A stretch of 64,000 nt of DNA, from assembly GCA_015064085.1 (NCBI GenBank), contig SVSX01000004.1, forward strand, positions 1,528 through 65,527, written 5' to 3'. Under the pieces are notes generated by a model. The model ran no database searches and was not told where the DNA came from. It saw only the letters and a list, made by a program, of their open reading frames with translations. Below are positions 1 through 64,000 of this stretch, one piece after another (within the stretch, counting starts at the first letter, position 1; the number at the start of each line of letters is the position of its first letter). The translations under genes were made by a program, and so were the position numbers. The stretch is from Oscillospiraceae bacterium. GTDB taxonomy: Bacteria > Bacillota > Clostridia > Oscillospirales > CAG-272.

Positions 1-408
1 ATACCGCTTTGCTCTTTCTCCTCTTACCACCGCCGCGAAAAGGAGGAAAACAAGACCCGCGCTGATCGCCTGAAGCGCCGAAAGTCCAAACCACGCTACG
101 ATCACTACCGCAAGTGCCGAGCCCTTAGTCATTCCGTCTATGAAATCAAGGGGATAAAGGTTAACAAACCAATGGAAATTGACAAAGAAGTAGCAGTAAA
201 AGAAGAAAAATCCGTATCCGTAAAGACCTCTCTTTTTAACGCTCTCGTCCTCGCATATGCCGATTATGGCAATTATCGAGGGGATAAGAGATATCCACGA
301 GATAAATCCAAGCTCGGGATATACGAGAGTTACTCCCGTAAGAAGCGCTCCGAGAGCAAGAAGCAACAGTCTCATTCTTCTGCTTTGCGGCGGTTTTATA
401 GAATTTAA
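1..408 (+). CDS. 3' end of a hypothetical, very basic protein (5' end outside window)
   Basis: Frame 1 is open from nt 1 to the stop at 406-408. The track ORF 172..408 is only the part after an internal Met. Lys/Arg-rich low-complexity sequence (RREKEENKTRADRLKRRKSKPRY...). No family recognised. Confidence 0.35.
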   Translation: MPLCSFSSYHRREKEENKTRADRLKRRKSKPRYDHYRKCRALSHSVYEIKGIKVNKPMEIDKEVAVKEEKSVSVKTSLFNALVLAYADYGNYRGDKRYPRDKSKLGIYESYSRKKRSESKKQQSHSSALRRFYRI

Positions 409-416
409 AATCTGTT

Positions 417-1385
417 TCATAGGTTCTCCTTAATATCCCTTATAAACCAGATGTCGTTCTTGTTTATCATAAAGCATTTACCCGTGAGGTATGAAAGAAG
501 ATCATCACTGTCATCGGGAAGAAATTTAAGCTTATAAGCGTAAAGGGCTTGATATTTATATCCCCTCTGCTTTTCTTCTCTGTTTATTCCATACTTACCG
601 TCACCGAGAAGAGGATGACCGATATGTGCCATATGCGCTCTTATCTGGTGGGTACGACCCGTTATCAGCTCAACCTCAAGCAGCGAGTCCTTCCCCACTG
701 TTCTTTGCACATTATATGCGGTGATTATTTCCTTAGCGCCGCTGAATTTCTCGTCGCGTACCGTCACGGTGTTATTCGCGCTGTCCTTTCTGAGATAGGC
801 ATACATAGTATCGCTTTTCTTCTTTGGAACACCGTGAACGAGACAAAGATAAAACTTTCTTATCTTGTTATTTCGGATCTTCTCATTCATAACACGAAGG
901 GCTTCGGCGTTTTTTGCCGCAATAACGATACCGCCCGTATTTCTGTCTATTCTGTTGCAAAGCGCGGGGGCAAAGGAATTCTCGGCATCGGGATCGTATT
1001 CCCCCTTTGCCACAAGGTAAGCCTTTATATGCATAATAAGGGTATTCTCCTTAGCCTCGCTGTCCTCGTGGACAAGAACACCCGGACGCTTATTGAGAAG
1101 CATTATATTTTCGTCCTCATAGACTATATCAAGCTTCGGTATTATTCTGGTAAGCGCTCCCTTGTCCCCTTCGGGAGAGTCAAAGAACTCGTCTCTGATG
1201 AAGAGCTGAATAACGTCGCCCTCGGAGAGAAAATAGTTCTGGACTGTCCTCTGCCTGTTAACCTTGATCTTCTTGGTCCTTATATACTTATACATCAACG
1301 ATTGAGGAAGCCCCTTTACAGCCTTGCTAAGGAATTTGTCCAGCCTTTGTCCAGCGTCGTTGCGGTTTATCACAAATTCTTTCAT
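417..1385 (-). CDS. RluA-family (RluC/RluD-type) rRNA pseudouridine synthase with N-terminal S4-like domain
   Basis: S4-like N-terminus (RLDKFLSKAV...IKVN). Catalytic-loop motif NRIDRNTGGIVIAAK (HRLDxxTSG type). C-terminal TGRTHQIRAHMAHIGHPLLGDGKYG. Confidence 0.9.
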   Translation of the reverse strand: MKEFVINRNDAGQRLDKFLSKAVKGLPQSLMYKYIRTKKIKVNRQRTVQNYFLSEGDVIQLFIRDEFFDSPEGDKGALTRIIPKLDIVYEDENIMLLNKRPGVLVHEDSEAKENTLIMHIKAYLVAKGEYDPDAENSFAPALCNRIDRNTGGIVIAAKNAEALRVMNEKIRNNKIRKFYLCLVHGVPKKKSDTMYAYLRKDSANNTVTVRDEKFSGAKEIITAYNVQRTVGKDSLLEVELITGRTHQIRAHMAHIGHPLLGDGKYGINREEKQRGYKYQALYAYKLKFLPDDSDDLLSYLTGKCFMINKNDIWFIRDIKENL

Positions 1386-1453
1386 TATAAAATCAGGGCT
1401 GCCACGTAAGCAGCAGCCCCATTCCTCTCATATCGATACAGCTTCAAAGAAAA

Positions 1454-2083
1454 TTAAAGTGTGCCGAAGATTCTGTCTCCCGCGTCGCCAAGACCGGGAA
1501 CGATATAAGCGTGCTCATTGAGGCATTCGTCAAGAGCAGCGGTATAGATATCAACGTCAGGATGATCCTCCTGAACCTTCTTTACTCCCTCGGGAGAAGA
1601 AACGAGACACATAAATCGAATATGCTTACAGCCTCTCTCCTTAAGCATAGTGAGAGCATCGGAAGCCGATCCTCCCGTTGCAAGCATCGGGTCAACAAGA
1701 ATTACTATTCTTTCCTCAATGTCAAGAGGAAGCTTGCAGTAGTATTCAACGGGCTTGTGAGTTTCGGGGTCTCTGTAAAGTCCGATATGACCCACCTTTG
1801 CGACGGGCACAAGGCTCTGAAGTCCCTCAACCATTCCAAGACCCGCGCGCAGGATCGGAACAATAGCAAGCTTCTTACCCGAAACGATCTTTGCCGTCAT
1901 CTTTGTGAGAGGAGTCTCTATCACAACATCCTTAAGGGGAAGATCTCGGGTGAGCTCGTATCCCATAAGCATAGAGATCTCATTAAGAAGCTCTCTAAAA
2001 TCCTTAGAGCCTGTCTTTTTATTTCTCATAATAGTGAGCTTATGAGTTATAAGTGGGTGGTCGATTATGTGAAGTTCGCTCAT
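1454..2083 (-). CDS. upp: uracil phosphoribosyltransferase
   Basis: 209 aa. PRPP-binding [11 protein letters not shown] and C-terminal [16 protein letters not shown], both typical of Upp. Confidence 0.95.
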
Positions 2084-2115
2084 ATCAATTCTCCTTTTAA
2101 AATTGTCTTTCCTAT

Positions 2116-2144
2116 ATTATAATCCTTTTTTCGTTATTTTTCAA
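2116..2144 (-). promoter_or_regulatory. sigma-A type promoter for upp
   Basis: Minus strand reads TTGAAA (2144..2139), a 17-nt spacer, then TATAAT (2121..2116). An AAAGGAG RBS lies before the upp ATG. Confidence 0.55.
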
Positions 2145-2197
2145 GTACATTTTATAATTCTTTAACTATTTTCGAATATTTTCTTAAAAAAGAATTA

Positions 2198-2226
2198 TTT
2201 ACAAAAGGCCGCAAATGTGATATTAT
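2198..2226 (+). promoter_or_regulatory. sigma-A type promoter for mtaB
   Basis: TTTACA (2198-2203), a 17-nt spacer, then TATTAT (2221-2226). This places the track start codon at 2217 inside the promoter. Confidence 0.45.
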
Positions 2227-2264
2227 ATTGTTATAAACAAAAAATTAAGGAACGGTACTGCAAA

Positions 2265-3587
2265 TTGACCTTCAATATTTCCCCCACCGTGGGCATATAT
2301 ACTCTCGGCTGCAAGGTAAATCAATATGAGTCCGAGGCTATCTCGGAACTCTTCGCGGCATCGGGAATTCTTCCCCATTCTCCCTCGGACGTCTGTGACA
2401 TATACGTCATCAATACCTGCACTGTAACTGCCGAGTCTGACAGAAAGGCTTGTCAGTTCATTCGCCGTGCCATACAGAAAAACCCCTCTGCTTACGTACT
2501 CGTGACAGGCTGTCTGGCTCAGGTCGATGCCGAACGCATTGCAAAAATAGAGGGCGTTGATTATATTTCGGGAAATTCGGGCAAGCTTTCTGTAGTAAAA
2601 GCGGCTCTCGGTCTTCTCGAACGCGGAGAAAAAAATATCACTCCCGAAATATGCGTCGACGACATAAATTCCGCGCCCTTTGAAAGGATGAGCATAAACA
2701 AATTCGAGCGCACCCGCGCTTACGTTAAAATCGAGGACGGCTGTGAAAGCAAATGCGCCTACTGTATCATTCCCTCGGCAAGAGGAATGATCCGATCAAA
2801 GCCCCTTGATGAGGTCGTAAAGGAGGTCACACAGCTGGTTCGTGGCGGATGCCTCGAGGTAGTGCTTACGGGAATCGAGACGGCATCCTACGGTCACGAT
2901 CTTGAAAATACAGACCTCGCCACCCTCCTTTGTGAAATAGACAAGATAGAGGGTCTGAGGCGAATAAGGCTTGGATCTCTTGATCCATCACTGATAAAGC
3001 CCGATTTTGTAAAGATGATCTCCTCACTGAAAAAGCTCACCCCCCATTTTCACCTTTCGCTGCAGAGCGGAAGCAGCCGAGTTTTGGCGCTGATGAGAAG
3101 GAAATACAATGCCGATATGGCGATGAATGCCATAGAGCTTCTCCGAGAGAACATTCCGGATGCAAAATTCACCACCGACGTTATCGTCGGCTTTCCCGGA
3201 GAGAGCGAGGAGGATTTTCTTGAAACGGTTGAGTTCGCAAGAAACGCAGGTTTTCTTATGATGCATATATTCCCATACTCCAAGAGAGCGGGAACGGTCG
3301 CGGCTTCTATGCAGGGGCAAGTTCCGTCGGAGATAAAAAAGCGAAGAGCCGCCGAGCTATCCTGCGTAGCCAAGGAGATCCGCGCAAAGCTTCTCTCAGA
3401 GGTTGTTGCCGACACACCTATACGCGACGTGCTCTTTGAAAGCTATGAAAACGGCGTGTCTTACGGTCACACAGCGGATTTTCTTGAGGTCGCCGTAGAA
3501 TCGCCCGAGCCGATCCATTCGGTATTCAGAAAGGTAAAAATAACACACACGGACGGAAATACCTGCTACGGAAGCTTTGAAAATTAA
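2265..3587 (+). CDS. mtaB: tRNA t6A37 methylthiotransferase MtaB (MiaB-like radical SAM)
   Basis: YTLGCKVNQYES N-terminal UPF0004 motif, radical-SAM CESKCAYCIIP, TRAM-like C-terminus. The track ORF begins at GTG 2217, but that lies within the predicted promoter. The in-frame TTG at 2265 (AAGGAA upstream) is my preferred start, and the start remains uncertain. Confidence 0.85.
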   Translation: MTFNISPTVGIYTLGCKVNQYESEAISELFAASGILPHSPSDVCDIYVINTCTVTAESDRKACQFIRRAIQKNPSAYVLVTGCLAQVDAERIAKIEGVDYISGNSGKLSVVKAALGLLERGEKNITPEICVDDINSAPFERMSINKFERTRAYVKIEDGCESKCAYCIIPSARGMIRSKPLDEVVKEVTQLVRGGCLEVVLTGIETASYGHDLENTDLATLLCEIDKIEGLRRIRLGSLDPSLIKPDFVKMISSLKKLTPHFHLSLQSGSSRVLALMRRKYNADMAMNAIELLRENIPDAKFTTDVIVGFPGESEEDFLETVEFARNAGFLMMHIFPYSKRAGTVAASMQGQVPSEIKKRRAAELSCVAKEIRAKLLSEVVADTPIRDVLFESYENGVSYGHTADFLEVAVESPEPIHSVFRKVKITHTDGNTCYGSFEN

Positions 3588-3589
3588 TT

Positions 3590-5140
3590 TTGATAACGGA
3601 CGGTAATTTTATGTTAAAACCTATTTCACCGCGCGGAAAGATCATAAATTTCAGAACCTACAGCGAGGAAGCGCTTCGCTCTATGAAAAGCTCCCTCGGC
3701 ATTTATATGTCTGTATCGGATCTGGAATTCATAAAAAAGCACTATACTTCAAAAGCCTCACCCGAGCTGACAACAGATGAGCTCTTTCTTCTTGACAGAA
3801 TAATTGAGAGCTCAAGGTCGTTAGCCGCAAATACGGCTGTAAACGAGCTTTTGACCTCTTCCGCCGATATTATTTCAACCTATAACGATATGATCTCAAA
3901 ATATACTCTGAAAAGAGGCAGCCTCGGCAAGCCGTTGTCTATAAAGGATGCGGCATCGGTAGCCTCTGAATATATGGAGCGCATAGGTCTCGCGCCAAGT
4001 CGTGACTGCGAATGTGGAGATACTGAGAAAGAAAGATCCAAGGTCGAGCCCGAAACGGCTATTGCTATTCTTTTACCGAATACCGATCCGGTTGAAGCGG
4101 AGTCGGCAGTGACCGACCTTCTCTCTTCGGAATGCGGCAAAAACATTCTTGCGGTGAGAAAGATATCCGAATACGGTATAGCCCACGCCCTCTCCTCCCT
4201 TTCGATGGGTATTTACACCGACGTCACGGTTATAAGAGACTATACCGAGGAGCTCGGTATTGAGTTTCTTTTAAGCGGAAGCATAGGAAAATATCTCATT
4301 GCCTTCAATAAACAACACCTTGACGAGCTGACAAGCGCCGCGGCGCTTCGCTCATTTACTCTCACATATTTTGCAAAGTCGACCGCAGGCGATTGCTTGA
4401 TACAGAAGGAATATCCCGAGATCTCTCTGAACCTTCCCACGGCGCTTATCGAAGAAATTTCCTCCTCACTGACAGCCGCTTCCTTCGACCTTACAAATAC
4501 CGAAAAAGACGAAAAGATCTATAATAGCGCGATGCTCTCTGTGACCGATGCGCTCACAGACGCGATAGCGCAAGGCTACTCTCGAGAGGACGTCACGTTA
4601 TTTAACAGATATATCCTCCCAAAGAACGCAACCCCTGAAGGACTCGGAGAGTCACTTGCCGCTATTCTCGGTGTATATCGCGCGACCGTTGAGCTTTGTG
4701 TAGCCGAGGATCACAGCGTGGAATTTGCAGAGACCGAGACAGTTGTCCTATCGTCGACCGCAAAAAGATCCGAGGCAGCTCTGCCGATATCCGACACTGT
4801 TACAGAGTCGGGAACAAAGCTTTATCTGCTATCTTATACTCAGGACGAGAGGGGGCTTCCCGAATATAAAAGCCTCAGAGCTATGTGGAGCTACCTCGAG
4901 AAGCTTTTCAAAAGCTGTGATGTCAGATATTCAAGAAGGGTCGACGGCAACGTTGGAAAAGAGCTTGAGCTTATGAAGGGTGATCTTTCCCTTTCCCTTA
5001 CCGACGACGGTGAGGAGCTATATTCAAGAAAGCTCAAGGGTATTATCGTGGGGGCGAACGTGGATATCAAACACGGAATCCTGCTCGGCATCTCAGAATC
5101 AAAGGAAACTCAGACATCCGAGGTCGATAACATTCCTTGA
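3590..5140 (+). CDS. hypothetical protein with degenerate PurL/AIR-synthase-like (PurM superfamily) features
   Basis: 516-aa ORF immediately after mtaB, with an alternative ATG at 3611. The N-terminus resembles the PurL linker (SDLEFIKKHY...PELTTDELFLLDRIIESS). A later segment (DALTDAIAQGYSREDVTLFNRYILPKNATPEGLGESLAAILGVYRATVELCV) resembles the PurL/PurM dimer-interface and active-site region, but the usual catalytic residues are not evident. Confidence 0.35.
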   Translation: MITDGNFMLKPISPRGKIINFRTYSEEALRSMKSSLGIYMSVSDLEFIKKHYTSKASPELTTDELFLLDRIIESSRSLAANTAVNELLTSSADIISTYNDMISKYTLKRGSLGKPLSIKDAASVASEYMERIGLAPSRDCECGDTEKERSKVEPETAIAILLPNTDPVEAESAVTDLLSSECGKNILAVRKISEYGIAHALSSLSMGIYTDVTVIRDYTEELGIEFLLSGSIGKYLIAFNKQHLDELTSAAALRSFTLTYFAKSTAGDCLIQKEYPEISLNLPTALIEEISSSLTAASFDLTNTEKDEKIYNSAMLSVTDALTDAIAQGYSREDVTLFNRYILPKNATPEGLGESLAAILGVYRATVELCVAEDHSVEFAETETVVLSSTAKRSEAALPISDTVTESGTKLYLLSYTQDERGLPEYKSLRAMWSYLEKLFKSCDVRYSRRVDGNVGKELELMKGDLSLSLTDDGEELYSRKLKGIIVGANVDIKHGILLGISESKETQTSEVDNIP

Positions 5141-5194
5141 TAGCCCCTTTTCGATCAAATACAGAAAAATTTTTTAAAAAAATCAAAAAAACAC

Positions 5195-5223
5195 TTGCAT
5201 TTTAAAATGCTTTGTGGTATAAT
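5195..5223 (+). promoter_or_regulatory. extended -10 sigma-A promoter for rpmB
   Basis: TTGCAT (5195-5200), a 17-nt spacer ending in TGG, then TATAAT (5218-5223). Confidence 0.6.
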
Positions 5224-5290
5224 GTGAAATGTTCTATGATTTCTATAAATATTATATAGATGCACGACAGTGCATTGAGGAGGTGTCAAT

Positions 5291-5476
5291 ATGGCAAAAT
5301 GCAGTATTTGCGGAAAGGGTGTTGTTTTCGGTCAGGCTGTTTCACACTCGCACCGTAAGACAAACAGAACTTGGAAGCCTAACATTCGCAAGGTAAGAGC
5401 AATTGTTGACGGAACGCCTAAGACCGTTGCCGTATGTTCTCGTTGCCTTCGTTCTGGCAAGGTTAACCGTGCTTAA
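5291..5476 (+). CDS. rpmB: 50S ribosomal protein L28
   Basis: 61 aa. MAKCSICGKG...SHSHRKTNRTWKPNIRKVR is canonical L28. GAGGAGG RBS. Confidence 0.97.
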   Translation: MAKCSICGKGVVFGQAVSHSHRKTNRTWKPNIRKVRAIVDGTPKTVAVCSRCLRSGKVNRA

Positions 5477-5506
5477 TTAATTGCGCAAGCAAACAAAGCA
5501 ACAATA

Positions 5507-5544
5507 AAGGTGCTGTCTCAAATTCAAATTTGAGACAGCACCTT
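5507..5544 (+). terminator. intrinsic terminator of rpmB; member of the GCTGTCTCAAAT hairpin family
   Basis: AAGGTGCTGTCTCAAATT..AATTTGAGACAGCACCTT followed by TTTTT. Confidence 0.8.
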
Positions 5545-5577
5545 TTTATGGGAAAGTCATTTTTTATGAGGTAGGAT

Positions 5578-6288
5578 ATGATAAACAAGGTCGTGATCGA
5601 CTCTAAAGCGCCAAAGGAAATACGGGACACACTCAAGGACTTGGGATTTGAGGCAATAATTCTTCCGCCCTCGCCTTCTCTTCCCGCCGCAACCTCTTCT
5701 CACCCCGATATGCTTTTATTTTTTGGAGACAAGTGTTTTTTCTGCACAGAGGAATATTCGCGCATCGCGGAAAAAGAGCTTTCGCTCATTGAGTCGTCTG
5801 GATACAGAAGGATAACAGTCTCAGAAAAGCTCGGCGAAAAATACCCCCACGACGTACTCTTAAACGCACTTCTTTTAGGCGGTAAGCTATATTGCAAAGA
5901 GGACGCCGTATCAAGAGAAATAGTTAAATACGCAAAAGAAAAGGAGATAGCCATTCGCCACATAAAGCAAGGTTACGCAAAATGCTCTGTCTGCCCCGTG
6001 GGCGATGAGGGAGCGATCACCTCGGATCCCTCTCTCGCTAATGCCCTTTCACGTGACGGCATCGACGTGTTGAGGATCTCCGCGGGAGGGATACTACTGC
6101 CTCCGTACGACACGGGATTTATCGGCGGATGCTCGGGAGCGCGCGGCGACACGATATATTTCTCGGGAAATATCGAACTCCATCCCGATTGCGAACGGAT
6201 AAAAAACTTCTGTCTTGATCACAAGATGAATATATTCTCACTTTCGGTGCATCAGCTTTTCGACATTGGAACTCTCTTCTTTATATAG
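5578..6288 (+). CDS. conserved hypothetical protein (possibly the clostridial DUF6873-type family; name from memory only)
   Basis: 236-aa ORF with an AGGTAGGA RBS-like sequence and coding-like composition. Motifs SHPDMLLFF and GFIGGCSG. No confident family assignment. Confidence 0.5.
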   Translation: MINKVVIDSKAPKEIRDTLKDLGFEAIILPPSPSLPAATSSHPDMLLFFGDKCFFCTEEYSRIAEKELSLIESSGYRRITVSEKLGEKYPHDVLLNALLLGGKLYCKEDAVSREIVKYAKEKEIAIRHIKQGYAKCSVCPVGDEGAITSDPSLANALSRDGIDVLRISAGGILLPPYDTGFIGGCSGARGDTIYFSGNIELHPDCERIKNFCLDHKMNIFSLSVHQLFDIGTLFFI

Positions 6289-7314
6289 TCAATTATTGCT
6301 ATGATTTGCTGTACCGAGCACAGTCGAAACTGCTGCCTCAGCCTCCGCATCACAAAATGACAGCTCGCTAACGGCACGGCAAAGTCCGCGTTTCATTATT
6401 TTATCAACTACCTCGAAAAGCAGATCATTGCTTCTCGAGCCATACAGCTTCAGCTTGCCTACGGGATAGACCGTGGCAAGCTTTTTTATTGCTTCTGCCA
6501 GAGAAATCGAGGTGTCACACGGTCTGTATCCGATACCGCAAAGGATCTCCGTCTCCCCGTCGCCGTTCTCTCTGACTCCGCATATATGCTCAGCGGCACA
6601 TCCGACGCAATCTGAAGAGCATACAATATACGCTATCGGCATAACTCCGCGCCCAAGTAGATAATTCACAAGCAGCTCGACGTTTTCCATATTATCCTCA
6701 ACGTAAAGTGTAAGACAAATATTGCTATCTTTAAAATGCTCACAGAATTTATACAGCACTCCGCAGAGAAGAAGATCTTTGTCGTATTCCCTGCCCGAAA
6801 GAAAGTCCAGATAAGCTTTTTCGGTATGATACGGGTCGCTTCTCTTGAATTCAAGAGAGGAGATATCCACAAGAATATTTTTTCCGCTCATGGAAAAGAT
6901 CCTTGAGAGATACTCCTTAAAGCTTTCCGTACTTATCGGCTCGGGAAATATGTTAGCATCGCTTTTTCTACCGCTTTCGGAAAGATCACCCGAGGATATT
7001 TCCTCGGTAAGCTCTCTCCAAAGGCTGATCGGATCATCTTGTCGACGCTCACCGAGCATTTCGCAAATATATTCGTAGAGCCCGCTGCCTACCGCAAGAT
7101 GAAGACCACCAAGAAGGGTCGAAAATCTTTCAAAGTCGGACATTTTTTTGGTTTCGCTCTCCGATATTCCAAAGATTTTTTGAAAGAAATCTTTGTTGTC
7201 TTTGTGAAAAATAAGCTGTGCGGGGTTTGTAACAGGTCTGTCACGTTCTTCGGCGATCGACACTATATTTCCAAGCCCCAGGCTTCGCTCAAAAAGTCCT
7301 CTTTCATTTACCAT
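6289..7314 (-). CDS. hypothetical Cys-rich protein
   Basis: 341-aa ORF with a consensus promoter and an AAAGGAGGAG RBS. Cys cluster VCSSDCVGCAAEHICG...CGIGYRPC. No family recognised. Confidence 0.6.
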   Translation of the reverse strand: MVNERGLFERSLGLGNIVSIAEERDRPVTNPAQLIFHKDNKDFFQKIFGISESETKKMSDFERFSTLLGGLHLAVGSGLYEYICEMLGERRQDDPISLWRELTEEISSGDLSESGRKSDANIFPEPISTESFKEYLSRIFSMSGKNILVDISSLEFKRSDPYHTEKAYLDFLSGREYDKDLLLCGVLYKFCEHFKDSNICLTLYVEDNMENVELLVNYLLGRGVMPIAYIVCSSDCVGCAAEHICGVRENGDGETEILCGIGYRPCDTSISLAEAIKKLATVYPVGKLKLYGSRSNDLLFEVVDKIMKRGLCRAVSELSFCDAEAEAAVSTVLGTANHSNN

Positions 7315-7344
7315 AACTGCTCCTCCTTTGAAATCACTACTGAC

Positions 7345-7373
7345 ATTATAGCAGATACCGCACTTTTTTTCAA
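7345..7373 (-). promoter_or_regulatory. sigma-A promoter of the 341-aa hypothetical gene
   Basis: Minus strand reads TTGAAA (7373..7368), a 17-nt spacer, then TATAAT (7350..7345). A 10-bp inverted repeat, TATAGCAGAT (7347-7356) and ATCTGCTATA (7379-7388), brackets it. Confidence 0.6.
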
Positions 7374-7474
7374 GAAAAATCTGCTATAGCGGAACATTTT
7401 TTTGATAAAACTATAGACTTTAAGTGGCAACTGTGGTATAATATAATGTAATTTTATTTTTTGGCGGTGAAATC

Positions 7475-8089
7475 TTGAAAATATTATCATTATGCCCCGC
7501 TTCTTTTGCGTCAAACTGCTACGCCCTTATCTCGGGCGACCGCGCCCTTGTGGTCGATCCCTCGATATCCTGCGAAGCTATTATGAACGCTGTAGCGGCG
7601 GAGGGGGCTGTCATTGACGGAATTATCCTCACTCACGGTCATTTCGACCACATTATTTCTGTTGATACCCTGCGAAAGAATGCCTGCGCCCCTGTTATGA
7701 TCCACAAGGAGGATGCGGAGATGCTGGGAGACGGTCACAAAAATGCCTTCTTCACCTTTTTCGGTAGAGATATGGCTTATGCCCCCGCAGATAAACTGCT
7801 TTCCGATGGCGACAAAATAAAGGTCGGAGAGGAGGAGCTTGAGGTAATCCACACCCCCGGACACTCAAAGGGCTCGGTGTGCTACCTTGTGGGTAACATT
7901 ATGATCACGGGAGATACACTTTTCTCCGACAACGTGGGAAGATGCGATCTCTACGGTGGAAGCGACTCGCTTCTTCGCGACTCGCTTTCAAAGCTTTCAG
8001 GCTATGATCCGAAAATAAAGATATATCCCGGTCACGGTCAGTCGGCGTTGCTTCGCGATGCTCTTGACAACGTTGCCTATTTCAGATAA
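7475..8089 (+). CDS. MBL-fold metallo-hydrolase (glyoxalase II-like)
   Basis: ILTHGHFDH metal-binding motif, later HTPGHS and PGHG. TTG start. TGGTATAAT extended -10 upstream at about 7425-7433. Confidence 0.85.
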   Translation: MKILSLCPASFASNCYALISGDRALVVDPSISCEAIMNAVAAEGAVIDGIILTHGHFDHIISVDTLRKNACAPVMIHKEDAEMLGDGHKNAFFTFFGRDMAYAPADKLLSDGDKIKVGEEELEVIHTPGHSKGSVCYLVGNIMITGDTLFSDNVGRCDLYGGSDSLLRDSLSKLSGYDPKIKIYPGHGQSALLRDALDNVAYFR

Positions 8090-8107
8090 AGACGAAAGGA
8101 ACAAAAA

Positions 8108-9793
8108 ATGGACACTAAAAAACTTGCTGAACTTCTCTTCCCGAACGTGGATAAGACCCCCGCGGATATGGAGGAGCTTTACCCCAGAAGAAATCTTCCC
8201 GAAGGAGCAAAGGTAACAAGGTTTGCTCCCAGCCCCACAGGCTTCGTTCACTTTGGAGGACTCTTCCCTTCAACCGTTGCGGAAAGACTCGCCCATCAGA
8301 GCGGCGGTGTTCTCTTCCTCAGAATTGAGGATACAGATGCCCGCAGAGAAGTTCCCGGTGCGGCTGAGGCGCTTATAAAAACTCTTGCGACCTACGGCGT
8401 AAATTTTGACGAGGGCGCTATTCTCGACGAAAGCGGAAAGGTATCCGACAAGGGTATTTACGGTCCTTACAAGCAGAGCCTTCGCGGACCTATTTACCAC
8501 GTTTTCGCCAAGCAGCTTGTAGCCGAGGGCAAGGCATATCCCTGCTTTACCGATGCTTCCGAGCTTGAGGAGCTCCTTTCGGTAAACAAAAAGGAAGAAA
8601 TAAAGAACACCGACTGGCAGGCTGAAGCCGAGGCAAGACGTGAGCAGATGCTGAAGGCAAGAGAGATCACAATGGAAGAGGTAGAGAAAAACCTTGCGGC
8701 GGGTAACCCCTTCGTGCTCAGAATACTCGCTGACGGAGACGGAGAACGAAAGATAAAATTCACCGACCTTGTAAAAGGCAATATGGAGATCCCCGAAAAC
8801 GACGAGGACTTCGTGCTTCTTAAGTCCGACGGTATCCCCACATATCACTTTGCTCACGCGGTTGACGACCACCTTATGGGTACGACACACGTTATACGCG
8901 GTGAGGAATGGCTTCCCAGCCTCGCAAAGCACATTCAGCTTTTCAGATATCTTGGCTTCAAGCTTCCTAAGTTCCTCCACATCGCGCAGATCATGCGACT
9001 TGACGAGAACGGAAACAAGAAAAAGCTCTCCAAAAGAGATATGGGAGCAAATATGGATGACTACACCGAAATGGGATACTGCCCCGAGGCTGTCTGTGAG
9101 TACGTTATGACCCTCCTCAACTCCAATTACGAGGAGTGGAGAATGCAGAATCCCGACAAGCCTTATACCGACTTCCCCTTCAACATCAAGAAGATGTCGG
9201 TCTCGGGTTGTCTCTTTGACTTCGCAAAGCTTGAGGACGTGTCTAAAAACGTAATCTCCAAGATGGATGCCGAAAAGGTCACAAATGAGGTAACAGCCTG
9301 GGCTCTCGCATTCGACAAGCCCTTTGGTGAGGTTCTCGCAAACAATAAGGATATGGCAAAGGCTATCTTCTCTATCGGAAGAGGCGGAAAGAAGCCGAGA
9401 AAGGATCTTGCTACCTGGAAGGACGCAAAGGGATATATGGGATTCTTCTTCGACGAGTTCTACAGTGTCGAGACAGAATACCCCGAGAAGTTCTCACGCG
9501 AGGATATCAAGGCTGTCCTTTCGGAGTTCGTTGAAGGCTTTGATATGAGCGACGATATGAATGTCTGGTTCGACAAGATAAAGGCGATCGCCGAGAAGCA
9601 CGGATACACCACAGATATGAAGGCGTATAAGGCAGACCCCGATGCCTTCAAGGGCAACGTCGCCGACGTAAGTATGTTCATTCGCCTTGCGGTTACGGGA
9701 AAGATGAATTCCCCCGATATGTACGCGGTAATGCAGATACTCGGCAAGGATAAGGTAACCGAAAGAATAACAAAAATGGCAAATACACTTTAA
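8108..9793 (+). CDS. gltX: glutamate--tRNA ligase (long clostridial/bacteroidal type)
   Basis: RFAPSPTGFVHFGG (HIGH-like), RIEDTD, KLSKRD (KMSKS-like). 561 aa. Confidence 0.88.
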   Translation: MDTKKLAELLFPNVDKTPADMEELYPRRNLPEGAKVTRFAPSPTGFVHFGGLFPSTVAERLAHQSGGVLFLRIEDTDARREVPGAAEALIKTLATYGVNFDEGAILDESGKVSDKGIYGPYKQSLRGPIYHVFAKQLVAEGKAYPCFTDASELEELLSVNKKEEIKNTDWQAEAEARREQMLKAREITMEEVEKNLAAGNPFVLRILADGDGERKIKFTDLVKGNMEIPENDEDFVLLKSDGIPTYHFAHAVDDHLMGTTHVIRGEEWLPSLAKHIQLFRYLGFKLPKFLHIAQIMRLDENGNKKKLSKRDMGANMDDYTEMGYCPEAVCEYVMTLLNSNYEEWRMQNPDKPYTDFPFNIKKMSVSGCLFDFAKLEDVSKNVISKMDAEKVTNEVTAWALAFDKPFGEVLANNKDMAKAIFSIGRGGKKPRKDLATWKDAKGYMGFFFDEFYSVETEYPEKFSREDIKAVLSEFVEGFDMSDDMNVWFDKIKAIAEKHGYTTDMKAYKADPDAFKGNVADVSMFIRLAVTGKMNSPDMYAVMQILGKDKVTERITKMANTL

Positions 9794-9817
9794 ATCTTCA
9801 AAAAGGAAGTTAAGATC

Positions 9818-11473
9818 ATGGAAGAAATCATTGCAGGTAATTTTATACACGACATCATCGATGCCGATCTCAGAGAAGATCCCAACATTAAGATCCACAC
9901 CCGTTTTCCTCCCGAGCCCAACGGATATCTTCACATAGGCTCGGCTAAGGCTATCCTCATAAACTATGAAACAGCAAAGAAATACGGCGGAAAATTCAAT
10001 CTCCGTTACGACGATACCAACCCCGCAAAGGAAGACACCGAATACGTTGAGTCTATCTACAACGACCTTATGTGGCTCGGAGCTGAGCCCGATGGCGGTA
10101 TCTTCTACGGCTCGGATTATTTCGACAAATGCTATGAATTCGCTATAAAACTCATCAAGGACGGCAAGGCGTACGTGTGCGATCTCAGCGCCGAGGAGAT
10201 GAAGGAGTATAGAGGAACACTCACCGAGGCGGGTAAGGAAAGCCCTTACAGGAACAGAACCGTTGAGGAAAACCTTGATCTCTTTGAGAGAATGAAGAAC
10301 GGTGAATTTCCCGACGGCTCGAGAACTCTTCGCGCGAAGATAGATATGTCGGCGTCCAACATCAATATGCGTGACCCCGCTATCTACAGAATAGTCCACA
10401 CCTCACACCACCGTCAGGGCGACAAGTGGTGCATTTATCCCCTCTACGACTACGCCCATCCTATTCAGGACGCTCTTGAAGGTATCACATATTCTCTTTG
10501 CTCTCTTGAATTTGAAAACCACAGACCTCTTTACGAGTGGGTAATAGACAATATCGGATTTGATCCCAAGCCCAAGCAGAGAGAGTTTGCGAGACTTAAC
10601 GTAACCAATACCGTTATGTCCAAGAGATATCTCCGTTATCTCGTTGAGAACGATATGGTAGACGGATGGGACGACCCGAGACTCCCCACAATATGCGCTC
10701 TCCGCAGAAGAGGCTATACTCCTTCCTCGATCTTCAACTTCGTAAGAGCCGCAGGTGTTTCCAAGGCAAACAGCCTTGTTGATATCGATATGCTTGAGCA
10801 CTCTATCCGCGAGGAGCTCAACGCTACCGCCGAGAGAAGAATAGCTATTGAAACCCCAATAAAGCTCGTTATCACAAACTATCCCGAGGATAAGACCGAG
10901 TATTTTGATCTCCCCAACAATCCTCAGAATCCCGAAGCGGGTACAAGAGCCCTTCCCTTCACAAGAGAGGTATATATCGACGCGTCGGATTTCGCCGAAG
11001 TACCGCCTCCAAAGTTCTTCAGACTCAAGCCCGAGGGCGAGGTCAGACTTATGGGCGCTTATATAGTTAAATGCGGCGAGATAATCAAGAACGAGGACGG
11101 AAGCATCAAGGAGATCCACTGCACCGCCGATCTCGAAACGAGAAACGGAAATCCCACGGACGGAAGAAAGATCAAGGGTACTATCCACTGGCTCTCAGTT
11201 CCCTACGCTAAGGACGCTACACTTATGCTTTACGACAAGCTCTTTACCATCGAAAACGTAAACGCGATCCCAGAGGATAAGACATATAACGACTACCTTA
11301 ATCCTGAATCCCTCAAGGTCGTAAGCACAGCGAAGGTTGAGCCCTCTCTTGCCGATGCCAAGGCGGGAGAGAGATTCCAGTTCGTCCGCAACGGTTACTT
11401 CTGCAAGGATACAAAGCACGAAAACACCTTCAATAGAGTTGTCGGTCTTAAGGACAGCTTCCCCAAAAAATAA
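9818..11473 (+). CDS. glnS: glutamine--tRNA ligase
   Basis: TRFPPEPNGYLHIGSAKA, NLRYDDTNP, VMSKRYL. 551 aa, typical GlnRS length. Confidence 0.93.
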   Translation: MEEIIAGNFIHDIIDADLREDPNIKIHTRFPPEPNGYLHIGSAKAILINYETAKKYGGKFNLRYDDTNPAKEDTEYVESIYNDLMWLGAEPDGGIFYGSDYFDKCYEFAIKLIKDGKAYVCDLSAEEMKEYRGTLTEAGKESPYRNRTVEENLDLFERMKNGEFPDGSRTLRAKIDMSASNINMRDPAIYRIVHTSHHRQGDKWCIYPLYDYAHPIQDALEGITYSLCSLEFENHRPLYEWVIDNIGFDPKPKQREFARLNVTNTVMSKRYLRYLVENDMVDGWDDPRLPTICALRRRGYTPSSIFNFVRAAGVSKANSLVDIDMLEHSIREELNATAERRIAIETPIKLVITNYPEDKTEYFDLPNNPQNPEAGTRALPFTREVYIDASDFAEVPPPKFFRLKPEGEVRLMGAYIVKCGEIIKNEDGSIKEIHCTADLETRNGNPTDGRKIKGTIHWLSVPYAKDATLMLYDKLFTIENVNAIPEDKTYNDYLNPESLKVVSTAKVEPSLADAKAGERFQFVRNGYFCKDTKHENTFNRVVGLKDSFPKK

Positions 11474-11484
11474 CGATATAAAAT

Positions 11485-11511
11485 CGTACGCCCACTTAGG
11501 GTGGGCGTACG
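11485..11511 (+). terminator. GC-rich hairpin after glnS (possible terminator; no U-tract)
   Basis: CGTACGCCCAC-TTAGG-GTGGGCGTACG, an 11-bp perfect stem. It is followed by TGAACAGG rather than a T-run. Confidence 0.35.
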
Positions 11512-11527
11512 TGAACAGGATTAAGAT

Positions 11528-11824
11528 ATGCTCGATTTTGTTTTCGAACCGAAATTTTTCATACCCGCTATCTATATTGCCGCTATTTCCCTGATATCAA
11601 TTATAGTTTGTTGCTACGACAAATTCGCGGCAAAGCACATTCAGAAGCACAGGACAAGAGAATCGACCCTTCTTGCCCTCAGCGCCCTTGGCGGCTCTGT
11701 GGCAATGCTCCTTTGTATGCTTCTTATCAGACACAAGACCAAACACAAAAAGTTTATGATCGGAATTCCGCTCATAATAATACTACAGGTGACTCTTGCT
11801 GTCGCGCTTATTATCTTGATATAA
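11528..11824 (+). CDS. DUF1294-family small membrane protein
   Basis: 98 aa. YDKFAAK...RTRESTLLALSALGGSVAMLLCMLLIRHKTKH matches my memory of DUF1294. Three predicted TM segments. Confidence 0.7.
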   Translation: MLDFVFEPKFFIPAIYIAAISLISIIVCCYDKFAAKHIQKHRTRESTLLALSALGGSVAMLLCMLLIRHKTKHKKFMIGIPLIIILQVTLAVALIILI

Positions 11825-11844
11825 GCTACTGAAAGGAAGAAAAA

Positions 11845-13461
11845 ATGAATCAGGATTTCACAAATTTCAGTTTGATATTTCCCGATGCCGCGTCGCAGAC
11901 CGCTCACTACAGCGGTAAGGACGTTCCGGATATAAATATGTTTGCCCTTGAGGAGCTTGGTCTTCTTGAGGTGTTCAGCCTTAAAAGCAGCGATCTTGAC
12001 GAGTATTTTACAATGGACCCCAAGGTAATAAAGTACCGTATGGACGTCTTCAGTGATATGCTCGAATGCCCCGAGATCGCCAAGACCCTCAACAGACTCA
12101 TCCCCATACTTACCGATATTATGGAGCTCAGACGCCTTGAAGCGGATAACGGAGACACATCCTCTTATCTCGAAAGCATAACAGAGATAGAGCTTTATAT
12201 CTCCTGCATCGAGACCCTTGAAAGCGGTCTTTCCTCTATACGCGGCAAGCTGAGGAGCAGCTCGTTCATTACCCTCGCAGACAGAATACACGAGCTGGCA
12301 ACCAGCGAATATTACGTCGACCTCAACTCGAAGCTCTCAGAGCTTACAAACAGAGTACGAGAAATAAAAAGCGTCACTATCGGAGTTAATCTCGACTCTC
12401 AGCTCCGCCCCTCAAGCGCGGGCGTGCTCTCTATAAACTCGGAGTCCTTCCGCTCGGGCGACGTTATAGATAAGATACTCAGACTCAACTTCAAGGACGA
12501 TGAATATACCTGTATTGCAGATCTCGTTCCCTTTGGCAAGAAGCAGTCGGAAAATCAGAAAACAGCACTCTCACTTGCCTTCAATTCCGCTATAAACGAG
12601 GTCTACAAGCAGTCGCTTCGCTCCTGGAAGAAGATCGTTCAGGCGTACGTTCTCGAGAATACCGATTTTCTCCTGAACCTTATGCCCGAGATCGAATTCC
12701 TTGTTAAGGGCACGGAGTTTATGAGACAGCTTGCCGACAGAGGCTGCGCTCTCTGTATTCCCGAGATCGCGGATATCGAAGAAAGATGCTTCCGCGCCAC
12801 GGGTCTCTACAATCCTTGTGTCGCGCTGAAGGTTGATGATGAGATAGTTACAAATGATATTGCCTTTGATGCTGATAACGCAAGAATTTACGTTTTGACA
12901 GGTCCTAACCGCGGAGGTAAATCGGTCATTACCTGCGCTATCGGTATATCCCAGGCGCTTATGCAGCTTGGTATGTTTGTCCCCGCGGATTCGGTTACAA
13001 TGAGTGTTGCCGATGCGATATTCACTCACTTCCCCACGGGCGCTGACGATACCATAGACAAGGGTAGGCTCGGTGAGGAATGTGCTCGTCTCGGCGAAAT
13101 ATTTGACGCCGTTACAAAATACAGCCTTGTGTTGCTTGACGAATCACTCTCCTCCACAGGCTCGTACGAGGCTTCCTATATAGCCGCCGAGGTCCTTTCG
13201 GGTCTCAGCCACGTTGGCTGTAGATGCCTCTTCTCGACTCATCTGCACGAGCTCGCCGCCGAGATAGACGCTATAAATGAAAAAACAGCGCCTGTCGGCG
13301 GAGCTGTTATAGACACTCTTGTGGCGGGTATCGAAGAAGGAAAGCGCTCTTTCAAGATCGTAAGAGCAAAACCCGACGGAAAGAGCTACGCAAGGGATAT
13401 CGCCGATAAATACGGTCTCTCTTACGAAAATATTCTTAAAAAGATAAGCTCCAATTGCTAG
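11845..13461 (+). CDS. MutS-related ATPase lacking the mismatch-binding domain (MutS domain III/V only)
   Basis: Walker A LTGPNRGGKS, Walker B LVLLDESLSSTG, signature FSTHLHEL. No N-terminal GxFYE mismatch domain and no C-terminal Smr domain. 538 aa. Confidence 0.8.
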   Translation: MNQDFTNFSLIFPDAASQTAHYSGKDVPDINMFALEELGLLEVFSLKSSDLDEYFTMDPKVIKYRMDVFSDMLECPEIAKTLNRLIPILTDIMELRRLEADNGDTSSYLESITEIELYISCIETLESGLSSIRGKLRSSSFITLADRIHELATSEYYVDLNSKLSELTNRVREIKSVTIGVNLDSQLRPSSAGVLSINSESFRSGDVIDKILRLNFKDDEYTCIADLVPFGKKQSENQKTALSLAFNSAINEVYKQSLRSWKKIVQAYVLENTDFLLNLMPEIEFLVKGTEFMRQLADRGCALCIPEIADIEERCFRATGLYNPCVALKVDDEIVTNDIAFDADNARIYVLTGPNRGGKSVITCAIGISQALMQLGMFVPADSVTMSVADAIFTHFPTGADDTIDKGRLGEECARLGEIFDAVTKYSLVLLDESLSSTGSYEASYIAAEVLSGLSHVGCRCLFSTHLHELAAEIDAINEKTAPVGGAVIDTLVAGIEEGKRSFKIVRAKPDGKSYARDIADKYGLSYENILKKISSNC

Positions 13462-13476
13462 AAAGGAGAACACTAT

Positions 13477-13959
13477 ATGAAAAATAATGAGTTGCTGAAA
13501 ATGCTTGAAAACAACGCAAGACTTACAGACAAACAGCTTGCTGTAATGCTTGATAAGGATGAGGCTGAGATATCAGCGGAGATCGATAATCTCGAAGCCA
13601 ATGGAACTATCCTTGGTTACAAAACGATTATCGACTGGGAAAAAACCGAAAAGGAATCTGTCACGGCAATGATCGAGGTAAGACTCACGCCTCAGAAGGA
13701 CCGCGGATTTGACAGAGTTGCGGAAAAGATATACAACTACCCCGAGGTGCAGGCGGTCTACCTTATGTCGGGCGCTTACGACCTTTCTGTACTTATCGAG
13801 GGAAAGACTATGAAGGAGGTCGCCTTCTTCGTTTCGCAGAAGCTTTCAACCATCGATTCGGTAATTTCCACAGCCACACACTTTGTTCTTCACAAATACA
13901 AGGACAAGGGAGTTCTTTACGACACCGCTGAAAAAGATGAAAGGGGAACTTTTAACTGA
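13477..13959 (+). CDS. Lrp/AsnC family transcriptional regulator
   Basis: 160 aa. N-terminal HTH (LENNARLTDKQLAVML) followed by a RAM/ACT-like domain. The stop overlaps the start of the next gene. Confidence 0.85.
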   Translation: MKNNELLKMLENNARLTDKQLAVMLDKDEAEISAEIDNLEANGTILGYKTIIDWEKTEKESVTAMIEVRLTPQKDRGFDRVAEKIYNYPEVQAVYLMSGAYDLSVLIEGKTMKEVAFFVSQKLSTIDSVISTATHFVLHKYKDKGVLYDTAEKDERGTFN

Positions 13960-15131
13960 TGATAGATTATAACAAGGTCCTTTCAAAAACAGTTGTCAAC
14001 ACCCCCAAGTCGGGAATCAGAAAATTCTTCGACCTTATGAACACAATGGAGGATGTTGTAGGTCTTACCGTTGGTGAGCCTGATTTTCAGACACCTTGGC
14101 ACATCAGAGAAGCAGGTATTACAAGCCTTGAAAAGGGCAAAACCTACTATACCGCCAATGCGGGTCTCACAGAGCTTCGCCACGAGATCAATAATTATAT
14201 GACAAGACGCTTCGGAATATCATATATTCCCGAAAAGGAGGTCATTGTTACCGTCGGCGGCAGTGAGGCAATCGATATTGCCTTCCGATCTGTTATCGAG
14301 CCCGGCGACGAGGTCATCGTTCCCACCCCCTCATTCGTCTGCTACGCGCCTCTCGCGAGAATGTCGGGAGCTAATCCCGTTATTCTTGAAACCAAGCTTG
14401 AGGACAATTTCAAGATAAACCCCGAAGCGCTGAAGGCAGCTATTACAAGCAAGACCAAGCTGCTCGTTCTTCCCTATCCCAACAATCCCACAGGCGCGAT
14501 TATGACAAAGAGTGAGCTTGAGGAGATAGCCGAGATCCTTCGCGACACAAATATCCTCGTGCTTTCCGACGAGATCTACGCCGAGCTTACCTACACGGGA
14601 GATCATTGCTCGATAGCTTCTCTCGAGGGTATGAGGGAAAGAACCATAATAGCCAGCGGATTTTCCAAGGCATACGCTATGACAGGCTGGAGACTCGGAT
14701 ATATTTGCGCTCCCGCTCCCCTCGCCGAGCAGATGCTGAAGATCCACCAATACGGCATTATGTCCTCCCCCACGACCTCTCAGTTTGCGGCGATCGAGGC
14801 ACTGAGAAACGGAGACGACGACATAGCTATGATGCGCGACGAATATAACCGCCGCCGCAGATATATCTATAACGGACTCAAGAGCATAGGTATCGATTCC
14901 TTTGAGCCCGAGGGCGCATTCTATATCTTCCCTAAGATAGGCGAATTCGGAATATCGGGTGAAGAATTCTGCAGCAAGCTCCTTTACGACTATAAGTGCG
15001 CTATCGTTCCCGGTAACGCATTCGGAGAAAGCGGAGACGGATTTGCGAGAATATCCTACGCATATTCTATAAAGCATATCACACAGGCACTTGAACGTAT
15101 CGAGGCGTTTGTGCAATCCTTGAAAAAATAA
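13959..15131 (+). CDS. class I/II PLP-dependent aminotransferase (AspC/AlaT-like)
   Basis: VGEPDFQTP, NNPTG, SGFSKAYAMTGWRLGY (PLP lysine), RISYA C-terminus. Confidence 0.9.
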   Translation: MIDYNKVLSKTVVNTPKSGIRKFFDLMNTMEDVVGLTVGEPDFQTPWHIREAGITSLEKGKTYYTANAGLTELRHEINNYMTRRFGISYIPEKEVIVTVGGSEAIDIAFRSVIEPGDEVIVPTPSFVCYAPLARMSGANPVILETKLEDNFKINPEALKAAITSKTKLLVLPYPNNPTGAIMTKSELEEIAEILRDTNILVLSDEIYAELTYTGDHCSIASLEGMRERTIIASGFSKAYAMTGWRLGYICAPAPLAEQMLKIHQYGIMSSPTTSQFAAIEALRNGDDDIAMMRDEYNRRRRYIYNGLKSIGIDSFEPEGAFYIFPKIGEFGISGEEFCSKLLYDYKCAIVPGNAFGESGDGFARISYAYSIKHITQALERIEAFVQSLKK

Positions 15132-15137
15132 AAGCTC

Positions 15138-15173
15138 GGGGCTGTCACATCATTATTCGTATGTGACAGCCCC
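15138..15173. terminator. bidirectional hairpin between the aminotransferase and araC-family genes
   Basis: GGGGCTGTCACAT, a 10-nt loop, then ATGTGACAGCCCC. It overlaps the last codons of the minus-strand AraC gene. The stem start resembles the GCTGTCTCAAAT family. Confidence 0.6.
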
Positions 15174-16106
15174 GTTTCTATATTCTCTTGGAGATTGCCC
15201 CATCTGCCGCTTGAAGGTTCTGCTGAAAAGCTGCGGATCATCATATCCCACAAGAGCACCAATCTGCTTGATATTCATATCGGTATTGCAAAGATAGTCG
15301 CAGGCGATCCTTACGCGAAGGGAGATTATATATTCTGAGGGAGACATTCCCATAAGCTCGTTAAAGATCACAATATATCTTGAGTTGCTCAGATTTTCAA
15401 TTCTTGCAAGGTCGGGAATTCTGAGATTTGTGTTATAGGCAGAATGAATATATCCGAGAGAACGCTCAAGTGTTCGTCCTATGGGCATTTCCCCTTCGAT
15501 AGACGAAGAAACGGTAAGCAAAAGATGCTCAAGAGCACAGCCGAGCTCTCTGTCTCTCAGAGCGCCTCTTTTCTCAAATATTTCAAATATACGGTTAAAT
15601 TCTATATGGATGCTGTTATCGGATCTCAGCTTTGTGATCAAAGGGAGAGGAGAGAGACCTATCTCGGAAAGAAGCATCGATGCGTAAGATCCTGTAAAAT
15701 GTACCCAATAATATGAGAGCTCACTGTCCGCGCGATAGCAATATTTATAGTGATATTTAGGCGGAAAAAGAATTATATTTCCCGCCTCCACCACCTCGGC
15801 GCTCTTTTGCATATCTATTTCCATTGCTCCGCGCAGCATATATATAAGGTAATAATCCTCCCTCCCCGAAGGATTGTCGGTAGTAAAAGGTATGGTAGCC
15901 GATAGTTTCCCCGCGCAGTTCACCGTTAATGGATACTTATTGGATTCATTGCTGCACAGATCTAGGCTGTTTTTTGTGCTGAGATCATCAAAGGCATAAT
16001 AACAAAGTGATTTCAAAACGTCACCTCTCAAAACAGTAAAATAGTCCACTTTTTCAGTAAAATATTTAATGGACATTTGCTTGAATTTATTATATAATAT
16101 TACCAT
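15153..16106 (-). CDS. AraC family transcriptional regulator
   Basis: N-terminal cupin-like sugar-binding domain. C-terminal double HTH (IKQIGALVGYDDPQLFSRTFKRQMGQSPREYR). Possible alternative start at Met11. Confidence 0.9.
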   Translation of the reverse strand: MVILYNKFKQMSIKYFTEKVDYFTVLRGDVLKSLCYYAFDDLSTKNSLDLCSNESNKYPLTVNCAGKLSATIPFTTDNPSGREDYYLIYMLRGAMEIDMQKSAEVVEAGNIILFPPKYHYKYCYRADSELSYYWVHFTGSYASMLLSEIGLSPLPLITKLRSDNSIHIEFNRIFEIFEKRGALRDRELGCALEHLLLTVSSSIEGEMPIGRTLERSLGYIHSAYNTNLRIPDLARIENLSNSRYIVIFNELMGMSPSEYIISLRVRIACDYLCNTDMNIKQIGALVGYDDPQLFSRTFKRQMGQSPREYRNGAVTYE

Positions 16107-16151
16107 AATCTTGTCAAGTCAAAAATCAAATTTACATATTCGGAGAAAAAA

Positions 16152-17252
16152 ATGAACAAAAACTTTGATATAAATAAAGCATTGTCGGCTTTTTTTAAGG
16201 ATACCCCCTCATACTGTCAGCCCTACGGAAACGGTCATATCAACGATACCTTTTTAGTGGTTGCCGACAAACGATACATTATGCAGAGAATGAATACAGA
16301 TATATTTCCCTGCACCGAGAAGCTGATGGAAAATATCCTCGGCGTTACCGAGCATATAAGAAAAAAGACCGCCGAGCTTCACGGTGACGTTTCCCGTTCG
16401 ACTCTTGCGGTCTGTCCAACACTCTCGGGTCTCCCCTTCTTCCGAGACAGCGACGGCAACTGTTGGAGGGTTTATGAATTCACGGAGGGCACGGTATCTC
16501 TTGAAGCTGTACGTTCCAAAGAGGATTTTTACAATTGCGCCGAAGCCTTTGGAAGATTCCAACAGCTTCTCTCAGATTATCCCGCCGAAGAACTCTACAG
16601 TGTGATACCCAACTTTCACAATACTCCCGTAAGATATAACAATCTCATAAACGCGATTAAAAAAGATACGTACGGTCGCCTTGCGGAGGTCTCTCCCGAG
16701 GTTGATTTCGTCAAGGCAAGAGAGAGCTTTTGCCACACGCTTGAACATGCTTTTTCCGAGGGTACGCTTCCCCTTAGAGTCACCCATAACGACACAAAGC
16801 TCAATAATATTCTTTTTGATGAAAAAAGCGGAGAAGCCATCTGCGTAATAGATCTTGACACCGTTATGCCCGGGTACTCTGTAAACGATTTCGGTGATTC
16901 GATACGCTTCGGCGCGAACACCGCCGCCGAGGACGAGACCGATCTTTCAAAGGTCTCACTTGATCTCGATCTCTTTGAGGCATACGCCAAGGGATTTATC
17001 AAGGGCTGTGGCGGTAAGCTGACAGAAAAGGAGCTCGAGCTCCTCCCTGTGGGCGCTATGATGATGACTCTTGAATGCGGTATGAGATTCCTTACCGACT
17101 ATCTCGAGGGAGACGTTTATTTCAAAACACACCGTCAATGTCACAATCTTGACCGAGCAAGAGCTCAGTTCGCGTTGGTGGCAGATATGGAGCGCAAGAA
17201 AACACAAATGGACAACATAATCCTAAAGCTAAAAACAGAAGGAAGGAATTAA
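16152..17252 (+). CDS. NahK-like N-acetylhexosamine 1-kinase / APH-family sugar kinase
   Basis: Kinase catalytic loop VTHNDTKLNNILFD and IDLDTVMPG. The overall pattern matches NahK-type proteins as I recall them. Confidence 0.65.
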   Translation: MNKNFDINKALSAFFKDTPSYCQPYGNGHINDTFLVVADKRYIMQRMNTDIFPCTEKLMENILGVTEHIRKKTAELHGDVSRSTLAVCPTLSGLPFFRDSDGNCWRVYEFTEGTVSLEAVRSKEDFYNCAEAFGRFQQLLSDYPAEELYSVIPNFHNTPVRYNNLINAIKKDTYGRLAEVSPEVDFVKARESFCHTLEHAFSEGTLPLRVTHNDTKLNNILFDEKSGEAICVIDLDTVMPGYSVNDFGDSIRFGANTAAEDETDLSKVSLDLDLFEAYAKGFIKGCGGKLTEKELELLPVGAMMMTLECGMRFLTDYLEGDVYFKTHRQCHNLDRARAQFALVADMERKKTQMDNIILKLKTEGRN

Positions 17253-17254
17253 TT

Positions 17255-18520
17255 ATGGAAAGAAAAAAGATTTTAGTCATTGGCGGAGGATTGCGCGGCA
17301 AGACATACTCTACAATTGCCTTTAAGAATTCCGAAAAGTTTGAGGTCGTCGCCCTTGCAGAACCAATAAAGGAGCGTCGTCTATACCTACAAAAGGCGTT
17401 GAACCTCCCCGACTCAATGGTATTCGAAAGCTATGAGCCATTGCTCGAAATGCCGAAATTCGCCGACGCCGTCGTTATCGCGACAATGGATAGAGATCAT
17501 TTTATTCCTGCTATGGCGGCCATCAAAAAAGGCTATCACCTTCTGCTTGAAAAACCGATATCACCCATCCCCGAGGAATGCTTTATGATAGAGGAAGCGG
17601 CAAAAAGAAAAGGCGTCCACGTACTTGTGTGCCATGTACTCAGATATACGCCCTTCTTCAGGGCGTTGAAAAGTGTCATAGATGAAGGTATGCTTGGAAG
17701 AATAATCAGCATCCAGCATGAAGAGCCCGTTGGAAATGTTCATCAGTCCCACAGTTTTGTTAGAGGTAATTGGGCGAACAGCGACGAAAGCTCGTCAATG
17801 ATACTTCAGAAATCCTGCCACGATATGGACATTCTTCAGTGGCTTATCGGAAAGAACTGCCTGAGAGTCCAAAGCTTTGGTTCACTTAGTTACTTCAAAA
17901 GAGATAACGCTCCCGAGGGTTCGCCCGAATACTGCATCGACGGCTGTCCTCACGCCGATGAATGTGAATACAATGCAGTAAAGCTCTATCTTGACGACAA
18001 AAACAACGACTGGTTCAGAACTTCCTCTTCAAAAAGCTACACACCGACCGACGAGGATGTAGAAAGAGCCCTTCGAAATACCGAGTATGGAAAATGCGTC
18101 TTTAAATGCCGTAACAATGTTGTAGATCATCAAGTCGTTAACCTTGAGTTCGAGGACGAAATAACCTGCACCTTCAGTATGTGTGCCTTTTCAAGAGGAG
18201 CGAGAAGGATAAAGATAATGGGTACTGGCGGCGAGATAGTCGGCACTATGGGTCAGCCCACTCTGTCCTACACAAACTTTAAGACAAAGAGATCCGAGGA
18301 GATCCGTATTGCCGACAAAATTGTGGATGACACGATAGTCGGCGGACACGGAGGCGGTGACAGTGGCATCATCCACGCATTCTACGACCTGCTCTGCGGA
18401 AGGGAGAACATTTCCCTTTCCGATGTTTCGGTCTCGGTAAATAACCATATCATCGCCTTTGCCGCCGAACGCTCACGGGTTGAGGGACGAGTGGTGGAGA
18501 TCTCCGAATATAATCGTTAA
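17255..18520 (+). CDS. Gfo/Idh/MocA family oxidoreductase
   Basis: Rossmann N-terminus ILVIGGGLRGKTY, EKP motif (LLLEKPISP). Cys-rich insert YCIDGCPHADEC. Confidence 0.85.
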   Translation: MERKKILVIGGGLRGKTYSTIAFKNSEKFEVVALAEPIKERRLYLQKALNLPDSMVFESYEPLLEMPKFADAVVIATMDRDHFIPAMAAIKKGYHLLLEKPISPIPEECFMIEEAAKRKGVHVLVCHVLRYTPFFRALKSVIDEGMLGRIISIQHEEPVGNVHQSHSFVRGNWANSDESSSMILQKSCHDMDILQWLIGKNCLRVQSFGSLSYFKRDNAPEGSPEYCIDGCPHADECEYNAVKLYLDDKNNDWFRTSSSKSYTPTDEDVERALRNTEYGKCVFKCRNNVVDHQVVNLEFEDEITCTFSMCAFSRGARRIKIMGTGGEIVGTMGQPTLSYTNFKTKRSEEIRIADKIVDDTIVGGHGGGDSGIIHAFYDLLCGRENISLSDVSVSVNNHIIAFAAERSRVEGRVVEISEYNR

Positions 18521-18523
18521 CCT

Positions 18524-19006
18524 TTACTTTTCGAAGCCGTGAATAAATCCCGTAACGTCGGCTGAGCAGATATCTCCGCCTATAACACGGTTTCTGTAAA
18601 TTATCAGATTTGCGTAAACAGTTCCATCGTAGCCGTTGTAATTCGTGATCTCATATGTATAACGCATTACGTTCTTTTTCTTGTACTTGGAAAGGTCGAG
18701 TCCCTGACGCTTCTGTATCTCGTTATATCCCGTGAACACCTTGTCGAATTCGTTCGGGATCGTCACCTCGGAGGCTGTGACGGCTTCTGCCTTGACCTCC
18801 CAGCCGAACTGAGAAAGGAATTCTATTCGGTCTTCGTTAGTCTTGATCTTATCATAGCTGATACTCGCATCCTTAGACACGGTTTGGTCAACAACAGAAT
18901 CTCCGTAATCGGGAACAAACGCTATAAGGGTAATAAGTGCCACAAGGGCAACGCAAATGACCGCAAAAAACTTTATTGTACTTGCGCGTAAAGAATAAAT
19001 AAACAT
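18524..19006 (-). CDS. membrane-anchored hypothetical protein (DUF4830-like, from memory)
   Basis: 160 aa with an N-terminal TM helix (FFAVICVALVALITLIAF). GGAGGG RBS. Located downstream of a rodA-family gene. Confidence 0.55.
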   Translation of the reverse strand: MFIYSLRASTIKFFAVICVALVALITLIAFVPDYGDSVVDQTVSKDASISYDKIKTNEDRIEFLSQFGWEVKAEAVTASEVTIPNEFDKVFTGYNEIQKRQGLDLSKYKKKNVMRYTYEITNYNGYDGTVYANLIIYRNRVIGGDICSADVTGFIHGFEK

Positions 19007-19011
19007 AGAGA

Positions 19012-19053
19012 AATCCCTCCAAAATATAATTCATTAGAATTATATTGGAGGGA
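19012..19053 (-). promoter_or_regulatory. hairpin that pairs the RBS of the DUF4830-like gene (also terminator-like for rodA)
   Basis: ATCCCTCCAA(AA)TATAATTC-ATTA-GAATTATATTGGAGGGAT. On the minus-strand RNA, the GGAGGGA RBS 8 nt before the ATG lies in the 3' arm. Confidence 0.35.
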
Positions 19054-19073
19054 TATCCTTTTTATGACGGATT

Positions 19074-20207
19074 TTAAAGTCCTCTGCCAAAATTGAGCTT
19101 TCGCTCATGGGCTCTTATACTATGAACAAGTCCCATTATAATATAAAGGGCAAGCATAGACGATCCGCCCGCGCTCATAAACGGAAGCGTTATACCGACA
19201 ACGGGTATCAGCGCAAAACACATACCGATGTTCTCAAGGGTCTGCAATATAAATATCGCTCCGATGCCAAAGCACATAAGTCGCCCGACATTATCGGAAA
19301 TATGGAGCGCAATATAAAATATTCGCACAACTATCACAAGGAGGGCGATGAGCACGAGCGTGCCTCCGAAAAATCCGAATTTCTCACAAACCGTGGCGAA
19401 AATAAAATCAGTGTGCGAGGCGGCAAGATCCTCGTATACCTCACCGCCTAAAAGTCCTTCGCCGAAAAATCCTCCTCGAGATATAGCGTCAACGCTCATA
19501 AGCGGCTGTCTGCCGTATCCGAAGGGATCGAGCTCGGGATTGAATCCATAGATTATTCTGTCCTGCTGATACGGTGCGAGCATATCCCACAAAAACGGGA
19601 GCGCGACACAGGCAGCTATCAAGAATCCGAGGAAATACCAAAGTGAGAGTCCACCGCAGAAAAGCATTACGGCTATTATCCCAAGATACACAAGGGAAAC
19701 ACCCAGATCGCCCGACACAAGTATAAGTCCGACTATAAGCCCCGCATGGCAGATAAGCAAAAGAACTGTCACGGGCTTATTTATTTTATCTCTCACGATA
19801 TCGATATGCTTGGCAAAGGAACAGACAAAGGTTATTTTAACAAACTCCGAGGGCTGGATCATCGGTCCTGAGGGCCAGAGTCTGAGCCAGCTTTTGTTTG
19901 CCGTGTCCATATTCTCTCCGCTCTTACCTATAATAAGCGTCAGAGCGAGAAGCGCCGCCGACGCAACGAGCATAAAGAGCCAGAATCGATCCACAAAGAA
20001 GCTGTAATTAACGTTTGCGATCACAAGCATCATTAAAAGTCCTACCACCGTCATCGCGATCTGCATCTTAAGCTTGCTCTGCCCAAAGTTATCTACAGCG
20101 CCGAATATCGTCAATATACTGAAAAGCGAAAGAAAGGCAGTAGATCCAAAAAGCACGGGATCAAGCTGCTTTATTATATTTAATAACGGTGATCCTCGCC
20201 GTCTCAT
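19074..20207 (-). CDS. FtsW/RodA/SpoVE family peptidoglycan glycosyltransferase
   Basis: 377 aa and about 10 TM segments. Motifs QPSEFVK, TDFIFA and LPFMSAGGSS are characteristic of SEDS proteins. Confidence 0.9.
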   Translation of the reverse strand: MRRRGSPLLNIIKQLDPVLFGSTAFLSLFSILTIFGAVDNFGQSKLKMQIAMTVVGLLMMLVIANVNYSFFVDRFWLFMLVASAALLALTLIIGKSGENMDTANKSWLRLWPSGPMIQPSEFVKITFVCSFAKHIDIVRDKINKPVTVLLLICHAGLIVGLILVSGDLGVSLVYLGIIAVMLFCGGLSLWYFLGFLIAACVALPFLWDMLAPYQQDRIIYGFNPELDPFGYGRQPLMSVDAISRGGFFGEGLLGGEVYEDLAASHTDFIFATVCEKFGFFGGTLVLIALLVIVVRIFYIALHISDNVGRLMCFGIGAIFILQTLENIGMCFALIPVVGITLPFMSAGGSSMLALYIIMGLVHSIRAHERKLNFGRGL

Positions 20208-20268
20208 CTCTGCCTCCTATTTTTTTGGGGAGAAATCCTTATAAAAATTTCTCCCCTCTTCTTGTCTA

Positions 20269-21708
20269 TTAATACTGTCTTCCCCAAACCACCATATGCT
20301 TTGCGGGTTTTCCACAGCATACGCAGGTATCGGCGATGTGATCCTCAACAAAGGGAATGCAACGGGACTTAACTCCGCCCGTCTCCTCCTTGAGCTTATC
20401 CTCACACTCAGCGTCTCCACACCACATTGCCTTGATAAATCCCGGACGGTTCTCGGCAATTTCAAGGAATTCCTCGTGGTTATGGGCAACACTTGTCTTC
20501 TCCGCAAGGTTTCTTGCCGCTCTGTCGTAAAGCTCCTTGTGAACGTTTGCGAGAGCCTTCTCAACCTCTTCAACGATGTTATCAAGGGATACGGCTACCT
20601 TTTCTCTCGTTACACGGCTTACAAGAACGCAGGAATTATTCTCAATATCTCTCGGTCCGAGCTCGAGACGAACGGGAACGCCCTTCATCTCGTACTGGCT
20701 AAACTTCCAACCTGTTGAGTAATCGCTGTCGTCAAGCTTGACTCTGAACTTCTCGCAAAGCTCGTTCTTAAGTGCCGTTGCTCTTTCAAGAACGCCCTCC
20801 TTGTGCTGAGCGATCGGAATGATGGCAACCTGAATGGGAGCTACCTTAGGAGGAAGTATAAGACCGTTATCATCTCCGTGAGTCATTATGATCGCGCCTA
20901 TCATTCTTGTGGATGCGCCCCAAGAGGTCTGATGGGGATAGCGGATCTTGTTCTCTCTGTCTGTAAAGGTAATATCGAATGCCTTCGCGAATCCGTCGCC
21001 GAAATAGTGTGACGTACCGCCCTGAAGAGCCACGCCGTTGTGCATCATGGGTTCGATGGTATAGGTCTCCTTAGCTCCCGCGAACTTTTCCTTCTCGGTC
21101 TTACGTCCCGTAACAGCCGGAATAGCAAGAGTTTCACTGTAGAAATCCTCATAAACCTTGAGCATCTGAAGTGTCTCTTCCCTTGCCTCTTCCTCAGTCT
21201 CGTGCATTGTGTGACCTTCCTGCCAAAGGAATTCCGAGGTGCGGAGGAAGGGACGAGTGGTCTTCTCCCAACGAACAACGTTACACCACTGATTATAGAG
21301 CTTGGGAAGATCTCTGTAGGAGTGGATAATATTCTTATAATGGTCGCAGAAGAGCGTCTCCGACGTAGGGCGCACAATAAGTCTCTCGGCGAGCTTATTC
21401 TGACCGCCCATAGTTACTATAGCGCACTCGGGAGCAAAGCCCTCAACGTGGTCCTTCTCCTTCTGAAGAAGGCTTTCGGGGATAAACATAGGCATATATA
21501 CGTTCTCGTGTCCAAGTCTCTTGAAGCGAGCGTCCATATCGTGCTGCATATTTTCCCATATTGCGTATCCGTAGGGGCGGATTATCATACAGCCCTTAAC
21601 TCCCGAATAATCGGCAAGCTCCGCCTTTTTTACAACGTCTGTATACCATTGAGCAAAATCAACGTCCATAGATGTGATCTGCTCAACCATTTTCTTATCG
21701 TTTGCCAT
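20269..21708 (-). CDS. proS: proline--tRNA ligase (archaeal/eukaryote-like short type)
   Basis: [35 protein letters not shown] plus class II motifs. Start set at MANDKK (21708), downstream of the predicted promoter. The track start 21771 lies between the -35 and -10 hexamers of that promoter. Confidence 0.92.
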
Positions 21709-21759
21709 TTTTAATATCCTTTCTGAAATAAAAATACACATTATCATCCATAATAATAT

Positions 21760-21788
21760 ATTATATAACATCTCGACGTTATTGTCAA
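21760..21788 (-). promoter_or_regulatory. consensus sigma-A promoter for proS
   Basis: Minus strand reads TTGACA (21788..21783), a 17-nt spacer, then TATAAT (21765..21760). Confidence 0.6.
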
Positions 21789-21806
21789 GAGATTAGGGGG
21801 ATAAAA

Positions 21807-22607
21807 GTGAAAAAAGAGGCAGAAAAAGATAGTGTAAGCAACATTTTGGGAATAAATTTTGACGGCTCGGGAAACCAAAGGATAAAGGAAAAGGCGGCTG
21901 CGGCACTCAATGGTGTATCGGGGAAACGTATATTCACGCCCAACGTTGAGATTCTTCACAGATGTCATATATCGGACGAGCTCAGGTCGCTTATCAATTC
22001 AGCTGACATTGTAATTCCCGACGGCGCGGGGGTTATACTCGCATCAAAACTGCTAAGAGGGTCGCTCACAGAAAGGTTTGCGGGGATAGATATGGGAGAA
22101 TACCTTCTCTCCTTAGCCGATGAAAGCTCTCTCAGGGTCTTTCTTCTCGGTGGTGAGGAAGGGGTTGCCGAGAGAGCGGCGACTCGACTTTCGGCTAAAT
22201 ATCCCAACGTGATCTTTTGCGGAACACATCACGGTTTTTTTGAAAAAAACGGAGAGGAAAATGATGCCGTCGTGAATGAGATAAACCGTGCCTTACCGCA
22301 TATCCTTTTTGTCTGTCTGGGATTTCCGTGTCAGGAAAAATGGATAAACGAAAATTACAGGCGTATCCCTTCCCTGCGACTTACAATAGGACTTGGAGGC
22401 AGCCTCAACGTATGGTCGGGAAGGATCAGACGCGCACCAAAGATATTCAGACAAATTTACCTCGAATGGCTTTGGAGAATTCTGCAACAGCCCCAAAAAA
22501 TAAGTTTTTTTCTTACTCTTCCGTCTTTTCTTTTCACAGTCATAAAGGAAAGACAACGAATCCTCCATCCTTCTCACAGCAAACCGCCAATAGCTCCAAA
22601 AGGATAA
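21807..22607 (+). CDS. WecB/TagA/CpsF family glycosyltransferase (ManNAc transferase-like)
   Basis: TPNVEILH, IPDGAGVILASKLL, FVCLGFPCQEKW, GLGGSL. GTG start with an AGGGGGA RBS. Confidence 0.85.
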   Translation: MKKEAEKDSVSNILGINFDGSGNQRIKEKAAAALNGVSGKRIFTPNVEILHRCHISDELRSLINSADIVIPDGAGVILASKLLRGSLTERFAGIDMGEYLLSLADESSLRVFLLGGEEGVAERAATRLSAKYPNVIFCGTHHGFFEKNGEENDAVVNEINRALPHILFVCLGFPCQEKWINENYRRIPSLRLTIGLGGSLNVWSGRIRRAPKIFRQIYLEWLWRILQQPQKISFFLTLPSFLFTVIKERQRILHPSHSKPPIAPKG

Positions 22608-22808
22608 TAATGCAAAATGTCATTTATTTTTAGTTTTTATGACAAGAATTGTGCAAACTGACAAAATTGATAAATTTTAATCAAACCCCTTGTATATTTG
22701 CGGAAAATGAGTTAAAATATATAATTGAGGAAACGTGGCTTGGCGTTCTGTCTTGCCCCTTTCATACAAAGAAAAAAATTTTTTATTATAAAATGGAGGA
22801 TTTTTACC

Positions 22809-23825
22809 ATGTCAGTAAAAGTTGCTATTAACGGCTTTGGCCGTATCGGACGTCTTGCTTTCAGACAGATGTTCGGCGCAGAGGGCTACGAGGTAGTTGC
22901 TATCAACGACCTTACCGCTCCTAAGATGCTCGCTCACCTTCTGAAGTACGACACAGCTCAGGGCAAGTACGCTCTCGCTGACACCGTTTCCGCTGATGAC
23001 ACAAGCATCACAGTTGACGGTAAGACAATCAAGATCTATGCTGAGAAGGACGCTGCTAACTGCCCTTGGGGTGAGCTTGGTGTTGACGTTGTTCTCGAGT
23101 GCACAGGCTTCTACTGCTCCACAGAGAAGTCGATGGCTCACATCAACGCAGGCGCTAAGAAGGTCGTTATTTCCGCTCCCGCAGGAAAGGATCTTAAGAC
23201 CATCGTTTACAGCGTAAACGAGAAAACTCTCACAGCTGATGACAAGATCATCTCTGCTGCATCCTGCACAACAAACTGCCTCGCTCCCATGGCTAAGGCT
23301 CTTAACGAGTACGCACCCATTCAGAGCGGTATTATGACAACTGTTCACGCTTACACAGGTGACCAGATGATCCTTGACGGTCCTCACAGAAAGGGTGACC
23401 TCCGCCGCGCACGTGCTGGCGCACAGAACATCGTTCCTAACTCCACCGGTGCTGCAAAGGCTATCGGACTTGTTATCCCCGAGCTCAACGGCAAGCTCAT
23501 CGGTTCTGCTCAGAGAGTTCCTACCTGCACAGGTTCTACAACAATTCTTGTTGCTGTTGTTAAGGGCAAGGACGTTACAGTTGAGGGAATCAACGCTGCT
23601 ATGAAGGCTGCTGCTTCCGCTTCCTTCGGTTACAACACAGACGAGATCGTTTCTTCCGACGTTATCGGTATGACATACGGTTCTCTCTTCGATGCAACTC
23701 AGACAATGGTTGCTAAGATCGATGACGACACATATCAGGTACAGGTTGTTTCTTGGTACGACAACGAGAACTCCTACACAAGCCAGATGGTTCGTACGAT
23801 CAAGTACTTCGCAGAGCTCAACTAA
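22809..23825 (+). CDS. gap: type I glyceraldehyde-3-phosphate dehydrogenase
   Basis: [15 protein letters not shown] and the active site [12 protein letters not shown]. Start at 22809 with a GGAGGA RBS. The track N-terminal extension is non-homologous. Confidence 0.97.
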
Positions 23826-23840
23826 TCATATAGTAAAAAA

Positions 23841-23873
23841 GACCTCTCTTCATTGCGAAGAGAGGTCCTTTTT
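23841..23873. terminator. intrinsic terminator after gap (bidirectional)
   Basis: GACCTCTCTTC-ATTGC-GAAGAGAGGTC flanked by A-run and T-run. Confidence 0.8.
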
Positions 23874-23879
23874 AATAAG

Positions 23880-23920
23880 AAAGAGGCTGTCTCAAATTTT
23901 GTTTTTGAGACAGCCTCTTT
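23880..23920. repeat. second hairpin; GCTGTCTCAAAT-family element with a conserved 3' tail
   Basis: AAAGAGGCTGTCTCAAA, a loop, then TTTGAGACAGCCTCTTT. The segment 23879-23946 is nearly identical to 63934-64000. Confidence 0.75.
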
Positions 23921-23998
23921 TAGTGTACAGTCAGATTTGAGCAAGAAGCGTCGCTCTTCGGGGAATTCGGTCTTACCAAATGTAACAGCACCTTTTAT

Positions 23999-24325
23999 TT
24001 ACGTACAATCAAAATATACCCAAGCGAGTATTGCCTGAACAAGCATCTGTGTCTGGAATGAGGGCTGTAAAAGTGCCGTGATGAAATTTGCCGCGGAGAG
24101 TATGCAAACGATAACCGCGAAAACTCTGCAAACGTCGATCTTAACCTTGAAAAGTCCCATAATTCCCGTGACAAACATCAAAACACCAACGGCACAGGAT
24201 AGTATTCCCGATACGTCAAACTCAAGCAGAAGCTCGAGGGTTCTGATGACCGAATCAAGTCCAAAAGCAATAAATACAAGGCTTATAAGTATTCTTGTTA
24301 ATTGAGCTTTTCCCTTTTTAGCCAT
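23999..24325 (-). CDS. small hypothetical membrane protein
   Basis: 108 aa with 3 hydrophobic helices. GGAGAA RBS directly after the glyQS stop, so likely co-transcribed. Confidence 0.6.
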   Translation of the reverse strand: MAKKGKAQLTRILISLVFIAFGLDSVIRTLELLLEFDVSGILSCAVGVLMFVTGIMGLFKVKIDVCRVFAVIVCILSAANFITALLQPSFQTQMLVQAILAWVYFDCT

Positions 24326-24337
24326 AGCGTTCTCCTA

Positions 24338-25735
24338 TTAATACGCGAGTACGTTATCAATATAGCTCTTAAGATCTGCTATCGGAATTCTTACCTGCTC
24401 CATTGTGTCTCTGTCACGAACGGTTACGCAACCGTCTGTTTCGGAATCAAAGTCATATGTGATGCAAAGAGGTGTTCCGATCTCGTCCTGACGGCGATAT
24501 CTCTTACCGATAGATCCTGCCTCGTCAAACTCAACGTTAAAGTACTTCGCAAGCTCGTCATATACCTCTCCTGCCTTCTCGGAAAGCTTCTTGGAAAGAG
24601 GAAGAACTGCTGCCTTAACGGGAGCGAGGAACGGATGGAGGTGAAGTACAACGCGAACGTCGTTCTTCTCAGCGTCGATGACCTCTTCGTCATATGCCTC
24701 AACGAGGAACGCGAGAGCGACTCTGTCCGCTCCGAGAGAAGGCTCAACAACGTAAGGAACGTATTTTTCATTGGTTTCGGGATCGAAGTACATCATATCC
24801 TTACCGCTGTGGTTAGCGTGCTGTGTGAGGTCATAATCGGTTCTGTCGGCTACGCCCCAAAGCTCTCCCCAACCGAAGGGGAAAAGATACTCAAAGTCGG
24901 TCGTTGCCTTGGAGTAGAAGCAAAGCTCCTCAGGGCTATGATCGCGAAGCTTGAGATTTTCGGGCTTCATTCCGAGATCGAGAAGGAACTTTTCGCAATA
25001 GTCCTTCCAGAATTTGAACCATTCAAGGTCTGTTCCGGGCTTACAGAAGAACTCAAGCTCCATCTGCTCGAACTCTCTTGTTCTGAAGGTAAAGTTACCG
25101 GGGGTGATCTCGTTTCTGAAGGACTTACCTATCTGGCATACGCCGAAGGGAAGCTTCTTACGTGTTGAACGCTGAACAGACGCAAAGTTAACGAAGATAC
25201 CCTGAGCCGTCTCGGGACGGAGATAAAGCTGTGTGGTAGAGTCCTCGGTTACACCCTGATACGTCTTGAACATAAGGTTAAATTTCTTGATATCGGTAAA
25301 TTCTGTGCTTCCGCAATCGGGGCAGACAATTCCCTTTTCTTTGATATAAGCAGCCATCTCGTCGAAGGTCCAACCTGCGGGGTTATCCTCAAGACCGTTC
25401 TGGAAAGCATACTCCTCGATAAGCTTATCCGCTCTGTGGCGCACCTTACAAGCCTTACAGTCCATAAGGGGATCGGAAAATCCGCCAACGTGACCCGAAG
25501 CTACCCAGGTTTCGGGGTTCATAATGATCGCGCTGTCGAGTCCGACATTATATTTGCACTCCTGAACGAATTTCTTCCACCAAGCCTTCTTTACGTTGTT
25601 CTTGAATTCAACACCGAGAGGGCCGTAGTCCCAGGAGTTTGCGAGACCGCCGTAGATCTCAGAGCCGGGGAAAATAAAGCCTCGGTTCTTACAGAGGGCA
25701 ACGATCTTCTCCATCGTTTTATTCTTGTTTTCCAT
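24338..25735 (-). CDS. glyQS: glycine--tRNA ligase (alpha2 type)
   Basis: [59 protein letters not shown]. 465 aa. Confidence 0.96.
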
Positions 25736-25819
25736 AGTTTTTACACACCTTTCTAAAAACAGAAAATATTATTATAAACAAATTTAATTCTATCACAGAA
25801 ATCGAATATTGTCAAGTAT

Positions 25820-27163
25820 TTATTTACCTGCAATGCTCATATTTCTCACAAGTATCTCGGGAGCGCCGTAAGAGGTGAAGCAGGAAGGAAGTCCGAAGGT
25901 CACCTCGGAGGATATATCCTCAACCGACTTCAAGAGCTCAAAGAAATTACCCGCAACGGTAAAGGACTTAACAGCCTCGGCTATCTTTCCGTCCCTTATA
26001 CGGAAGCCCTCTGAGTCGATAGAGAAATCTCCCGTAACAGCGTTTGCTCCTGCATGGAGACCCTTTAGGGCGGTTATATATATTCCGTCCTTAACTGTTG
26101 CGCAAAGCTCCTCAAAGGTCTTTTTACCGCCCTCTATATAGAAGCTGTAGGGCGCGATAGTCACAGGCTCTGCATATACGCTTCTCTGCCCGTTAGCAGT
26201 CGATTCTCTTCCCGCCTTCATAGCGCTTGTAAGATCGTAAAGAAGGGTGTTAAGAACGCCATTTTCGATAACGGTCTTTCTGTAGGTAGCAACGCCCTCA
26301 CCGTCAAACGAGGTCTGCGCCGCGCAGCCTTCTCTTCTCGGATCATCAACTATAGTTACGCAATCCGAGGCGATCTTCTGTCCCTCCTTACCCGCGAGTA
26401 AGGAAAGACCGAGCTGTGCGCTTCTTCCCGAAAATACCGAGCTGAAGGTCGAGAGAAGGGCTCTCGTCTGCTTTGAGGAGAATATAACGTCGTATTTTCC
26501 GCTCTCTACCTCCTTTGCGCCAAGCTTTGCTATAGCTCCGTCAACGGCTTTTTTGGAGAGCGCAAGGGTGGTATCGTCGTCAAGCTTATCTGTTGACTCA
26601 AAGCTCTCCTCCGACTCCCCGTCGCGATTTATAACCGCCTGAACGTAAGCACCTACCGTTTTATACTTATTTTCAAGATCGAGTCCCTTCGAGTTTATAA
26701 GTCTGAACTCGGATTCGCCCGAAAAAACGTAGCTCTGAGTTCCATCGGTAACAAGCTCACTGACACCGTAGGTATTCTCCTGCATTTTCAGCGCCTTTTC
26801 CTTTATCTCAGCAGCACCGGGTATCTTGATCTCGGGCATATTTGTTTTTTCATAGGAGCTTGAGCCCTCAAAAATAATTGCGGGATCGTCACTCTCGATA
26901 ATTCTCGCGTTTGCCTCAGCGCGCTTGACGATAGCTCTCATCTCCTCGGGGGTGATAAGCTCACTCGAAGCCGAGCCCATTTTACCGTCAACGACACAAC
27001 GGAAGCAAGCGCCTCCCGATACGCCGTAAGCAAAAGCCGAGATCTCATTTTTCAGTGTTTCTGCCGAGACCGAGGAATCCGAGGTATAGAAAAGCTCGTA
27101 TTCGGTAAGTCCAAGCTCGCTTGCGGCATCAAAAACAGTTTGCTTTATATCTTCAAATTTCAT
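25820..27163 (-). CDS. pmbA: PmbA/TldE-type metalloprotease partner subunit
   Basis: TldD/PmbA-family C-terminus (GDFSIDSEGFRIRDGK) without an HExxxH motif. Start set at MKFEDIK (27163). Confidence 0.85.
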   Translation of the reverse strand: MKFEDIKQTVFDAASELGLTEYELFYTSDSSVSAETLKNEISAFAYGVSGGACFRCVVDGKMGSASSELITPEEMRAIVKRAEANARIIESDDPAIIFEGSSSYEKTNMPEIKIPGAAEIKEKALKMQENTYGVSELVTDGTQSYVFSGESEFRLINSKGLDLENKYKTVGAYVQAVINRDGESEESFESTDKLDDDTTLALSKKAVDGAIAKLGAKEVESGKYDVIFSSKQTRALLSTFSSVFSGRSAQLGLSLLAGKEGQKIASDCVTIVDDPRREGCAAQTSFDGEGVATYRKTVIENGVLNTLLYDLTSAMKAGRESTANGQRSVYAEPVTIAPYSFYIEGGKKTFEELCATVKDGIYITALKGLHAGANAVTGDFSIDSEGFRIRDGKIAEAVKSFTVAGNFFELLKSVEDISSEVTFGLPSCFTSYGAPEILVRNMSIAGK

Positions 27164-27183
27164 AAAAAAGCCACCTTTCTCTA

Positions 27184-28563
27184 TCATCTGCCGCCAACGG
27201 TAATATTCTTGACTCGGATAAGCGGCTGACCCACGTCTGTGGGTACGCTTCCGCTCGAAGAGCCGCATACGCCCTGACCAAAATCAAGGTTTTGTCCGAC
27301 CATATCAATATCCATCAATATCTGTGAGCCCGTTCCGATAAGTGACGCGCCTCTTACCGCCTCGCATATCTTACCGTTACGAACCATATATCCCTCTCTT
27401 ACCGAGAAGTTAAACGCGCCTGTGAGGGGATTAACAGATCCACCGCCCATTTCCTTGGCATAGAGTCCGTATTCAATAGACGCGATTATATCCTCGTTCT
27501 TATCAGGTCCATTATCGATATAGGTATTTGTCATTCTCGAGGTCGGTTCAAAGGTATAGGATTGACGGCGGCTATTACCCGTCATCGGCATACCCATTCT
27601 TCTCGATCCAAGTCTGTCTATCATATAATTCTTGAGAATTCCGTTCTCGATAAGCACGTTTCTCTGCGTGGGTGTTCCCTCGTCGTCGATGTTCACCGAT
27701 CCCCAGGCATTCTTTATCGTTCCGTCATCAATTGCCGTTACTTTATCGGAGGCGATCTTCTGCCCGAGCTTTCCGCACATTTCACTCATTCCGACTCCCA
27801 CCTGAGTCGCCTCAAGAGAGTGACCGCAAGCCTCGTGGAAAATAACTCCGCCAAATCCGTTTTCAATTGCGACCGTCATCTGACCCGCCTTGCAATATCC
27901 CGCTCCGAGGTTGACCATTGCCTGTCTTGCGGACTTCTCACCTACAGCCTTGGGAGAGAAAAGCTCAAAGAGCTCAAGCCCCATAGAGCGCCCCGGGGCG
28001 CAAGAGCCCGACTGGTTTTCATTTCCGTCAGACGCTGTAGAATTAACAACAATTCTCGTTGAGGTATGCTTATCCCCAACAAGAAGTCCTTCGCTGTTTG
28101 CGACAAGTATTTCACGCTCGGTATCCAAAAAGTTACCAAGCACCTGAACGATAGCCTCGTTATGGTCGTGAGCCGCAAAGCAAGCCTCCTTCAGAATATC
28201 GGTCTTGACCTTAGCCTCGGCACTTGCGGGGTCTACCTTTACACTGTGGATATCCACAACGCTCTTGGGAGTGAGGCAAAGCGACAGCGCGCCCTTACTC
28301 TCACCAAAAGCTTCTGCAACCGAACGAGCGCACGAAAGAAGTCCCTCACGGCTTATATCGGTCGTCGACGCGTATATCGTACGTGTTCCGCTGAATATGC
28401 GAATTCCGACCCCCGAAAGGTAATTATCGATTACTCTGTCGATCTTTTTATCTATAAATCTTATAACGTTGCTTCTTGTTCTTTCGGCAAATACCTCGGC
28501 AAAATCCGCACCGCTGGACATTGCCACACCGAGTATCTCCTCTATAAGCTTTTTATCAAGCAT
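27184..28563 (-). CDS. tldD: TldD metalloprotease
   Basis: HEACGH zinc motif and GAFNFSVREGYMVRNGK. 459 aa. Confidence 0.9.
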   Translation of the reverse strand: MLDKKLIEEILGVAMSSGADFAEVFAERTRSNVIRFIDKKIDRVIDNYLSGVGIRIFSGTRTIYASTTDISREGLLSCARSVAEAFGESKGALSLCLTPKSVVDIHSVKVDPASAEAKVKTDILKEACFAAHDHNEAIVQVLGNFLDTEREILVANSEGLLVGDKHTSTRIVVNSTASDGNENQSGSCAPGRSMGLELFELFSPKAVGEKSARQAMVNLGAGYCKAGQMTVAIENGFGGVIFHEACGHSLEATQVGVGMSEMCGKLGQKIASDKVTAIDDGTIKNAWGSVNIDDEGTPTQRNVLIENGILKNYMIDRLGSRRMGMPMTGNSRRQSYTFEPTSRMTNTYIDNGPDKNEDIIASIEYGLYAKEMGGGSVNPLTGAFNFSVREGYMVRNGKICEAVRGASLIGTGSQILMDIDMVGQNLDFGQGVCGSSSGSVPTDVGQPLIRVKNITVGGR

Positions 28564-28581
28564 AATGCCTCCAAAATCACA

Positions 28582-29718
28582 TTAGTTTTCAGAACGCTCA
28601 CCGAGAATGAGTCTGTATTTCTGATAGAAGCTCTCGAAATATCCACCCTCAAGTGCTTTTCTTATCTCTCTTGTGAGGTTATTGTAAAAATAAAGATTAT
28701 GGGCAACGGCAAGTCTCATTCCGAGAGACTCCTTCGCCTTTATAAGGTGTCTTACGTAGGAGCGGCTGTAGTTTCTGCAAGCGGGACAACCGCAATTTTC
28801 GTCAAAGGGTCTGGGATCTTTTGCGTATTTTTCATTCAGCAGATTCATCTTTCCGTGCCAGGTGAAGAGATTTCCGTGTCTCGCGTTACGGCTGGGCATT
28901 ACGCAGTCGAAGAAATCGACTCCCATATGCACTGCCTCGAGAATATTGCAGGGTGTTCCGACTCCCATAAGGTATCTGGGCTTATTCTTTGGCATATAGG
29001 GCTCTACAGCGTCGATTATCCGATACATCTCCTCTGTTTCCTCGCCGACCGCAAGTCCGCCGATCGCGTAACCCGCAAGGTCAAGCTCGGATATTCTCTT
29101 CATATGCTCTATACGGAGATCCTCGTAAGTACCGCCCTGGTTTATTCCGAAAAGAAGCTGATTTTTATTTATCGTTTCGGGCAGAGAGTTGAGTCTGTCC
29201 ATTTCCGCCTTGCATCGCTCAAGCCATCTCGCGGTCCTCTCGCAGGATCTTTTTACATAATCATAGGGAGCGGGGTTTTCGACACATTCGTCAAATGCCA
29301 TAGCTATGGTAGATGCGAGATTTGACTGGATCTGCATACTCTCCTCAGGGCCCATAAAAATTCGCTTTCCGTCGATATGAGAAGCAAATCTGACACCCTC
29401 CTCGGTTATTTTGCGCAGCTGCGCCAGAGAAAATACCTGAAATCCGCCACTATCGGTGAGTATCGGTCTTTCCCAATTCATAAACTTGTGAAGTCCGCCC
29501 ATTTCGTGGATCAGCTTATCACCAGGGCGTATATGCAGATGATAGGTATTTGAAAGCTCAACCTGACAGTCAAGATCAATAAGCTCTCTGGAGGAAACTC
29601 CTCCCTTGATTGCGGCACAAGTACCTACGTTCATAAACACTGGAGTCTGTATATCTCCGTGAACAGTGTGCATCACGCCTCTTCTGGCACGTCCGTCTGT
29701 TGCGATTATCTCAAACAT
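28582..29718 (-). CDS. tgt: tRNA-guanosine(34) transglycosylase (queuine tRNA-ribosyltransferase)
   Basis: TPVFMNVGT, LTDSGGFQVFSL, zinc site CGCPACRNYSRSYVRHL. Start at MFEIIATDGRARRG, just after the mutL stop. Confidence 0.96.
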   Translation of the reverse strand: MFEIIATDGRARRGVMHTVHGDIQTPVFMNVGTCAAIKGGVSSRELIDLDCQVELSNTYHLHIRPGDKLIHEMGGLHKFMNWERPILTDSGGFQVFSLAQLRKITEEGVRFASHIDGKRIFMGPEESMQIQSNLASTIAMAFDECVENPAPYDYVKRSCERTARWLERCKAEMDRLNSLPETINKNQLLFGINQGGTYEDLRIEHMKRISELDLAGYAIGGLAVGEETEEMYRIIDAVEPYMPKNKPRYLMGVGTPCNILEAVHMGVDFFDCVMPSRNARHGNLFTWHGKMNLLNEKYAKDPRPFDENCGCPACRNYSRSYVRHLIKAKESLGMRLAVAHNLYFYNNLTREIRKALEGGYFESFYQKYRLILGERSEN

Positions 29719-29728
29719 TTTTATCTCC

Positions 29729-31792
29729 TTAACATCTTTCGAACTGATGGTCAATTTTTTTCTTCGACAGCTCCATAGCTACGGGTCTGCCGTGTGGACA
29801 GAAGGTAATATCGGGAAGCTCCATAAGCTTATCCACAAGCCACGCCACGTACTCGGGCGGATATTCTCTGCCCGCCTTGATAGCCGCCTTGCAGGAAGCC
29901 TGATAAAGGGCTTTTTCAAAGATAATGTCTCTCGTCAGCATAGCCGTGCCCGTATTATTTTTCATTCTGTCCGCCATAACTGCGAGCATATCCGAAACCG
30001 CCTCAAGGCTGACACCCTCGGGAACTGCGGTAACGTTCACGGTATACTTTCCCGTCTCAAATTCAAATCCAACCGCCTCGATCTCCTTGCGGAATTCATT
30101 AAGCGCCGAAACCTCTGTGCTGGTCATCATTATTTCAAGTGGCAGAAGCAAAAGCTGTGACGTAGGCGCTCCCTGCTTCATTCCCGCCTTCAGCTGTTCA
30201 AATATCACTCTCTCGTGAGCGGCATGCTTATCCACAAGCAGCATTTTTTCTCCAAGCTCCACAACAACGTATGAGTTAAAGACCTCACCGACTATTCTGT
30301 AGCCAAGCTTTTTAGGTGCAGGAGCTTCCTCCTCTATCTTTGGCAGGTCTGTCTTTTCAATATCTGCCGTCATTTGAGGCTCGACCGCAGCGGCTGTCGC
30401 CGTCGGAATTTCAGGTTCAGGCTTTGGAGCTATCTCATTTGATATTTGTTCAAAGCTCGGTCTCTCCTCAGGCTGAATTTTCATTTCAGCTTTATTTTCG
30501 CTCTTTGGGTGTGCTTCTGACCTTGATTCTTTTTTCTCCTCGGACTTTTCCGCGGGGTTTTCCTGCTTCTTTTTGACGCTTCCCTTTCCTCCAAGGTACT
30601 CCTTCGCGTACTCCTCGGCGGTCATTCTGACGAATTTATCGGTACTCTGCTTTGTCCCGCTGACATTTTCGGAATGAAAAAGCTCTGCGGATATCTGCCT
30701 TTTTTTCAGCGACTCCTCACGCTTATCAGCGATTGCCACCTGACTGTCCGAAACTCTTCCCGTAAAATGATTTGTCTTTGAAACCGAAAAATCGGGGCGG
30801 GTCACGTTTTCCTCAAGGGCGTTTCTGACCGCGTAATATATAGCCTCAAAAACAGGCTTCTCATTTGAGAACTTGACCTCAAGCTTTGCGGGGTGAACGT
30901 TGACGTCAACGCTCATCGGATTAACAGTTATATAAAGCACACAGCAGGGGAATTTTTCGGGCGGTATGTATGATGTGAACGCCTGTTCTATTGCAGCGCA
31001 GGCTGTTTTACTCTTAACATATCTGCCATTGATGAAGAAATTCTGATAATTTCTGTTGGCTCTCACGTTGTCGGACCTACCGATAAAGCCGTTTATCGAT
31101 ATTCCCTCGCCCTCTCCCTTTACCTCGATCAGCTTTGACGCAAAATCCCTTCCGAAGACCGAATATATGGTATTTTTGAGATTTCCGTCTCCCACCGTTT
31201 CAAGGCGGACGTTTCCGTCGACTATGAGTCTGAATGCGATATGCGGCTTTGAGAGAGCTATCTTCTCTACCGCCGCCGACACCGCCGCCGCCTCGGTCAC
31301 GTCCTTTTTGAGAAACTTTCTTCTTGCGGGTACGTTGGCGAAGAGATCCTCAACGATAACGCTCGTACCGTCTGAGGCTGCTCTTTCGTATATACCCAGG
31401 ATCTCACCGCCTCTCGAATCAAGCATAGCTCCCGAGACAGCGTCCTTTGTTTTTGATATTATTCTGAGATGCGACACCGACGCGATCGCCGCAAGTGCCT
31501 CTCCTCTGAAGCCGAGAGTGAGTATACCGTCAAGGTCCTCAGCCTCCTTGATCTTACTCGTTGCGTGTCGTCTTATGGCAATGGGAAGATCCTCTGCCTC
31601 CATACCGCAGCCGTTGTCGGTAACGCGCATAAAGGTAACGCCGCCGTTCTGTATCTCGACGGTTATTCTGTCAGCCCCGGAATCTATTGCGTTTTCAAGA
31701 AGCTCCTTTATGACCGAGGCGGGTCTGTCGACCACCTCTCCCGCGGCTATAAGGTTCGCTACCGCGAATGAAAGCACGTTTATTTTTCCCAT
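29729..31792 (-). CDS. mutL: DNA mismatch repair protein MutL
   Basis: ANLIAAGEVVDRPASVIKELLENAIDSGA (GHKL ATPase). C-terminal endonuclease region DKHAAHERVIFE and FCPHGRP. Confidence 0.97.
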   Translation of the reverse strand: MGKINVLSFAVANLIAAGEVVDRPASVIKELLENAIDSGADRITVEIQNGGVTFMRVTDNGCGMEAEDLPIAIRRHATSKIKEAEDLDGILTLGFRGEALAAIASVSHLRIISKTKDAVSGAMLDSRGGEILGIYERAASDGTSVIVEDLFANVPARRKFLKKDVTEAAAVSAAVEKIALSKPHIAFRLIVDGNVRLETVGDGNLKNTIYSVFGRDFASKLIEVKGEGEGISINGFIGRSDNVRANRNYQNFFINGRYVKSKTACAAIEQAFTSYIPPEKFPCCVLYITVNPMSVDVNVHPAKLEVKFSNEKPVFEAIYYAVRNALEENVTRPDFSVSKTNHFTGRVSDSQVAIADKREESLKKRQISAELFHSENVSGTKQSTDKFVRMTAEEYAKEYLGGKGSVKKKQENPAEKSEEKKESRSEAHPKSENKAEMKIQPEERPSFEQISNEIAPKPEPEIPTATAAAVEPQMTADIEKTDLPKIEEEAPAPKKLGYRIVGEVFNSYVVVELGEKMLLVDKHAAHERVIFEQLKAGMKQGAPTSQLLLLPLEIMMTSTEVSALNEFRKEIEAVGFEFETGKYTVNVTAVPEGVSLEAVSDMLAVMADRMKNNTGTAMLTRDIIFEKALYQASCKAAIKAGREYPPEYVAWLVDKLMELPDITFCPHGRPVAMELSKKKIDHQFERC

Positions 31793-31820
31793 TTACTCAC
31801 CTCTGTTGCTTAACGCAACC

Positions 31821-34409
31821 TTATTTAAGTCTTTTCTGAAGATTGAAAAGGAAGCTCATTGCCTCGTATGGCGAAAGAGTATTTATATCAACCGCCTTAA
31901 GATCCTCAATGACCTGATCCTGAATACAGTCGTCAAAGGTTATCAGTGTGTCGTCCTTTTCCTCTTCCTTTGCCTTAGAGGTAGAAAGGGCGCGTGAGGT
32001 CTCCTCCACCGATGCGAGGACCTCCTTTGCTCTCTTTATTACCTCATTTGGGATACCCGCCAGCTTCGCCACCTCGATACCGTAGCTGTCGTCGGTATGA
32101 CCCCTTATTATCTTACGAAGGAAGGTTATATTATCTCCCCTCTTTTTAGCGGCAATATTATAATTCACCACGCCGTCGATCTCCCCCTCAAGAGAGGTGA
32201 GCTCATGATAGTGTGTGGCAAAAAGTGTTTTTGCGCCGATCTTTTTACTTGCTGTATATTCCACGATCGCTCTCGCTATGCTCATTCCGTCGAATGTAGA
32301 CGTTCCTCTGCCCACCTCATCGTATATGATAAGGCTTCTCTTGGTAGCGTTTCTGAGAATGTATGCCACCTCGTTCATCTCGAGCATAAAGGTAGACTGA
32401 CCTGAAGCAAGATCGTCTGAAGCGCCGACTCTTGTAAAGAGCTTATCTACAATACCTATTCTCGCGTCCGATGCGGGAACGTAAGAGCCTATCTGTGCCA
32501 TAAGCACGATGATAGCTACCTGTCTCATATAGGTGGATTTACCCGCCATATTAGGTCCTGTTATAAGCATAAGTCTGTTATTTGATGTATCGAGCTCGGC
32601 GTCGTTGGGAACGAAATAGGTATCCCTCACGAACTGCTCGACGACAGGATGTCTTCCGTCCTTGATGTGGATAACGTCGGTGCTGTCCACCTCGGGACGA
32701 ACGTATTTATTTCTGACGGCGACACCCGCAAGGCTGAGATATACGTCTATCTTCGCCATATCGGCAGCCGCTTTTCTTATTCTCGAGTTATTTTCCGCTA
32801 CAAAATCACGGACACCGCAGAAGAGCTCATACTCAAGAGAGCACACCTTGTCGGACGCGCCGAGTATCTTTGCCTCTGACTCCTTGAGCTCCTGCGTTAT
32901 ATACCTCTCGCAATTTGCGAGGGTCTGCTTTCTTATGTACCTATCGGGCACTTGGGAGATAAGGGATTTTGTGACCTCGATGTAATATCCGAACACCTTA
33001 TTGTATCCGATCTTGAGGGTCTTGATACCACTTGCTTCCCTTTCCTCCTCTGCTATACGCTCTACCCAGCTCTTGCCATTATTCATTATAGAGCGGAGCT
33101 CGTCTACGTCTGCATTATATCCGTCAACGATAATACCGCCTTCACGTATCGAAAAAGGAGGATCTTCCTCAATAGCTGAGTTTATCTTTGCGCAAACGTC
33201 CTCAAGAGTATCAAGCTCCTGACAGATCGTTGAAAGCTCACGGCTTTTACATACCGAAAGCTTTTCCTTAAGCTCGGGAAGAACCGATATCGTTGAAGCT
33301 ACCGCTCTGAGATCCTTTCCGTTGGCAGTACCGTATATGACCTTTGTCATAAGACGCTCGAGGTCGAGAACTCCCTCAAGAAGTATCGAAAGCTCCTCGC
33401 GAAGCATATAGTCGTCAACGAACTCGCCGACGGCATTCTGTCTGTCAGCGATCTTCGAGGTGTTAAGAAGCGGACTCTCAAGCCACTTACGAAGAAGTCT
33501 CGCGCCGGCGGCGGTCTTTGTTCTGTCCAAGACCCAAAGGAGAGAGCCCTTCTTTTCCTTACTTCTCATCGTCTCGCATATCTCAAGATTCCGTCTCGTG
33601 CTTATATCCATCTCAAGGAACTGACCGTCGCTATAGACGTTTATATCCTTGATATATGACAGATCCTTTTTCTGCGTTTCGGTAATATAAGAAAGGAGTG
33701 CGCCGAGAGCCGATACCACCGCGTGATCGGAAAGATCCTGCTCCCTCATTACCCCCGCGAAATGCTCATTCACGAGTCGGTTCGCGTCATCATAGGCAAA
33801 GCGAACACTCTGTCTGTCGCCAAGCATAGCGGAAAGTCGGTCTCTTATAAGGACGTGCGCTTCTCCAAGCTTGGAAGCCGAAACGTTGGTTATGACCTCT
33901 CGCGGCTGATAAGTTCCAAGCTCATTGCAGAGCCTCGATATTATACCGTCGCCACAGAATGAGGTAGCATATATCTGGGCGGTTGAAATATCTGCAAAGC
34001 AGAGTCCGCACTCGTAATCGTTAAGGTATATCGAACAGAGATAGTTATTTTTGTTTTCATTCAAAAGATTTGTCTCTATCAGTGTTCCGGGTGTAACGAC
34101 CCTTACCACCTCACGCTTTACGAGCCCCTTCGCGAGGGCGGGATCTTCGGTCTGTTCGCATATTGCGACCTTATATCCCTTTTCTATAAGCCTTCCGATA
34201 TAACCCTCGGAGCTGTGGAACGGAACTCCGCACATAGGCGCTCTTTCGGCTTCTCCGCAATCACGCCCCGTAAGGGTAAGCTCAAGCTCTCTTGACGCAA
34301 GGATAGCGTCATCAAAGAACATTTCGTAAAAATCTCCCAAGCGGTAGAAAAGCAGATAATCCTTATATTTATTTTTTACCTCAAAATACTGCTCCATCAT
34401 TGGAGTCAT
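31821..34409 (-). CDS. mutS: DNA mismatch repair protein MutS
   Basis: MTPMMEQYFEVKNKY..FYRLGDFYEMFFDDA mismatch domain, Walker A ITGPNMAGKST, STHYHEL. 862 aa. Confidence 0.98.
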   Translation of the reverse strand: MTPMMEQYFEVKNKYKDYLLFYRLGDFYEMFFDDAILASRELELTLTGRDCGEAERAPMCGVPFHSSEGYIGRLIEKGYKVAICEQTEDPALAKGLVKREVVRVVTPGTLIETNLLNENKNNYLCSIYLNDYECGLCFADISTAQIYATSFCGDGIISRLCNELGTYQPREVITNVSASKLGEAHVLIRDRLSAMLGDRQSVRFAYDDANRLVNEHFAGVMREQDLSDHAVVSALGALLSYITETQKKDLSYIKDINVYSDGQFLEMDISTRRNLEICETMRSKEKKGSLLWVLDRTKTAAGARLLRKWLESPLLNTSKIADRQNAVGEFVDDYMLREELSILLEGVLDLERLMTKVIYGTANGKDLRAVASTISVLPELKEKLSVCKSRELSTICQELDTLEDVCAKINSAIEEDPPFSIREGGIIVDGYNADVDELRSIMNNGKSWVERIAEEEREASGIKTLKIGYNKVFGYYIEVTKSLISQVPDRYIRKQTLANCERYITQELKESEAKILGASDKVCSLEYELFCGVRDFVAENNSRIRKAAADMAKIDVYLSLAGVAVRNKYVRPEVDSTDVIHIKDGRHPVVEQFVRDTYFVPNDAELDTSNNRLMLITGPNMAGKSTYMRQVAIIVLMAQIGSYVPASDARIGIVDKLFTRVGASDDLASGQSTFMLEMNEVAYILRNATKRSLIIYDEVGRGTSTFDGMSIARAIVEYTASKKIGAKTLFATHYHELTSLEGEIDGVVNYNIAAKKRGDNITFLRKIIRGHTDDSYGIEVAKLAGIPNEVIKRAKEVLASVEETSRALSTSKAKEEEKDDTLITFDDCIQDQVIEDLKAVDINTLSPYEAMSFLFNLQKRLK

Positions 34410-34465
34410 AGCATATTCCTCTGACGTGCTTTCGCACTGCTTTCTTTCTTTTTGTTGATGTTAGA

Positions 34466-34852
34466 TCAGTGGCAACCGCCGCAGGTAGCGCAATTGTGTG
34501 TGCAGGATGAGGGCTCTTCACCCGTAATGTTCGCTGTTATCGTTGCGTTGACCGAGTTCATAAGCTCGTTTACCTCTGCCTGGATCTCATTGAGCTCCAG
34601 AAATACGGGGCTTTCGGTGATCTCACGGTAAAGCTGATCTATTCTGTTCTGTATGATATCGATAAATGCAGTATCTCTTTCTTCCTTGGTTATCTCTCCC
34701 TGAAGAGCCTTCTGCTGAACCTCATATTCAAGGAGCTTCTTCTGAAGCTCAACGTCCGAGGTGTAAGCCTCCTTTGCCTCCTCAAGCTTTTTCAGTCTCG
34801 CGTCTTCCTTAAGTGCTTTGCCGAGCTCTGCGGCAAGTTCCATAATTTCCAT
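34466..34852 (-). CDS. YlbF/YmcA-family regulator-like protein with C-terminal Cys cluster
   Basis: 128 aa, helical. Conserved position between miaB and mutS. C-terminus CTHNCATCGGCH. Confidence 0.65.
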   Translation of the reverse strand: MEIMELAAELGKALKEDARLKKLEEAKEAYTSDVELQKKLLEYEVQQKALQGEITKEERDTAFIDIIQNRIDQLYREITESPVFLELNEIQAEVNELMNSVNATITANITGEEPSSCTHNCATCGGCH

Positions 34853-34883
34853 TTTTCTTTTTCCTTTCTGATATATATGTTTT

Positions 34884-36314
34884 TTATTTTACAATTTTAC
34901 CGTAAAGAGCAAAGGTATCTGCTCTTTCTATTGTGACGTTGAGGAATTTTCCCGTATCGGTATCCTCGCCATCAAAGAAAACGATCTTGTTTCCTTCTGT
35001 TCGTCCGCTGAACACACTTGAATTATTTTTGCTTCTTCCGTCGCAGAGAACTCTGATCGTTTTTCCCTCAAGAGGCTTATTCATCTCAAGAGAGATAGCA
35101 TTCTGAGTTGCCAGAAGTCTCTCAAATCTTGCGCTCTTTACATTCTCGGGTATCTGCTCCTCAAGCTCAGCCGCAGGTGTTCCCTTTCTCGGCGAGTATA
35201 TAAATGAGTATATCATATCAAAACGCGCCCGTCTGAGCGCCTTGAGGGTATCCTCAAAATCCTCCTCGCTCTCGCCCGGAAATCCCACCATAATATCCGA
35301 GGTAATGACCGCATCGGGCATTTTCTCTCGTATATAATCCACCTTTTCCATATAGGCGTCAAAGGTGTACCTTCTGTTCATTTCCTTGAGCACTGAGTTG
35401 CTTCCCGACTGCATAGGCAGATGAAAATGGTGCGCGATATGCTTCCCCTCAGCCATTGTGTCAACAAGCTTTTTTGTGGCGTCCTTCGGGTGACTCGTCA
35501 TAAAATGGAGCATATAGTCACCCTCTATGGTGTCAAGATAAGCTATAAGATCGGCAAAATCATAATCATAACCACTGTCCTTGCCATAGGAATTTACGTT
35601 TTGACCGAGCAGGGTTATGTCCTTGTATCCCTTCTCGATAAGCTCCTTTACCTCGGCATAGACCGCCTCTCGGGTTCTGCTACGCTCACGTCCTCTGACG
35701 TAAGGTACTATACAGTAAGAGCAGAAATTATTACAGCCGTACATTACCGATACCCAAGCTCTTGCCCCCGCCTTGCGCTTCATAGGAATTCCCTCGGCAA
35801 CAAGATATTCCGCTTCCTCGGGACAGTAAAGTCTCTTTGAAAGCCTCTTTTTCTCGAATATGAGCTCCGGCAGTCTATGTATCGACGAAGTTCCGAAAAC
35901 AAAATCAACGTAAGGATAGCTGAATTTTATCTCGTTGACTCTGTGCTCCTGGGTAACCATACAGCCGCAAACGGCAATAATAAGCTCAGGATCTTTATTT
36001 TTCAAGTGCTTATACTGCCCTATGACCGAAAGTGCCTTCTGTTCGGCGTGCTCGCGTATGGCACAGGTATTTACAACGATAAGCGATGCCGCCGAGGGCT
36101 CTTCACATATATCATAGCCCATAGCCTCAGCCATTCCCGCGATCTTTTCGCTGTCTGCCTCGTTCTGCTGACAGCCAAAAGTCATAACGAATGCCCTTCT
36201 TCGAGCGCCGTTCTGCTCAGCGTAACGCAGATTGTCTTCCTTGATCTTCTCTATATATTCAAATTGCTTCTCCATTTCGGAAGGAGGCAAAATATTATTT
36301 TTCTTTACATTCAT
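34884..36314 (-). CDS. miaB: tRNA i6A37 methylthiotransferase MiaB
   Basis: FVMTFGCQQNEADSE, radical-SAM CNNFCSYCIVP, TRAM C-terminus. Start set at MNVKKNN (36314), downstream of the predicted promoter. Confidence 0.93.
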   Translation of the reverse strand: MNVKKNNILPPSEMEKQFEYIEKIKEDNLRYAEQNGARRRAFVMTFGCQQNEADSEKIAGMAEAMGYDICEEPSAASLIVVNTCAIREHAEQKALSVIGQYKHLKNKDPELIIAVCGCMVTQEHRVNEIKFSYPYVDFVFGTSSIHRLPELIFEKKRLSKRLYCPEEAEYLVAEGIPMKRKAGARAWVSVMYGCNNFCSYCIVPYVRGRERSRTREAVYAEVKELIEKGYKDITLLGQNVNSYGKDSGYDYDFADLIAYLDTIEGDYMLHFMTSHPKDATKKLVDTMAEGKHIAHHFHLPMQSGSNSVLKEMNRRYTFDAYMEKVDYIREKMPDAVITSDIMVGFPGESEEDFEDTLKALRRARFDMIYSFIYSPRKGTPAAELEEQIPENVKSARFERLLATQNAISLEMNKPLEGKTIRVLCDGRSKNNSSVFSGRTEGNKIVFFDGEDTDTGKFLNVTIERADTFALYGKIVK

Positions 36315-36401
36315 ATATCTCCGTGGGTTTTTCCCAACACCTCTCCCGCCCAAAGGCGAATGGTTTGCCGCTATCACAAGGCAACAAAACCTCAATATAA
36401 T

Positions 36402-36430
36402 ATTATAATATAAATAACCGATTTTGTCAA
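36402..36430 (-). promoter_or_regulatory. consensus sigma-A promoter for miaB
   Basis: Minus strand reads TTGACA (36430..36425), a 17-nt spacer, then TATAAT (36407..36402). The leader is about 80-90 nt and contains a GTTGCC/GGCAAC hairpin. Confidence 0.6.
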
Positions 36431-36477
36431 GTTTTATCCGCAATTATAACGCAAAAAGAGGATTGTTTTTTAGCCTA

Positions 36478-36506
36478 TTGACAACAACAGCGTAAAATGT
36501 TATAAT
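36478..36506 (+). promoter_or_regulatory. consensus extended -10 promoter for the EEP gene
   Basis: TTGACA (36478-83), a 17-nt spacer ending in TGT, then TATAAT (36501-06). Confidence 0.65.
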
Positions 36507-36538
36507 TCAATCATCGGTATCTAAAAAAGGAGAATATT

Positions 36539-37300
36539 ATGAAAATAAAGGTGATGACATTCAACATCCGCTGTAAAAATCCCGGAGACGGAATAAACTC
36601 TTTCGACAACCGAAAAGAGCGAATTCTTAACGCCATAGTACAGGAGTCTCCCGATCTTATAGGCTTTCAAGAGGTAACCGATGCTCAGCGCAATTTTCTT
36701 AAGGAAAACATCTCCGATAAATACACCCTGCTTGGCTGCGGTCGCGATGCAAATTATTACGGCGAGGCGGTCTGTATAGCCTTTAAGCGAGAGCTTTTTG
36801 ATCTGATCTCCTTTGAGACCTTCTGGCTGTCAAGCACGCCGAAGCTCGCGGGAAGTATTTATGAGGGTAGCGACCAGAGCAACTGTCCTCGCTTCACGAC
36901 CTACGCGAAGCTTATCGCAAAGGAGCTTACAGAGCCTATTCATTTTTTCAATACTCACCTTGACCACCAAGGAGAGATAGCAAAGCTTCTCGGGATAACG
37001 CAAATAATACAGAAGATATCCGAATGCAAAGGAAAATTCCTGCTCACGGGAGACTTCAACGCGAATCCCGACTCAGAAGTAATATCCGCAATAAAAGCAG
37101 TAAAATCACCCTGCTTTAAGGACGCCACAGAGAACCTCGACTATACCTTCCACGCTTTTGGTCAAAAGTCCGCTCCATGCAAGATCGACTATATTTTTAC
37201 AAACGGAAATGCACTCGACAGCCACACCGTATCCGATAACCCCGACGACGGTATATACATCTCCGATCATTTTCCCGTCTGCGCTAATATTGAAATATAA
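36539..37300 (+). CDS. endonuclease/exonuclease/phosphatase (EEP) family protein
   Basis: KVMTFNIR, GFQEV, NTHLDH, LTGDFN, SDHFPV. All are EEP catalytic motifs. Confidence 0.88.
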   Translation: MKIKVMTFNIRCKNPGDGINSFDNRKERILNAIVQESPDLIGFQEVTDAQRNFLKENISDKYTLLGCGRDANYYGEAVCIAFKRELFDLISFETFWLSSTPKLAGSIYEGSDQSNCPRFTTYAKLIAKELTEPIHFFNTHLDHQGEIAKLLGITQIIQKISECKGKFLLTGDFNANPDSEVISAIKAVKSPCFKDATENLDYTFHAFGQKSAPCKIDYIFTNGNALDSHTVSDNPDDGIYISDHFPVCANIEI

Positions 37301-37316
37301 TAATACACATAAAAAA

Positions 37317-37347
37317 GCCCCTCGGCAGTTCAAATCCTGCCGAGGGC
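37317..37347. terminator. bidirectional GC-rich hairpin; left boundary of the AT-rich glycan island
   Basis: GCCCCTCGGCAG-TTCAAATC-CTGCCGAGGGC flanked by AAAAAA and TTTT. Near-identical stem to the hairpin at 44845-44871. Confidence 0.75.
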
Positions 37348-37358
37348 ATTTTCCTATA

Positions 37359-38807
37359 TCAGTGTTTTTTAACCAAACCTTTTATCATTGAAATAAGATA
37401 GTAAAAGCTTTCTATTCTCATTACTATACAGAGAAGTATGTAAATAATACCTCCGCAAAGTATCTGTACGCAAAGCAAAGCAATTAAATTGATCGGCAAA
37501 AGCCCAACAAAATACACAATCACGCCCATGATAAATGAAGCAAGTATTGTTTTCCAGTTATCTTTTACCTGTTTTCTGAAATCATAGTCAAGTAATTTTT
37601 TCAGAGGAATAGCTGCTACAAACGCGTCTATCCAAGAGCTTATTGCATAGCTTATAGCAATCGCCATAACCGAATCAAATACAAATACTGCGGTAAGTAA
37701 TATTGCGAGCATTATAATTCTTCGCACGATTTCAAGCTTCATATAAATATCGCTTCTTCCAAGAGATTTGATAGCAATAAGGCTTGATGAAGTAAATGGA
37801 AGAGCGCAGCTTGCAAGGCAAATAATCTGCATATAAATAACACACGGAAGCCATTTTTCTGTCAGAAGTAGCAAGATAAACGGTTTTGCTACAGCCATTA
37901 AACCAATCAGTATCGGCATCATTATAAACGTACCGAAAGAGATAGATCTTTTGAACATAGATCGCATCTGCTGCGTATCGGATTGATTTCTTGACATAGT
38001 GGGAAACATAACCGATTGTATCACGCCGTCACATGTGTGGAATATAACATCCGGATACTGCTGACCACGGTTGTAATATCCGAGCTCATCGACCGAATAT
38101 CTTTTACCGATAATCAAAGAACGTATGTCGTTATATAATGAACAAAGTATCCCCGAAATAAGCATCTTCCATCCGAATGAAAAGAGCTGCTTAGCCCGAT
38201 CAAATGAAAATGTCAGATGCGGAAACCATTTAGCCGCAGGAAGCATAGTTATGCAAGAGAATACTATATTAGAGCAACCGTAAAAAACAAGTGCCCAGAT
38301 TCCATAGCCCTTATATGCCATAGCAACCCCAAGCGCACCCGAAAACAGAGTTGCTAACAAGCTCGCATACATCATAGATTTAAATCGCATCTCTCGCTGT
38401 ATCTTAGCCACCTGTATAGAATTAAACGCACCAAAGAGCAAAGAAAATGAATAAACACGTATTGGCCAAACAAGCAAGGGGAGATCATAATAAGCGGCGA
38501 TCAACGGAGCTGATACATACATAATACCAATAATTCCAAGTGATAATGCACCGGTTATATAAAAGACTGTAGAATAGTCCCTTTCGTCGACTTCTTTTTT
38601 CTGAACAAGTGCGCTGTTAAATCCATTTTGAATAATGGTATTGGCGAGATTTATAAATACGGTTATTATTGCAACCTGCCCAAATTCCTCGGGAACAAGA
38701 AGACGCGCAAGTATGATTCCTATAACAAGTCCCGCACTCTTTACCGCAAGTCGCTCTATGAATTTGTATATCAAGGAAAAGATAACTTTTTTCTTATCGA
38801 CTTCCAT
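37359..38807 (-). CDS. wzx: Wzx-type oligosaccharide flippase (MOP superfamily)
   Basis: 482 aa, about 12-14 TM. N-terminus GLVIGIILARLLVPEEFGQVAIITVFINL...ALVQKK is typical of polysaccharide flippases. Confidence 0.8.
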   Translation of the reverse strand: MEVDKKKVIFSLIYKFIERLAVKSAGLVIGIILARLLVPEEFGQVAIITVFINLANTIIQNGFNSALVQKKEVDERDYSTVFYITGALSLGIIGIMYVSAPLIAAYYDLPLLVWPIRVYSFSLLFGAFNSIQVAKIQREMRFKSMMYASLLATLFSGALGVAMAYKGYGIWALVFYGCSNIVFSCITMLPAAKWFPHLTFSFDRAKQLFSFGWKMLISGILCSLYNDIRSLIIGKRYSVDELGYYNRGQQYPDVIFHTCDGVIQSVMFPTMSRNQSDTQQMRSMFKRSISFGTFIMMPILIGLMAVAKPFILLLLTEKWLPCVIYMQIICLASCALPFTSSSLIAIKSLGRSDIYMKLEIVRRIIMLAILLTAVFVFDSVMAIAISYAISSWIDAFVAAIPLKKLLDYDFRKQVKDNWKTILASFIMGVIVYFVGLLPINLIALLCVQILCGGIIYILLCIVMRIESFYYLISMIKGLVKKH

Positions 38808-38808
38808 A

Positions 38809-39792
38809 TTATACCTGCAATTCTATCCAATCGCCCAACGTTCTATCCCATTCTTCGGGAATAAAGAAATTAAAAAGTCCACTTCCATGAAAGAATGTCA
38901 TTTCTCCAACTTTTATCGTTCCGTCACTCAATCTGTATAAATCGACTCTAACATGGGGTATATTTTTTGATAGTTTTTCTGCAACATCAACCATTTCAGA
39001 TAAGTTTTCCGGTAAAATTACCGGAATTGGATAATTTTCTCTCGTCTCTCTAAACGGCATAATATTGCCACTTCTGTCATATATATTTCTAAAATATTGT
39101 TCTGCGTGACCTTCGCTATTCCCAATTACGCCAATGTCTAGGAAGAGGGCTTTCACCTCACCCCCAAAACACATAAATTTATAGTCTAGCAGTCCCTGCT
39201 GTCTTTGCAAATCTCTATAAGTAATTTCGCCACCCGACGTTTCTTGCAAAATTTCACTATTGTCCTCTATATATTCTTCCGCAATAATTCTCGGCTTTAC
39301 GTTTTTATAGGGCCATTCGCGCCAAACCCAAAAATATTTTCTTTTCATTGCAGACTTCAGTTTCTTTTTGACCGCAACAAGATCAAGCGTGGATTTGTCA
39401 CGACATATCACAAGACCTCCGCTGTCATGGGTACATTTAAGCACGAATTTATTCGGAAGCTTATCAAAATCGATATCATTAACCCTATCCCACACACCAA
39501 GAGTTGGAACTATGTATTCTTCGCCTATAATATCGGCAACATATTTCTTAGCCTCATACTTGTCAACCATTTTGGTATATTCCGGTTTGCGGTTGTAAAG
39601 CTTAAGCCATTGAAGCTTTTCATTGAATGTTTTGGGGTCATCAAGATCAAGTTCTTTACCGAAGCTATATTTATATGCACATTTTAAAAAGAACTTATCA
39701 GAAAATAGGTGTGAAAATCCATGCTCATTTAATCTTACTACGAGCTTTGAAGGATTTTTTATCAACTTGATTGCCTTAAAAAACTTATTCAT
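38809..39792 (-). CDS. TupA-like ATP-grasp family protein
   Basis: FNEKLQWLKLYNRKPEYTKMVDKYEAKKYV, LKCTHDSGG, YKFMCFGGE. This matches the ATP-grasp_TupA pattern from memory. Confidence 0.7.
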   Translation of the reverse strand: MNKFFKAIKLIKNPSKLVVRLNEHGFSHLFSDKFFLKCAYKYSFGKELDLDDPKTFNEKLQWLKLYNRKPEYTKMVDKYEAKKYVADIIGEEYIVPTLGVWDRVNDIDFDKLPNKFVLKCTHDSGGLVICRDKSTLDLVAVKKKLKSAMKRKYFWVWREWPYKNVKPRIIAEEYIEDNSEILQETSGGEITYRDLQRQQGLLDYKFMCFGGEVKALFLDIGVIGNSEGHAEQYFRNIYDRSGNIMPFRETRENYPIPVILPENLSEMVDVAEKLSKNIPHVRVDLYRLSDGTIKVGEMTFFHGSGLFNFFIPEEWDRTLGDWIELQV

Positions 39793-41131
39793 TATTTTGC
39801 CTTTCTTTAAAATTATAAATCAAACTAACATACGCAAATGACAGTGAGAGCAAACTTATACCAGAAGAAATGAGCTGGCCCGCCTGTACAAACACTAAAA
39901 TAAGTAAAAGAGGCATATAATTAGCCAAGCATCTCCTAAATCCCAGGGCTTTATGTCTAAACATTTCAACAATAAACCAAGCAAAGAGCATAAGTCCGGG
40001 TATTCCCCAACAAACAACAACTTCCTCTGTTCCGTTATGACATACGTCCATCGCAGTCTTATAAATATTATTAACCTTTACGCCATAATCCTGCAAGCCA
40101 ACTCCAAAGAAGGAATGCTTAAAGCTTGATGCTATATGTTCGCCGTAAAAACCCAGCAAATCTGCACGTCCGTTGGTAATATCGGCAACCTTGAAACGAT
40201 CAACGAACCTCTCAAAAACGTCCGGCATTATCTGGTAAACCAAAATTATCAGTAAAGCAACAAGAAGAATTATTCCAAAAATTCGTTTCACCTTTGCTAC
40301 CGCTGTAGACGTGCCCGAAACAGCAAACATAACAAATATCAAGGCAAAGCACACCAAAAATGTTCTTGACATCGTCATAACACCAAAAAGTGTCAACGCA
40401 ATTATCAGTAGATAGTCGAATATATTGTGTTTTTTTATCGAAACAAGCTGCAGCAGTCCCAAAATGGAAAGGTTTGCAATTTCTCCAAGTCCATTCGCGT
40501 TATAGTTTACACCATAGTTTTTAGTATCCGCATCCCCTACGCCGAAGCGATACGTTCCAAAAAAGATCTCTTCAAAATTGTAGTTTGTCTCTTTAAGCAG
40601 ATTAAGCAAAACTATCGACATCATACAAACCGATGTTATTGCAAGAAGGCGGCATATCATAGGATAATTTATCTTTTTATGTGCCTGTGGCAACACCATC
40701 ATCAAAAAAGCACAGAAAATCAGCTCCGCAAAATTTCTCAGAAATGTATATGCCGAAAAAGCATACTCAAATGCGTGAAGTAGCTCCCATACCATCATAA
40801 AAGCCAATGGGAACACCACAAAGCTGAATCTTATATCCTTCATAAATTTTAAAGCGTATAGCAAAATGCAAATAAATATCAAATATTTATATTGAAATGC
40901 CGCAGACATGGGAATACAGCATATTATGAGCGCAATGATCTCATTACGATCACCTATCAGAGCAATAAACGCTCCTATTGCAAGAATTATCAATACAGGA
41001 ATCGGGAGATCAAAAACATTTCTTGCGAAAATCGCCAGAACCATCACTGCCATTCCAATGTAAAACGGAACGTGTGAACGTTCTTTTGCTCCCCTATTCT
41101 GTTGCCGTGTATTTATAAGTGTGTTAGTCAT
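39785..41131 (-). CDS. O-antigen polymerase/ligase-like (Wzy) membrane protein
   Basis: 448 aa polytopic membrane protein inside a glycan operon. It overlaps both neighbours by 8 nt. Confidence 0.7.
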   Translation of the reverse strand: MTNTLINTRQQNRGAKERSHVPFYIGMAVMVLAIFARNVFDLPIPVLIILAIGAFIALIGDRNEIIALIICCIPMSAAFQYKYLIFICILLYALKFMKDIRFSFVVFPLAFMMVWELLHAFEYAFSAYTFLRNFAELIFCAFLMMVLPQAHKKINYPMICRLLAITSVCMMSIVLLNLLKETNYNFEEIFFGTYRFGVGDADTKNYGVNYNANGLGEIANLSILGLLQLVSIKKHNIFDYLLIIALTLFGVMTMSRTFLVCFALIFVMFAVSGTSTAVAKVKRIFGIILLVALLIILVYQIMPDVFERFVDRFKVADITNGRADLLGFYGEHIASSFKHSFFGVGLQDYGVKVNNIYKTAMDVCHNGTEEVVVCWGIPGLMLFAWFIVEMFRHKALGFRRCLANYMPLLLILVFVQAGQLISSGISLLSLSFAYVSLIYNFKERQNNE

Positions 41132-42224
41132 CTTTTTTTGTATTTACTACCTTTTCGATAAATTCTGCGTACTCTTTCGCCTTCACGTCGATCGAGTGAG
41201 TACGCAATATAGCTCTTGCATTTTTTCCGCAATTCTCTGCGAACGCGGGATCTTCTATGTAACGCAGCATCGCACCCTCAAGTGCCGCCACATCACCAAC
41301 GGGAACAAGAAGCCCGTTGACCTCGTTTTCAATCAATTCCGCAGGACCGTTCGGACAATCTGTAGAGATACAAGGCAATCCTGCCGCCATAGCCTCCATA
41401 AGCGCGTTCGGCATACCTTCGAACTTAGAGCTCATAACGTAACAGGTTGAGTCAGATGCTTGTACGATCGCATCACGGCAAACCCCTTTAAAGATTATTT
41501 TACCGTCCAAGCCCAAATTTCTTGCCTCATTTTTCAGATATTCGGCATATTCACCGTTATCGTTTCCAAATATTTCGAGCACATAATCAGGATAATGTTT
41601 TATAACACTTGCAAAAGCTTTAAAAAGCGTTATATAATCCTTTTGTTCGGCAAGTCTCCCAACCGCACTGATTTTTTTCTTACGTTCGGAAACCTCAGGG
41701 AGGTCATATACCATTTCATTGCCGACAGCATTGTGAATGACACGACCTTTTGATCCAATTTCGTTTGAATAAAAGCTCTTTGCTCTTTCGGTTTGAAAGA
41801 CTATACCGTCACACGCTCTAAACAACTTCTGCTTAAATTCTTGTATATCCGATCTTTCAAACATTGGATTATTTCGTTCTGAGGTTATTAATTTATATTT
41901 TGACCTTTGATATCTTTTAAAAATGTATTTAGAGGTTTCGGGGAGCATACAAAACACTACATCGGGCTCGTTTTCTTTAAGATATTTATTGGTTTTGTAG
42001 TATCTGTTAAACGCGTGAATGTACCTCTGAACTCTGTTTTTTGCCCCTCTGGGAACAGATAATGTAACAAGTTCAACCTTTGGGTCAATAGAATAAAAAA
42101 TATCGTCCGATATAGAAAGCAGAGTCACATTCCAGCCGTTGTTCGCTAAATATGATGAAAGATAGCTTACAGTTCGCTCAGCACCACCGCTGAGCAAATT
42201 GGAAACCAAAAAAGTTATATGCAT
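41124..42224 (-). CDS. glycosyltransferase family 4 (GT-B)
   Basis: MHITFLVSNLLSGGAERTV and a C-terminal E-x7-E type region SSKFEGMPNALMEAMAAGLP. Confidence 0.88.
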   Translation of the reverse strand: MHITFLVSNLLSGGAERTVSYLSSYLANNGWNVTLLSISDDIFYSIDPKVELVTLSVPRGAKNRVQRYIHAFNRYYKTNKYLKENEPDVVFCMLPETSKYIFKRYQRSKYKLITSERNNPMFERSDIQEFKQKLFRACDGIVFQTERAKSFYSNEIGSKGRVIHNAVGNEMVYDLPEVSERKKKISAVGRLAEQKDYITLFKAFASVIKHYPDYVLEIFGNDNGEYAEYLKNEARNLGLDGKIIFKGVCRDAIVQASDSTCYVMSSKFEGMPNALMEAMAAGLPCISTDCPNGPAELIENEVNGLLVPVGDVAALEGAMLRYIEDPAFAENCGKNARAILRTHSIDVKAKEYAEFIEKVVNTKKDD

Positions 42225-42349
42225 AAAATCCCTCTTCGTATTATTTTCTTATTCCTTTAATTAAGCGGATAATAACAGATGCAATCTGGGCAAATGGATA
42301 CAATAGAGCTAAAATTTTTTTAAATCTTTTACTTACAAAATATAAAAAA

Positions 42350-43474
42350 TTATTCTTCAATCAAAGAAATTATTTTTTCTTTATATACATCATTGTTAAA
42401 TTGATTTGCTCGACCTATACTCAAATTACGATATATTTGCATTTTTTCGGTATCATTCAACAAAGAAAGGATAGCTTGCGCTAAATAATGTATTATAAGA
42501 TCTTCTGATGAAGATTCCTCTACTAACACTCCGTATTTTTCCTCAACAATACCAACAGTTCGTGAGGAAGTATAGTGTTCCGAAAGGATTTCCCTTGGAC
42601 CGGACTGACAATCTAATGCTATTATAGGCAACTCGCAACAAAGTGCCTCAATTAAGGCATTCGGAAAGCCTTCATTTCTTGATGATAGCACATATATATC
42701 AGACTGCTTTAAAAATTTGTGTGGATTACTTTGATATCCCATAAAATGTACAGAATCCTGTACGCCTTCACTTATCGATAAATCTTGTAATTTTTCAAAT
42801 AAACTTCCCTGTCCTATGATCATCAGGTTTATATCTGTTCGTTCTTTATGAGCAATCGCAAATGCCTTTATAAGTCTATCAAACCCCTTCACTTCTTCCA
42901 ATCGTCCCATTGAAACAATTAACGGATGCAAAACATTCACTTCAACAGTTTCCTTCAAATTTTCGCAAATATTATTTACATCATAACCATTTTCAATAAC
43001 AATTGTATTTTTTGATGTTGGAAAAAGCGATAACAACTTTTCCTGCATTGATTTTGAAATGCAAATTACTCGATTTGAAAGGCGCATTATAATTCTCATT
43101 ATAAGATCCTTTTTCACCTCTGCAAATCCATGAACAGCTGAAATGCTTTTCCCAGGAGAAAAAATGCCGGAAATAACATTCGTAATATTAGCTGTTTTTC
43201 CAAACGAGATAACGGCATAAGCCCTGTTCTTTTTTCTGATTTTTATAATGCCAGATATACGTCTGCATTGATTTAAAATTTTTTTAAAAACACCGTTTCG
43301 GGTTGGTATTTCCAAATTTATAACTTCACACGGATATTCATACTCAACCTTTTTTTTCTGAAAAATAATCATTTTTACATTATATTTTTCTTCCAAACAG
43401 CGCACCGTATTTATAGCTATTTTTTCTTGTCCACCTATACCAAGCGAAGGAACTAAAAGTAGTACTGTCTTCAT
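42350..43474 (-). CDS. glycosyltransferase family 4 (GT-B)
   Basis: LLLVPSLGIGGQEKI, SSRNEGFPNALIEALCCELP. Start at MKTVLL (43474), forming an ATGA overlap with the upstream GT. Confidence 0.85.
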   Translation of the reverse strand: MKTVLLLVPSLGIGGQEKIAINTVRCLEEKYNVKMIIFQKKKVEYEYPCEVINLEIPTRNGVFKKILNQCRRISGIIKIRKKNRAYAVISFGKTANITNVISGIFSPGKSISAVHGFAEVKKDLIMRIIMRLSNRVICISKSMQEKLLSLFPTSKNTIVIENGYDVNNICENLKETVEVNVLHPLIVSMGRLEEVKGFDRLIKAFAIAHKERTDINLMIIGQGSLFEKLQDLSISEGVQDSVHFMGYQSNPHKFLKQSDIYVLSSRNEGFPNALIEALCCELPIIALDCQSGPREILSEHYTSSRTVGIVEEKYGVLVEESSSEDLIIHYLAQAILSLLNDTEKMQIYRNLSIGRANQFNNDVYKEKIISLIEE

Positions 43475-44607
43475 CGTTCTTCCTCTATCATCATACAATA
43501 AAAATCATCAAGCAATTTTGCCGATTCAATTATATCAAATCCTGCATTTCTGATGTCCTTTATTACATCTTTCTTGTTTAAATTCGGCTTAAGTATTTCA
43601 TCCACCCACAAATTTATTCCTTTGTTTATTGGCAGATATTTTACAAGAACTGACGTGTTAACATCTCTCGTTACGGTATCGGAAACGAGGCACGTTAAGC
43701 CCGCGGCTTGAGCCTCTACAACCGTAACCGGAAGTCCTTCCCATTTGGACGGAAACACAAACACATCCATAGCCTGCATAAGCTGTGGAACATCGTTTCT
43801 ATTCCCTGTCAAAACAACATATTCATCCAAATCAAGTGAACGAATTTTTTCTTCTATTTGACCGCGAAGATCTCCATCACCGACAAGCAAAAGAACCGCA
43901 TCGGTTCTTTTCTTACGAACCTCGGCGAAAACATCAAGTAAAAACATATGGTTTTTCGCTTCATGAAATCTTCCAACGTGACCAATAACGAACTTATTTT
44001 CCAGTCCTAACTGTTTTCTATATTCTTCAGATATTTCTTTTCTATATCTGTACTTTTCGACATCTATAGCATTAGGCAAGAAGAAATAATTATCCTTAAG
44101 ACAAGCTTTCTTTCCATAAAGCCATTGTCCCGCTTCATTAGAGCATGCCATTAAATAATCAGCCTGGTATCGTAAAGGAAATTGCAAAATCCGCTTTGAA
44201 ATTGCTGCTACTCCTTTACCATTTGAGGTACTGTGACTGTGTATAATAGTTTTTACCCCATATTTTTTTGCGATTGGTATGTAAACAGATGCGTAGCTTC
44301 TGACATGAGAATGAAGTATTTTATATTCTGGGTGTTCAGAAAAAAATTTTTTCCAGGCTTTTTTTATTTGAAAATAGTTTTTTCCGGTAAACCTTGGCAT
44401 TTTATAAATTCTTGCGCCGAGAGAGCGAACGACCTCAGCCAACGCCATACGATCAGGATGATCAACTATAAAATCAAACTGAATTTTTGTTCTATCTATT
44501 GCCTTGTAATAATTGATAACCAAAGCTTGAGATCCGCCCACCTCGAAGCTTCCAATCATATGTAAAATACGAACAGGTTCACTTGTATAAATATCATTTT
44601 CAATCAT
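43471..44607 (-). CDS. glycosyltransferase family 4 (GT-B)
   Basis: RILHMIGSFEVGGSQALV, PSKWEGLPVTVVEAQAAGL. GAGG RBS. Confidence 0.88.
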   Translation of the reverse strand: MIENDIYTSEPVRILHMIGSFEVGGSQALVINYYKAIDRTKIQFDFIVDHPDRMALAEVVRSLGARIYKMPRFTGKNYFQIKKAWKKFFSEHPEYKILHSHVRSYASVYIPIAKKYGVKTIIHSHSTSNGKGVAAISKRILQFPLRYQADYLMACSNEAGQWLYGKKACLKDNYFFLPNAIDVEKYRYRKEISEEYRKQLGLENKFVIGHVGRFHEAKNHMFLLDVFAEVRKKRTDAVLLLVGDGDLRGQIEEKIRSLDLDEYVVLTGNRNDVPQLMQAMDVFVFPSKWEGLPVTVVEAQAAGLTCLVSDTVTRDVNTSVLVKYLPINKGINLWVDEILKPNLNKKDVIKDIRNAGFDIIESAKLLDDFYCMMIEEER

Positions 44608-44739
44608 TATTCAGCCTCACATGTTTTAAATAGTCATTCGTCAAAATCTGTACGGTTATACCATTCTCTTTTCTCAAGACTATACTCGGAGTAAAAAAAC
44701 AAGAAAACATACATATACGACTACCACATATACCATATA

Positions 44740-44768
44740 ATTATATCACACAAATTATTTTTCGTCAA
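44740..44768 (-). promoter_or_regulatory. sigma-A promoter of the glycan operon (long leader of about 130 nt)
   Basis: Minus strand reads TTGACG (44768..44763), a 17-nt spacer, then TATAAT (44745..44740). Confidence 0.5.
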
Positions 44769-44844
44769 TACATTTTGTTGAAATAAACAAAAAGTTAGGT
44801 TTTCTGTTACAAAAAATATTGTATTTTTACACACCGAAAAAGTT

Positions 44845-44871
44845 CCCCTCGGCGGATTTTCCGCCGAGGGG
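44845..44871 (-). terminator. intrinsic terminator after the 5'-nucleotidase gene; right boundary of the AT-rich island
   Basis: CCCCTCGGCGG-ATTTT-CCGCCGAGGGG. On the minus strand it is followed by AACTTTTT. Confidence 0.75.
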
Positions 44872-44920
44872 GATTGGTTTTGCTATCTGTTACTGCTGTC
44901 TTTTTTATATTTCGCTGTTT

Positions 44921-46894
44921 TCAGGCAGTCTTTCTCTTTTTTACAGCAAAATAATAGACGGCAAACGCTCCTGCGCCTATCACCACGACGCCTATGGGTA
45001 TCGCTATCCACGGCGAAACACTGTCATCGGGAACGGGATTTTCTACAGGTGCTATTGTTGTTGCAGCAGTTGTGCTGCTTTCGGTAGCTACTGTTGTTGA
45101 GGCAACGGCTCTTTTATTTAAAGTGATTCGTCCGCTGCCGTTCAGGCTATCATAATTTGTGTTAAAGCCCTCATACTTTGTCGCAAGCGGTGCTTTATCG
45201 CTCTTGACCTCACTATTTTCAAATGCCATAATATAATTTGCCAACACCATATAATCCTCCATTACGTAATCGAGGATATTGACCGCTCCCTCAAACATCG
45301 CAAAGCCGTCTCCAAGATCGCGAAGGGTATAATTATATCCCGCAAGATTATATTTTGCGTTAAGATCAAGCGCATCCCATTTCTTTGTTTCTTTGTTATA
45401 TATCTCGACGCTATGTACGCGATACTCTCCAGTAGGACCTCCTATCCAGACACCCTTGTCGTCCTTCCTTGTGGTATCCTCTATTGAGGTATCTATCTGA
45501 TATCTCATTCCCGAGACGTGCAAAAATCCACCGCTCTCGGCAGTTCCTATAAGCCTCGCGCCCCATTCAAGGGCATCAAGCAGCTGTCTTCCGCTTACCT
45601 CTTGCAAACAAGCAACATTTCCAAAGGTATGTATTTCCTTGCAGACCTTATAGGTGAGTGTTCCCGTCACCTCTTTATTTCGGATACCGCCTCCGTTCAT
45701 TACCGCAACATCGACGTCGAGTCCCATATCGTCAAAGAGATAATAGAGCGCATCAGCCGCAAAATCGCCCGTGTTTGTTTCCTGTGAGCGTACCAGACGG
45801 TTTCCGTCCTTATCATAATTATCAAATTTAATATCAGTAGTGCCGATAGTGACATTCAGAAGCTCGTCGACCTCTGCTATCCAGCTATCCTTGATTGACT
45901 TCACCGCACTGTCGGAAATAATCTCCGTACCGCTGTAAAGCTCAGAGATAAGCCTATATCCCTCAACGGTTTTACCGTCGGAGGCAAGGATCTCGTCCCA
46001 TTCTATAAAATCGGTGTCTATTGCTCCCGTGTCGGAATCTATTATCATTATACCGATGCGGTCGAAATACTGACCCGTCTGAGTAAGAACAACGTCGTGA
46101 CCTTCCTTGTCCTTTACGATATCATTTTCGACTATATTGTGTGAATGTCCGTCAATAAAAGCATCAAAGCCACAGACTCCCGCTATAGTCTCTATGCTTG
46201 TATAGGGCGAGGAGGAAAGATCGATCCCGAGGTGACCGAGACCAACGATCTGCGTTGCTCCTGCCGCCTTTGCGGCGTCAATTGCCTTTTGAACATCCTG
46301 GCGGAGAGTAGATCCGTCATTGCCTCCCGAAATTCCATAAATGTAATTTCCATGTTCGTCCTGAAAATACGCGGGGGTAGATTTTGTGAAGGTGTCGGGG
46401 GTCGTTATTCCCACAAAAGCGACCTTTTCCTCTCCGCACTCAAACATAACGTAGCTATCGAGCACGTTTTCGCCTCTTACGCCGTTAGATTCGTGATAAA
46501 AGTTTGCCGATACGTATGGAAAATCTGCAAGAGCGATAACGTTCATACAGCCACTCATTCCGTAATCAAACTCGTGATTTCCAAGTGTAGCCACGTCATA
46601 TCCCGCGGCGTTCATAAGCTCGATGATGGATTCGCCCTTGTCCATAGAGCCGTATGCCGTTCCCTGAATATGGTCTCCCGCATCGGCTAAAATCACGTGA
46701 TCATATTTTGTTTTAAGATCCTTCTTTATTGCCGAGATAACGTCATAGCTAAGCTTACCGTCAATATAGGTGTGTACGTCATTCGTATACAAGATGACTA
46801 TGTCGTCGGACAGCGCGTTACTTTCGGCGTTTATCGGGATAGCCACCGAAAGCAGGATAGCCATCGCCATAAAGACTGCAAATATTTTTTTCAT
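44921..46894 (-). CDS. surface-anchored bifunctional metallophosphatase/5'-nucleotidase
   Basis: Signal peptide MKKIFAVFMAMAILLS. Metallophosphatase motifs NDVHTY, DAGDHIQG, GNHEFD, GHSH. 5'-nucleotidase C-domain, a Thr/Ser-rich linker and a C-terminal TM anchor (IAIPIGVVVIGAGAFAVYYFAVKKRK). Start moved to the second Met (GGAG RBS). Confidence 0.88.
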   Translation of the reverse strand: MKKIFAVFMAMAILLSVAIPINAESNALSDDIVILYTNDVHTYIDGKLSYDVISAIKKDLKTKYDHVILADAGDHIQGTAYGSMDKGESIIELMNAAGYDVATLGNHEFDYGMSGCMNVIALADFPYVSANFYHESNGVRGENVLDSYVMFECGEEKVAFVGITTPDTFTKSTPAYFQDEHGNYIYGISGGNDGSTLRQDVQKAIDAAKAAGATQIVGLGHLGIDLSSSPYTSIETIAGVCGFDAFIDGHSHNIVENDIVKDKEGHDVVLTQTGQYFDRIGIMIIDSDTGAIDTDFIEWDEILASDGKTVEGYRLISELYSGTEIISDSAVKSIKDSWIAEVDELLNVTIGTTDIKFDNYDKDGNRLVRSQETNTGDFAADALYYLFDDMGLDVDVAVMNGGGIRNKEVTGTLTYKVCKEIHTFGNVACLQEVSGRQLLDALEWGARLIGTAESGGFLHVSGMRYQIDTSIEDTTRKDDKGVWIGGPTGEYRVHSVEIYNKETKKWDALDLNAKYNLAGYNYTLRDLGDGFAMFEGAVNILDYVMEDYMVLANYIMAFENSEVKSDKAPLATKYEGFNTNYDSLNGSGRITLNKRAVASTTVATESSTTAATTIAPVENPVPDDSVSPWIAIPIGVVVIGAGAFAVYYFAVKKRKTA

Positions 46895-46934
46895 TTTTTT
46901 CTCCATTTCGATATTGAAATTTACTCTTTTTTAA

Positions 46935-47345
46935 TCAGCCTCTGTTTGCGGGATTGTTGCACAGCCATTTACCCTTTGTGTAAATGATATATTTGCAATC
47001 ACCGCAATAGTTCACGGACAAATTACCGTTATTGCATCGGTGACTATAAAGGAATACAGACTTAAAGGACTCGGCTTGTGTCTTTCCGCATTGACTGCAG
47101 ACGTAACAGCTATGCTGCTCTCCAACGGTAATTACAGGTCTGCCCCCGTCATAGCACCAGCCTCCCGCAACCTTGTCAAGGACGTCGTCCGAAAGCTCAC
47201 CGCTATTGGGATGAAGCTGTTCGAAATATTTTTTTGCCTCTTCCTCTGTAAGCTCTAATTCATATTCTTTTGCGAGGGTGATCAACTCCTCCACTGACCT
47301 AGCCTTCTTTGCAAGACCGATCATTTCAGATGTGATTTTTTTCAT
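46935..47345 (-). CDS. Nif11-like double-glycine leader (62 aa) fused to a 74-aa 8-Cys core; RiPP/bacteriocin-precursor-like or Nif11-domain zinc-ribbon protein
   Basis: The leader SVEELITLAKEYELELTEEEAKKYFEQL...ELSDDVLDKVAGG resembles Nif11-type leaders ending in GG. The core begins WCYDGG and carries CYVCSQC ... C-x9-CGDC ... C. GAGG RBS 9 nt upstream. Confidence 0.6.
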   Translation of the reverse strand: MKKITSEMIGLAKKARSVEELITLAKEYELELTEEEAKKYFEQLHPNSGELSDDVLDKVAGGWCYDGGRPVITVGEQHSCYVCSQCGKTQAESFKSVFLYSHRCNNGNLSVNYCGDCKYIIYTKGKWLCNNPANRG

Positions 47346-47393
47346 ATTAGTTACCTCGTTTTATTATATAGAGAAAAGCCCCCTGATACCGAT

Positions 47394-47801
47394 TTAAATT
47401 TTCTTTTTTATAGTGAGTATGTTCTGACCGTCCTTGTACTCGTAGGTGATCTCATCCATAGTTTTCTTTACCATATAGATACCGAGACCTCCTATTTCTC
47501 TATCGTCTGCCGAAAGAGTGACGTCAGGTTCTTTCGCACCAAGAGGATCGTAAGGAACTCCGTTATCTATAAAGGTTATGATGACCGCAAGAGGCTCGGG
47601 ATTTACCTCGACCCTTACGGTCGCCTCTCCGACCTCGGGATCATAGGCATAGTGAGCAATGTTACCAAAAAGCTCGTCGATAGCTATATCTATCTGCATC
47701 TGTGCCTTCAGCGGACACTCAAGGGCTTCAAGCTGCTCGTTCACAAACTCCGTCACAGCCTCAATATTTTCTACCGTTGCGGCAATTGTCAGCTCTTTCA
47801 T
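47394..47801 (-). CDS. RsbW/SpoIIAB-like anti-sigma-type serine kinase (HATPase_c)
   Basis: 135 aa. ELFGNIAHYAY (N-box-like) and DNGVPYDPL...GGLGIYMVKKTMDE (G-boxes). ATGA overlap with the phosphatase gene. Confidence 0.8.
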   Translation of the reverse strand: MKELTIAATVENIEAVTEFVNEQLEALECPLKAQMQIDIAIDELFGNIAHYAYDPEVGEATVRVEVNPEPLAVIITFIDNGVPYDPLGAKEPDVTLSADDREIGGLGIYMVKKTMDEITYEYKDGQNILTIKKKI

Positions 47802-49666
47802 TCGGATACCTCCTCTCGATCGTTATTTTTTCCGTTGAAGCGAAGACAGAGCATCGTTATATCATCAAATTGAGGAGCTCCCAAGACAAAGGCATCCACA
47901 TCGGACTTTACTGCCTCGCAGACAGCCGAGGTGTCGGCATCCGCATTTTTGTTAAGCACCTCAAGCAATCTTTCTTCACCGTAAAGTGAATTATTAAGAT
48001 CTGTAGCCTCGGTAACACCGTCGGTGTACAGATATATTACGTCTCCCTTTTCGAGCTGAAGCTCATTTTTTCGGTAACGTATTCCCTCCATACCTGCGAG
48101 AACAAAACCGGGGCGAGATCTGAGATAGCTGAAGCTTCCGTCGCCGTGCTTTACAAGGGGCGGATTGTGACCTGCGTTTGCGTAGGTTACCTTTCCCGTT
48201 TTGAGATCAAGAAGTCCCATCCAGGCTGTTACAAACATACCGGCGTCATTACCTTCGCAAAGCTTATCGTTGGCAACGGTGAATATCTCCTCAATGCTCA
48301 TTCCCGACTCGGCATAGCTCTTAAGCAGGGTCTTGGAGGTCATCATAAACATTGCCGCGGGAATTCCCTTACCCGAAACGTCGGCTACGAGGAAAGCCAA
48401 GGTATCGTCATCTACAAAATAAAAATCGTAAAAGTCGCCTCCGACCTCCTTTGCGGTATGCATCACGGCATTTATCTCAAATTCGTGTCTGTTTGGGTAC
48501 GGCGGAAATACAGATGGCAGTGCCGAATGCTGTATCGCCTTGGCAAAGGCAAGCTCGGCGTCTATCCTTGCCGCCGCATCCGAAATATAACGCTTAAGTG
48601 TATCTACTGTAGAATTGATGTCATTTGAAAGATCATCAAACTCGGCGTGAGAACGAACGTCTACCACTGTGTCAAGATTTCCGTCGGTGATCGATGACAG
48701 CGAGCTGTTTATCTTATATATATTCTTGACAACAAGTCGGTTCACGAGGAAGAATATCAGAATAAAGAGCGCTGTGAAGATCACTATCTGCATTGCGGTC
48801 GTCACACCGACCGCCACGTTTCTTGAAAGCGCCGCCTCTCTTTGCGGCATTACCGCAACTATCGTGTATCCCTCGCTTGTCTGGTACATACAGTAGCTTG
48901 CTTCGCCGTAAACCTCACAAATAAACCTTTCGTTCGCGGGAGTCGACTCCTTATCTATCCAGATACCCGTAACGTCAAGATTTTTTCCTTCGTTTCCTTG
49001 GCGATCACTGACAATATTCCAATTCTCATCGACAATTATTATCGAGCCGCCCTCGCCAACGTGACGGTTTCTTGTTACGCCCACAACAAATTCGTCAATA
49101 TCACGCTGAAATCTTTCAGCGCCGTAGCCAACCTGGACAAACCCGCCATTCTCAAGTGATACCCCTCCGTATTTTCTCGATATCGAGTTGTCATAGGAAA
49201 CAGGGCGGTAGCTTTGAACGTATTCCTCTTTATCGGAAAGCAACACCAAAAATTCCGCCGACTGTTTCCCGCTATCCATTCTGTAATCCAAAAAATCAGG
49301 ATAGGTACTTGCTCTTATCACTCCGTCGGGATCAATATAATTGATTTCGGTAACGTCATATTTCTCGGCAAGAGCTGAAAGCAGCTCAGAGGAAATGCTG
49401 TCTGCCCCATTGAGATCGTCAGCCACCTGATGTGTAAGCTTCAGAAGATTTTCGTCGGATGCGTCTGTAATATCCTCGCGCACATCGGAAATATTAAGTC
49501 TCAGAAGGCTTATAGCATTGTTGTCTGCAAGCTTTGTCTGAAGCAGCCACAAAAACGCTGTGGTCGCAAGAAAGGCTATCACGACAAGAACGAGTAACCA
49601 ACGCTGGAACGATTGCGATATTTTGCGTTTTTTTCTGTTTTTTTTCATTATCTTATCTTTGATCAT
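47798..49666 (-). CDS. membrane sensor PP2C (SpoIIE/RsbU-type) serine phosphatase with extracytoplasmic domain and HAMP
   Basis: TM1 (WLLVLVVIAFLATTAFLWLL), an extracytoplasmic region of about 230 aa, TM2, a HAMP-like segment (SSITDGNLDTVVDV..DDLSNDINSTV), then PP2C motifs GGDFYDF, VADVSGKG, YTDGVTEA, DDITML. Confidence 0.85.
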   Translation of the reverse strand: MIKDKIMKKNRKKRKISQSFQRWLLVLVVIAFLATTAFLWLLQTKLADNNAISLLRLNISDVREDITDASDENLLKLTHQVADDLNGADSISSELLSALAEKYDVTEINYIDPDGVIRASTYPDFLDYRMDSGKQSAEFLVLLSDKEEYVQSYRPVSYDNSISRKYGGVSLENGGFVQVGYGAERFQRDIDEFVVGVTRNRHVGEGGSIIIVDENWNIVSDRQGNEGKNLDVTGIWIDKESTPANERFICEVYGEASYCMYQTSEGYTIVAVMPQREAALSRNVAVGVTTAMQIVIFTALFILIFFLVNRLVVKNIYKINSSLSSITDGNLDTVVDVRSHAEFDDLSNDINSTVDTLKRYISDAAARIDAELAFAKAIQHSALPSVFPPYPNRHEFEINAVMHTAKEVGGDFYDFYFVDDDTLAFLVADVSGKGIPAAMFMMTSKTLLKSYAESGMSIEEIFTVANDKLCEGNDAGMFVTAWMGLLDLKTGKVTYANAGHNPPLVKHGDGSFSYLRSRPGFVLAGMEGIRYRKNELQLEKGDVIYLYTDGVTEATDLNNSLYGEERLLEVLNKNADADTSAVCEAVKSDVDAFVLGAPQFDDITMLCLRFNGKNNDREEVSE

Positions 49667-49959
49667 TCTATTGTGAGGATGTCAGAAAAGCCCGTAACCT
49701 CAAATATCTCCATAATGGTATCGTTTACGTTACGAACGGTCATTCTACCCTGCTTGTTCATTACCTTTTGCGCCGCAAGGATCACGCGAAGTCCCGCGGA
49801 CGACAGATACTCAAGATTCAAAAAGTCGAACACCAGATATTCAACTCCTTCGATAGAGCGCTTCAGCTCAGCCTCAAGCTGAGGGGCTGTGGTAGTGTCG
49901 AGTCTGCCCTCGATCCTGAGAGTAAGCTCTGTTTCGTTGGTTATTTTTTCGATATTCAT
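49663..49959 (-). CDS. STAS-domain anti-sigma-factor antagonist (RsbV/SpoIIAA-like)
   Basis: 98 aa. LEYLSSAGLRVIL contains the conserved phosphorylatable Ser context (DSSGL-like). ATGA overlap with the phosphatase gene. Confidence 0.85.
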   Translation of the reverse strand: MNIEKITNETELTLRIEGRLDTTTAPQLEAELKRSIEGVEYLVFDFLNLEYLSSAGLRVILAAQKVMNKQGRMTVRNVNDTIMEIFEVTGFSDILTIE

Positions 49960-49989
49960 AATTTATACCTTTCTTATTTTAGGCAAAAA

Positions 49990-50028
49990 AGATCTGCCAT
50001 ACTATTATAATAACAGTATAACAGATCT
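49990..50028 (-). promoter_or_regulatory. 39-bp near-perfect palindrome: terminator of the LuxR gene and/or operator/promoter of the partner-switching operon
   Basis: Minus strand: AGATCTGTTATACTGTTAT-T-ATAATAGTATGGCAGATCT (19-nt arms, 3 mismatches), followed by TTTTT. It contains TATAAT in the centre and lies 30 nt upstream of the STAS ATG. Confidence 0.5.
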
Positions 50029-50116
50029 TTGTATTTTTGTTTATTACCCAAACGGTGTTTTTAAGGTCTTTTTTATAGTAAAAAACATATCCTAAAAGTG
50101 AAAAAAAGATATATTG

Positions 50117-51376
50117 TCACAGTATGTACGCGAACTCATCTCGGCTCATACCCGACTTTTCGCTGGTGGTTCTTATTGCCTGCTTTACTACAGAAAGCGA
50201 CATATGAAGCTTTTCAGCTATTTGCGCGTTACTCATTCCAAAGGCGGCAAGCTTTGCCACGTCTCTTTCCTTTTGCGTAAGCGTCGTTGCTATCTGCCGT
50301 CCTAACACCACGCTGCCGAGCTTAGACCAGCCTGCGTTATATATCCTGCTAAGCGCCTTTACAGCTTGACACACTTCTACATCCACAGCGGAGAGTCTGC
50401 TTTCAAGAAGAGTATCAAGCACACGCCAATATTCGGCAAGAAGTCCGAAGAGTCTATCGGGTATCGCAAGAGCAATAGCACGATCCAGATGCCTTACAGC
50501 GTTCTCCTCATTGCCGCTGAGGCGGTATACAGTAGCGCAGGTCATACGGAGATATATTTCCGATATGATCGAATTATCCGCCTTCGCCTGAGATATCATC
50601 GGCTCAAGGGTAAACGGAACCATCGCCATAAGGGAAAGTCCTTGTACTCCCTCTACTCCCATCTGCTTTGTTGCAACCGCATACGCCGCAGCGTAAAGAT
50701 ATTTAGCGTAATATACCTTTGCGGCAGGCAACGCGTCTTTATGCAACGGCTCAAAATTTCCCATTTTGAACCACTCGGGAAAGTTTGAAACATCATAAAG
50801 CATACTGTCAACAGCTGTAATTGCAAGAGCCATAATATCTCGGTCATTATCATCCTTCGCGGGGGCTTCGGCAATGTGCTGTTTTGCCTGACGCCACATT
50901 ACGAGATCCCCGCGCCAGATGGCGCAAAGCGCCAAAAGCATTCCCGCCGAAATAATAGCATAAAAGCCCGAGTGCTTATGTAAAAGATAGTTTGCGCTGT
51001 TATATACTCTGTCGATATTTCCCCTTGAGTACGACACCTCGGCTTCAAAAAGCACCTGTGCCTCTCGGTTATCTGAAAGTGCCTCGACTGCTTCATCGGC
51101 ACTTCCCGGCACACTGTAGAGATCGCTCATATACAGAAAGGGAGTTTTTCTCGGCAGAGGCTGATTTAAAAGCTCCGGCTTCTTCCCTTCCTTTGTCCTT
51201 CCGTCAACAGGGCGGACCGCGTCCTTCGGTATCATCCAATCACGCCCGAACCTTACAGCGCCGTTTATCCTTCCCGCGGCACAAAGTGCCTGAACTCTGC
51301 GAGGGGTCACCTCCCACCGCTCTGCCGCCGCGTCTATTTTCATATAATTTTTTGAAAGCTCCTGCACATCCTTCAT
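50117..51376 (-). CDS. LuxR-family transcriptional regulator with N-terminal excisionase/MerR-like HTH and central helical-repeat domain
   Basis: The C-terminal LTQKERDVAKLAAFGMSNAQIAEKLHMSLSVVKQAIRT is a LuxR/GerE HTH. The N-terminal ERWEVTPRRVQALCAAGRINGAVRFGRDWMIPKD is HTH_17-like. Start at MKDVQE (51376; alternative 51382). The track start TTG 51487 is the -35 hexamer of the promoter. Confidence 0.8.
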   Translation of the reverse strand: MKDVQELSKNYMKIDAAAERWEVTPRRVQALCAAGRINGAVRFGRDWMIPKDAVRPVDGRTKEGKKPELLNQPLPRKTPFLYMSDLYSVPGSADEAVEALSDNREAQVLFEAEVSYSRGNIDRVYNSANYLLHKHSGFYAIISAGMLLALCAIWRGDLVMWRQAKQHIAEAPAKDDNDRDIMALAITAVDSMLYDVSNFPEWFKMGNFEPLHKDALPAAKVYYAKYLYAAAYAVATKQMGVEGVQGLSLMAMVPFTLEPMISQAKADNSIISEIYLRMTCATVYRLSGNEENAVRHLDRAIALAIPDRLFGLLAEYWRVLDTLLESRLSAVDVEVCQAVKALSRIYNAGWSKLGSVVLGRQIATTLTQKERDVAKLAAFGMSNAQIAEKLHMSLSVVKQAIRTTSEKSGMSRDEFAYIL

Positions 51377-51458
51377 CAGCATCGCTCCTTTTTGTATCGC
51401 AAAATCATTCACCATTATTCGTTTTGCGAACAATAACATTATTCGTCTGGCGTACTTT

Positions 51459-51487
51459 ATTATATAACTTTTTTTTCGAATTGTCAA
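51459..51487 (-). promoter_or_regulatory. consensus sigma-A promoter for the LuxR-family gene
   Basis: Minus strand reads TTGACA (51487..51482), a 17-nt spacer, then TATAAT (51464..51459). AAAGGAG RBS downstream. Confidence 0.65.
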
Positions 51488-51704
51488 GTTTTTTTAAATT
51501 CATTTCCGATCAAACAAAGTACTCATCGCTTTCATCTTCCTAAAAATTGGTGATAATAAATAAAAAACTTCGGTAAACAATAATAACAGAGCACGGCAGA
51601 AAGCAATAACGCCGCAAGCTCAATTTAATATAGATATATTTGAAAAGCGGCGTTGTTGTTTAGATGTAAACACAAATACCGATTTTCAGAATAGGAGATT
51701 TATT

Positions 51705-51905
51705 ATGGCAAGCAACAAGACACTTGTTCCCGAAGCAAAGGAAGCTCTTGAGAAGTTTAAGATGGAAGCTGCAAACGAGGTTGGTGTAAACCTTACTCAG
51801 GGTTACAACGGTGACCTCACAGCACGTCAGGCAGGCAGCATCGGCGGTCAGATGGTTAAAAAGATGATCGAGTCCTACGAGAACTCTATCAAGACAAATA
51901 AGTAA
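51705..51905 (+). CDS. alpha/beta-type small acid-soluble spore protein
   Basis: 66 aa. LVPEAKEALEKFKMEAANEVGV...TARQAGSIGGQMVKKMIE is canonical SASP. AGGAGA RBS. Confidence 0.95.
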   Translation: MASNKTLVPEAKEALEKFKMEAANEVGVNLTQGYNGDLTARQAGSIGGQMVKKMIESYENSIKTNK

Positions 51906-51918
51906 ATTAATTTAAAAA

Positions 51919-51952
51919 GGGGCTGTTTCAAATTCACATTTGAGACAGCCCC
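51919..51952. terminator. bidirectional terminator between SASP and plsC; GCTGTCTCAAAT-family variant
   Basis: GGGGCTGTTTCAAAT-TCAC-ATTTGAGACAGCCCC, preceded by AAAAA. Confidence 0.75.
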
Positions 51953-51962
51953 TATACGATAT

Positions 51963-52694
51963 TTACTTGGTTTCAGCCGTTGCCGTCTGTCTTTCTATCT
52001 CCTCAGCGATCAGCTTTTTCACGTGCTGACAAAGCTCGGGAGCTTTCATACCCTCGTATTCCGAATATTCTATAGGCTTCATATAAATGACCTTTGTTTT
52101 CACCTTCTTGAGTGAGTTGACACCAAACGCCTTGTAGGAATCTATAACTACAACGGGAACAACCGGACATTTTGCCTTTATTGCGCAAATAAAGCAACCG
52201 TATTTGAATTCCTCGATCGAGTTATCGACCTTTTTGCCATATCCACCTTCGGGGAAAACCAGATAATTCTTCCCCTCAGATACCTCCCTTGCCATATCGT
52301 TAATGACTCTTATCTGCTGACGCGGACTGTTCTTCTCTATCCGCTGACCGTCCAGAAGATCAACAAACTGCTTGGCAATAAACATCTGAGAGCGCTTTTT
52401 ATCCATAAGCACCGAGCAGGGCTTTGGGTGTCCCTCAAGAATTCCGAGAGCATCGTATTTTCCCTGATGGTTCGCGAACATAATGTAACCGCTCTTCTCT
52501 GGGATATTTTCCTGCCCGTAGTAGGTTGTGGTTACCCTTGCCGTTCTTCTCACGCGGTCTATAACTCCGAGAGCCAGATCATACCGATCCTGCTCCGAAT
52601 ATTTTTCGGGATGCTTTGCGTAATAGGACATTTTGGGAACGAAATACATTATCGAAAATATTCTCATTATTATGACGTAAAAAAAACGTATCAT
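51963..52694 (-). CDS. plsC: 1-acyl-sn-glycerol-3-phosphate acyltransferase (lysophospholipid acyltransferase)
   Basis: HX4D motif ANHQGKYD and FPEGG motif. 243 aa, with the N-terminal start uncertain. Confidence 0.85.
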   Translation of the reverse strand: MIRFFYVIIMRIFSIMYFVPKMSYYAKHPEKYSEQDRYDLALGVIDRVRRTARVTTTYYGQENIPEKSGYIMFANHQGKYDALGILEGHPKPCSVLMDKKRSQMFIAKQFVDLLDGQRIEKNSPRQQIRVINDMAREVSEGKNYLVFPEGGYGKKVDNSIEEFKYGCFICAIKAKCPVVPVVVIDSYKAFGVNSLKKVKTKVIYMKPIEYSEYEGMKAPELCQHVKKLIAEEIERQTATAETK

Positions 52695-52821
52695 TCTGAC
52701 AAAAACCTCTGACTAACTTCTTTATTATCAATTTTATCACAAAAAACCGACAATAAATTTATAAAGTATTATCAAAAAAGAAAACATTCCATTAACTTTC
52801 TGTTAACGTCACATATTAAGA

Positions 52822-53472
52822 TCATTTTGTCATTTTTTCCTGCTTCACCTTATGGTCTATAACGTGGCGGGAAGCCAATTCTTTTTTGATATCATCAAGG
52901 GATATCCCCATCTCGATCATAAGGACCATAACGTGGTAAACGAGGTCGGATATCTCATATATCGTCTCGGCCTTATCGTCTGCCTTACCTGCGATAATAA
53001 CCTCGGTGCATTCCTCGCCGACCTTCTTGAGTATCTTATCTATTCCCTTTTCAAAGAGGTAGGTGGTATAAGAGCCCTCCTTCTTTTCGATCTTACGCCC
53101 CTCGATAAGCTTCATAAGCGAATCGAGTGTGAAATCGGGCAGAGTATCGCTTTCGAAAAGGTAGCTGTTAAAGCAGGAATCAGCTCCTGTGTGACACGCA
53201 GGACCGTCCTTGCGCACAAGCACCGTGAGCGCGTCCTTATCGCAATCAGCCATTATATTGACTATATGCTGTCTGTTTCCCGACGTTTCGCCCTTTCTCC
53301 AAAGCTCCTGTCTTGAACGAGACCAGAAGCAGGTCATCTCCTCCTTGATGCTTATCTCAAGGCTTTCTCTGTTCATATACGCAAGGGTAAGTACCTTTCT
53401 TGAGTCGCAATCGACTACGATAGCGGGTATCAGACCCTTTTCATCAAATTTAAGCTCGTCTATATTTATCAT
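52822..53472 (-). CDS. hisIE: bifunctional phosphoribosyl-AMP cyclohydrolase / phosphoribosyl-ATP diphosphatase
   Basis: [25 protein letters not shown], and the PRA-PH C-terminal half ([22 protein letters not shown]). Confidence 0.95.
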
Positions 53473-53481
53473 TTTTTCTCC

Positions 53482-54240
53482 TCATATTCTCACGTTGATA
53501 TTGTTTTCCTTCAAGGTTTTCTTCAAATCGTTGATCTCTACCTCTCCGAAGTGGAAGATAGATGCGGCAAGTCCCGCGTCCACCTTTGGAAGCGCCTTGA
53601 AAAGCGACACAAAATCCTCCTTTGAGCCTGCTCCTCCCGAGGCTATAACGGGTACGTTCACAACGCTTGTGACCGCTGATAGCATTTCAAGATCGAATCC
53701 TTTTTTAACTCCGTCGGTATCGATGCTGTTGAGCACGATCTCTCCCGCGCCGTTTGCGACTCCGTTCTTTATCCACTCGATAGCGTCGATCCCCGTATCC
53801 TCCCTTCCGCCTTTGGCAAAAACGCGGAACTGTCCTCCGACGCGCTTTGCGTCGACAGAGAGTACGACACACTGATCTCCGTATTTTCTTGCCGCGTCGC
53901 GGATCAGATCGGGATTTTTTATAGCTCCCGAGTTAACGCTGACCTTGTCAGCTCCGCATTTAAGCACCCTGTCAAAATCATCGAGAGTATTTATCCCTCC
54001 GCCGACTGTAAGGGGAATAAAGATCGTTCTCGCAACCTCACAGAGAATGTCTGTAAAGAGCGCCCTTCCCTCAAAGGAGGCTGTTATGTCGTAAAAAACC
54101 AGCTCGTCAGCGCCGTTGTCGCTATAATATCTGGCAAGCTCCACGGGAGAGGAGACGTCGGAAAGTCCTTTGAAATTTACACCCTTTACCACTCTTCCGT
54201 TCTTAACGTCAAGGCAGGGTATTATTCTTTTAGTTACCAT
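53482..54240 (-). CDS. hisF: imidazole glycerol phosphate synthase, cyclase subunit
   Basis: [33 protein letters not shown]. Confidence 0.97.
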
Positions 54241-54961
54241 TGTCCACCTCCGAAGCCACTCTTATAGCCTCGTCGAGCTTGACGTTGCCCGTGTAGAGTG
54301 CCTTTCCAAGTATTGCGCCGTAAAGCTTCATTTCCGAAAGCTTTCTTACGTCGTCGAGGCTCGAAACGCCTCCCGAGGCAACGATATCCATACTGAACCG
54401 CCTTGAAAGCTCTGCGTAAAGCTCAAGATTTGTTCCGCTGAGAAGTCCGTCCTTTGAGATATCGGTGCATATTACCGTCTTGACTCCAAGCTCCGAAAGC
54501 CTTCCGCAAAATTCAAAGCAACCGAGGGAGGAGGTCTCTCTCCAGCCCTTTATTGCCACTGCCCCGTCCTTTACGTCAACGCCCACAGCGATCTTCTCGC
54601 CGTATTTCTTCACAGCCGCCTCAAGGAACTCGGGATCGGTAACAGCCGCTGTTCCGATTATGACACGCGATGCGCCTATTCCTATGTATTTTTCAACGGT
54701 ATCCATATTTCGGATACCTCCGCCCACCTCAACAAAAAGTGAGGTCGAGTCGATTATCTTCTTTATGGTTTCAAGATTTGTCAGCGTTCCGTCTCTCGCG
54801 CCCTCAAGGTCAACGAGATGGAGATATCTTGCGCCGTCAGCCTCGAAGGAGCGCGCCACCTCGTGAGGCGAGTCGCTATATACTGTGACCTGATCATAGT
54901 CACCCTTAATAAGTCTGACAGCCTTACCGCCGATCAGATCAATGGCAGGAAATAAATTCAT
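54230..54961 (-). CDS. hisA: ProFAR isomerase
   Basis: [35 protein letters not shown]. Start at 54961 with a GGAG RBS; the track start 54988 would overlap hisH. Confidence 0.95.
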
Positions 54962-54977
54962 CTTTTTCTCCAAAATA

Positions 54978-55589
54978 TCAGATTTCACAAAAAGCCCTAA
55001 GGATCGAGAGCCCTACCTCACCGCTTTTTTCGGGGTGGAACTGTGTTCCGTAAACATTTCCCGAAGCGACCGCCGCCGCTATCCTTCCGCCGTATTCGGT
55101 GCTGGCGATCAAGGAATCCTCGCAATCAGCTCCGTAAAATGAGTGAACGAAATAAACGAAATCGCCCTCGTTAATATATTTGAAAAGCTTACTTTTCTCC
55201 CCGTGAAAGCTGAGAGAATTCCAGCCGATCTGCGGTATTTTCAGTCCCTCTGTGATATAACCCTTCATAGGCTTTACCGAGCCCTTTATAAGTGAAAGTC
55301 CCTTATGCTCACCGTACTCGTAGCTTTTTTCAAAAAGCATCTGCATTCCGAGACATATTCCAAGCAGAGGCTTTCCCGATCTCGCTTCCTCAATAACAAT
55401 ATCCGCAAGACCGCTCTCTCTGAGCTTTGCCGCCGCGTCCTCAAACGCACCGACCCCCGGGAGAATTATTCTGTCGGCTCTTCTGATCTCATCCACGTCG
55501 GAGGTCAGTCTCGCATCCTTTCCGATATAGGCAAAGGAGCTGGCAAGTGAGAAAAGATTTCCGACCCCGTAATCAATTATCGCTATCAT
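54978..55589 (-). CDS. hisH: imidazole glycerol phosphate synthase, glutaminase subunit
   Basis: IAIIDYGVGNLFS, GICLGMQ (catalytic Cys), QFHPEKS. Confidence 0.96.
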   Translation of the reverse strand: MIAIIDYGVGNLFSLASSFAYIGKDARLTSDVDEIRRADRIILPGVGAFEDAAAKLRESGLADIVIEEARSGKPLLGICLGMQMLFEKSYEYGEHKGLSLIKGSVKPMKGYITEGLKIPQIGWNSLSFHGEKSKLFKYINEGDFVYFVHSFYGADCEDSLIASTEYGGRIAAAVASGNVYGTQFHPEKSGEVGLSILRAFCEI

Positions 55590-56173
55590 ATTACACCCTT
55601 AGTTGAGGGGATCTCCCCTGCTCTTTTTTCGTCTATAGCCACTGCTTTTCCGAGTGTTCTTCCCAACGCCTTAAACATACCCTCGATAATATGGTGAGAG
55701 TTTCTTCCCTCAAGCTGTCTTACGTGGAGAGATATCTTCATCGTTCTCACAAGCGCGAGTAAAAACTCCTCCACAAGCTCGGTATCAAAATCTCCTACCT
55801 TAGAAGAAGGTATCTCAGCGCGGTAAACGAGGGTATCTCTTCCGCAGATATCGACAGCGCACATTATGAGCGCCTCGTCCATAGGAAGAATGATATCTCC
55901 GTAACGGTATATTCCCTTGCAGTCGCCAAGTGCCTCGCTGAATGCCTTTCCGAGACAGATACCTATGTCCTCGGCGGTGTGGTGGTAATCCACGTTCACG
56001 TCGCCACGGCAGGTGACCTTCAGATCAAATCCGCCGTGCTTCGCGAAGAGCGTCAGCATATGGTCGAGAAATCCGCATCCCGTATCTATTTCGCTGTTTC
56101 CCTTGCCGTCAAGCAGCAAGGAGAGCTTTATATCGGTCTCAGCCGTTTTTCTTGTAATTTCACTTTTTCTCAT
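55586..56173 (-). CDS. hisB: imidazoleglycerol-phosphate dehydratase
   Basis: RKTAETDIKLSL, DYHHTAEDIGI, NSHHIIEGMFKA. Confidence 0.96.
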   Translation of the reverse strand: MRKSEITRKTAETDIKLSLLLDGKGNSEIDTGCGFLDHMLTLFAKHGGFDLKVTCRGDVNVDYHHTAEDIGICLGKAFSEALGDCKGIYRYGDIILPMDEALIMCAVDICGRDTLVYRAEIPSSKVGDFDTELVEEFLLALVRTMKISLHVRQLEGRNSHHIIEGMFKALGRTLGKAVAIDEKRAGEIPSTKGVI

Positions 56174-56179
56174 TTTACA

Positions 56180-57247
56180 TCAAGCCTTTCCGAGTATTGT
56201 CTTTACTTCTCTTAAAAAGACATTCATCTCGTCGTCTGTTCCAATCGTTATCCTATTGAAATCCTTTATTCTCTCAACGGTAAAGTGTCTCACCAGCACA
56301 CCTCTCTTCTTCAGCTCGAGATAAAGGGTCTCGCCGTCCATCTCCGCCGTACGGGCAAAAATAAAGTTAGCCTCGGAATCAAGGACCTCAAAGCCTATCC
56401 GTCTCAGCTCCTCGGTCACTCTGCGGCGGGTCTTTGCTATGAGCTTACAGTTGTTCATATAGTAGCTGTTTTCCTCTATTGCACGACAACCCGCTATAAG
56501 TGAGATTCGGTTTATGTTATATGGATTTGTGGAAAACTTTATCTTATTCAGATCGGCAATGATCTCCTTCGATGCGATGGCAAATCCAAGTCTCGCGCCC
56601 GCGAGAGAGTAAGACTTTGAGAAGGTTCTGACAACGATCAGGTTGTCGTACTTGGGAACAAGCCCTATACAGCTCCTTGCCCCAAAATCAACGTATGCCT
56701 CGTCAATAAGGACGATATTTTCGGGATTTGAAGCAACGATCCGCTCTATCTCGTCAAGTGAAAGAGTCAGTCCCGTGGGAGCGTTCGGGTTAGCGATGAC
56801 CACATTCTTACCAACACCAACGTAATCGTCGGCGCAGATAGAAAAATCGGCCTTAAGGGGTATCTGCTGATAATCCGCCTTGTGAAGATCCGCGTACACC
56901 TTGTAAAAGCCGTAGCTTATATCGGGAAACACCACGGGGGTCTCACCGTCGGAGCAGAACGCCATAAAAGCAAAATTAAGTATATCGTCAGACCCGTTTG
57001 ACACAAAAACATTTTCCTTTTCAAAGCCGAAAAGACCTGCCAGCTTCTCGCAAAGCTCGGAGCAATCGGGATCGGGATAAAGCCTCAAAAGCTCGGCGTT
57101 TTCTCTGTTCACCGCATTCACGACCCCCTCAGAGGGAGGAAATGGAGACTCATTGGTATTGAGCTTAACGTATTTCATATCCTTAGGCTGCTCACCCGGA
57201 ACGTATTCCTTGAGCGCCTTATATTTTTCATTCAAAAACCTGCTCAT
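56180..57247 (-). CDS. hisC: histidinol-phosphate aminotransferase
   Basis: LNTNESPFPP, NPNAPTG, TFSKSYSLAGARLGF (PLP Lys). Confidence 0.95.
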   Translation of the reverse strand: MSRFLNEKYKALKEYVPGEQPKDMKYVKLNTNESPFPPSEGVVNAVNRENAELLRLYPDPDCSELCEKLAGLFGFEKENVFVSNGSDDILNFAFMAFCSDGETPVVFPDISYGFYKVYADLHKADYQQIPLKADFSICADDYVGVGKNVVIANPNAPTGLTLSLDEIERIVASNPENIVLIDEAYVDFGARSCIGLVPKYDNLIVVRTFSKSYSLAGARLGFAIASKEIIADLNKIKFSTNPYNINRISLIAGCRAIEENSYYMNNCKLIAKTRRRVTEELRRIGFEVLDSEANFIFARTAEMDGETLYLELKKRGVLVRHFTVERIKDFNRITIGTDDEMNVFLREVKTILGKA

Positions 57248-57261
57248 AGACTACTCCAAAA

Positions 57262-58542
57262 TTACTTCTTCTTTTCCGAACGTACGACAGCGCTTGCCGC
57301 GTGAGCCGTAAGTCCTTCCTTCTTAGCAAAATACTCCACGTCTCTGCAAACTGCCTCGAGAGCATCAGCGGTATAATAGGTAAACTGTGATTTCTTAACA
57401 AAATCGTCTACCGAAAGAGGGCTCGAAAACCTCGCCGTTCCACTTGTTGGAAGGGTGTGGTTAGGTCCTGCGAAATAGTCGCCGAGCGCCTCGGGACAGT
57501 TTTTACCCATAAATATCGATCCCGCGTTCTTGATCTTAGCTAGATAGTCAAAGGGGTTGTCAACGCATATCTCAAGATGCTCGGGAGCTATTCTGTTCGC
57601 GACCTCAATGGCAAGCTCAAGATCCTCGGCAATTATGATCTTGCCGTTATTGTCGATCGAGGCTCTTGCTATCTCACTTCTGAGCAATGTAGGAATTATT
57701 CTCTCAAGAGAGTCGCTGACCTTTGCTGCAAGCTCCTCGCTGTCTGTAACGAGCACCGCACTCGCAAGCCTGTCGTGCTCTGCCTGAGAGAGAAGATCGG
57801 TAGCCACCACATCGGGATCGCAGCTTCGATCCGCGACCACCATTATCTCGCTCGGTCCTGCTATCATATCGATAGCCACAACACCGAACACCTGCTTCTT
57901 TGCCTCAGCCACAAAGGCGTTACCCGGTCCTACTATCTTGTCCACCTTCGGAAGAGTTTCCGTACCGTAAGCCAACGCCGCCACAGCCTGCGCTCCGCCA
58001 ACCTTGAAAACTCTGTCAACTCCCGCTATCTTTGCCGCCGCGAGAATAACGGGATTTACCCTTCCGTCAGCTGACGGCGGTGTGACCATAACTATCTCGT
58101 CGCAGCCCGCGATCTTAGCGGGTATGCAGTTCATAAGCACCGAGGAGGGATACGCGGCAGTGCCGCCAGGAACGTAAAGTCCTACCTTTTCGATAGGCAT
58201 CACCTTCTGTCCCATTACCACACCGTCCTCGCGGTTTATCACAAAGCTGTTTCTTACCTGCTTTGAATGGAAGGCATATATATTCTCTGCCGCCTTTTTC
58301 ATTATCTCGATAAACTCGGGCTCTACAGAATCATAAGCCTCGCTTATCTCCTTTTCGCTGACCTCAAGTGAGGAAAGCTCCGCTTTATCAAATTTCTTGC
58401 AGTAATCAAAAAGAGCGCTGTCTCCTCTTTTTCTCACCTCCGCAATTATCTCGGATACCACCGATGCCACGTCGACCTCGGGAACTACCCTTGAAAAAAC
58501 CTCCTCGTCGGAGACCTCTCCGTATTTATATATCTTTATCAT
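57262..58542 (-). CDS. hisD: histidinol dehydrogenase
   Basis: IAGPSEIMVVAD, LSQAEHD, GDYFAGPNHTLPT. Confidence 0.96.
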   Translation of the reverse strand: MIKIYKYGEVSDEEVFSRVVPEVDVASVVSEIIAEVRKRGDSALFDYCKKFDKAELSSLEVSEKEISEAYDSVEPEFIEIMKKAAENIYAFHSKQVRNSFVINREDGVVMGQKVMPIEKVGLYVPGGTAAYPSSVLMNCIPAKIAGCDEIVMVTPPSADGRVNPVILAAAKIAGVDRVFKVGGAQAVAALAYGTETLPKVDKIVGPGNAFVAEAKKQVFGVVAIDMIAGPSEIMVVADRSCDPDVVATDLLSQAEHDRLASAVLVTDSEELAAKVSDSLERIIPTLLRSEIARASIDNNGKIIIAEDLELAIEVANRIAPEHLEICVDNPFDYLAKIKNAGSIFMGKNCPEALGDYFAGPNHTLPTSGTARFSSPLSVDDFVKKSQFTYYTADALEAVCRDVEYFAKKEGLTAHAASAVVRSEKKK

Positions 58543-58543
58543 T

Positions 58544-59176
58544 TTATTCCTTTATCAAAGCCGAGATCTTCTCGCACATCTCGGTTATCTCCTTGTTCTT
58601 GAATTTATAGCTGACCTTGTTCGCCACGAGTCTCGCGCTTATATCAACGATAGTCTCTCGAGGCTCAAGATCATTTTCATAGAGGGTCTTTCCCGTCTCG
58701 ACGATATCAACGATGACATCCGAGAGTCCGAGTATCGGTGCAAGCTCTATAGATCCGTTAAGCTTGATTATATCTATTTCACGACTCTGAGAATTATAAT
58801 ATCTTTTGGCTATGTTCGGGAATTTTGTTGCCACGCGGAGGGTTCTGTCTCTGTTATCGGAGAAGTCCTTCTTACAGGCAACAGCCATTCGGCACTTACC
58901 CATTTTCAGATCGGCAAGCTCATATATATCGGGAGAATACTCAAGTATGATATCCCTTCCCGCGATACCGATATCGGCAGCGCCTCTCTCAACGTAGATA
59001 ACCACGTCCGAGGGCTTGACCCAGAAATATCTTATTCCCTTTTCTTCGTTTTCGAATATAAGCTTTCGGTTCTCCTCGCGGATCGAGGGACATTCATATC
59101 CCGCCTCCTCGAAGACCTTATATGCTTTTTCACCAAGTCTTCCCTTTGGAAGCGCAACGTTAATCATTTGCTTCAA
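58544..59176 (-). CDS. hisG: ATP phosphoribosyltransferase, short (HisZ-dependent) form
   Basis: 210 aa. VALPKGRL, GIAGRDI, LSDVIVDIVETGKTL. Confidence 0.95.
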   Translation of the reverse strand: MKQMINVALPKGRLGEKAYKVFEEAGYECPSIREENRKLIFENEEKGIRYFWVKPSDVVIYVERGAADIGIAGRDIILEYSPDIYELADLKMGKCRMAVACKKDFSDNRDRTLRVATKFPNIAKRYYNSQSREIDIIKLNGSIELAPILGLSDVIVDIVETGKTLYENDLEPRETIVDISARLVANKVSYKFKNKEITEMCEKISALIKE

Positions 59177-60284
59177 GAGTAACGACCTCCCTTCCGCAGA
59201 TCTTCATAAGCTTTCTGTATCTTATATCTGTTCTCTCCCCACTCGCGCACAAAACGCTGTGTCCGAGAGCTCTTTGCTCCTCAGCCGTCCTTGCCGTGAG
59301 CAGCTTATCCGACTCCTCGGAATAAAGCAACAGAACGTCCACATCATAGTCCTTGGTGTCGATCGAAAGTCTGTCCAGCTTATCGAGATATACGGCAAAT
59401 CCGACAGCGCAAGCGCTCTTGCCCATTTTCCTCATAAGCGTATCATATCTTCCACCCGAAAGGACACTGTCGGGCAATCCCTTCACAAAGCCCTTGAAGG
59501 TAACTCCGTTATAATATGTCCTGTCGTTTACCGTCGAAAAGTCAACGTATATCTTTTCGCCAACGCCGCAGCTCTTGAGCATATCACAGATACACTTAAG
59601 CTCACGGTATGCCTCAGACATTTTCTCGCCCTTCACCATTCCCTCAACCCTCTCCAATACCTCCTCCATTGGAGCGTAAAGAGAGGTGAGCGCACAAAGA
59701 GCATCGGTAGCATCTTTGGAAATCGAAAGCGCTTCACAAAGCGACCTTATCGCAGGTAGGTTCTTATGCTCAACAAAACCGATCATCTTATCGGCATCCG
59801 TTCCCTCAAGTCCCGCGTTTTCGATCATACCGAGCAAAAAGCCCATATGGGAAATGTCCAGAATATTGTCCTCGCTTATGACGTCAAGGCTCTTCGCTGC
59901 AAGAAGCAAGACCTCGCACATCGCCATATCGTCTATATTTCCTATACACTCAAGCCCCGTTTGCATTATCTCCCTGAAGCCGTCCGCCGAGGGGGAGGTC
60001 CTGTAAACGTTCTCATTATAATAGAGCTTTTGTGTCTCGTTACCGTTTGCCGCTATATTCTTGACTATAGACAGTGTAACGTCGGGCTTCAGCGCCATAA
60101 GACGTCCGTCGGTATCTGTGAAAGTGAGCACGTTCTCGCTCACAAGAAAGCTTTTATTGTGAGCGTAAAGGTCATATTCCTCAAATTTGCTCACCTTATA
60201 TCTTGAATATCCGTACTTACTGTAAAGCTCACGCAAGCGGAATATTGCCTTTTCGTCATTCTTTAAAACAGACGCAGAGATCAT
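59160..60284 (-). CDS. hisZ: ATP phosphoribosyltransferase regulatory subunit (HisRS paralogue)
   Basis: 374 aa. LRELYSKYGYSRYKVSKFEEYDLY, LKPDVTLSI, YRTSPSADGFREIMQTGLECIG. Precedes short-form hisG. Confidence 0.92.
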   Translation of the reverse strand: MISASVLKNDEKAIFRLRELYSKYGYSRYKVSKFEEYDLYAHNKSFLVSENVLTFTDTDGRLMALKPDVTLSIVKNIAANGNETQKLYYNENVYRTSPSADGFREIMQTGLECIGNIDDMAMCEVLLLAAKSLDVISEDNILDISHMGFLLGMIENAGLEGTDADKMIGFVEHKNLPAIRSLCEALSISKDATDALCALTSLYAPMEEVLERVEGMVKGEKMSEAYRELKCICDMLKSCGVGEKIYVDFSTVNDRTYYNGVTFKGFVKGLPDSVLSGGRYDTLMRKMGKSACAVGFAVYLDKLDRLSIDTKDYDVDVLLLYSEESDKLLTARTAEEQRALGHSVLCASGERTDIRYRKLMKICGREVVTLEAND

Positions 60285-60574
60285 CTTCTATCCTCTTTAA
60301 CTCTTTTTAATATTTTCTCATATCCGCCGCTTCCGTAATTATAGCTTCGGTTAACGCGGCTTATCGTTGCGGTGCTCGCTCCCGTCTCCTCAACGATCTT
60401 ATTGTAGACCACCTGCTCGGAAAGCATTTTGGCTACGAGCATTCTTTGGGAAATGTCCATCATTTCCTTTCTCGTCATAACATCCTCAAGAAAATCGATG
60501 CATTCCTTCTCATCCTCAAGCGAGAGCAATGCCTTTACAAGAAGCCTGAGTCCTTCATTTTCGTGAAAATCCAT
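60281..60574 (-). CDS. YerC/YecD-type TrpR-like DNA-binding protein, first gene of the his operon
   Basis: 97 aa. LLTRKEMMDISQRMLVAKML...ETGASTATISRVNRSYNYGSGGY matches the YerC/YecD (Trp-repressor fold) family. ATGA overlap with hisZ. Confidence 0.8.
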   Translation of the reverse strand: MDFHENEGLRLLVKALLSLEDEKECIDFLEDVMTRKEMMDISQRMLVAKMLSEQVVYNKIVEETGASTATISRVNRSYNYGSGGYEKILKRVKEDRR

Positions 60575-60618
60575 TTTTTCCTCCCAAAAACCTTCATTAT
60601 ATGCTTTAGCACTTTAGT

Positions 60619-60647
60619 ATGATAACACACTAAACCGTGAAAGTCAA
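60619..60647 (-). promoter_or_regulatory. his operon promoter with overlapping CTAAAG/TTTAGT repeats (candidate operator)
   Basis: Minus strand reads TTGACT (60647..60642), a 17-nt spacer, then TATCAT (60624..60619). The inverted repeat TTTAGT-N10-ACTAAA spans the -10, and an extra CTAAAG copy lies immediately downstream (plus-strand 60604-60634). Confidence 0.5.
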
Positions 60648-60675
60648 TAGATTTTTATTTATTTTTTAAAAAAGC

Positions 60676-60722
60676 AACAAAGTATGTGTGAATTTCCAAA
60701 GAAACGTACCACATACTTTGTT
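60676..60722. terminator. terminator after the 777-aa gene (13-bp stem, T-runs on both sides)
   Basis: AACAAAGTATGTG, a 21-nt loop, then CACATACTTTGTT. The minus strand continues GCTTTTTT and the plus strand continues TTTTT. Confidence 0.7.
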
Positions 60723-60751
60723 TTTTTATATATTTTTACATAGCGTATTTA

Positions 60752-63085
60752 TTATTCTTCCTCGCGTCTGATGCACATAAACACGCCTATGCCTATAACG
60801 ATAACAATGATAGAAACGCCGACAACAATAAGTATGGTATTCGCCGACTTCTCCTCCTCATTTTGCTCGCTTTCCTCATCAAGCATATTGCGAATGCGGA
60901 GTCTTTCCTCGGTTATCTTACTCTCAAGCTCATCGGAAAGGAATTCGGAGCTATATCCTGTCACAGACGAGAGCGAGAGCGTAAATCCTCCTTCGGTATC
61001 GGTAAGCTCACGCACACCTATCATAACGTAATCTGCCATCGACAGGTTACAAAATTCGGCAATATCAAGAATGACGGTAGTTTTTTCATAGGCATTGCAA
61101 ACCGCGGTAGCTTCCGAAATATTATTATCCATTCCGAAAACTATCTTCACCTCATAGATAGCTCCCTTATCCGCGCTATCATTCTCTATTCCCAATGTTA
61201 TGGCAATGTCGGTGGTAAACGCAAAATTCTCCGGATAATCATAGTAGCAATAAAGCTCGGAATACTCGGTAGGTCCGAGGCTCTCTCCGTTGAAGGTAGC
61301 CATAAGCGATCTTCCACATATATTTCCGTAATCTATTTTGAGAGAAGTACAACCCGTTCCGCCAAACCACGACGATATATTGGTATAATATGAAAAATCA
61401 AAATAATCAAAGCTTCCCACATTGTCCGCGGGTACAGAGTCCTGCTTGACAATACTGATTATTCTCGCAGTATCCGTCTTGCCCGAATATATATCCGATA
61501 TTACGTCGCGCCAGCTTGATGCTCTCAGAATATCAAGCTGAGGCTTGGTCACGTTTTGTGACTCCGCAGTATCGATATATTTCATTATCTTCATTATTTC
61601 GGGGAAAAGTGAGTAATCCTGAAGCTTCTCCGAGCTGTTAAATGAGATGACAAAGCTCGATAGCATATCGTTTCCGAGAAGCTTGAAATAGCTGTATGAA
61701 TAAGCTGCGGTAAGCTCATTTCCCGAAATGTTTTTCGGAACGCTCCACATAAAGGTAAAATGTCTCGGCGCGTTTGAGTACTTTTCCGCAACAGACGCAA
61801 GGTATTCGGAATATACCGCCGCTCTGTCGGCATTGATACCGCTATATTTGACCGAGCTGAATTTTCCGTTTGCTATAGTCTCATTTGAGATACCGTAAGG
61901 AAGTGACGCTGTCTCTATCATAGTTGAGAACGGAAACTCATTTGCGAGATATCCGTCATAGAAGGCGCATACCACCTCCAGCAATTCAGCCGAGACTCGT
62001 GTCTTCGCGTTTGCCGAATATGCGTCGGTATCACCGAAGGGCATAACGATATCCATCTCGCTGCTCGATGATCTTGCCACTCCTCCGACGACTAACATAT
62101 AGTACGCGTAATTCTCGGCGTATTCCGAAAGTCCCATTACATTATCCGAAAAGAAATCATCTACCCGCTCTCCGAGTATTATGCCCGACACTCTACCCCT
62201 CGAGGAATTTGAATATCTTTCGCAAAGAAAGTCGGTAAATGCCGCGACCAGACTTACAGTCTGAGGAGAGCGCATATCGGGCACAGCGGTATCGGTCAGG
62301 TTTGATCCAACGAGCGTATCGACACTCCCTTCGGGTGTTGAAGAAAGCAGGAACTGAAGGTACACCTTACTGTCGGTGGTAGTAAGGCTCTTTATTTTTG
62401 CATCAAGCTCCCCGATATATTCCTTATCAAAATATATATAGGAATCCTGCATCGAGTAGAGATATCCTGTGCTTCCGTCGCTCATAAGTTTGTCAAGCGA
62501 AATCCTTATGACCGACGTTGAAACGTTTGCGTTTATTGCTGCCGAGGTAAGCTCGGTCATTGCGCCCTTATAATAGGACTTGTCGCCCTTTTCAAAGGAA
62601 TACTTGCTCGTAACAGAAGGATATACCGGCTCTCCTATAGGCTTTATGTCACCGCGCTGGTTGTATATCACCACCGCGTAACGGGAAAATCTTTCGTTAT
62701 TTCCGTCGTCCTTTACGGCAAATTCAAATTTAATTGATATCGATGCCGTTGCGACGGGCTTGACCTGAGGGTCAAGAACGACCTCCTCAAGCGACTGGGT
62801 ATGCTCAAGTCTGTAGACAGCCAGCTTATAATCACTGTGGGTAACCATTATATCGTGATTTATTCTTCCGCTTATGGTGACCTTTTTATCTGAAGCGGAA
62901 TAAAGGCAGGAGCTTATCTCACCAATATCATCGTAAACAATAACGGAGGATTCCTCCCCGTTTCCTGTTTCAGCGGCGAGAATGCTCACCGAAAATATCT
63001 GAGTCAGCATAAGCAATGCGAGAATCACAGCTATTATTTTCAATTTGGAGGTCCTCCTTTCACAAATATATAAATATTGTACCAT
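60752..63085 (-). CDS. large hypothetical extracytoplasmic protein with N-terminal signal/anchor and C-terminal TM anchor
   Basis: 777-aa ORF. N-terminal hydrophobic KIIAVILALLMLTQIFSVSILAA; C-terminal ILIVVGVSIIVIVIGIGVFMCIRREEE preceded by an acidic stretch. A likely true start is the in-frame TTG at 63043 (GGAGG 9 nt upstream). No family recognised with confidence. Confidence 0.7.
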   Translation of the reverse strand: MVQYLYICERRTSKLKIIAVILALLMLTQIFSVSILAAETGNGEESSVIVYDDIGEISSCLYSASDKKVTISGRINHDIMVTHSDYKLAVYRLEHTQSLEEVVLDPQVKPVATASISIKFEFAVKDDGNNERFSRYAVVIYNQRGDIKPIGEPVYPSVTSKYSFEKGDKSYYKGAMTELTSAAINANVSTSVIRISLDKLMSDGSTGYLYSMQDSYIYFDKEYIGELDAKIKSLTTTDSKVYLQFLLSSTPEGSVDTLVGSNLTDTAVPDMRSPQTVSLVAAFTDFLCERYSNSSRGRVSGIILGERVDDFFSDNVMGLSEYAENYAYYMLVVGGVARSSSSEMDIVMPFGDTDAYSANAKTRVSAELLEVVCAFYDGYLANEFPFSTMIETASLPYGISNETIANGKFSSVKYSGINADRAAVYSEYLASVAEKYSNAPRHFTFMWSVPKNISGNELTAAYSYSYFKLLGNDMLSSFVISFNSSEKLQDYSLFPEIMKIMKYIDTAESQNVTKPQLDILRASSWRDVISDIYSGKTDTARIISIVKQDSVPADNVGSFDYFDFSYYTNISSWFGGTGCTSLKIDYGNICGRSLMATFNGESLGPTEYSELYCYYDYPENFAFTTDIAITLGIENDSADKGAIYEVKIVFGMDNNISEATAVCNAYEKTTVILDIAEFCNLSMADYVMIGVRELTDTEGGFTLSLSSVTGYSSEFLSDELESKITEERLRIRNMLDEESEQNEEEKSANTILIVVGVSIIVIVIGIGVFMCIRREEE

Positions 63086-63201
63086 ATTTCCTATCTAAAA
63101 TCAACAGCTTTTTTAATATTTTACTTTAGAATAAAAAACCTGTTGAAAAAAAGATAATTATGTGCTATAATATAGAAAACTGTACTGAAGGGAGTGTGAA
63201 T

Positions 63202-63765
63202 ATGAAAAAAATTTATATTCTTTTGAGCGCCACAAAAACACTGCCCTCAAGACTGATTCACACTATTATGAAGGGTGGATATACACACGCGTCCATCGCC
63301 CTTGAACCAAGATCAGACAAGCTATACAGTTTTGCCAGAAGAACCTTGAATAATCCCCTAAATGCGGGATTTATAATAGAGGACCTACATAAATTTGTTT
63401 ACTCAAGGTATGAAAATTGTCCCTGCGCCGTATATTCCGTTGAGGTCAGCGACGAAGCTTACGAAAAGGCAAAAAATATCGTTGGAAAATTTGTCGAGAA
63501 CAAAAAAGTGCTGAACTACAATTTTCTTGGTCTTCTTCCCGCGAAGCTCGGCATAAAATTTGAACGGAAGAAAAATTTCACCTGCTCACAGTTCGTTGCG
63601 AGTGTGCTTCACTACTCGGGCGCTGTGGAGCTCCCGAAGCACCCTTCCCTTATGATGCCGAACGATTTTCCTAAGCTTGAGGGAGTAAAGCTCATATATA
63701 CGGGAACTATTAAGAATTGCTTTCTTGAGTCTCACCGTAAGGAAAGCGCCCTAAAGAACAGCTAA
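63202..63765 (+). CDS. YiiX/permuted-papain (NlpC/P60-like) family hydrolase, putative
   Basis: GGYTHASIAL (His) precedes FTCSQFVASVLHYSG (Cys), the order expected in permuted papain-fold amidases. Start at MKKIYIL with a GAAGGGAG RBS. Confidence 0.5.
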   Translation: MKKIYILLSATKTLPSRLIHTIMKGGYTHASIALEPRSDKLYSFARRTLNNPLNAGFIIEDLHKFVYSRYENCPCAVYSVEVSDEAYEKAKNIVGKFVENKKVLNYNFLGLLPAKLGIKFERKKNFTCSQFVASVLHYSGAVELPKHPSLMMPNDFPKLEGVKLIYTGTIKNCFLESHRKESALKNS

Positions 63766-63789
63766 TTTTAAAAATTTTTTCAAAAGCTC

Positions 63790-63818
63790 TTGATTTTGCG
63801 GTGTCTATATGGTATAAT
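63790..63818 (+). promoter_or_regulatory. sigma-A promoter for tRNA-Leu
   Basis: TTGATT (63790-95), a 17-nt spacer, then TATAAT (63813-18), about 28 nt before the tRNA 5' end. Confidence 0.6.
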
Positions 63819-63846
63819 ACCACTTGTTGCCCATCAAGGGTCATAT

Positions 63847-63933
63847 GCCGGTGTGATGGAATTGGCAGACGTGCTGGACTCAAAATCCAGTGGTAGCGAT
63901 ACCGTGTCGGTTCGACCCCGACCACCGGCACCA
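63847..63933 (+). tRNA. tRNA-Leu (anticodon CAA), class II with long variable arm, encoded CCA
   Basis: Acceptor GCCGGTG/CACCGGC, anticodon stem CTGGA/TCCAG with loop CTCAAAA, variable arm TGGTAGCGATACCGTG, T-arm GTCGG-TTCGACC-CCGAC, discriminator A plus CCA. Confidence 0.93.
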
Positions 63934-63934
63934 G

Positions 63935-63974
63935 AAAGAGGCTGTCTCAAATGCAAATTTGAGACAGCCTCTTT
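63935..63974 (+). terminator. terminator after tRNA-Leu; GCTGTCTCAAAT-family element with conserved tail
   Basis: AAAGAGGCTGTCTCAAAT-GCAA-ATTTGAGACAGCCTCTTT followed by T. 63934-64000 matches 23879-23946. Confidence 0.8.
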
Positions 63975-64000
63975 TAGGGGATAGTCAGATTTGAGCAAGA

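Follow-up and report, generated by a model that had tools for sequence, protein, structure and literature searches.

Several described systems come close to the locus that is studied here. Unmodified class II bacteriocins are made with a short and unstructured double-glycine (GG) leader of ~15-30 aa and are encoded next to their exporter and immunity genes. A protein-sized Cys substrate is known from QhpC, the gamma subunit of quinohemoprotein amine dehydrogenase, which carries a cleaved leader and is multiply crosslinked by the SPASM radical SAM enzyme QhpD. The cores of Nif11-type precursors (N11P) average ~23 aa and are hypervariable, and similarity within this family stops at the GG (Haft, Basu & Mitchell 2010, PMC2887384); Nif11-type precursors are sometimes encoded apart from their maturase (Haft et al. 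2010, PMC2887384). An NHLP/Nif11 cluster of an anaerobe that combines a peptidase-transporter with radical SAM proteins, Elen_2949-2954 of Eggerthella lenta, is among those presented in the NHLP/Nif11 part of Letzel et al. (2014, PMC4289311).

Here, we analyzed a precursor gene in a stretch of 64,000 nucleotides from an Oscillospiraceae bacterium (contig SVSX01000004.1; "the window") and place it with high confidence, as an intact gene, in a large and uncurated precursor family of gut Clostridia. We found neither a curated model nor a paper describing this family, and literature searches for it or for RiPP clusters that contain a partner-switching module returned only general papers on NHLP/Nif11 systems and radical SAM RiPPs; the precursor family and its regulated cluster appear to be uncharacterised.

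The precursor gene and its family

A preliminary description of the window had singled out a 136-aa ORF behind a GAGG ribosome-binding site, divided it at the GG into leader and core, and read the 8 Cys of the core as C, C-x2-C-x2-C, C-x9-C-x2-C, C. All of this is borne out by the sequence: The translation equals the quoted one at every residue, and the Cys occupy core positions 2, 18, 21, 24, 42, 52, 55, and 67 (Table 1). The minus strand of the ORF is added here to an account that gave no strand. An identical protein is encoded on at least 9 metagenomic contigs in public collections. The 4 of these that we retrieved come from as many different JGI samples, agree in DNA at 99.8-100% identity (and are thus uninformative on selection from natural variation), and share the gene order kinase-precursor-5'-nucleotidase. 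Judged by such features, the ORF is a real gene and not a chance reading frame. DUF2624 (PF11116), the name that the precursor bears in public records, reaches 21.5 bits against a gathering threshold of 24.7 and covers leader residues 1-46 only.

Table 1. Features of the precursor locus, given in positions of the window.
Feature	Position	Strand	Basis
Strong intrinsic-terminator-like hairpin past the 5'-nucleotidase gene	44845..44871	minus	Consensus scan; 12-bp stem, 10 GC pairs, then T run
Secreted 5'-nucleotidase/metallophosphatase, directly downstream of the precursor	44921..46906	minus	Pfam 5_nucleotid_C + Metallophos
Precursor gene, 136 aa	46935..47345	minus	ORF list; ATG start, stop codon 46935-46937
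Cys-rich core, residues 63-136, 8 Cys	46938..47159	minus	Family core HMM
Nif11-type helical leader, residues 1-62	47160..47345	minus	C-terminal end ELSDDVLDKVAGG; predicted cleavage after GG
GAGG ribosome-binding site	47354-47357	minus	8 nt 5' of the precursor ATG; direct sequence reading
HATPase_c_2 anti-sigma-type serine kinase, 135 aa	47394..47801	minus	Pfam PF13581, 72.8 bits
PP2C (SpoIIE-type) phosphatase with TM segment + HAMP, 622 aa	47798..49666	minus	Pfam SpoIIE, 180.9 bits; HAMP sub-threshold
STAS anti-anti-sigma-type protein, 98 aa	49663..49959	minus	Pfam STAS, 57.9 bits
Sigma-70-like candidate operon promoter, 5' of STAS	50015..50043	minus	Consensus scan, 9/12 + extended TG; pattern match only

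A phmmer search of the full database with the full-length window protein matched 1564 representative clusters at E<=1e-3, 301 of them at E<=1e-10, and many of the matches align along the full length of the precursor. With a family core HMM, 203 leader-bearing ORFs (copies) were collected from 83 loci. The family core follows a leader of ~60 aa and has a median of 71 aa and 10 Cys; its consensus is GG-x-C-Y..G..VVT...C..W.C..CG...C...C..C.Y..YE.GLWLCNNP.N. Across 187 distinct sequences, Cys is conserved in 10 columns and a further 15 columns reach >=70%, the conservation beyond Cys being that of Trp, Tyr, Gly, Asn, and Pro. Measured against these relatives, the window core of 74 aa and 8 Cys is not the unusually long one that had been announced; its length is typical and its Cys are slightly few, a number that recurs in 27 of the 187 distinct cores. 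The two absent Cys are those of the least conserved columns (57-59%), and the second conserved Cys is displaced by 2 residues. The Cys columns conserved at >=70%, the GG, and the WLCNNP.N tail are all kept in a protein whose identity to any relative does not exceed 52%. Its nearest cores (45-50% identical) come from the loci L059, L030, and L009, all of them clusters with exporter, sigma factor, and radical SAM enzyme, and the C-x2-C-x2-C subtype is common to the window core and the two closest, L059 and L030. No family core was ever seen without a GG leader, and truncated or frameshifted precursor copies are present in related arrays.

With nothing but the alignment as input, AlphaFold2 (AF2) confidently predicts a compact, beta-rich fold for the core alone (pLDDT 81.7); in the model of the whole protein, most core residues have pLDDT 84-95. 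Foldseek searches of the PDB with both models returned nothing at E<0.3 or TM>0.30, the best match of the core-only model lying at E 1.6 with TM<=0.30. Compared with Pfam and NCBIfam, the core alone belongs to no family and gave only zinc-finger-like matches at chance level (zf-MYND and Cas12f TNB, E ~0.1), and zinc fingers that the family profile hit in the PDB at E 0.013-0.06 are not significant. The core does contain CxxC pairs (C83/C86 and C114/C117), but neither Pfam nor Foldseek ties it to a zinc ribbon, and we do not adopt that label.

The assignment of the leader to the Nif11 type stands for the family and the GG and fails on the individual score. The earlier account had named the lack of a significant Nif11 or NHLP leader hit as grounds for refutation, and by that standard the window protein taken singly does not pass. 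By itself, the window protein stays below the cut-offs of TIGR03798 (18.1 bits as a whole and 21.0 bits for the leader alone; cut-off 32.3), of Pfam Nif11 PF07862 (12.6 bits; cut-off 23.8), and of the NHLP model TIGR03793 (13.5-16.0 bits; cut-off 50.9). The paralogous precursors of the L006 cluster score 29.5-31.9 bits with TIGR03798. This model is matched at E<=1e-3 by 27 of 33 full-length family members (best 1.9e-10), and the family profile matches PDB entry 9zn4_A, a "Nif11 domain-containing protein", at E 2.5e-7 in an alignment that runs through ...ELSDSELEAVAGG. It is because of this family-level evidence that we call the leader Nif11-type despite the sub-threshold score of the window copy. 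Models of bacteriocin leaders matched only weakly, in a stretch made up of the ~15 residues that close the leader and at most a few beyond the GG.

The end of the window leader reads DKVAGG, with VAGG at residues 59-62, and it keeps the hydrophobic positions -4, -7, and -12 together with the GG. Among the 187 distinct family sequences, conservation of the GG reaches 88% in one Gly column and 96% in the other, and G62 is invariant in an alignment of 33 sequences. AF2 models the leader as four helices. Scored with held-out HMMs, the window leader lies at the 18th percentile of the family and the core at the 16th, and by this measure the copy is divergent, yet within the family range. Both parts thus sit in the lower fifth of family scores, which is also the picture to be expected from early decay.

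The canonical cluster and its remnant in the window

In relatives, the precursors belong to a cluster with the canonical order STAS protein, PP2C phosphatase, anti-sigma kinase, HlyD-like protein, C39-peptidase ABC exporter, second ABC protein, a small ORF, ECF sigma factor, 1-15 precursors, and a radical SAM/SPASM enzyme. Of 33 species-level loci with good coverage, 28 contain PCAT, ABC2, and HlyD-like genes together and 30 the radical SAM/SPASM gene beside the precursor array, while the sigma factor is present in 25, PP2C in 22, and the kinase in 21; a metagenome survey anchored on the exporter gave ABC2 at 30/30 loci, the radical SAM gene at 24/30, and the sigma factor at 16/30. The exporter subunits of related loci exceed equivalog cut-offs (943 versus 853 bits and 733 versus 709 bits), and the match of the HlyD-like protein (~158 aa) to TIGR03794 is confined to the first 54 model positions. 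The maturase combines Radical_SAM and SPASM domains and has PqqE, SkfB, and CteB as its nearest solved relatives; against curated NCBIfam equivalogs, including the named classes SCIFF, StsB, and nif11-class rSAM maturase 3, its best scores of 71-110 bits fall short of cut-offs of 400-725. The small protein encoded beside the sigma gene, orf78, carries a leader-like motif and has an AAG-E site.

Seven loci (L010, L012, L015, L024, L026, L043, and L092) show an exporter and no visible radical SAM gene. We considered and rejected a separate exporter-only subtype, which would have spoken for an unmodified miniprotein: The sequence of each ends at a contig edge no more than ~1 kb past the precursor array, so that the absence of the radical SAM gene is not established there, and Cys patterns do not separate this putative group from the other loci.

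From this gene content we infer how the canonical system would work. The membrane PP2C phosphatase, the STAS protein, and the RsbW-like kinase would control the ECF-type sigma factor, which is likely the regulatory output of the partner-switching module in these clusters. Encoded behind the small leader-mimicking ORF and with a promoter of its own (TAGCC-N16-CGTATAAA), the sigma factor would in turn direct transcription of the precursor array and the dedicated radical SAM/SPASM enzyme. The latter would use the leader and modify the Cys-rich core, Cys-derived crosslinks being the most plausible modification, before the C39-peptidase ABC exporter, the second ABC protein, and the truncated HlyD-like protein (TIGR03796, TIGR03797, and TIGR03794-like) would cleave after the GG and export the product.

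Of this cluster, only a single precursor remains in the window along with STAS, PP2C, and kinase; the 5'-nucleotidase gene comes next. That the precursor lies beside partner-switching genes had already been noted, and comparison of genome neighborhoods shows the adjacency to be real and part of a synteny conserved with canonical clusters. The kinase and STAS proteins of the window are 76-83% and 63-72% identical, respectively, to those of canonical clusters, and the PP2C phosphatase aligns at 63% identity to residues 198-811 of its L006 homologue without the N-terminal 5TMR_LYT domain of such 811-aa homologues. The P0002 loci share synteny with the window on either side. To the right, this synteny may be one of paralogues, because the flanking 5'-nucleotidases, which also close the cluster in L006, L074, L087, and L012, are only 35-38% identical; this gene is a flanking one outside the system and is probably co-transcribed.

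The kinase gene ends 48 nt before the precursor start, and a consensus scan found no terminator-like sites between the kinase and precursor genes or between the latter and the 5'-nucleotidase start. The ECF-type promoter motif of the cluster was not found in the 44.8-51.8 kb segment of the window. Lacking a sigma-type promoter, the precursor gene is most likely transcribed by read-through from the promoter of the STAS operon, and it would still be translated.

A precursor without its partners

Neither the export nor the maturation machinery accompanies this precursor. When the full protein set of a complete related cluster was compared with the window by tblastn, no exporter, second ABC protein, radical SAM/SPASM enzyme, sigma factor, or HlyD-like protein came up at E<0.1. 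Precomputed Pfam assignments for every called gene in contig positions 1-67319, i.e., the whole window plus 3.3 kb or ~67 of the 171 kb of the contig, include no LanM/LanC, YcaO, Peptidase_C39, ABC_membrane, or SPASM domain, and the only two Radical_SAM genes in this range encode UPF0004-type methylthiotransferases. The statement that no LanM, radical-SAM maturase, cyclodehydratase, or peptidase-ABC exporter lies in the 64 kb is thus confirmed by two routes. A precursor outside a cluster has precedent: Family loci without partners exist (L025, L062, and L063), and Nif11-type precursors encoded apart from their maturase have been described (Haft et al. 2010).

The reading that we consider probable is that cluster reduction left behind a stranded precursor, whose maturation and export, if they occur at all, would depend entirely on machinery encoded at another place in the genome. 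The direction of this change is conjectural in that genes could have been deleted at the window or inserted elsewhere. As to the present state of the gene, we put maturation in trans at about, though just short of, an even chance, regard a relic that has not yet decayed as possible but doubtful, and leave the remainder to co-option.

The absence of partner genes within 67 kb is equally what one would see if exporter, sigma factor, and radical SAM enzyme had been lost from the genome altogether, leaving an open reading frame whose product is neither matured nor exported and has no function. This decay would also fit the missing ECF-type promoter motif, a PP2C phosphatase that lacks the 5TMR_LYT sensor domain, a leader under the TIGR03798 cut-off with relatives at 29-32 bits, the 16th-18th percentile ranks of leader and core, and the broken copies in related arrays, which show that decay occurs in the family. 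It further agrees with a metagenome scan that used the closest available PCAT, that of L012, and found none from the 4 gene-bearing samples among the best 80 of 600 candidates, which is weak evidence. Against decay speak the intact ORF with its good ribosome-binding site and the equally intact STAS, PP2C, and kinase genes, as well as an arrangement that is stable in 4 samples. The retention of the GG, the well-conserved Cys columns, and the WLCNNP.N tail at such low identity to any relative points the same way, and we hold a functionless relic to be rather unlikely.

The earlier account had offered two readings of its own. According to the first, the core is a secreted miniprotein that is stabilised by disulfides or a metal and leaves the cell by a distant exporter. 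In the form weighed here, such a core would fold by itself and require a GG-peptidase exporter from elsewhere, with no radical SAM step. The confident AF2 model of the core, the folded-domain-like conservation of residues other than Cys, the two CxxC pairs, and the exporter loci in which no radical SAM gene is visible are all compatible with this proposal. However, every one of those loci is cut off just past its array, a radical SAM/SPASM gene stands beside the array at nearly all well-covered loci, the subtype of the window core belongs to clusters that contain this enzyme, and neither a zinc ribbon nor another known fold was matched. Extracellular disulfides are, moreover, unlikely in the habitat of an anaerobe. 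A secreted miniprotein with a distant exporter is therefore a part of this reading that may stand, while its unmodified state is at odds with a family context that implies a radical SAM/SPASM step; taken as a whole, it is improbable.

The second reading made the protein an intracellular zinc-ribbon protein that serves as output of the partner-switching module; here it is taken to cover a full-length cytoplasmic modulator of the STAS-PP2C-kinase module as well. The module is intact with no sigma gene nearby and the precursor comes next in line, probably in the same transcript, and the leader-like motif of orf78 beside the sigma gene hints at regulatory contacts of leader-like segments. Yet the adjacency is fully accounted for by synteny inherited from a secretion and maturation cluster, the signature of export and cleavage is kept in the GG and the conserved hydrophobic positions, and every core observed is preceded by a GG leader. 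No domain similarity links the protein to sigma factors, STAS proteins, or kinase substrates, neither Pfam nor Foldseek connects the core to zinc ribbons, and at no other locus do kinase and precursor occur without an exporter. We found no support for such an intracellular output and consider co-option very improbable. A bolder combination would see in the core a new, autonomously folding mini-protein without PDB neighbor, in the family a novel RiPP class of exported "mini-proteins" from gut Clostridia that are crosslinked by radical SAM enzymes and gated by partner-switching module, ECF sigma factor, and leader-mimic, and in the window copy, retained right behind the kinase once exporter, maturase, and sigma factor had gone, a co-opted intracellular partner or output of the module; with all its parts taken together, this is a long shot.

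Relevance and comparison with known systems

Seen alone, the window gene is a modest curiosity, a precursor apparently stranded beside its regulators, and its value is that of an entry point to the family. Behind it stand hundreds of precursors from gut Clostridia that share a conserved Cys-rich "core" of ~70 aa, for which a fold is confidently predicted but no relative has been solved. Their arrays comprise as many as 15 copies and are accompanied by a dedicated radical SAM/SPASM enzyme and an NHLP-type exporter. Their production appears tied to an unusual layer of control made of STAS/PP2C/kinase partner switching, an ECF sigma factor, and a leader-mimic ORF. Should the proposed chemistry prove true, the biology of radical SAM RiPPs would extend from short peptides to mini-proteins, and signal-gated production of secreted peptides could be tested in gut anaerobes that are abundant and for the most part uncultured. 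In its stripped-down form, the window locus could serve as a natural experiment on precursors that work in trans versus those that gain other roles.

The closest likeness is to the N11P family (TIGR03798, e.g., the prochlorosin precursor ProcA), with which the window family shares a long helical leader that ends in ELSD-E/D-EL-x-x-V-A-G-G and is expected to be cleaved after the GG, paralogous multi-copy precursor arrays, and a linked NHLM-type exporter of two ABC proteins and an HlyD-like protein (TIGR03794/03796/03797). It differs in a core of ~71 aa that is conserved across genomes instead of ~23 aa and hypervariable, in a radical SAM/SPASM maturase instead of LanM or a cyclodehydratase, and in hosts that are gut Clostridia and not cyanobacteria. 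The window copy falls under the TIGR03798 cut-off, the HlyD-like protein has only ~158 aa, and the partner-switching module, ECF sigma factor, and leader-mimic ORF belong to the cluster of the window family.

Clusters of the Elen_2949-2954 type resemble ours in a VAGG/VSGG leader, a peptidase-ABC transporter, radical SAM enzymes in place of LanM or cyclodehydratase, and anaerobic hosts, and they are likewise uncharacterised. As described in the NHLP/Nif11 part of Letzel et al. (2014, PMC4289311), they are set apart by cores of 14-59 aa and by 1-3 precursors, and no conserved Cys-rich fold, partner-switching module, or sigma factor is described for NHLP/Nif11 clusters in that part of the paper.

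With sactipeptides and ranthipeptides (SkfB, CteB, RumMC, and StsB), the family has in common a Cys-rich core and a dedicated, N-terminally extended radical SAM/SPASM enzyme; the closest solved relatives of its maturase include SkfB and CteB, and the NCBIfam matches include StsB. This similarity is distant (E 1e-7 to 1e-10; 83 bits versus a cut-off of 625), and the known cores of sactipeptides and ranthipeptides are much shorter and their leaders short and unrelated. QhpC and QhpD, likened here by description only, share the "mini-protein" substrate in place of a short peptide. QhpC is a subunit of an enzyme and is not known to be multi-copy or to be exported by means of a double-glycine leader. 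From unmodified class II bacteriocins, finally, the window precursor is distinguished by a leader of 62 aa with four predicted helices and by the lack of an adjacent exporter.

The precursor gene and its leader

The precursor ORF, its translation (identical to the sequence first quoted), the GAGG ribosome-binding site and the spacing of the eight Cys are as the preliminary description reported them (Table). Leader residues 1-62 terminate in ELSDDVLDKVAGG, and all eight Cys lie within core residues 63-136. The ORF is a genuine gene: at least nine metagenomic contigs on record encode the identical protein, and four of them that we retrieved, from four different JGI samples, carry it with the same neighbours at 99.8-100% DNA identity. 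When 1.84 billion cluster representatives were searched exhaustively with phmmer and the full protein as query, 1564 relatives emerged at E≤1e-3, 301 of them at E≤1e-10. Public records label the precursor "DUF2624 family protein". DUF2624 is indeed its best Pfam match, and because this match is sub-threshold (21.5 vs 24.7 bits) and confined to leader residues 1-46, the label tells little about the protein and was probably assigned in error.

Coordinates of features in the window and in related loci
Feature	Locus	Position	Strand	Details
Precursor ORF	window	46935-47345	minus	136 aa; ORF listing of window
GAGG ribosome-binding site	window	47354-47357		8 nt upstream of precursor ATG; read from sequence
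STAS	window			63% identity (tblastn)
PP2C	window	47798-49666	minus	622 aa; 63% identity, aligned from residue 198 of 811-aa homologue
Kinase	window			78% identity (tblastn); 83% to L012
5'-nucleotidase	window			35% identity (tblastn)
Strong predicted terminator	window	44845-44871		after 5'-nucleotidase
Sigma-70-like promoter match	window	50015-50043		upstream of STAS
HTH_17/LuxR regulator	window	50117-51487	minus	440-456 aa; just upstream of STAS
TldD/PmbA protease pair	window	~25820-28563	minus	459 + 455 aa
Strict ECF-style motif match	window	17007-16982	minus	chance level
Unrelated Cys-rich core behind same leader	L012	12725-13036
Unrelated Cys-rich core behind same leader	L092	11196-11918
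orf78	L006	8832-9068		overlaps start of ECF sigma gene (ATGA)

The leader had been described as Nif11- or NHLP-type, but the window copy stays under all cut-offs, with 18-21 bits for TIGR03798 (cut-off 32.3), 12.6 for Pfam Nif11 (23.8) and 13-16 for the NHLP model (50.9). The assignment stands through the family instead: TIGR03798 is matched at E≤1e-3 by 27 of 33 full-length homologues, and the family profile aligns with solved 9zn4_A, a "Nif11 domain-containing protein", up to its terminal AVAGG (E 2.5e-7). The leader forms four helices in the AF2 model and keeps the GG as well as the hydrophobic positions -4, -7 and -12, which are what C39 peptidase domains read in double-glycine leaders. 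Judged from its family and not from the window copy alone, the leader is clearly Nif11-type.

A family of long Cys-rich cores and its gene cluster

A word-indexed homologue search pointed to the shared leader only, while the best matches of the exhaustive search align end to end with the precursor at 37-53% identity. From 83 loci we extracted 384 leader-bearing ORFs, 203 of which have the same core (median 71 aa, 10 Cys). An alignment of the 187 distinct cores has ten conserved Cys columns (57-100%) together with conserved Gly, Arg, Val, Tyr, Glu, Trp, Leu and Asn positions, and follows the consensus GG-x-C-Y..G..VVT....C..W.C..CG ... C ... C..C.Y..YE.GLWLCNNP.N. The window core has eight of the ten Cys, the second shifted by 2 residues and the two least conserved missing; exactly eight Cys are also present in 27 of the 187 cores. 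Its nearest relatives (L059, L030 and L009, 45-50% identical) each lie in a cluster with exporter, sigma factor and radical SAM enzyme, and the two closest, L059 and L030, have the same C-x2-C-x2-C subtype. By the scores of HMMs built without the window copy, its leader (18th percentile of held-out members) and core (16th percentile) are divergent yet within the family distribution. Long and Cys-rich as it is, the core that had been singled out as unusual is ordinary within its conserved family, of which the precursor is an intact member.

Pfam and NCBIfam hold no family for this core, and a Foldseek search of the PDB with the confident, beta-rich AF2 models (pLDDT 84.9 over the full length and 81.7 when only the core is modelled) found no neighbour (best E 1.6, TM ≤0.30), so the zinc-ribbon label, which rests on two CxxC pairs, stays a guess. 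No core without a GG leader was found among the loci, the eight apparent exceptions being truncated or frameshifted array members or having a shorter GG leader. A further 181 ORFs in these loci join the same Nif11-type leader to long Cys-rich cores of other, unrelated kinds (median 68 aa, 6 Cys), some of which look like CxxC...CxxC zinc-ribbon-like peptides. Because unrelated cores carry the same leader, one export system seems to serve several core families.

Loci of one homologue, P0002, have both flanks in common with the window, with STAS, PP2C and an HATPase_c_2 kinase on the upstream side and a 5'-nucleotidase on the downstream side. Nine extra genes lie between these flanks, including those for a 158-aa HlyD-like protein, a C39-peptidase ABC exporter (PCAT; TIGR03796, 943 bits vs cut-off 853), a second ABC subunit (ABC2; TIGR03797, 733 vs 709 bits), the 78-aa orf78, an ECF-type sigma factor, two precursors and a Radical_SAM+SPASM enzyme. 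In the P0002 species (L005-L008 / L077), the sigma gene consists of two overlapping ORFs (73 + 111 aa; a single ORF in most other loci), and the radical SAM gene of L005 is likewise split (240 + 224 aa), perhaps through errors of assembly or through decay of the cluster in this species.

The family normally resides in such a cluster, which recurs across 79 loci of species-representative genomes, nearly all gut Clostridia MAGs, with 1-15 precursors per locus (median 4). Among the 33 of these 79 loci with enough flanking sequence, the rSAM/SPASM enzyme is present in 30, PCAT, ABC2 and HlyD-like protein in 28, ECF sigma in 25, orf78 in 24, PP2C in 22 and the kinase in 21. An independent, exporter-anchored survey of metagenome contigs gives the same picture, with ABC2 in 30/30, rSAM in 24/30 and sigma with orf78 in 16/30 loci among the matches listed. 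The maturase is extended at its N-terminus by ~90 aa and matches no curated equivalog; among solved structures, PqqE, SkfB and CteB come closest to it (E 1e-10 to 1e-7). Partner-switching genes and PCAT exporters thus occur together in the family's loci, and the adjacency once read as a sign of intracellular output is conserved synteny with the exporter/rSAM cluster.

In canonical clusters (e.g. L087, L074, L028, L033, L040), a conserved motif, (T/G)TAGCC-N16-CGTATAAA, precedes orf78 and sigma, at ~40-90 nt from orf78, and is also found before some precursors; its CGT -10 element gives it a promoter-like, ECF look. Its strict version occurs 18 times before orf78, 7 times before precursors and 36 times elsewhere, where ~35 would be expected by chance according to our own estimate from pattern length and sequence scanned. 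In these clusters orf78 overlaps the beginning of the ECF sigma gene (ATGA), and its product (65-80 aa), unmatched in Pfam and NCBIfam, has the conserved sequence LFDYQrFenNPrL...LSDDDLxxVsAAGE followed by a few charged residues. The C-terminal part of this product resembles the end of the precursor leader with AAG-E replacing GG, and we speculate that it might act as an anti-sigma factor or mimic the leader, its fate being tied to that of the peptidase exporter. In canonical clusters, the partner-switching module would control the ECF sigma factor, and this in turn would drive the array of precursors and the maturase; guided by the leader, the maturase would crosslink the Cys-rich core, and the exporter would cleave after GG.

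A probable stranded precursor in the window

With all cluster proteins as queries (tblastn, limit E<0.1), only STAS, PP2C, kinase, precursor and 5'-nucleotidase were recovered in the window; the exporter, rSAM, sigma, HlyD-like and orf78 queries had no match there. Precomputed Pfam annotation of the genes called at contig positions 1-67319 contains no LanM/LanC, YcaO, Peptidase_C39, ABC_membrane or SPASM, and its Radical_SAM genes number just two, both of them UPF0004-type methylthiotransferases; both approaches bear out the earlier statement that the 64 kb hold no maturase or exporter. Among well-covered loci, the window is the sole one with partner-switching genes plus a precursor and nothing else, and L025, L062 and L063 are bare precursor loci.

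The window PP2C starts exactly where the N-terminal 5TMR_LYT membrane-sensor domain ends in the 811-aa canonical homologues, and because STAS overlaps its start codon, no remnant of this domain is left. The kinase stop lies 48 nt from the precursor start, a consensus scan found no terminator-like hairpin around the precursor, and no ECF-style motif occurs at 44.8-51.8 kb, the sole strict match in the whole window lying far away (Table). From such patterns we infer that STAS, PP2C, kinase, precursor and 5'-nucleotidase may form a single transcription unit. None of the related loci has an equivalent of the neighbouring regulator, with N-terminal HTH_17 and C-terminal LuxR/GerE HTH, which is therefore probably outside the system.

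Because the locus has the same two flanks as full clusters and a truncated PP2C, we attribute the stranded precursor to cluster reduction in this genome, the direction of change being not proven since the 5'-nucleotidases are only 35-38% identical. Maturation in trans by genes outside the visible 67 kb is our leading, still tentative, reading, since the ORF is intact, key positions are kept and Nif11 precursors unclustered from their maturase are well known (PMC2887384). A recent relic that is no longer matured would fit a locus reduced to the partner-switching module and one precursor and is a somewhat less likely alternative; all key positions are kept although identity to any relative is ≤52%. 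An exporter-only, unmodified route and co-option are, even jointly, unlikely. The TldD/PmbA pair trims the microcin B17 leader in E. coli, and a link to the precursor is unlikely here because the genes lie 19-21 kb away among housekeeping genes. What endures of the original interpretation is the Nif11-type leader and the missing maturase and exporter; the core is not unusual for its family, and an intracellular output has no positive support.

Relation to known systems

The single window gene is probably of limited consequence, and it leads to a widespread, experimentally tractable system. A description of this precursor family was not found in the literature searched, the coverage of which was incomplete. 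Leader and export logic are known, while core family and cluster architecture are uncharacterised, the window copy being most probably a stranded member. The system works like the N11P/NHLP systems (Haft et al. 2010, PMC2887384), whose N11P cores average ~23 aa, and resembles uncharacterised NHLP/Nif11 clusters of anaerobes with radical SAM proteins and a peptidase-ABC transporter, which have cores of 14-59 aa in the sections of Letzel et al. 2014 (PMC4289311) that concern them. It differs from both in its conserved core of ~71 aa, in a SPASM maturase that matches no named class, and in a cluster of which a partner-switching module, an ECF sigma factor and a putative leader-mimic ORF are part.

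What the first reader, a model, noticed from the sequence alone, without database searches (positions are those of the whole stretch)
47394..49959. Partner-switching module (STAS, sensor PP2C, RsbW-like kinase) with no sigma factor gene
Seen in sequence:
- Three genes joined by ATGA start/stop overlaps: a STAS antagonist, a PP2C phosphatase (two TM helices, an extracytoplasmic domain of about 230 aa, a HAMP segment) and a HATPase_c anti-sigma-type kinase.
- No sigma factor ORF in the operon or anywhere in the window.

Established knowledge: in the RsbV/RsbW/SigB and SpoIIAA/AB/SigF systems, the kinase sequesters a sigma factor encoded in the same operon. Sigma-less partner-switching modules are known, for example Bordetella BtrUVW and Vibrio/Pseudomonas HsbA-type systems, but their outputs are mostly unresolved.

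Inference: the phosphatase senses an extracellular cue. The binding target of the kinase is something other than an operon-encoded sigma factor. The next ORF, the Nif11/Cys-rich protein, is the obvious candidate.
Basis: partly seen in the sequence, partly recalled or inferred. Interest (0 to 1): 0.65.

Follow-up and report, generated by a model that had tools for sequence, protein, structure and literature searches.

The report
Orphaned sensor switch of peptide-bacteriocin cluster
The three genes are a real, intact partner-switching signalling module, but it lacks a sigma factor because this genome has lost the middle of a widespread clostridial gene cluster for exported cysteine-rich peptides, a cluster that normally carries its own sigma factor.

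Summary
STAS (98 aa), a TM–dCache–TM–HAMP–PP2C phosphatase (622 aa) and an RsbW-like kinase (135 aa) are joined by ATGA overlaps. All catalytic motifs are intact, and no sigma gene was detected in the 64 kb.

The 136-aa downstream ORF is a full-length member of a large family of Nif11-leader, double-glycine, Cys-rich precursor peptides. It is cargo, not a likely kinase target.

The kinase subfamily is very conserved: 71–84% identity in the 80 best of 573 genome loci. Among the 25 loci whose PP2C is orthologous to this one:
- 19 carry the NHLP-type export ABC pair (usually preceded by a short HlyD-like gene) right after the kinase;
- 18 carry a dedicated ECF sigma, usually with a translationally coupled small protein and often a conserved ECF-type promoter;
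- most also carry precursor arrays and a radical-SAM maturase, and some a secreted 5'-nucleotidase.

The window keeps only module + one precursor + 5'-nucleotidase, probably one sigma-A-driven operon. A second genome (L030) shows an independent deletion of the same kind.

Best model: a dCache-sensing partner switch that in intact clusters releases the ECF sigma. Here the output arm is deleted or supplied in trans. I found no paper describing the link between a partner switch and this type of peptide cluster.

The parts
50015..50043 (-). Sigma-A-type promoter-like site (TAAACA-17-TATACT, with TG) about 55 nt upstream of the STAS start codon
   Evidence: Consensus scan. STAS genes of relatives have similar TATACT/TATAAT elements upstream. 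This is a consensus match only; function is not shown.
49663..49959 (-). STAS anti-sigma-factor antagonist (98 aa); predicted phospho-acceptor Ser54 in YLSSAGL
   Evidence: PF01740 57.9 bits and TIGR00377 68.8 bits, above its cut-off of 53.45. The xSSAGL motif is present in 66 of 69 homologous STAS proteins.
47798..49666 (-). Sensor phosphatase (622 aa): TM1 (nt 49541-49600), dCache ectodomain (48821-49540), TM2 (48746-48820), HAMP (48593-48742), PP2C/SpoIIE domain (47837-48412)
   Evidence: Pfam. Hydropathy shows two hydrophobic segments. AF2 pLDDT 87.8 with Foldseek hits to the tandem Cache domains of PscC, Mlp24, Tlp3 and PctA, E down to 2.7e-11. Metal-binding motifs are intact. Protein found 100% identical in 7 metagenome contigs read.
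47394..47801 (-). RsbW-like serine kinase / anti-sigma-type protein (135 aa)
   Evidence: PF13581 72.8 bits. The only PDB sequence match is B. subtilis RsbW, 6m36. N, G1 and G2 boxes are conserved. More than 8000 database relatives at E<1e-10, with hundreds at 83-87% identity.
46935..47345 (-). Nif11-type double-glycine precursor peptide (136 aa): leader residues 1-62 (nt 47160-47345, ends ELSDDVLDKVAGG), Cys-rich core residues 63-136 (nt 46938-47159)
   Evidence: 42-48% identity over its full length to precursors in clusters L084, L019, L039, L082, L057 and L077; the conserved Cys scaffold is retained. 1564 representative clusters at E<1e-3. AF2 pLDDT 86: helical leader plus beta-rich core. 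TIGR03798 scores only 18.1 bits, below its cut-off of 32.3.
44921..46906 (-). Secreted, C-terminally membrane-anchored 5'-nucleotidase family protein (661 aa), last gene of the operon
   Evidence: PF02872 and PF00149. Signal peptide and C-terminal TM anchor read from the sequence. A 5'-nucleotidase lies downstream of the kinase on the same strand in 8 other genome loci: L008, L017/L018, L021, L030, L034/L036 and L043.
44845..44871 (-). Strong intrinsic-terminator-like hairpin (12 bp, 10 G-C) 50 nt after the 5'-nucleotidase stop. No terminator-like site was found between the kinase, precursor and nucleotidase genes; weak internal hairpins (3-4 G-C) were listed inside the PP2C and nucleotidase ORFs.
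   Evidence: Intergenic gaps are 48 nt (kinase to precursor) and 28 nt (precursor to nucleotidase).
50117..51487 (-). GerE/LuxR-type HTH regulator upstream of the module (456-aa ORF; called as 440 aa in the public record)
   Evidence: PF00196 26.9 bits. 49% identical over 403 aa to the regulator at the same position upstream of the intact cluster in L039. Its role in the system is not tested.

Best explanation
**What it is.** The locus is the sensory and regulatory head of a widespread clostridial gene cluster for exported, Cys-rich, double-glycine-leader (Nif11-type) peptides. In this genome the middle of that cluster is missing.

**Intact cluster layout (shown by comparison).**
- A sigma-A-type promoter drives STAS, PP2C, kinase, a short HlyD-like protein, a C39-peptidase ABC exporter and a second ABC exporter.
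- A second unit, usually behind a conserved ECF-type promoter (AGCCATTTT-N11-CGTATAAATAA), encodes a small 57-96-aa protein translationally coupled to an ECF sigma.
- The cluster also carries 1-8 precursor genes and a radical-SAM/SPASM maturase. These usually follow the sigma but precede it in L039. A secreted 5'-nucleotidase sometimes ends the cluster.

**What the window retains (shown).** Only STAS, PP2C, kinase, one precursor and the 5'-nucleotidase remain, apparently as one sigma-A-driven operon. There is no sigma, small protein, exporter, maturase or ECF promoter.

**Mechanism (inferred from the RsbU/RsbV/RsbW paradigm).**
1. A ligand binds the extracytoplasmic dCache domain and signals through HAMP to activate the PP2C.
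2. The PP2C dephosphorylates STAS-Ser54-P.
3. Unphosphorylated STAS captures the kinase.
4. The kinase lets go of its target. The target is most likely the cluster's ECF sigma, bound either directly or through the small protein.
5. The freed sigma then transcribes its own operon and the precursor and maturase genes.

**Consequence here (inferred).** The output arm has been deleted. The intact and conserved switch therefore either acts on a copy of that sigma encoded elsewhere in the genome, or is an orphan that merely co-transcribes a leftover precursor and the nucleotidase.
For: **Module is real and intact.**

**Sensor is a dCache domain.**

**Homologous locus L007/L008.** It contains STAS, PP2C, kinase, a HlyD-like gene, the C39-ABC exporter, the second ABC exporter, a 78-aa gene, an ECF sigma, two precursors, a rSAM maturase and a 5'-nucleotidase.
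- The ABC exporters pass the curated cut-offs: TIGR03796 943 > 853 and TIGR03797 733 > 709.
- The sigma is ECF type, TIGR02937 71 bits.

**Synteny across 80 genome loci.**
- Among the 25 loci whose PP2C is at least 60% identical over at least 96% of its length, 19 have the ABC pair and 18 have the sigma.
- 21 of the 23 with at least 5 kb downstream have at least one of the two.
- The closest non-identical kinase (87%) is followed by a 157-aa ORF of HlyD-like size and position and the start of a further ORF; Pfam gave no call for either.

**The sigma is tied to the module.**
- It is directly adjacent to module genes in L034, L036, L038, L040, L043, L059 and L082.
- A reciprocal search from the sigma alignment in metagenomes returns full clusters (L097, L106-L108), sigma-kinase adjacency (L098, L118) and sigma-STAS neighbours (L100, L109, L112).

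**Conserved ECF-type promoter.** It is found 19 times against 3.2 expected, almost always just upstream of the small-protein/sigma operon or of precursors.

**The window ORF is a bona fide precursor family member.**

**Independent deletion in L030.** There the kinase is followed by the ECF promoter, a C-terminal rSAM remnant (aa 341-435, 52% identity) and the 5'-nucleotidase.

**The window lacks the output arm.** No sigma, small protein, HlyD-like gene, ABC exporter or rSAM homologue, and no ECF-promoter match (best score 15.8; real sites 20-29; shuffles reach 17.9).

**Operon structure.**
Against: - No experiment or complex prediction links this kinase to the ECF sigma.
- I know of no described case of an RsbW-type kinase controlling an ECF sigma. 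One paper uses RsbW-like proteins as a non-interacting control for ECFs (PMC7406223).
- The sigma has its own translationally coupled small partner, which could be its real anti-sigma. That would leave the kinase another role.
- About half of the 80 kinase loci sit in other contexts (NRPS-like genes, transporters) with no sigma within 10 kb. The kinase subfamily may therefore not need a linked sigma.
- The direction of change (deletion here versus insertion elsewhere) rests on parsimony and on the L030 remnant. No remnant was found in the window itself.
- The rest of this genome, including about 105 kb of the same contig, could not be searched.
Confidence: 0.55

Rival explanations
1. STAS-output switch, as in SiaABCD, HsbA/HsbR or MlaB. 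The kinase and phosphatase only set the phosphorylation state of the STAS protein. The STAS protein itself, rather than the kinase, regulates a non-sigma target, for example the ATPase of the neighbouring ABC exporter (as MlaB does with MlaF), the upstream LuxR-type regulator, or something unlinked. In this model the small protein is the true anti-sigma of the ECF sigma.
For: - The PP2C architecture (TM, ectodomain, HAMP, PP2C) gives its best NCBIfam hit to SiaA, and the STAS gives a weak hit to MlaB.
- The module is co-transcribed with ABC exporters in intact clusters (gaps of 1-17 nt in L039).
- In other contexts the STAS gene directly follows an ABC ATPase gene (L031, L040, L043, L049, L067).
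- The sigma has its own translationally coupled small partner.
- Many kinase loci have no sigma within 10 kb.
Against: - The SiaA and MlaB hits are far below their curated cut-offs (64 vs 700; 19.6 vs 90).
- There is no ABC transporter or GGDEF gene in the window.
- The sigma gene lies directly beside the kinase gene in several loci, some of which have no STAS nearby (L034, L036, L098).
- The kinase is the most conserved of the three proteins (71-84% against 40-77% for PP2C). That suggests it carries a constrained extra interface.
Confidence: 0.2
2. Non-functional remnant. After loss of the exporter, sigma and maturase genes, the module, the orphan precursor and possibly the nucleotidase no longer do anything useful and are on their way to decay.
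For: - All partner genes and the ECF promoter are absent from the window.
- Partial clusters and an independent deletion exist in other genomes (L030, L081, L089).
- In L008 the sigma itself is frameshifted in several samples.
Against: - All five ORFs are intact with every catalytic motif conserved.
- The PP2C is 100% identical in 7 metagenome contigs read.
- The gene spacing is compact, with a promoter-like site and a strong terminator.
- The precursor keeps the Cys scaffold of its subfamily.
Confidence: 0.15
3. First reader's model. The kinase sequesters the product of the next ORF, the Nif11/Cys-rich 136-aa protein, in place of a sigma factor.
For: - The gene is adjacent and probably co-transcribed in this window.
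- Kinase-type modules and Cys-rich Nif11 ORFs do co-occur in many genomes.
- The core is predicted to fold into a compact Cys-rich domain (pLDDT 86).
Against: - The protein carries a canonical export leader, ELSDDxLDxVAGG. Compare the N11P motif ELSDEELEAVAGG in PMC2887384.
- It belongs to a hypervariable multi-copy family, up to 8 paralogues per cluster at 33-40% core identity, while the kinase stays 71-84% identical.
- In orthologous clusters the precursors lie 5-8 kb from the kinase, behind the exporters and the sigma, and the gene after the kinase is the short HlyD-like export gene.
- Clusters can use an unrelated short-leader precursor type with the same module (L013, L027).
Confidence: 0.04

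Closest known systems
Bacillus subtilis RsbU/RsbP-RsbV-RsbW-SigB and SpoIIE-SpoIIAA-SpoIIAB-SigF partner switches
   Same: The same three protein families are present with the same catalytic motifs, including the phosphorylatable Ser in the STAS S-x-G-L motif. The genes are translationally coupled. The only PDB sequence match of the kinase is RsbW, 6m36.
   Different: - There is no group-3 sigma gene.
- The scores are far below the equivalog cut-offs: RsbW 39 vs 145, SpoIIAB 25 vs 135, SpoIIAA 53 vs 115.
- The phosphatase is a membrane dCache-HAMP sensor.
- In relatives the associated sigma is a roughly 160-aa ECF type with a small co-translated partner, and the regulon appears to be a peptide-export cluster rather than a stress or sporulation regulon.
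NHLP/Nif11 (N11P) precursor and export clusters (Haft, Basu & Mitchell 2010, PMC2887384; TIGR03794/03796/03797/03798)
   Same: - The leader is about 60 aa and ends in ELSDDxLDxVAGG, followed by a Cys-rich variable core.
- Relatives carry the C39-ABC exporter and the second ABC exporter above the curated cut-offs, a HlyD-like protein, radical-SAM maturases and paralogous precursor arrays.
   Different: - The window has only one precursor and no exporter or maturase.
- The HlyD-like protein of the relatives is a 157-179-aa stub that matches only the first 54 positions of TIGR03794.
- The cores are unusually long (about 70 aa) and are predicted to fold.
- No partner-switching or sigma regulator is mentioned in the 2010 description.
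Sigma-less partner-switching systems: Pseudomonas SiaABCD, HsbR/HsbA, Bordetella BtrUVW, Vibrio SypE/SypA
   Same: There is no sigma gene in the operon. The PP2C has a TM-ectodomain-HAMP architecture, as SiaA does, and SiaA is its best NCBIfam hit.
   Different: - The SiaA score is 64 against a cut-off of 700.
- There is no diguanylate cyclase, response-regulator or type III secretion context.
- Here the absence of a sigma looks secondary, because orthologous modules sit in clusters that contain an ECF sigma.
Three-component regulation of class II bacteriocins and lantibiotics (inducing peptide, histidine kinase, response regulator)
   Same: The logic is the same. An operon combining exporter and sensor sits next to a separately promoted operon of structural genes for double-glycine-leader peptides. 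A small leader-like peptide is encoded with the regulator.
   Different: The signal chain would be dCache-PP2C, then STAS and kinase, then ECF sigma, instead of histidine kinase and response regulator. Whether the small protein is a pheromone is untested.

Membership tests
RsbV/RsbW/PP2C-type partner-switching module | STAS antagonist with a phosphorylatable Ser in the D/S-S-x-G-L motif | tested here: met
   PF01740 57.9 bits and TIGR00377 68.8 bits, above its cut-off of 53.45. YLSSAGL is conserved in 66 of 69 homologues.
RsbV/RsbW/PP2C-type partner-switching module | HATPase_c_2 serine kinase with N, G1 and G2 boxes | tested here: met
   PF13581 72.8 bits. Matches RsbW 6m36. ELFGNIAHY, DNGVPYD and GGLGI are present.
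RsbV/RsbW/PP2C-type partner-switching module | PP2C (SpoIIE-family) phosphatase with metal-binding Asp motifs | tested here: met
   PF07228 180.9 bits. GGDFYD, DVSGKG, YTDGV and DDIT are present.
RsbV/RsbW/PP2C-type partner-switching module | Cognate sigma factor encoded in or next to the operon | tested here: not met
   No sigma in the window. However, an ECF sigma is present in 18 of 25 orthologous loci.
RsbV/RsbW/PP2C-type partner-switching module | Kinase phosphorylates STAS and binds its target in a mutually exclusive way | not testable with these tools
   Needs biochemistry or multimer prediction.
SigB (RsbW) or SigF (SpoIIAB/SpoIIAA/SpoIIE) equivalogs | Score above the NCBIfam equivalog cut-offs | tested here: not met
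   RsbW 39.3 vs 145; SpoIIAB 24.8 vs 135; SpoIIAA 53 vs 114.75; SpoIIE 40.3 vs 490.8.
NHLP/Nif11 (N11P) peptide cluster | Precursor with a Nif11-type leader ending in a double-glycine motif | tested here: inconclusive
   The leader motif ELSDDVLDKVAGG is present, with full-length homology to cluster precursors. TIGR03798 scores only 18.1 bits against a cut-off of 32.3. Relatives reach 31.9.
NHLP/Nif11 (N11P) peptide cluster | TIGR03796 and TIGR03797 export ABC pair, with a TIGR03794 HlyD-like protein, nearby | tested here: not met
   Absent from the 64-kb window. The ABC pair is present above its cut-offs in the related locus L008 and in 19 of 25 orthologous loci.
NHLP/Nif11 (N11P) peptide cluster | Maturation enzyme (radical SAM/SPASM, LanM or cyclodehydratase) nearby | tested here: not met
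   There is no rSAM/SPASM homologue next to the precursor. The only radical-SAM protein found in the window (2217-3587) is a UPF0004/MiaB-type enzyme 43 kb away. A rSAM/SPASM gene is present in relatives.
SiaABCD-type sigma-less switch | SiaA-equivalog phosphatase and a diguanylate cyclase output gene | tested here: not met
   NF038263 scores 64 bits against a cut-off of 700. No GGDEF gene is present in the operon.

The most novel reading that the evidence does not exclude
A family of ECF sigma factors in gut and rumen Clostridia is controlled by an RsbV/RsbW/PP2C partner switch wired to a dCache receptor. This would be a combination not described for ECF sigmas. The cassette would act as an auto-induction circuit for Cys-rich double-glycine peptide clusters:
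1. The small protein co-translated with the sigma (LFDYQxF...SDDDLxxVSAAGE plus a short basic tail) is a leader-bearing signal or anti-sigma element.
2. The cluster's C39 exporter processes it.
3. Its product, or nucleosides released by the conserved secreted 5'-nucleotidase, is what the dCache domain senses.

On this reading the window holds a naturally 'unplugged' version of that circuit.
Probability: 0.25. Interest if true: 0.75.

Novelty: new variant of a known kind. Interest (0 to 1): 0.5.

Why it matters
- **A concrete candidate output.** Partner-switching modules without a sigma gene are common and mostly unexplained. Here comparative genomics points to a specific ECF sigma family with its own promoter motif. 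It also points to a regulon: an export cluster for Cys-rich peptides.
- **A regulatory route not yet reported.** Peptide-bacteriocin/RiPP clusters in abundant gut and rumen Clostridia may be switched on through a dCache-PP2C partner switch rather than a two-component system. Knowing the sensor and promoter would help activate silent clusters.
- **A portable cassette.** The same very conserved kinase cassette also sits next to NRPS-like and transporter genes. It may be a portable regulatory unit for secondary metabolism.
- **This particular locus.** It is a degraded example and is of modest interest in itself.

Tried and rejected
1. **Word-based homologue search with the 136-aa ORF.** It found only 4 relatives, which wrongly suggested a rare protein. 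Full HMMER search and the synteny set show a large family.
2. **First greedy ORF caller.** It lost the kinase in about 30 loci. I replaced it with a codon-usage-scored caller and forced the kinase position by tblastn.
3. **Remnants of deleted genes or a sigma in the window.** Nothing found. The two intergenic gaps, 48 and 28 nt, are too short to hold remnants.
4. **The ECF promoter motif in the window, by regex and by PWM.** No site above background. The GGCTTTT upstream of the precursor lacks the CGTAT -10 element.
5. **Rfam scan of 44.0-52.5 kb.** No RNA family found.
6. **Foldseek of the precursor model against PDB.** No significant match, so the core fold stays unassigned.
7. **Pfam on the small sigma-coupled protein and on the short HlyD-like protein.** No family found.
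8. **Literature searches.** I combined Nif11, RiPP or bacteriocin with anti-sigma antagonist, partner-switching, ECF or PP2C. No paper describes this association. This is not proof of absence, because subscription journals are not covered.
9. **Mirror-tree co-evolution of kinase and sigma.** Considered and dropped, because all cluster genes share one history and the test would not discriminate.
10. **Walking along the remaining ~105 kb of the contig to look for a sigma.** Not attempted, because it would take about 10 look-ups for little gain.


Full report
**1. The observation**

On the minus strand there are three ORFs: STAS at 49663-49959 (98 aa), a PP2C at 47798-49666 (622 aa) and a kinase at 47394-47801 (135 aa). 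Both junctions read ...GAATGA..., so the stop codon of one gene overlaps the start of the next.

Pfam assigns the following:
- STAS, PF01740, 57.9 bits.
- SpoIIE/PP2C, PF07228, 180.9 bits, residues 419-610. A just-sub-threshold HAMP (21.3 vs 25) covers residues 309-358.
- HATPase_c_2, PF13581, 72.8 bits.

NCBIfam places the STAS in the anti-sigma-antagonist superfamily above its cut-off. None of the three proteins comes near the SigB or SigF equivalog cut-offs. The kinase's only sequence match among solved structures is B. subtilis RsbW.

Hydropathy shows exactly two hydrophobic segments in the phosphatase, at about residues 23-42 and 283-310. Every catalytic motif is present: STAS YLSSAGL, the kinase N/G1/G2 boxes, and PP2C GGDFYD/DVSGKG/YTDGV/DDIT.

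No sigma factor was found in the window:
- Pfam on 20 mid-size ORFs gave none.

**2. The operon is five genes, not three**

The kinase is followed after 48 nt by the 136-aa ORF, and that ORF after 28 nt by a 661-aa 5'-nucleotidase. No terminator-like site lies between these genes, although the scan listed weak hairpins (3-4 G-C) inside the PP2C and nucleotidase ORFs. A 12-bp, 10-G-C hairpin follows the nucleotidase at 44871-44845. A sigma-A-like promoter with an extended -10 lies upstream of STAS. No Rfam family is present.

**3. The sensor**

I aligned 25 ectodomain sequences: the window's and 24 homologues. Some sources name these homologues 'cache and HAMP domain-containing protein'. The alignment gave an AlphaFold2 model with mean pLDDT 87.8. 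Foldseek matches it to tandem-Cache ligand-binding domains of chemoreceptors and kinases, including PscC (6mni, E 2.7e-11), Mlp24, Tlp3, PctA and a Roseburia uracil receptor. Probability is 1.00, although TM-scores are modest at 0.43-0.47. The ligand is unknown.

**4. The 136-aa ORF**

The word-based search found only four relatives, but one of them led to the key locus. A full HMMER search finds 1564 representative clusters at E<1e-3. In the synteny set the window protein aligns over its full length at 42-48% identity with precursors from L084, L019, L039, L082, L057, L077 and others.

The alignment shows two parts:
- a conserved leader ending in GELSDDELDNVSGG;
- a core with the scaffold C-x-GDGR-VVTVGH-C-x3-CxxCG...C...CxxCxY...YEKGLWLCN.

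The window keeps all Cys residues typical of its subfamily. The leader matches the published N11P motif ELSDEELEAVAGG (PMC2887384) and the description of NHLP/Nif11 precursors in anaerobes (PMC4289311). AlphaFold2 predicts a helical leader and a compact beta-rich core (pLDDT 86), which has no PDB match. The ORF is therefore a double-glycine-leader precursor peptide.

**5. What the relatives look like**

The locus of homologue P0002 (L007/L008) reads as follows:
- STAS
- PP2C (811 aa, with an extra 5TMR-LYT domain)
- kinase (76% identical to the window's)
- a 158-aa HlyD-like protein
- a C39-peptidase ABC exporter
- a second ABC exporter
- a 78-aa ORF
- an ECF sigma
- two precursors
- a radical-SAM/SPASM enzyme
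- a 5'-nucleotidase

NCBIfam confirms this. The exporters pass the curated cut-offs for the NHLP bacteriocin export pair (943 > 853; 733 > 709). The sigma is ECF type, and the maturase is rSAM/SPASM.

The kinase family is huge and very conserved. There are more than 8000 relatives at E<1e-10, with hundreds at 83-87% identity. A scan found 573 genome loci, and the best 80 are 71-84% identical across Lachnospiraceae, Oscillospiraceae, Hungatella and others.

I called genes in all 80 loci and labelled them against reference proteins:
- Roughly a third show the full cluster.
- The rest place the module next to other things, including NRPS-like 1400-1500-aa proteins, MATE and SDF transporters, and a TetR regulator with a hydrolase. 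None of these has a detectable sigma within 10 kb.

The PP2C is more diagnostic than the kinase. I ranked loci by identity to the window's PP2C. Among the 25 loci with at least 60% identity over at least 96% of the length:
- 19 carry the NHLP ABC pair.
- 18 carry the ECF sigma.
- 21 of the 23 with at least 5 kb of downstream sequence have at least one of the two.

The nearest non-identical kinase (87%) is followed by a 157-aa ORF of HlyD-like size and position and the start of a further ORF, neither with a Pfam call. L039 (Faecousia) even shares the upstream LuxR-type regulator, at 49% identity.

**6. The sigma belongs to the module**

All the cluster sigmas are one family, about 160 aa with the signature ASxSTWIYTITRN. 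They are nearly always preceded, with an ATGA overlap, by a 57-96-aa protein with the motif LFDYQxF...SDDDLxxVSAAGE. That protein has no Pfam family.

In L034, L036, L040 and L043 the sigma lies directly upstream of the kinase. In L059 the order is kinase, small protein, sigma. In L038 and L082 the sigma heads the module.

As a reciprocal test I searched metagenomes with a sigma alignment. Family members with at least 39% identity sit in one of three settings:
- inside full clusters headed by STAS-PP2C-kinase (L097, L106-L108);
- next to the kinase (L098, L118);
- near a STAS gene (L100, L109, L112).

Upstream of the small-protein/sigma operon there is a conserved ECF-type promoter, AGCCATTTT-N11-CGTATAAATAA. 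A regex for it finds 19 sites in 1.34 Mb against 3.2 expected. Almost all are intergenic and lie just upstream of that operon or of precursors. By contrast, the STAS-PP2C-kinase-exporter block is tightly packed and sits behind sigma-A-type promoters.

This is the layout of a constitutively expressed sensor and exporter operon plus an inducible, autoregulated structural operon.

**7. What happened in the window**

The window has no homologue of the sigma, small protein, HlyD-like protein, ABC exporters or maturase. It also has no match to the ECF promoter: the best PWM score is 15.8, real sites score 20-29, and shuffled sequence reaches 17.9.

L030 shows an independent event of the same kind. 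There the kinase is followed by the ECF promoter, then a C-terminal fragment of the rSAM gene (aa 341-435, 52% identity), then the 5'-nucleotidase. L081 and L089 are other partial forms.

Parsimony therefore says the window's five-gene operon is a deletion derivative of the full cluster. This is inference, because no remnant survives in the window itself.

**8. Mechanism**

Shown:
- the parts list;
- the dCache sensor;
- intact catalytic motifs;
- the synteny with exporter, sigma and precursors;
- the promoter motif;
- the absence of the output genes here.

Inferred from the Rsb/SpoIIA paradigm:
1. A ligand activates the PP2C.
2. STAS-Ser54-P is dephosphorylated.
3. STAS captures the kinase.
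4. The kinase's target is freed.

The most likely target in intact clusters is the ECF sigma, directly or through the small protein. I put this at roughly even odds, for two reasons. I found no precedent for RsbW-type control of an ECF sigma, and PMC7406223 uses RsbW-like proteins as a non-interacting control. The small protein could also be the real anti-sigma.

The main rival is a STAS-output switch in the manner of SiaC, HsbA or MlaB, possibly acting on the ABC exporter. It is an export substrate, it is multi-copy and hypervariable, it lies far from the kinase in intact clusters, and it can be replaced by an unrelated short-leader peptide type (L013, L027).

**9. Comparison and novelty**

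The module is a member of the RsbV/RsbW/PP2C kind. It is not an equivalog of the SigB or SigF systems, nor of SiaA. The peptide side belongs to the NHLP/Nif11 export world described by Haft et al. (PMC2887384). That paper mentions neither 'sigma' nor 'regulator', and the word 'kinase' appears only for a large Ser/Thr kinase in Burkholderia-type clusters.

Six literature searches found no description of a partner switch or a dedicated ECF sigma attached to such clusters. I therefore rate the cluster type as a new variant of known kinds. The window itself is a degraded example of that cluster type.

**10. Verdict**

- The 'missing sigma' is best explained by gene loss from a cluster that normally has one.
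- Interest is moderate at 0.5. The window locus itself is ordinary or degenerate, but it exposes a widespread, apparently undescribed regulatory cassette for peptide natural-product clusters in gut and rumen Clostridia.

Noticed in passing
L054:10523-10759 (also L008:8832-9068, L039:18185-18364, L013:18739-18954, L087:15425-15661): A 57-96-aa protein is translationally coupled (ATGA overlap) to the cluster's ECF sigma. It has the conserved motif LFDYQxF...SDDDLxxVSAAGE followed by a short, variable, basic tail. The motif resembles a double-glycine leader and also the STAS SSAGL site. It has no Pfam family. It could be an anti-sigma, a kinase substrate, or a pheromone precursor.
   Followed up: partly
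L045:15442, L054:10473, L057:15371, L062:15392, L074:15356, L008:8783, L015:656, L025:10750, L030:1179: A conserved ECF-type promoter, AGCCATTTT-N11-CGTATAAATAA, lies upstream of the small-protein/sigma operon and of some precursor genes. It occurs 19 times against 3.2 expected and is absent from the window.
   Followed up: yes
L008:9065-9548 (same in L007, L009-L012, L078): The cluster's ECF sigma is split by a frameshift: region 2 lies in one frame (9065-9286) and region 4 in another (9213-9548). The same 73-aa call appears in contigs from several samples, so this is either a real pseudogene or a recoding site.
   Followed up: no
L030:1165-1532: An independent deletion of the whole peptide cluster. 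The kinase stop is followed by the ECF promoter and a C-terminal radical-SAM remnant (aa 341-435 of 438, 52% identity), then the 5'-nucleotidase.
   Followed up: yes
window 44921-46906; L008:12005-13726, L021:10419-12611, L043:2214-4115, L034:11569-13248, L017:11472-13106: A secreted 5'-nucleotidase (33-64% identity between most loci; 89-100% within the L017/L018/L030 and L034/L036 groups) recurs downstream of the kinase on the same strand in 9 loci, with or without the peptide genes in between. Its role is unknown. Possibilities include processing of a product or generating a nucleoside signal for the dCache sensor.
   Followed up: partly
L017:4330-8514, L040:14411-18913, L029:3668-5422, L028:10405-11985: The same highly conserved kinase cassette also sits next to other gene types: NRPS-like proteins of 1400-1500 aa (condensation-adenylation-carrier-reductase by sequence motifs), a MATE transporter with a HATPase-like C-terminal extension, and an SDF-type transporter with a HATPase_c_2-like N-terminal domain. 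This suggests a portable regulatory unit for secondary-metabolite and transport loci.
   Followed up: no
L013:15310-19949, L027:9092-9857: Clusters with the closest PP2C and kinase relatives encode arrays of a different precursor type. These have a short leader (MENKKLKNPMLNELDEDMLGNVSGG) and cores with paired CxxC motifs that look like zinc ribbons.
   Followed up: no
window 36000-44600: A low-GC stretch (0.35-0.41 against about 0.46 elsewhere) carries polysaccharide genes: three GT4 glycosyltransferases, a Wzy-type polymerase, an ATP-grasp TupA-like protein and a Wzx-type flippase. It is probably a horizontally exchanged surface-polysaccharide island directly downstream of the operon.
   Followed up: no
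window 51459-51487: A perfect sigma-70 consensus (TTGACA-17-TATAAT) coincides with the TTG at the head of the 456-aa LuxR-type ORF. The real start is therefore probably downstream, matching the 440-aa call in the public record.
   Followed up: no
window 51705-51905: An alpha/beta-type small acid-soluble spore protein gene (PF00269, 107.5 bits) suggests that the organism is an endospore former. It should then have sporulation sigma factors and their own SpoIIAA/SpoIIAB elsewhere in the genome.
   Followed up: no
window 6289-7314 and 63160-63765: Two sizeable ORFs (341 aa and 201 aa) have no Pfam family at E<1e-3.
   Followed up: no
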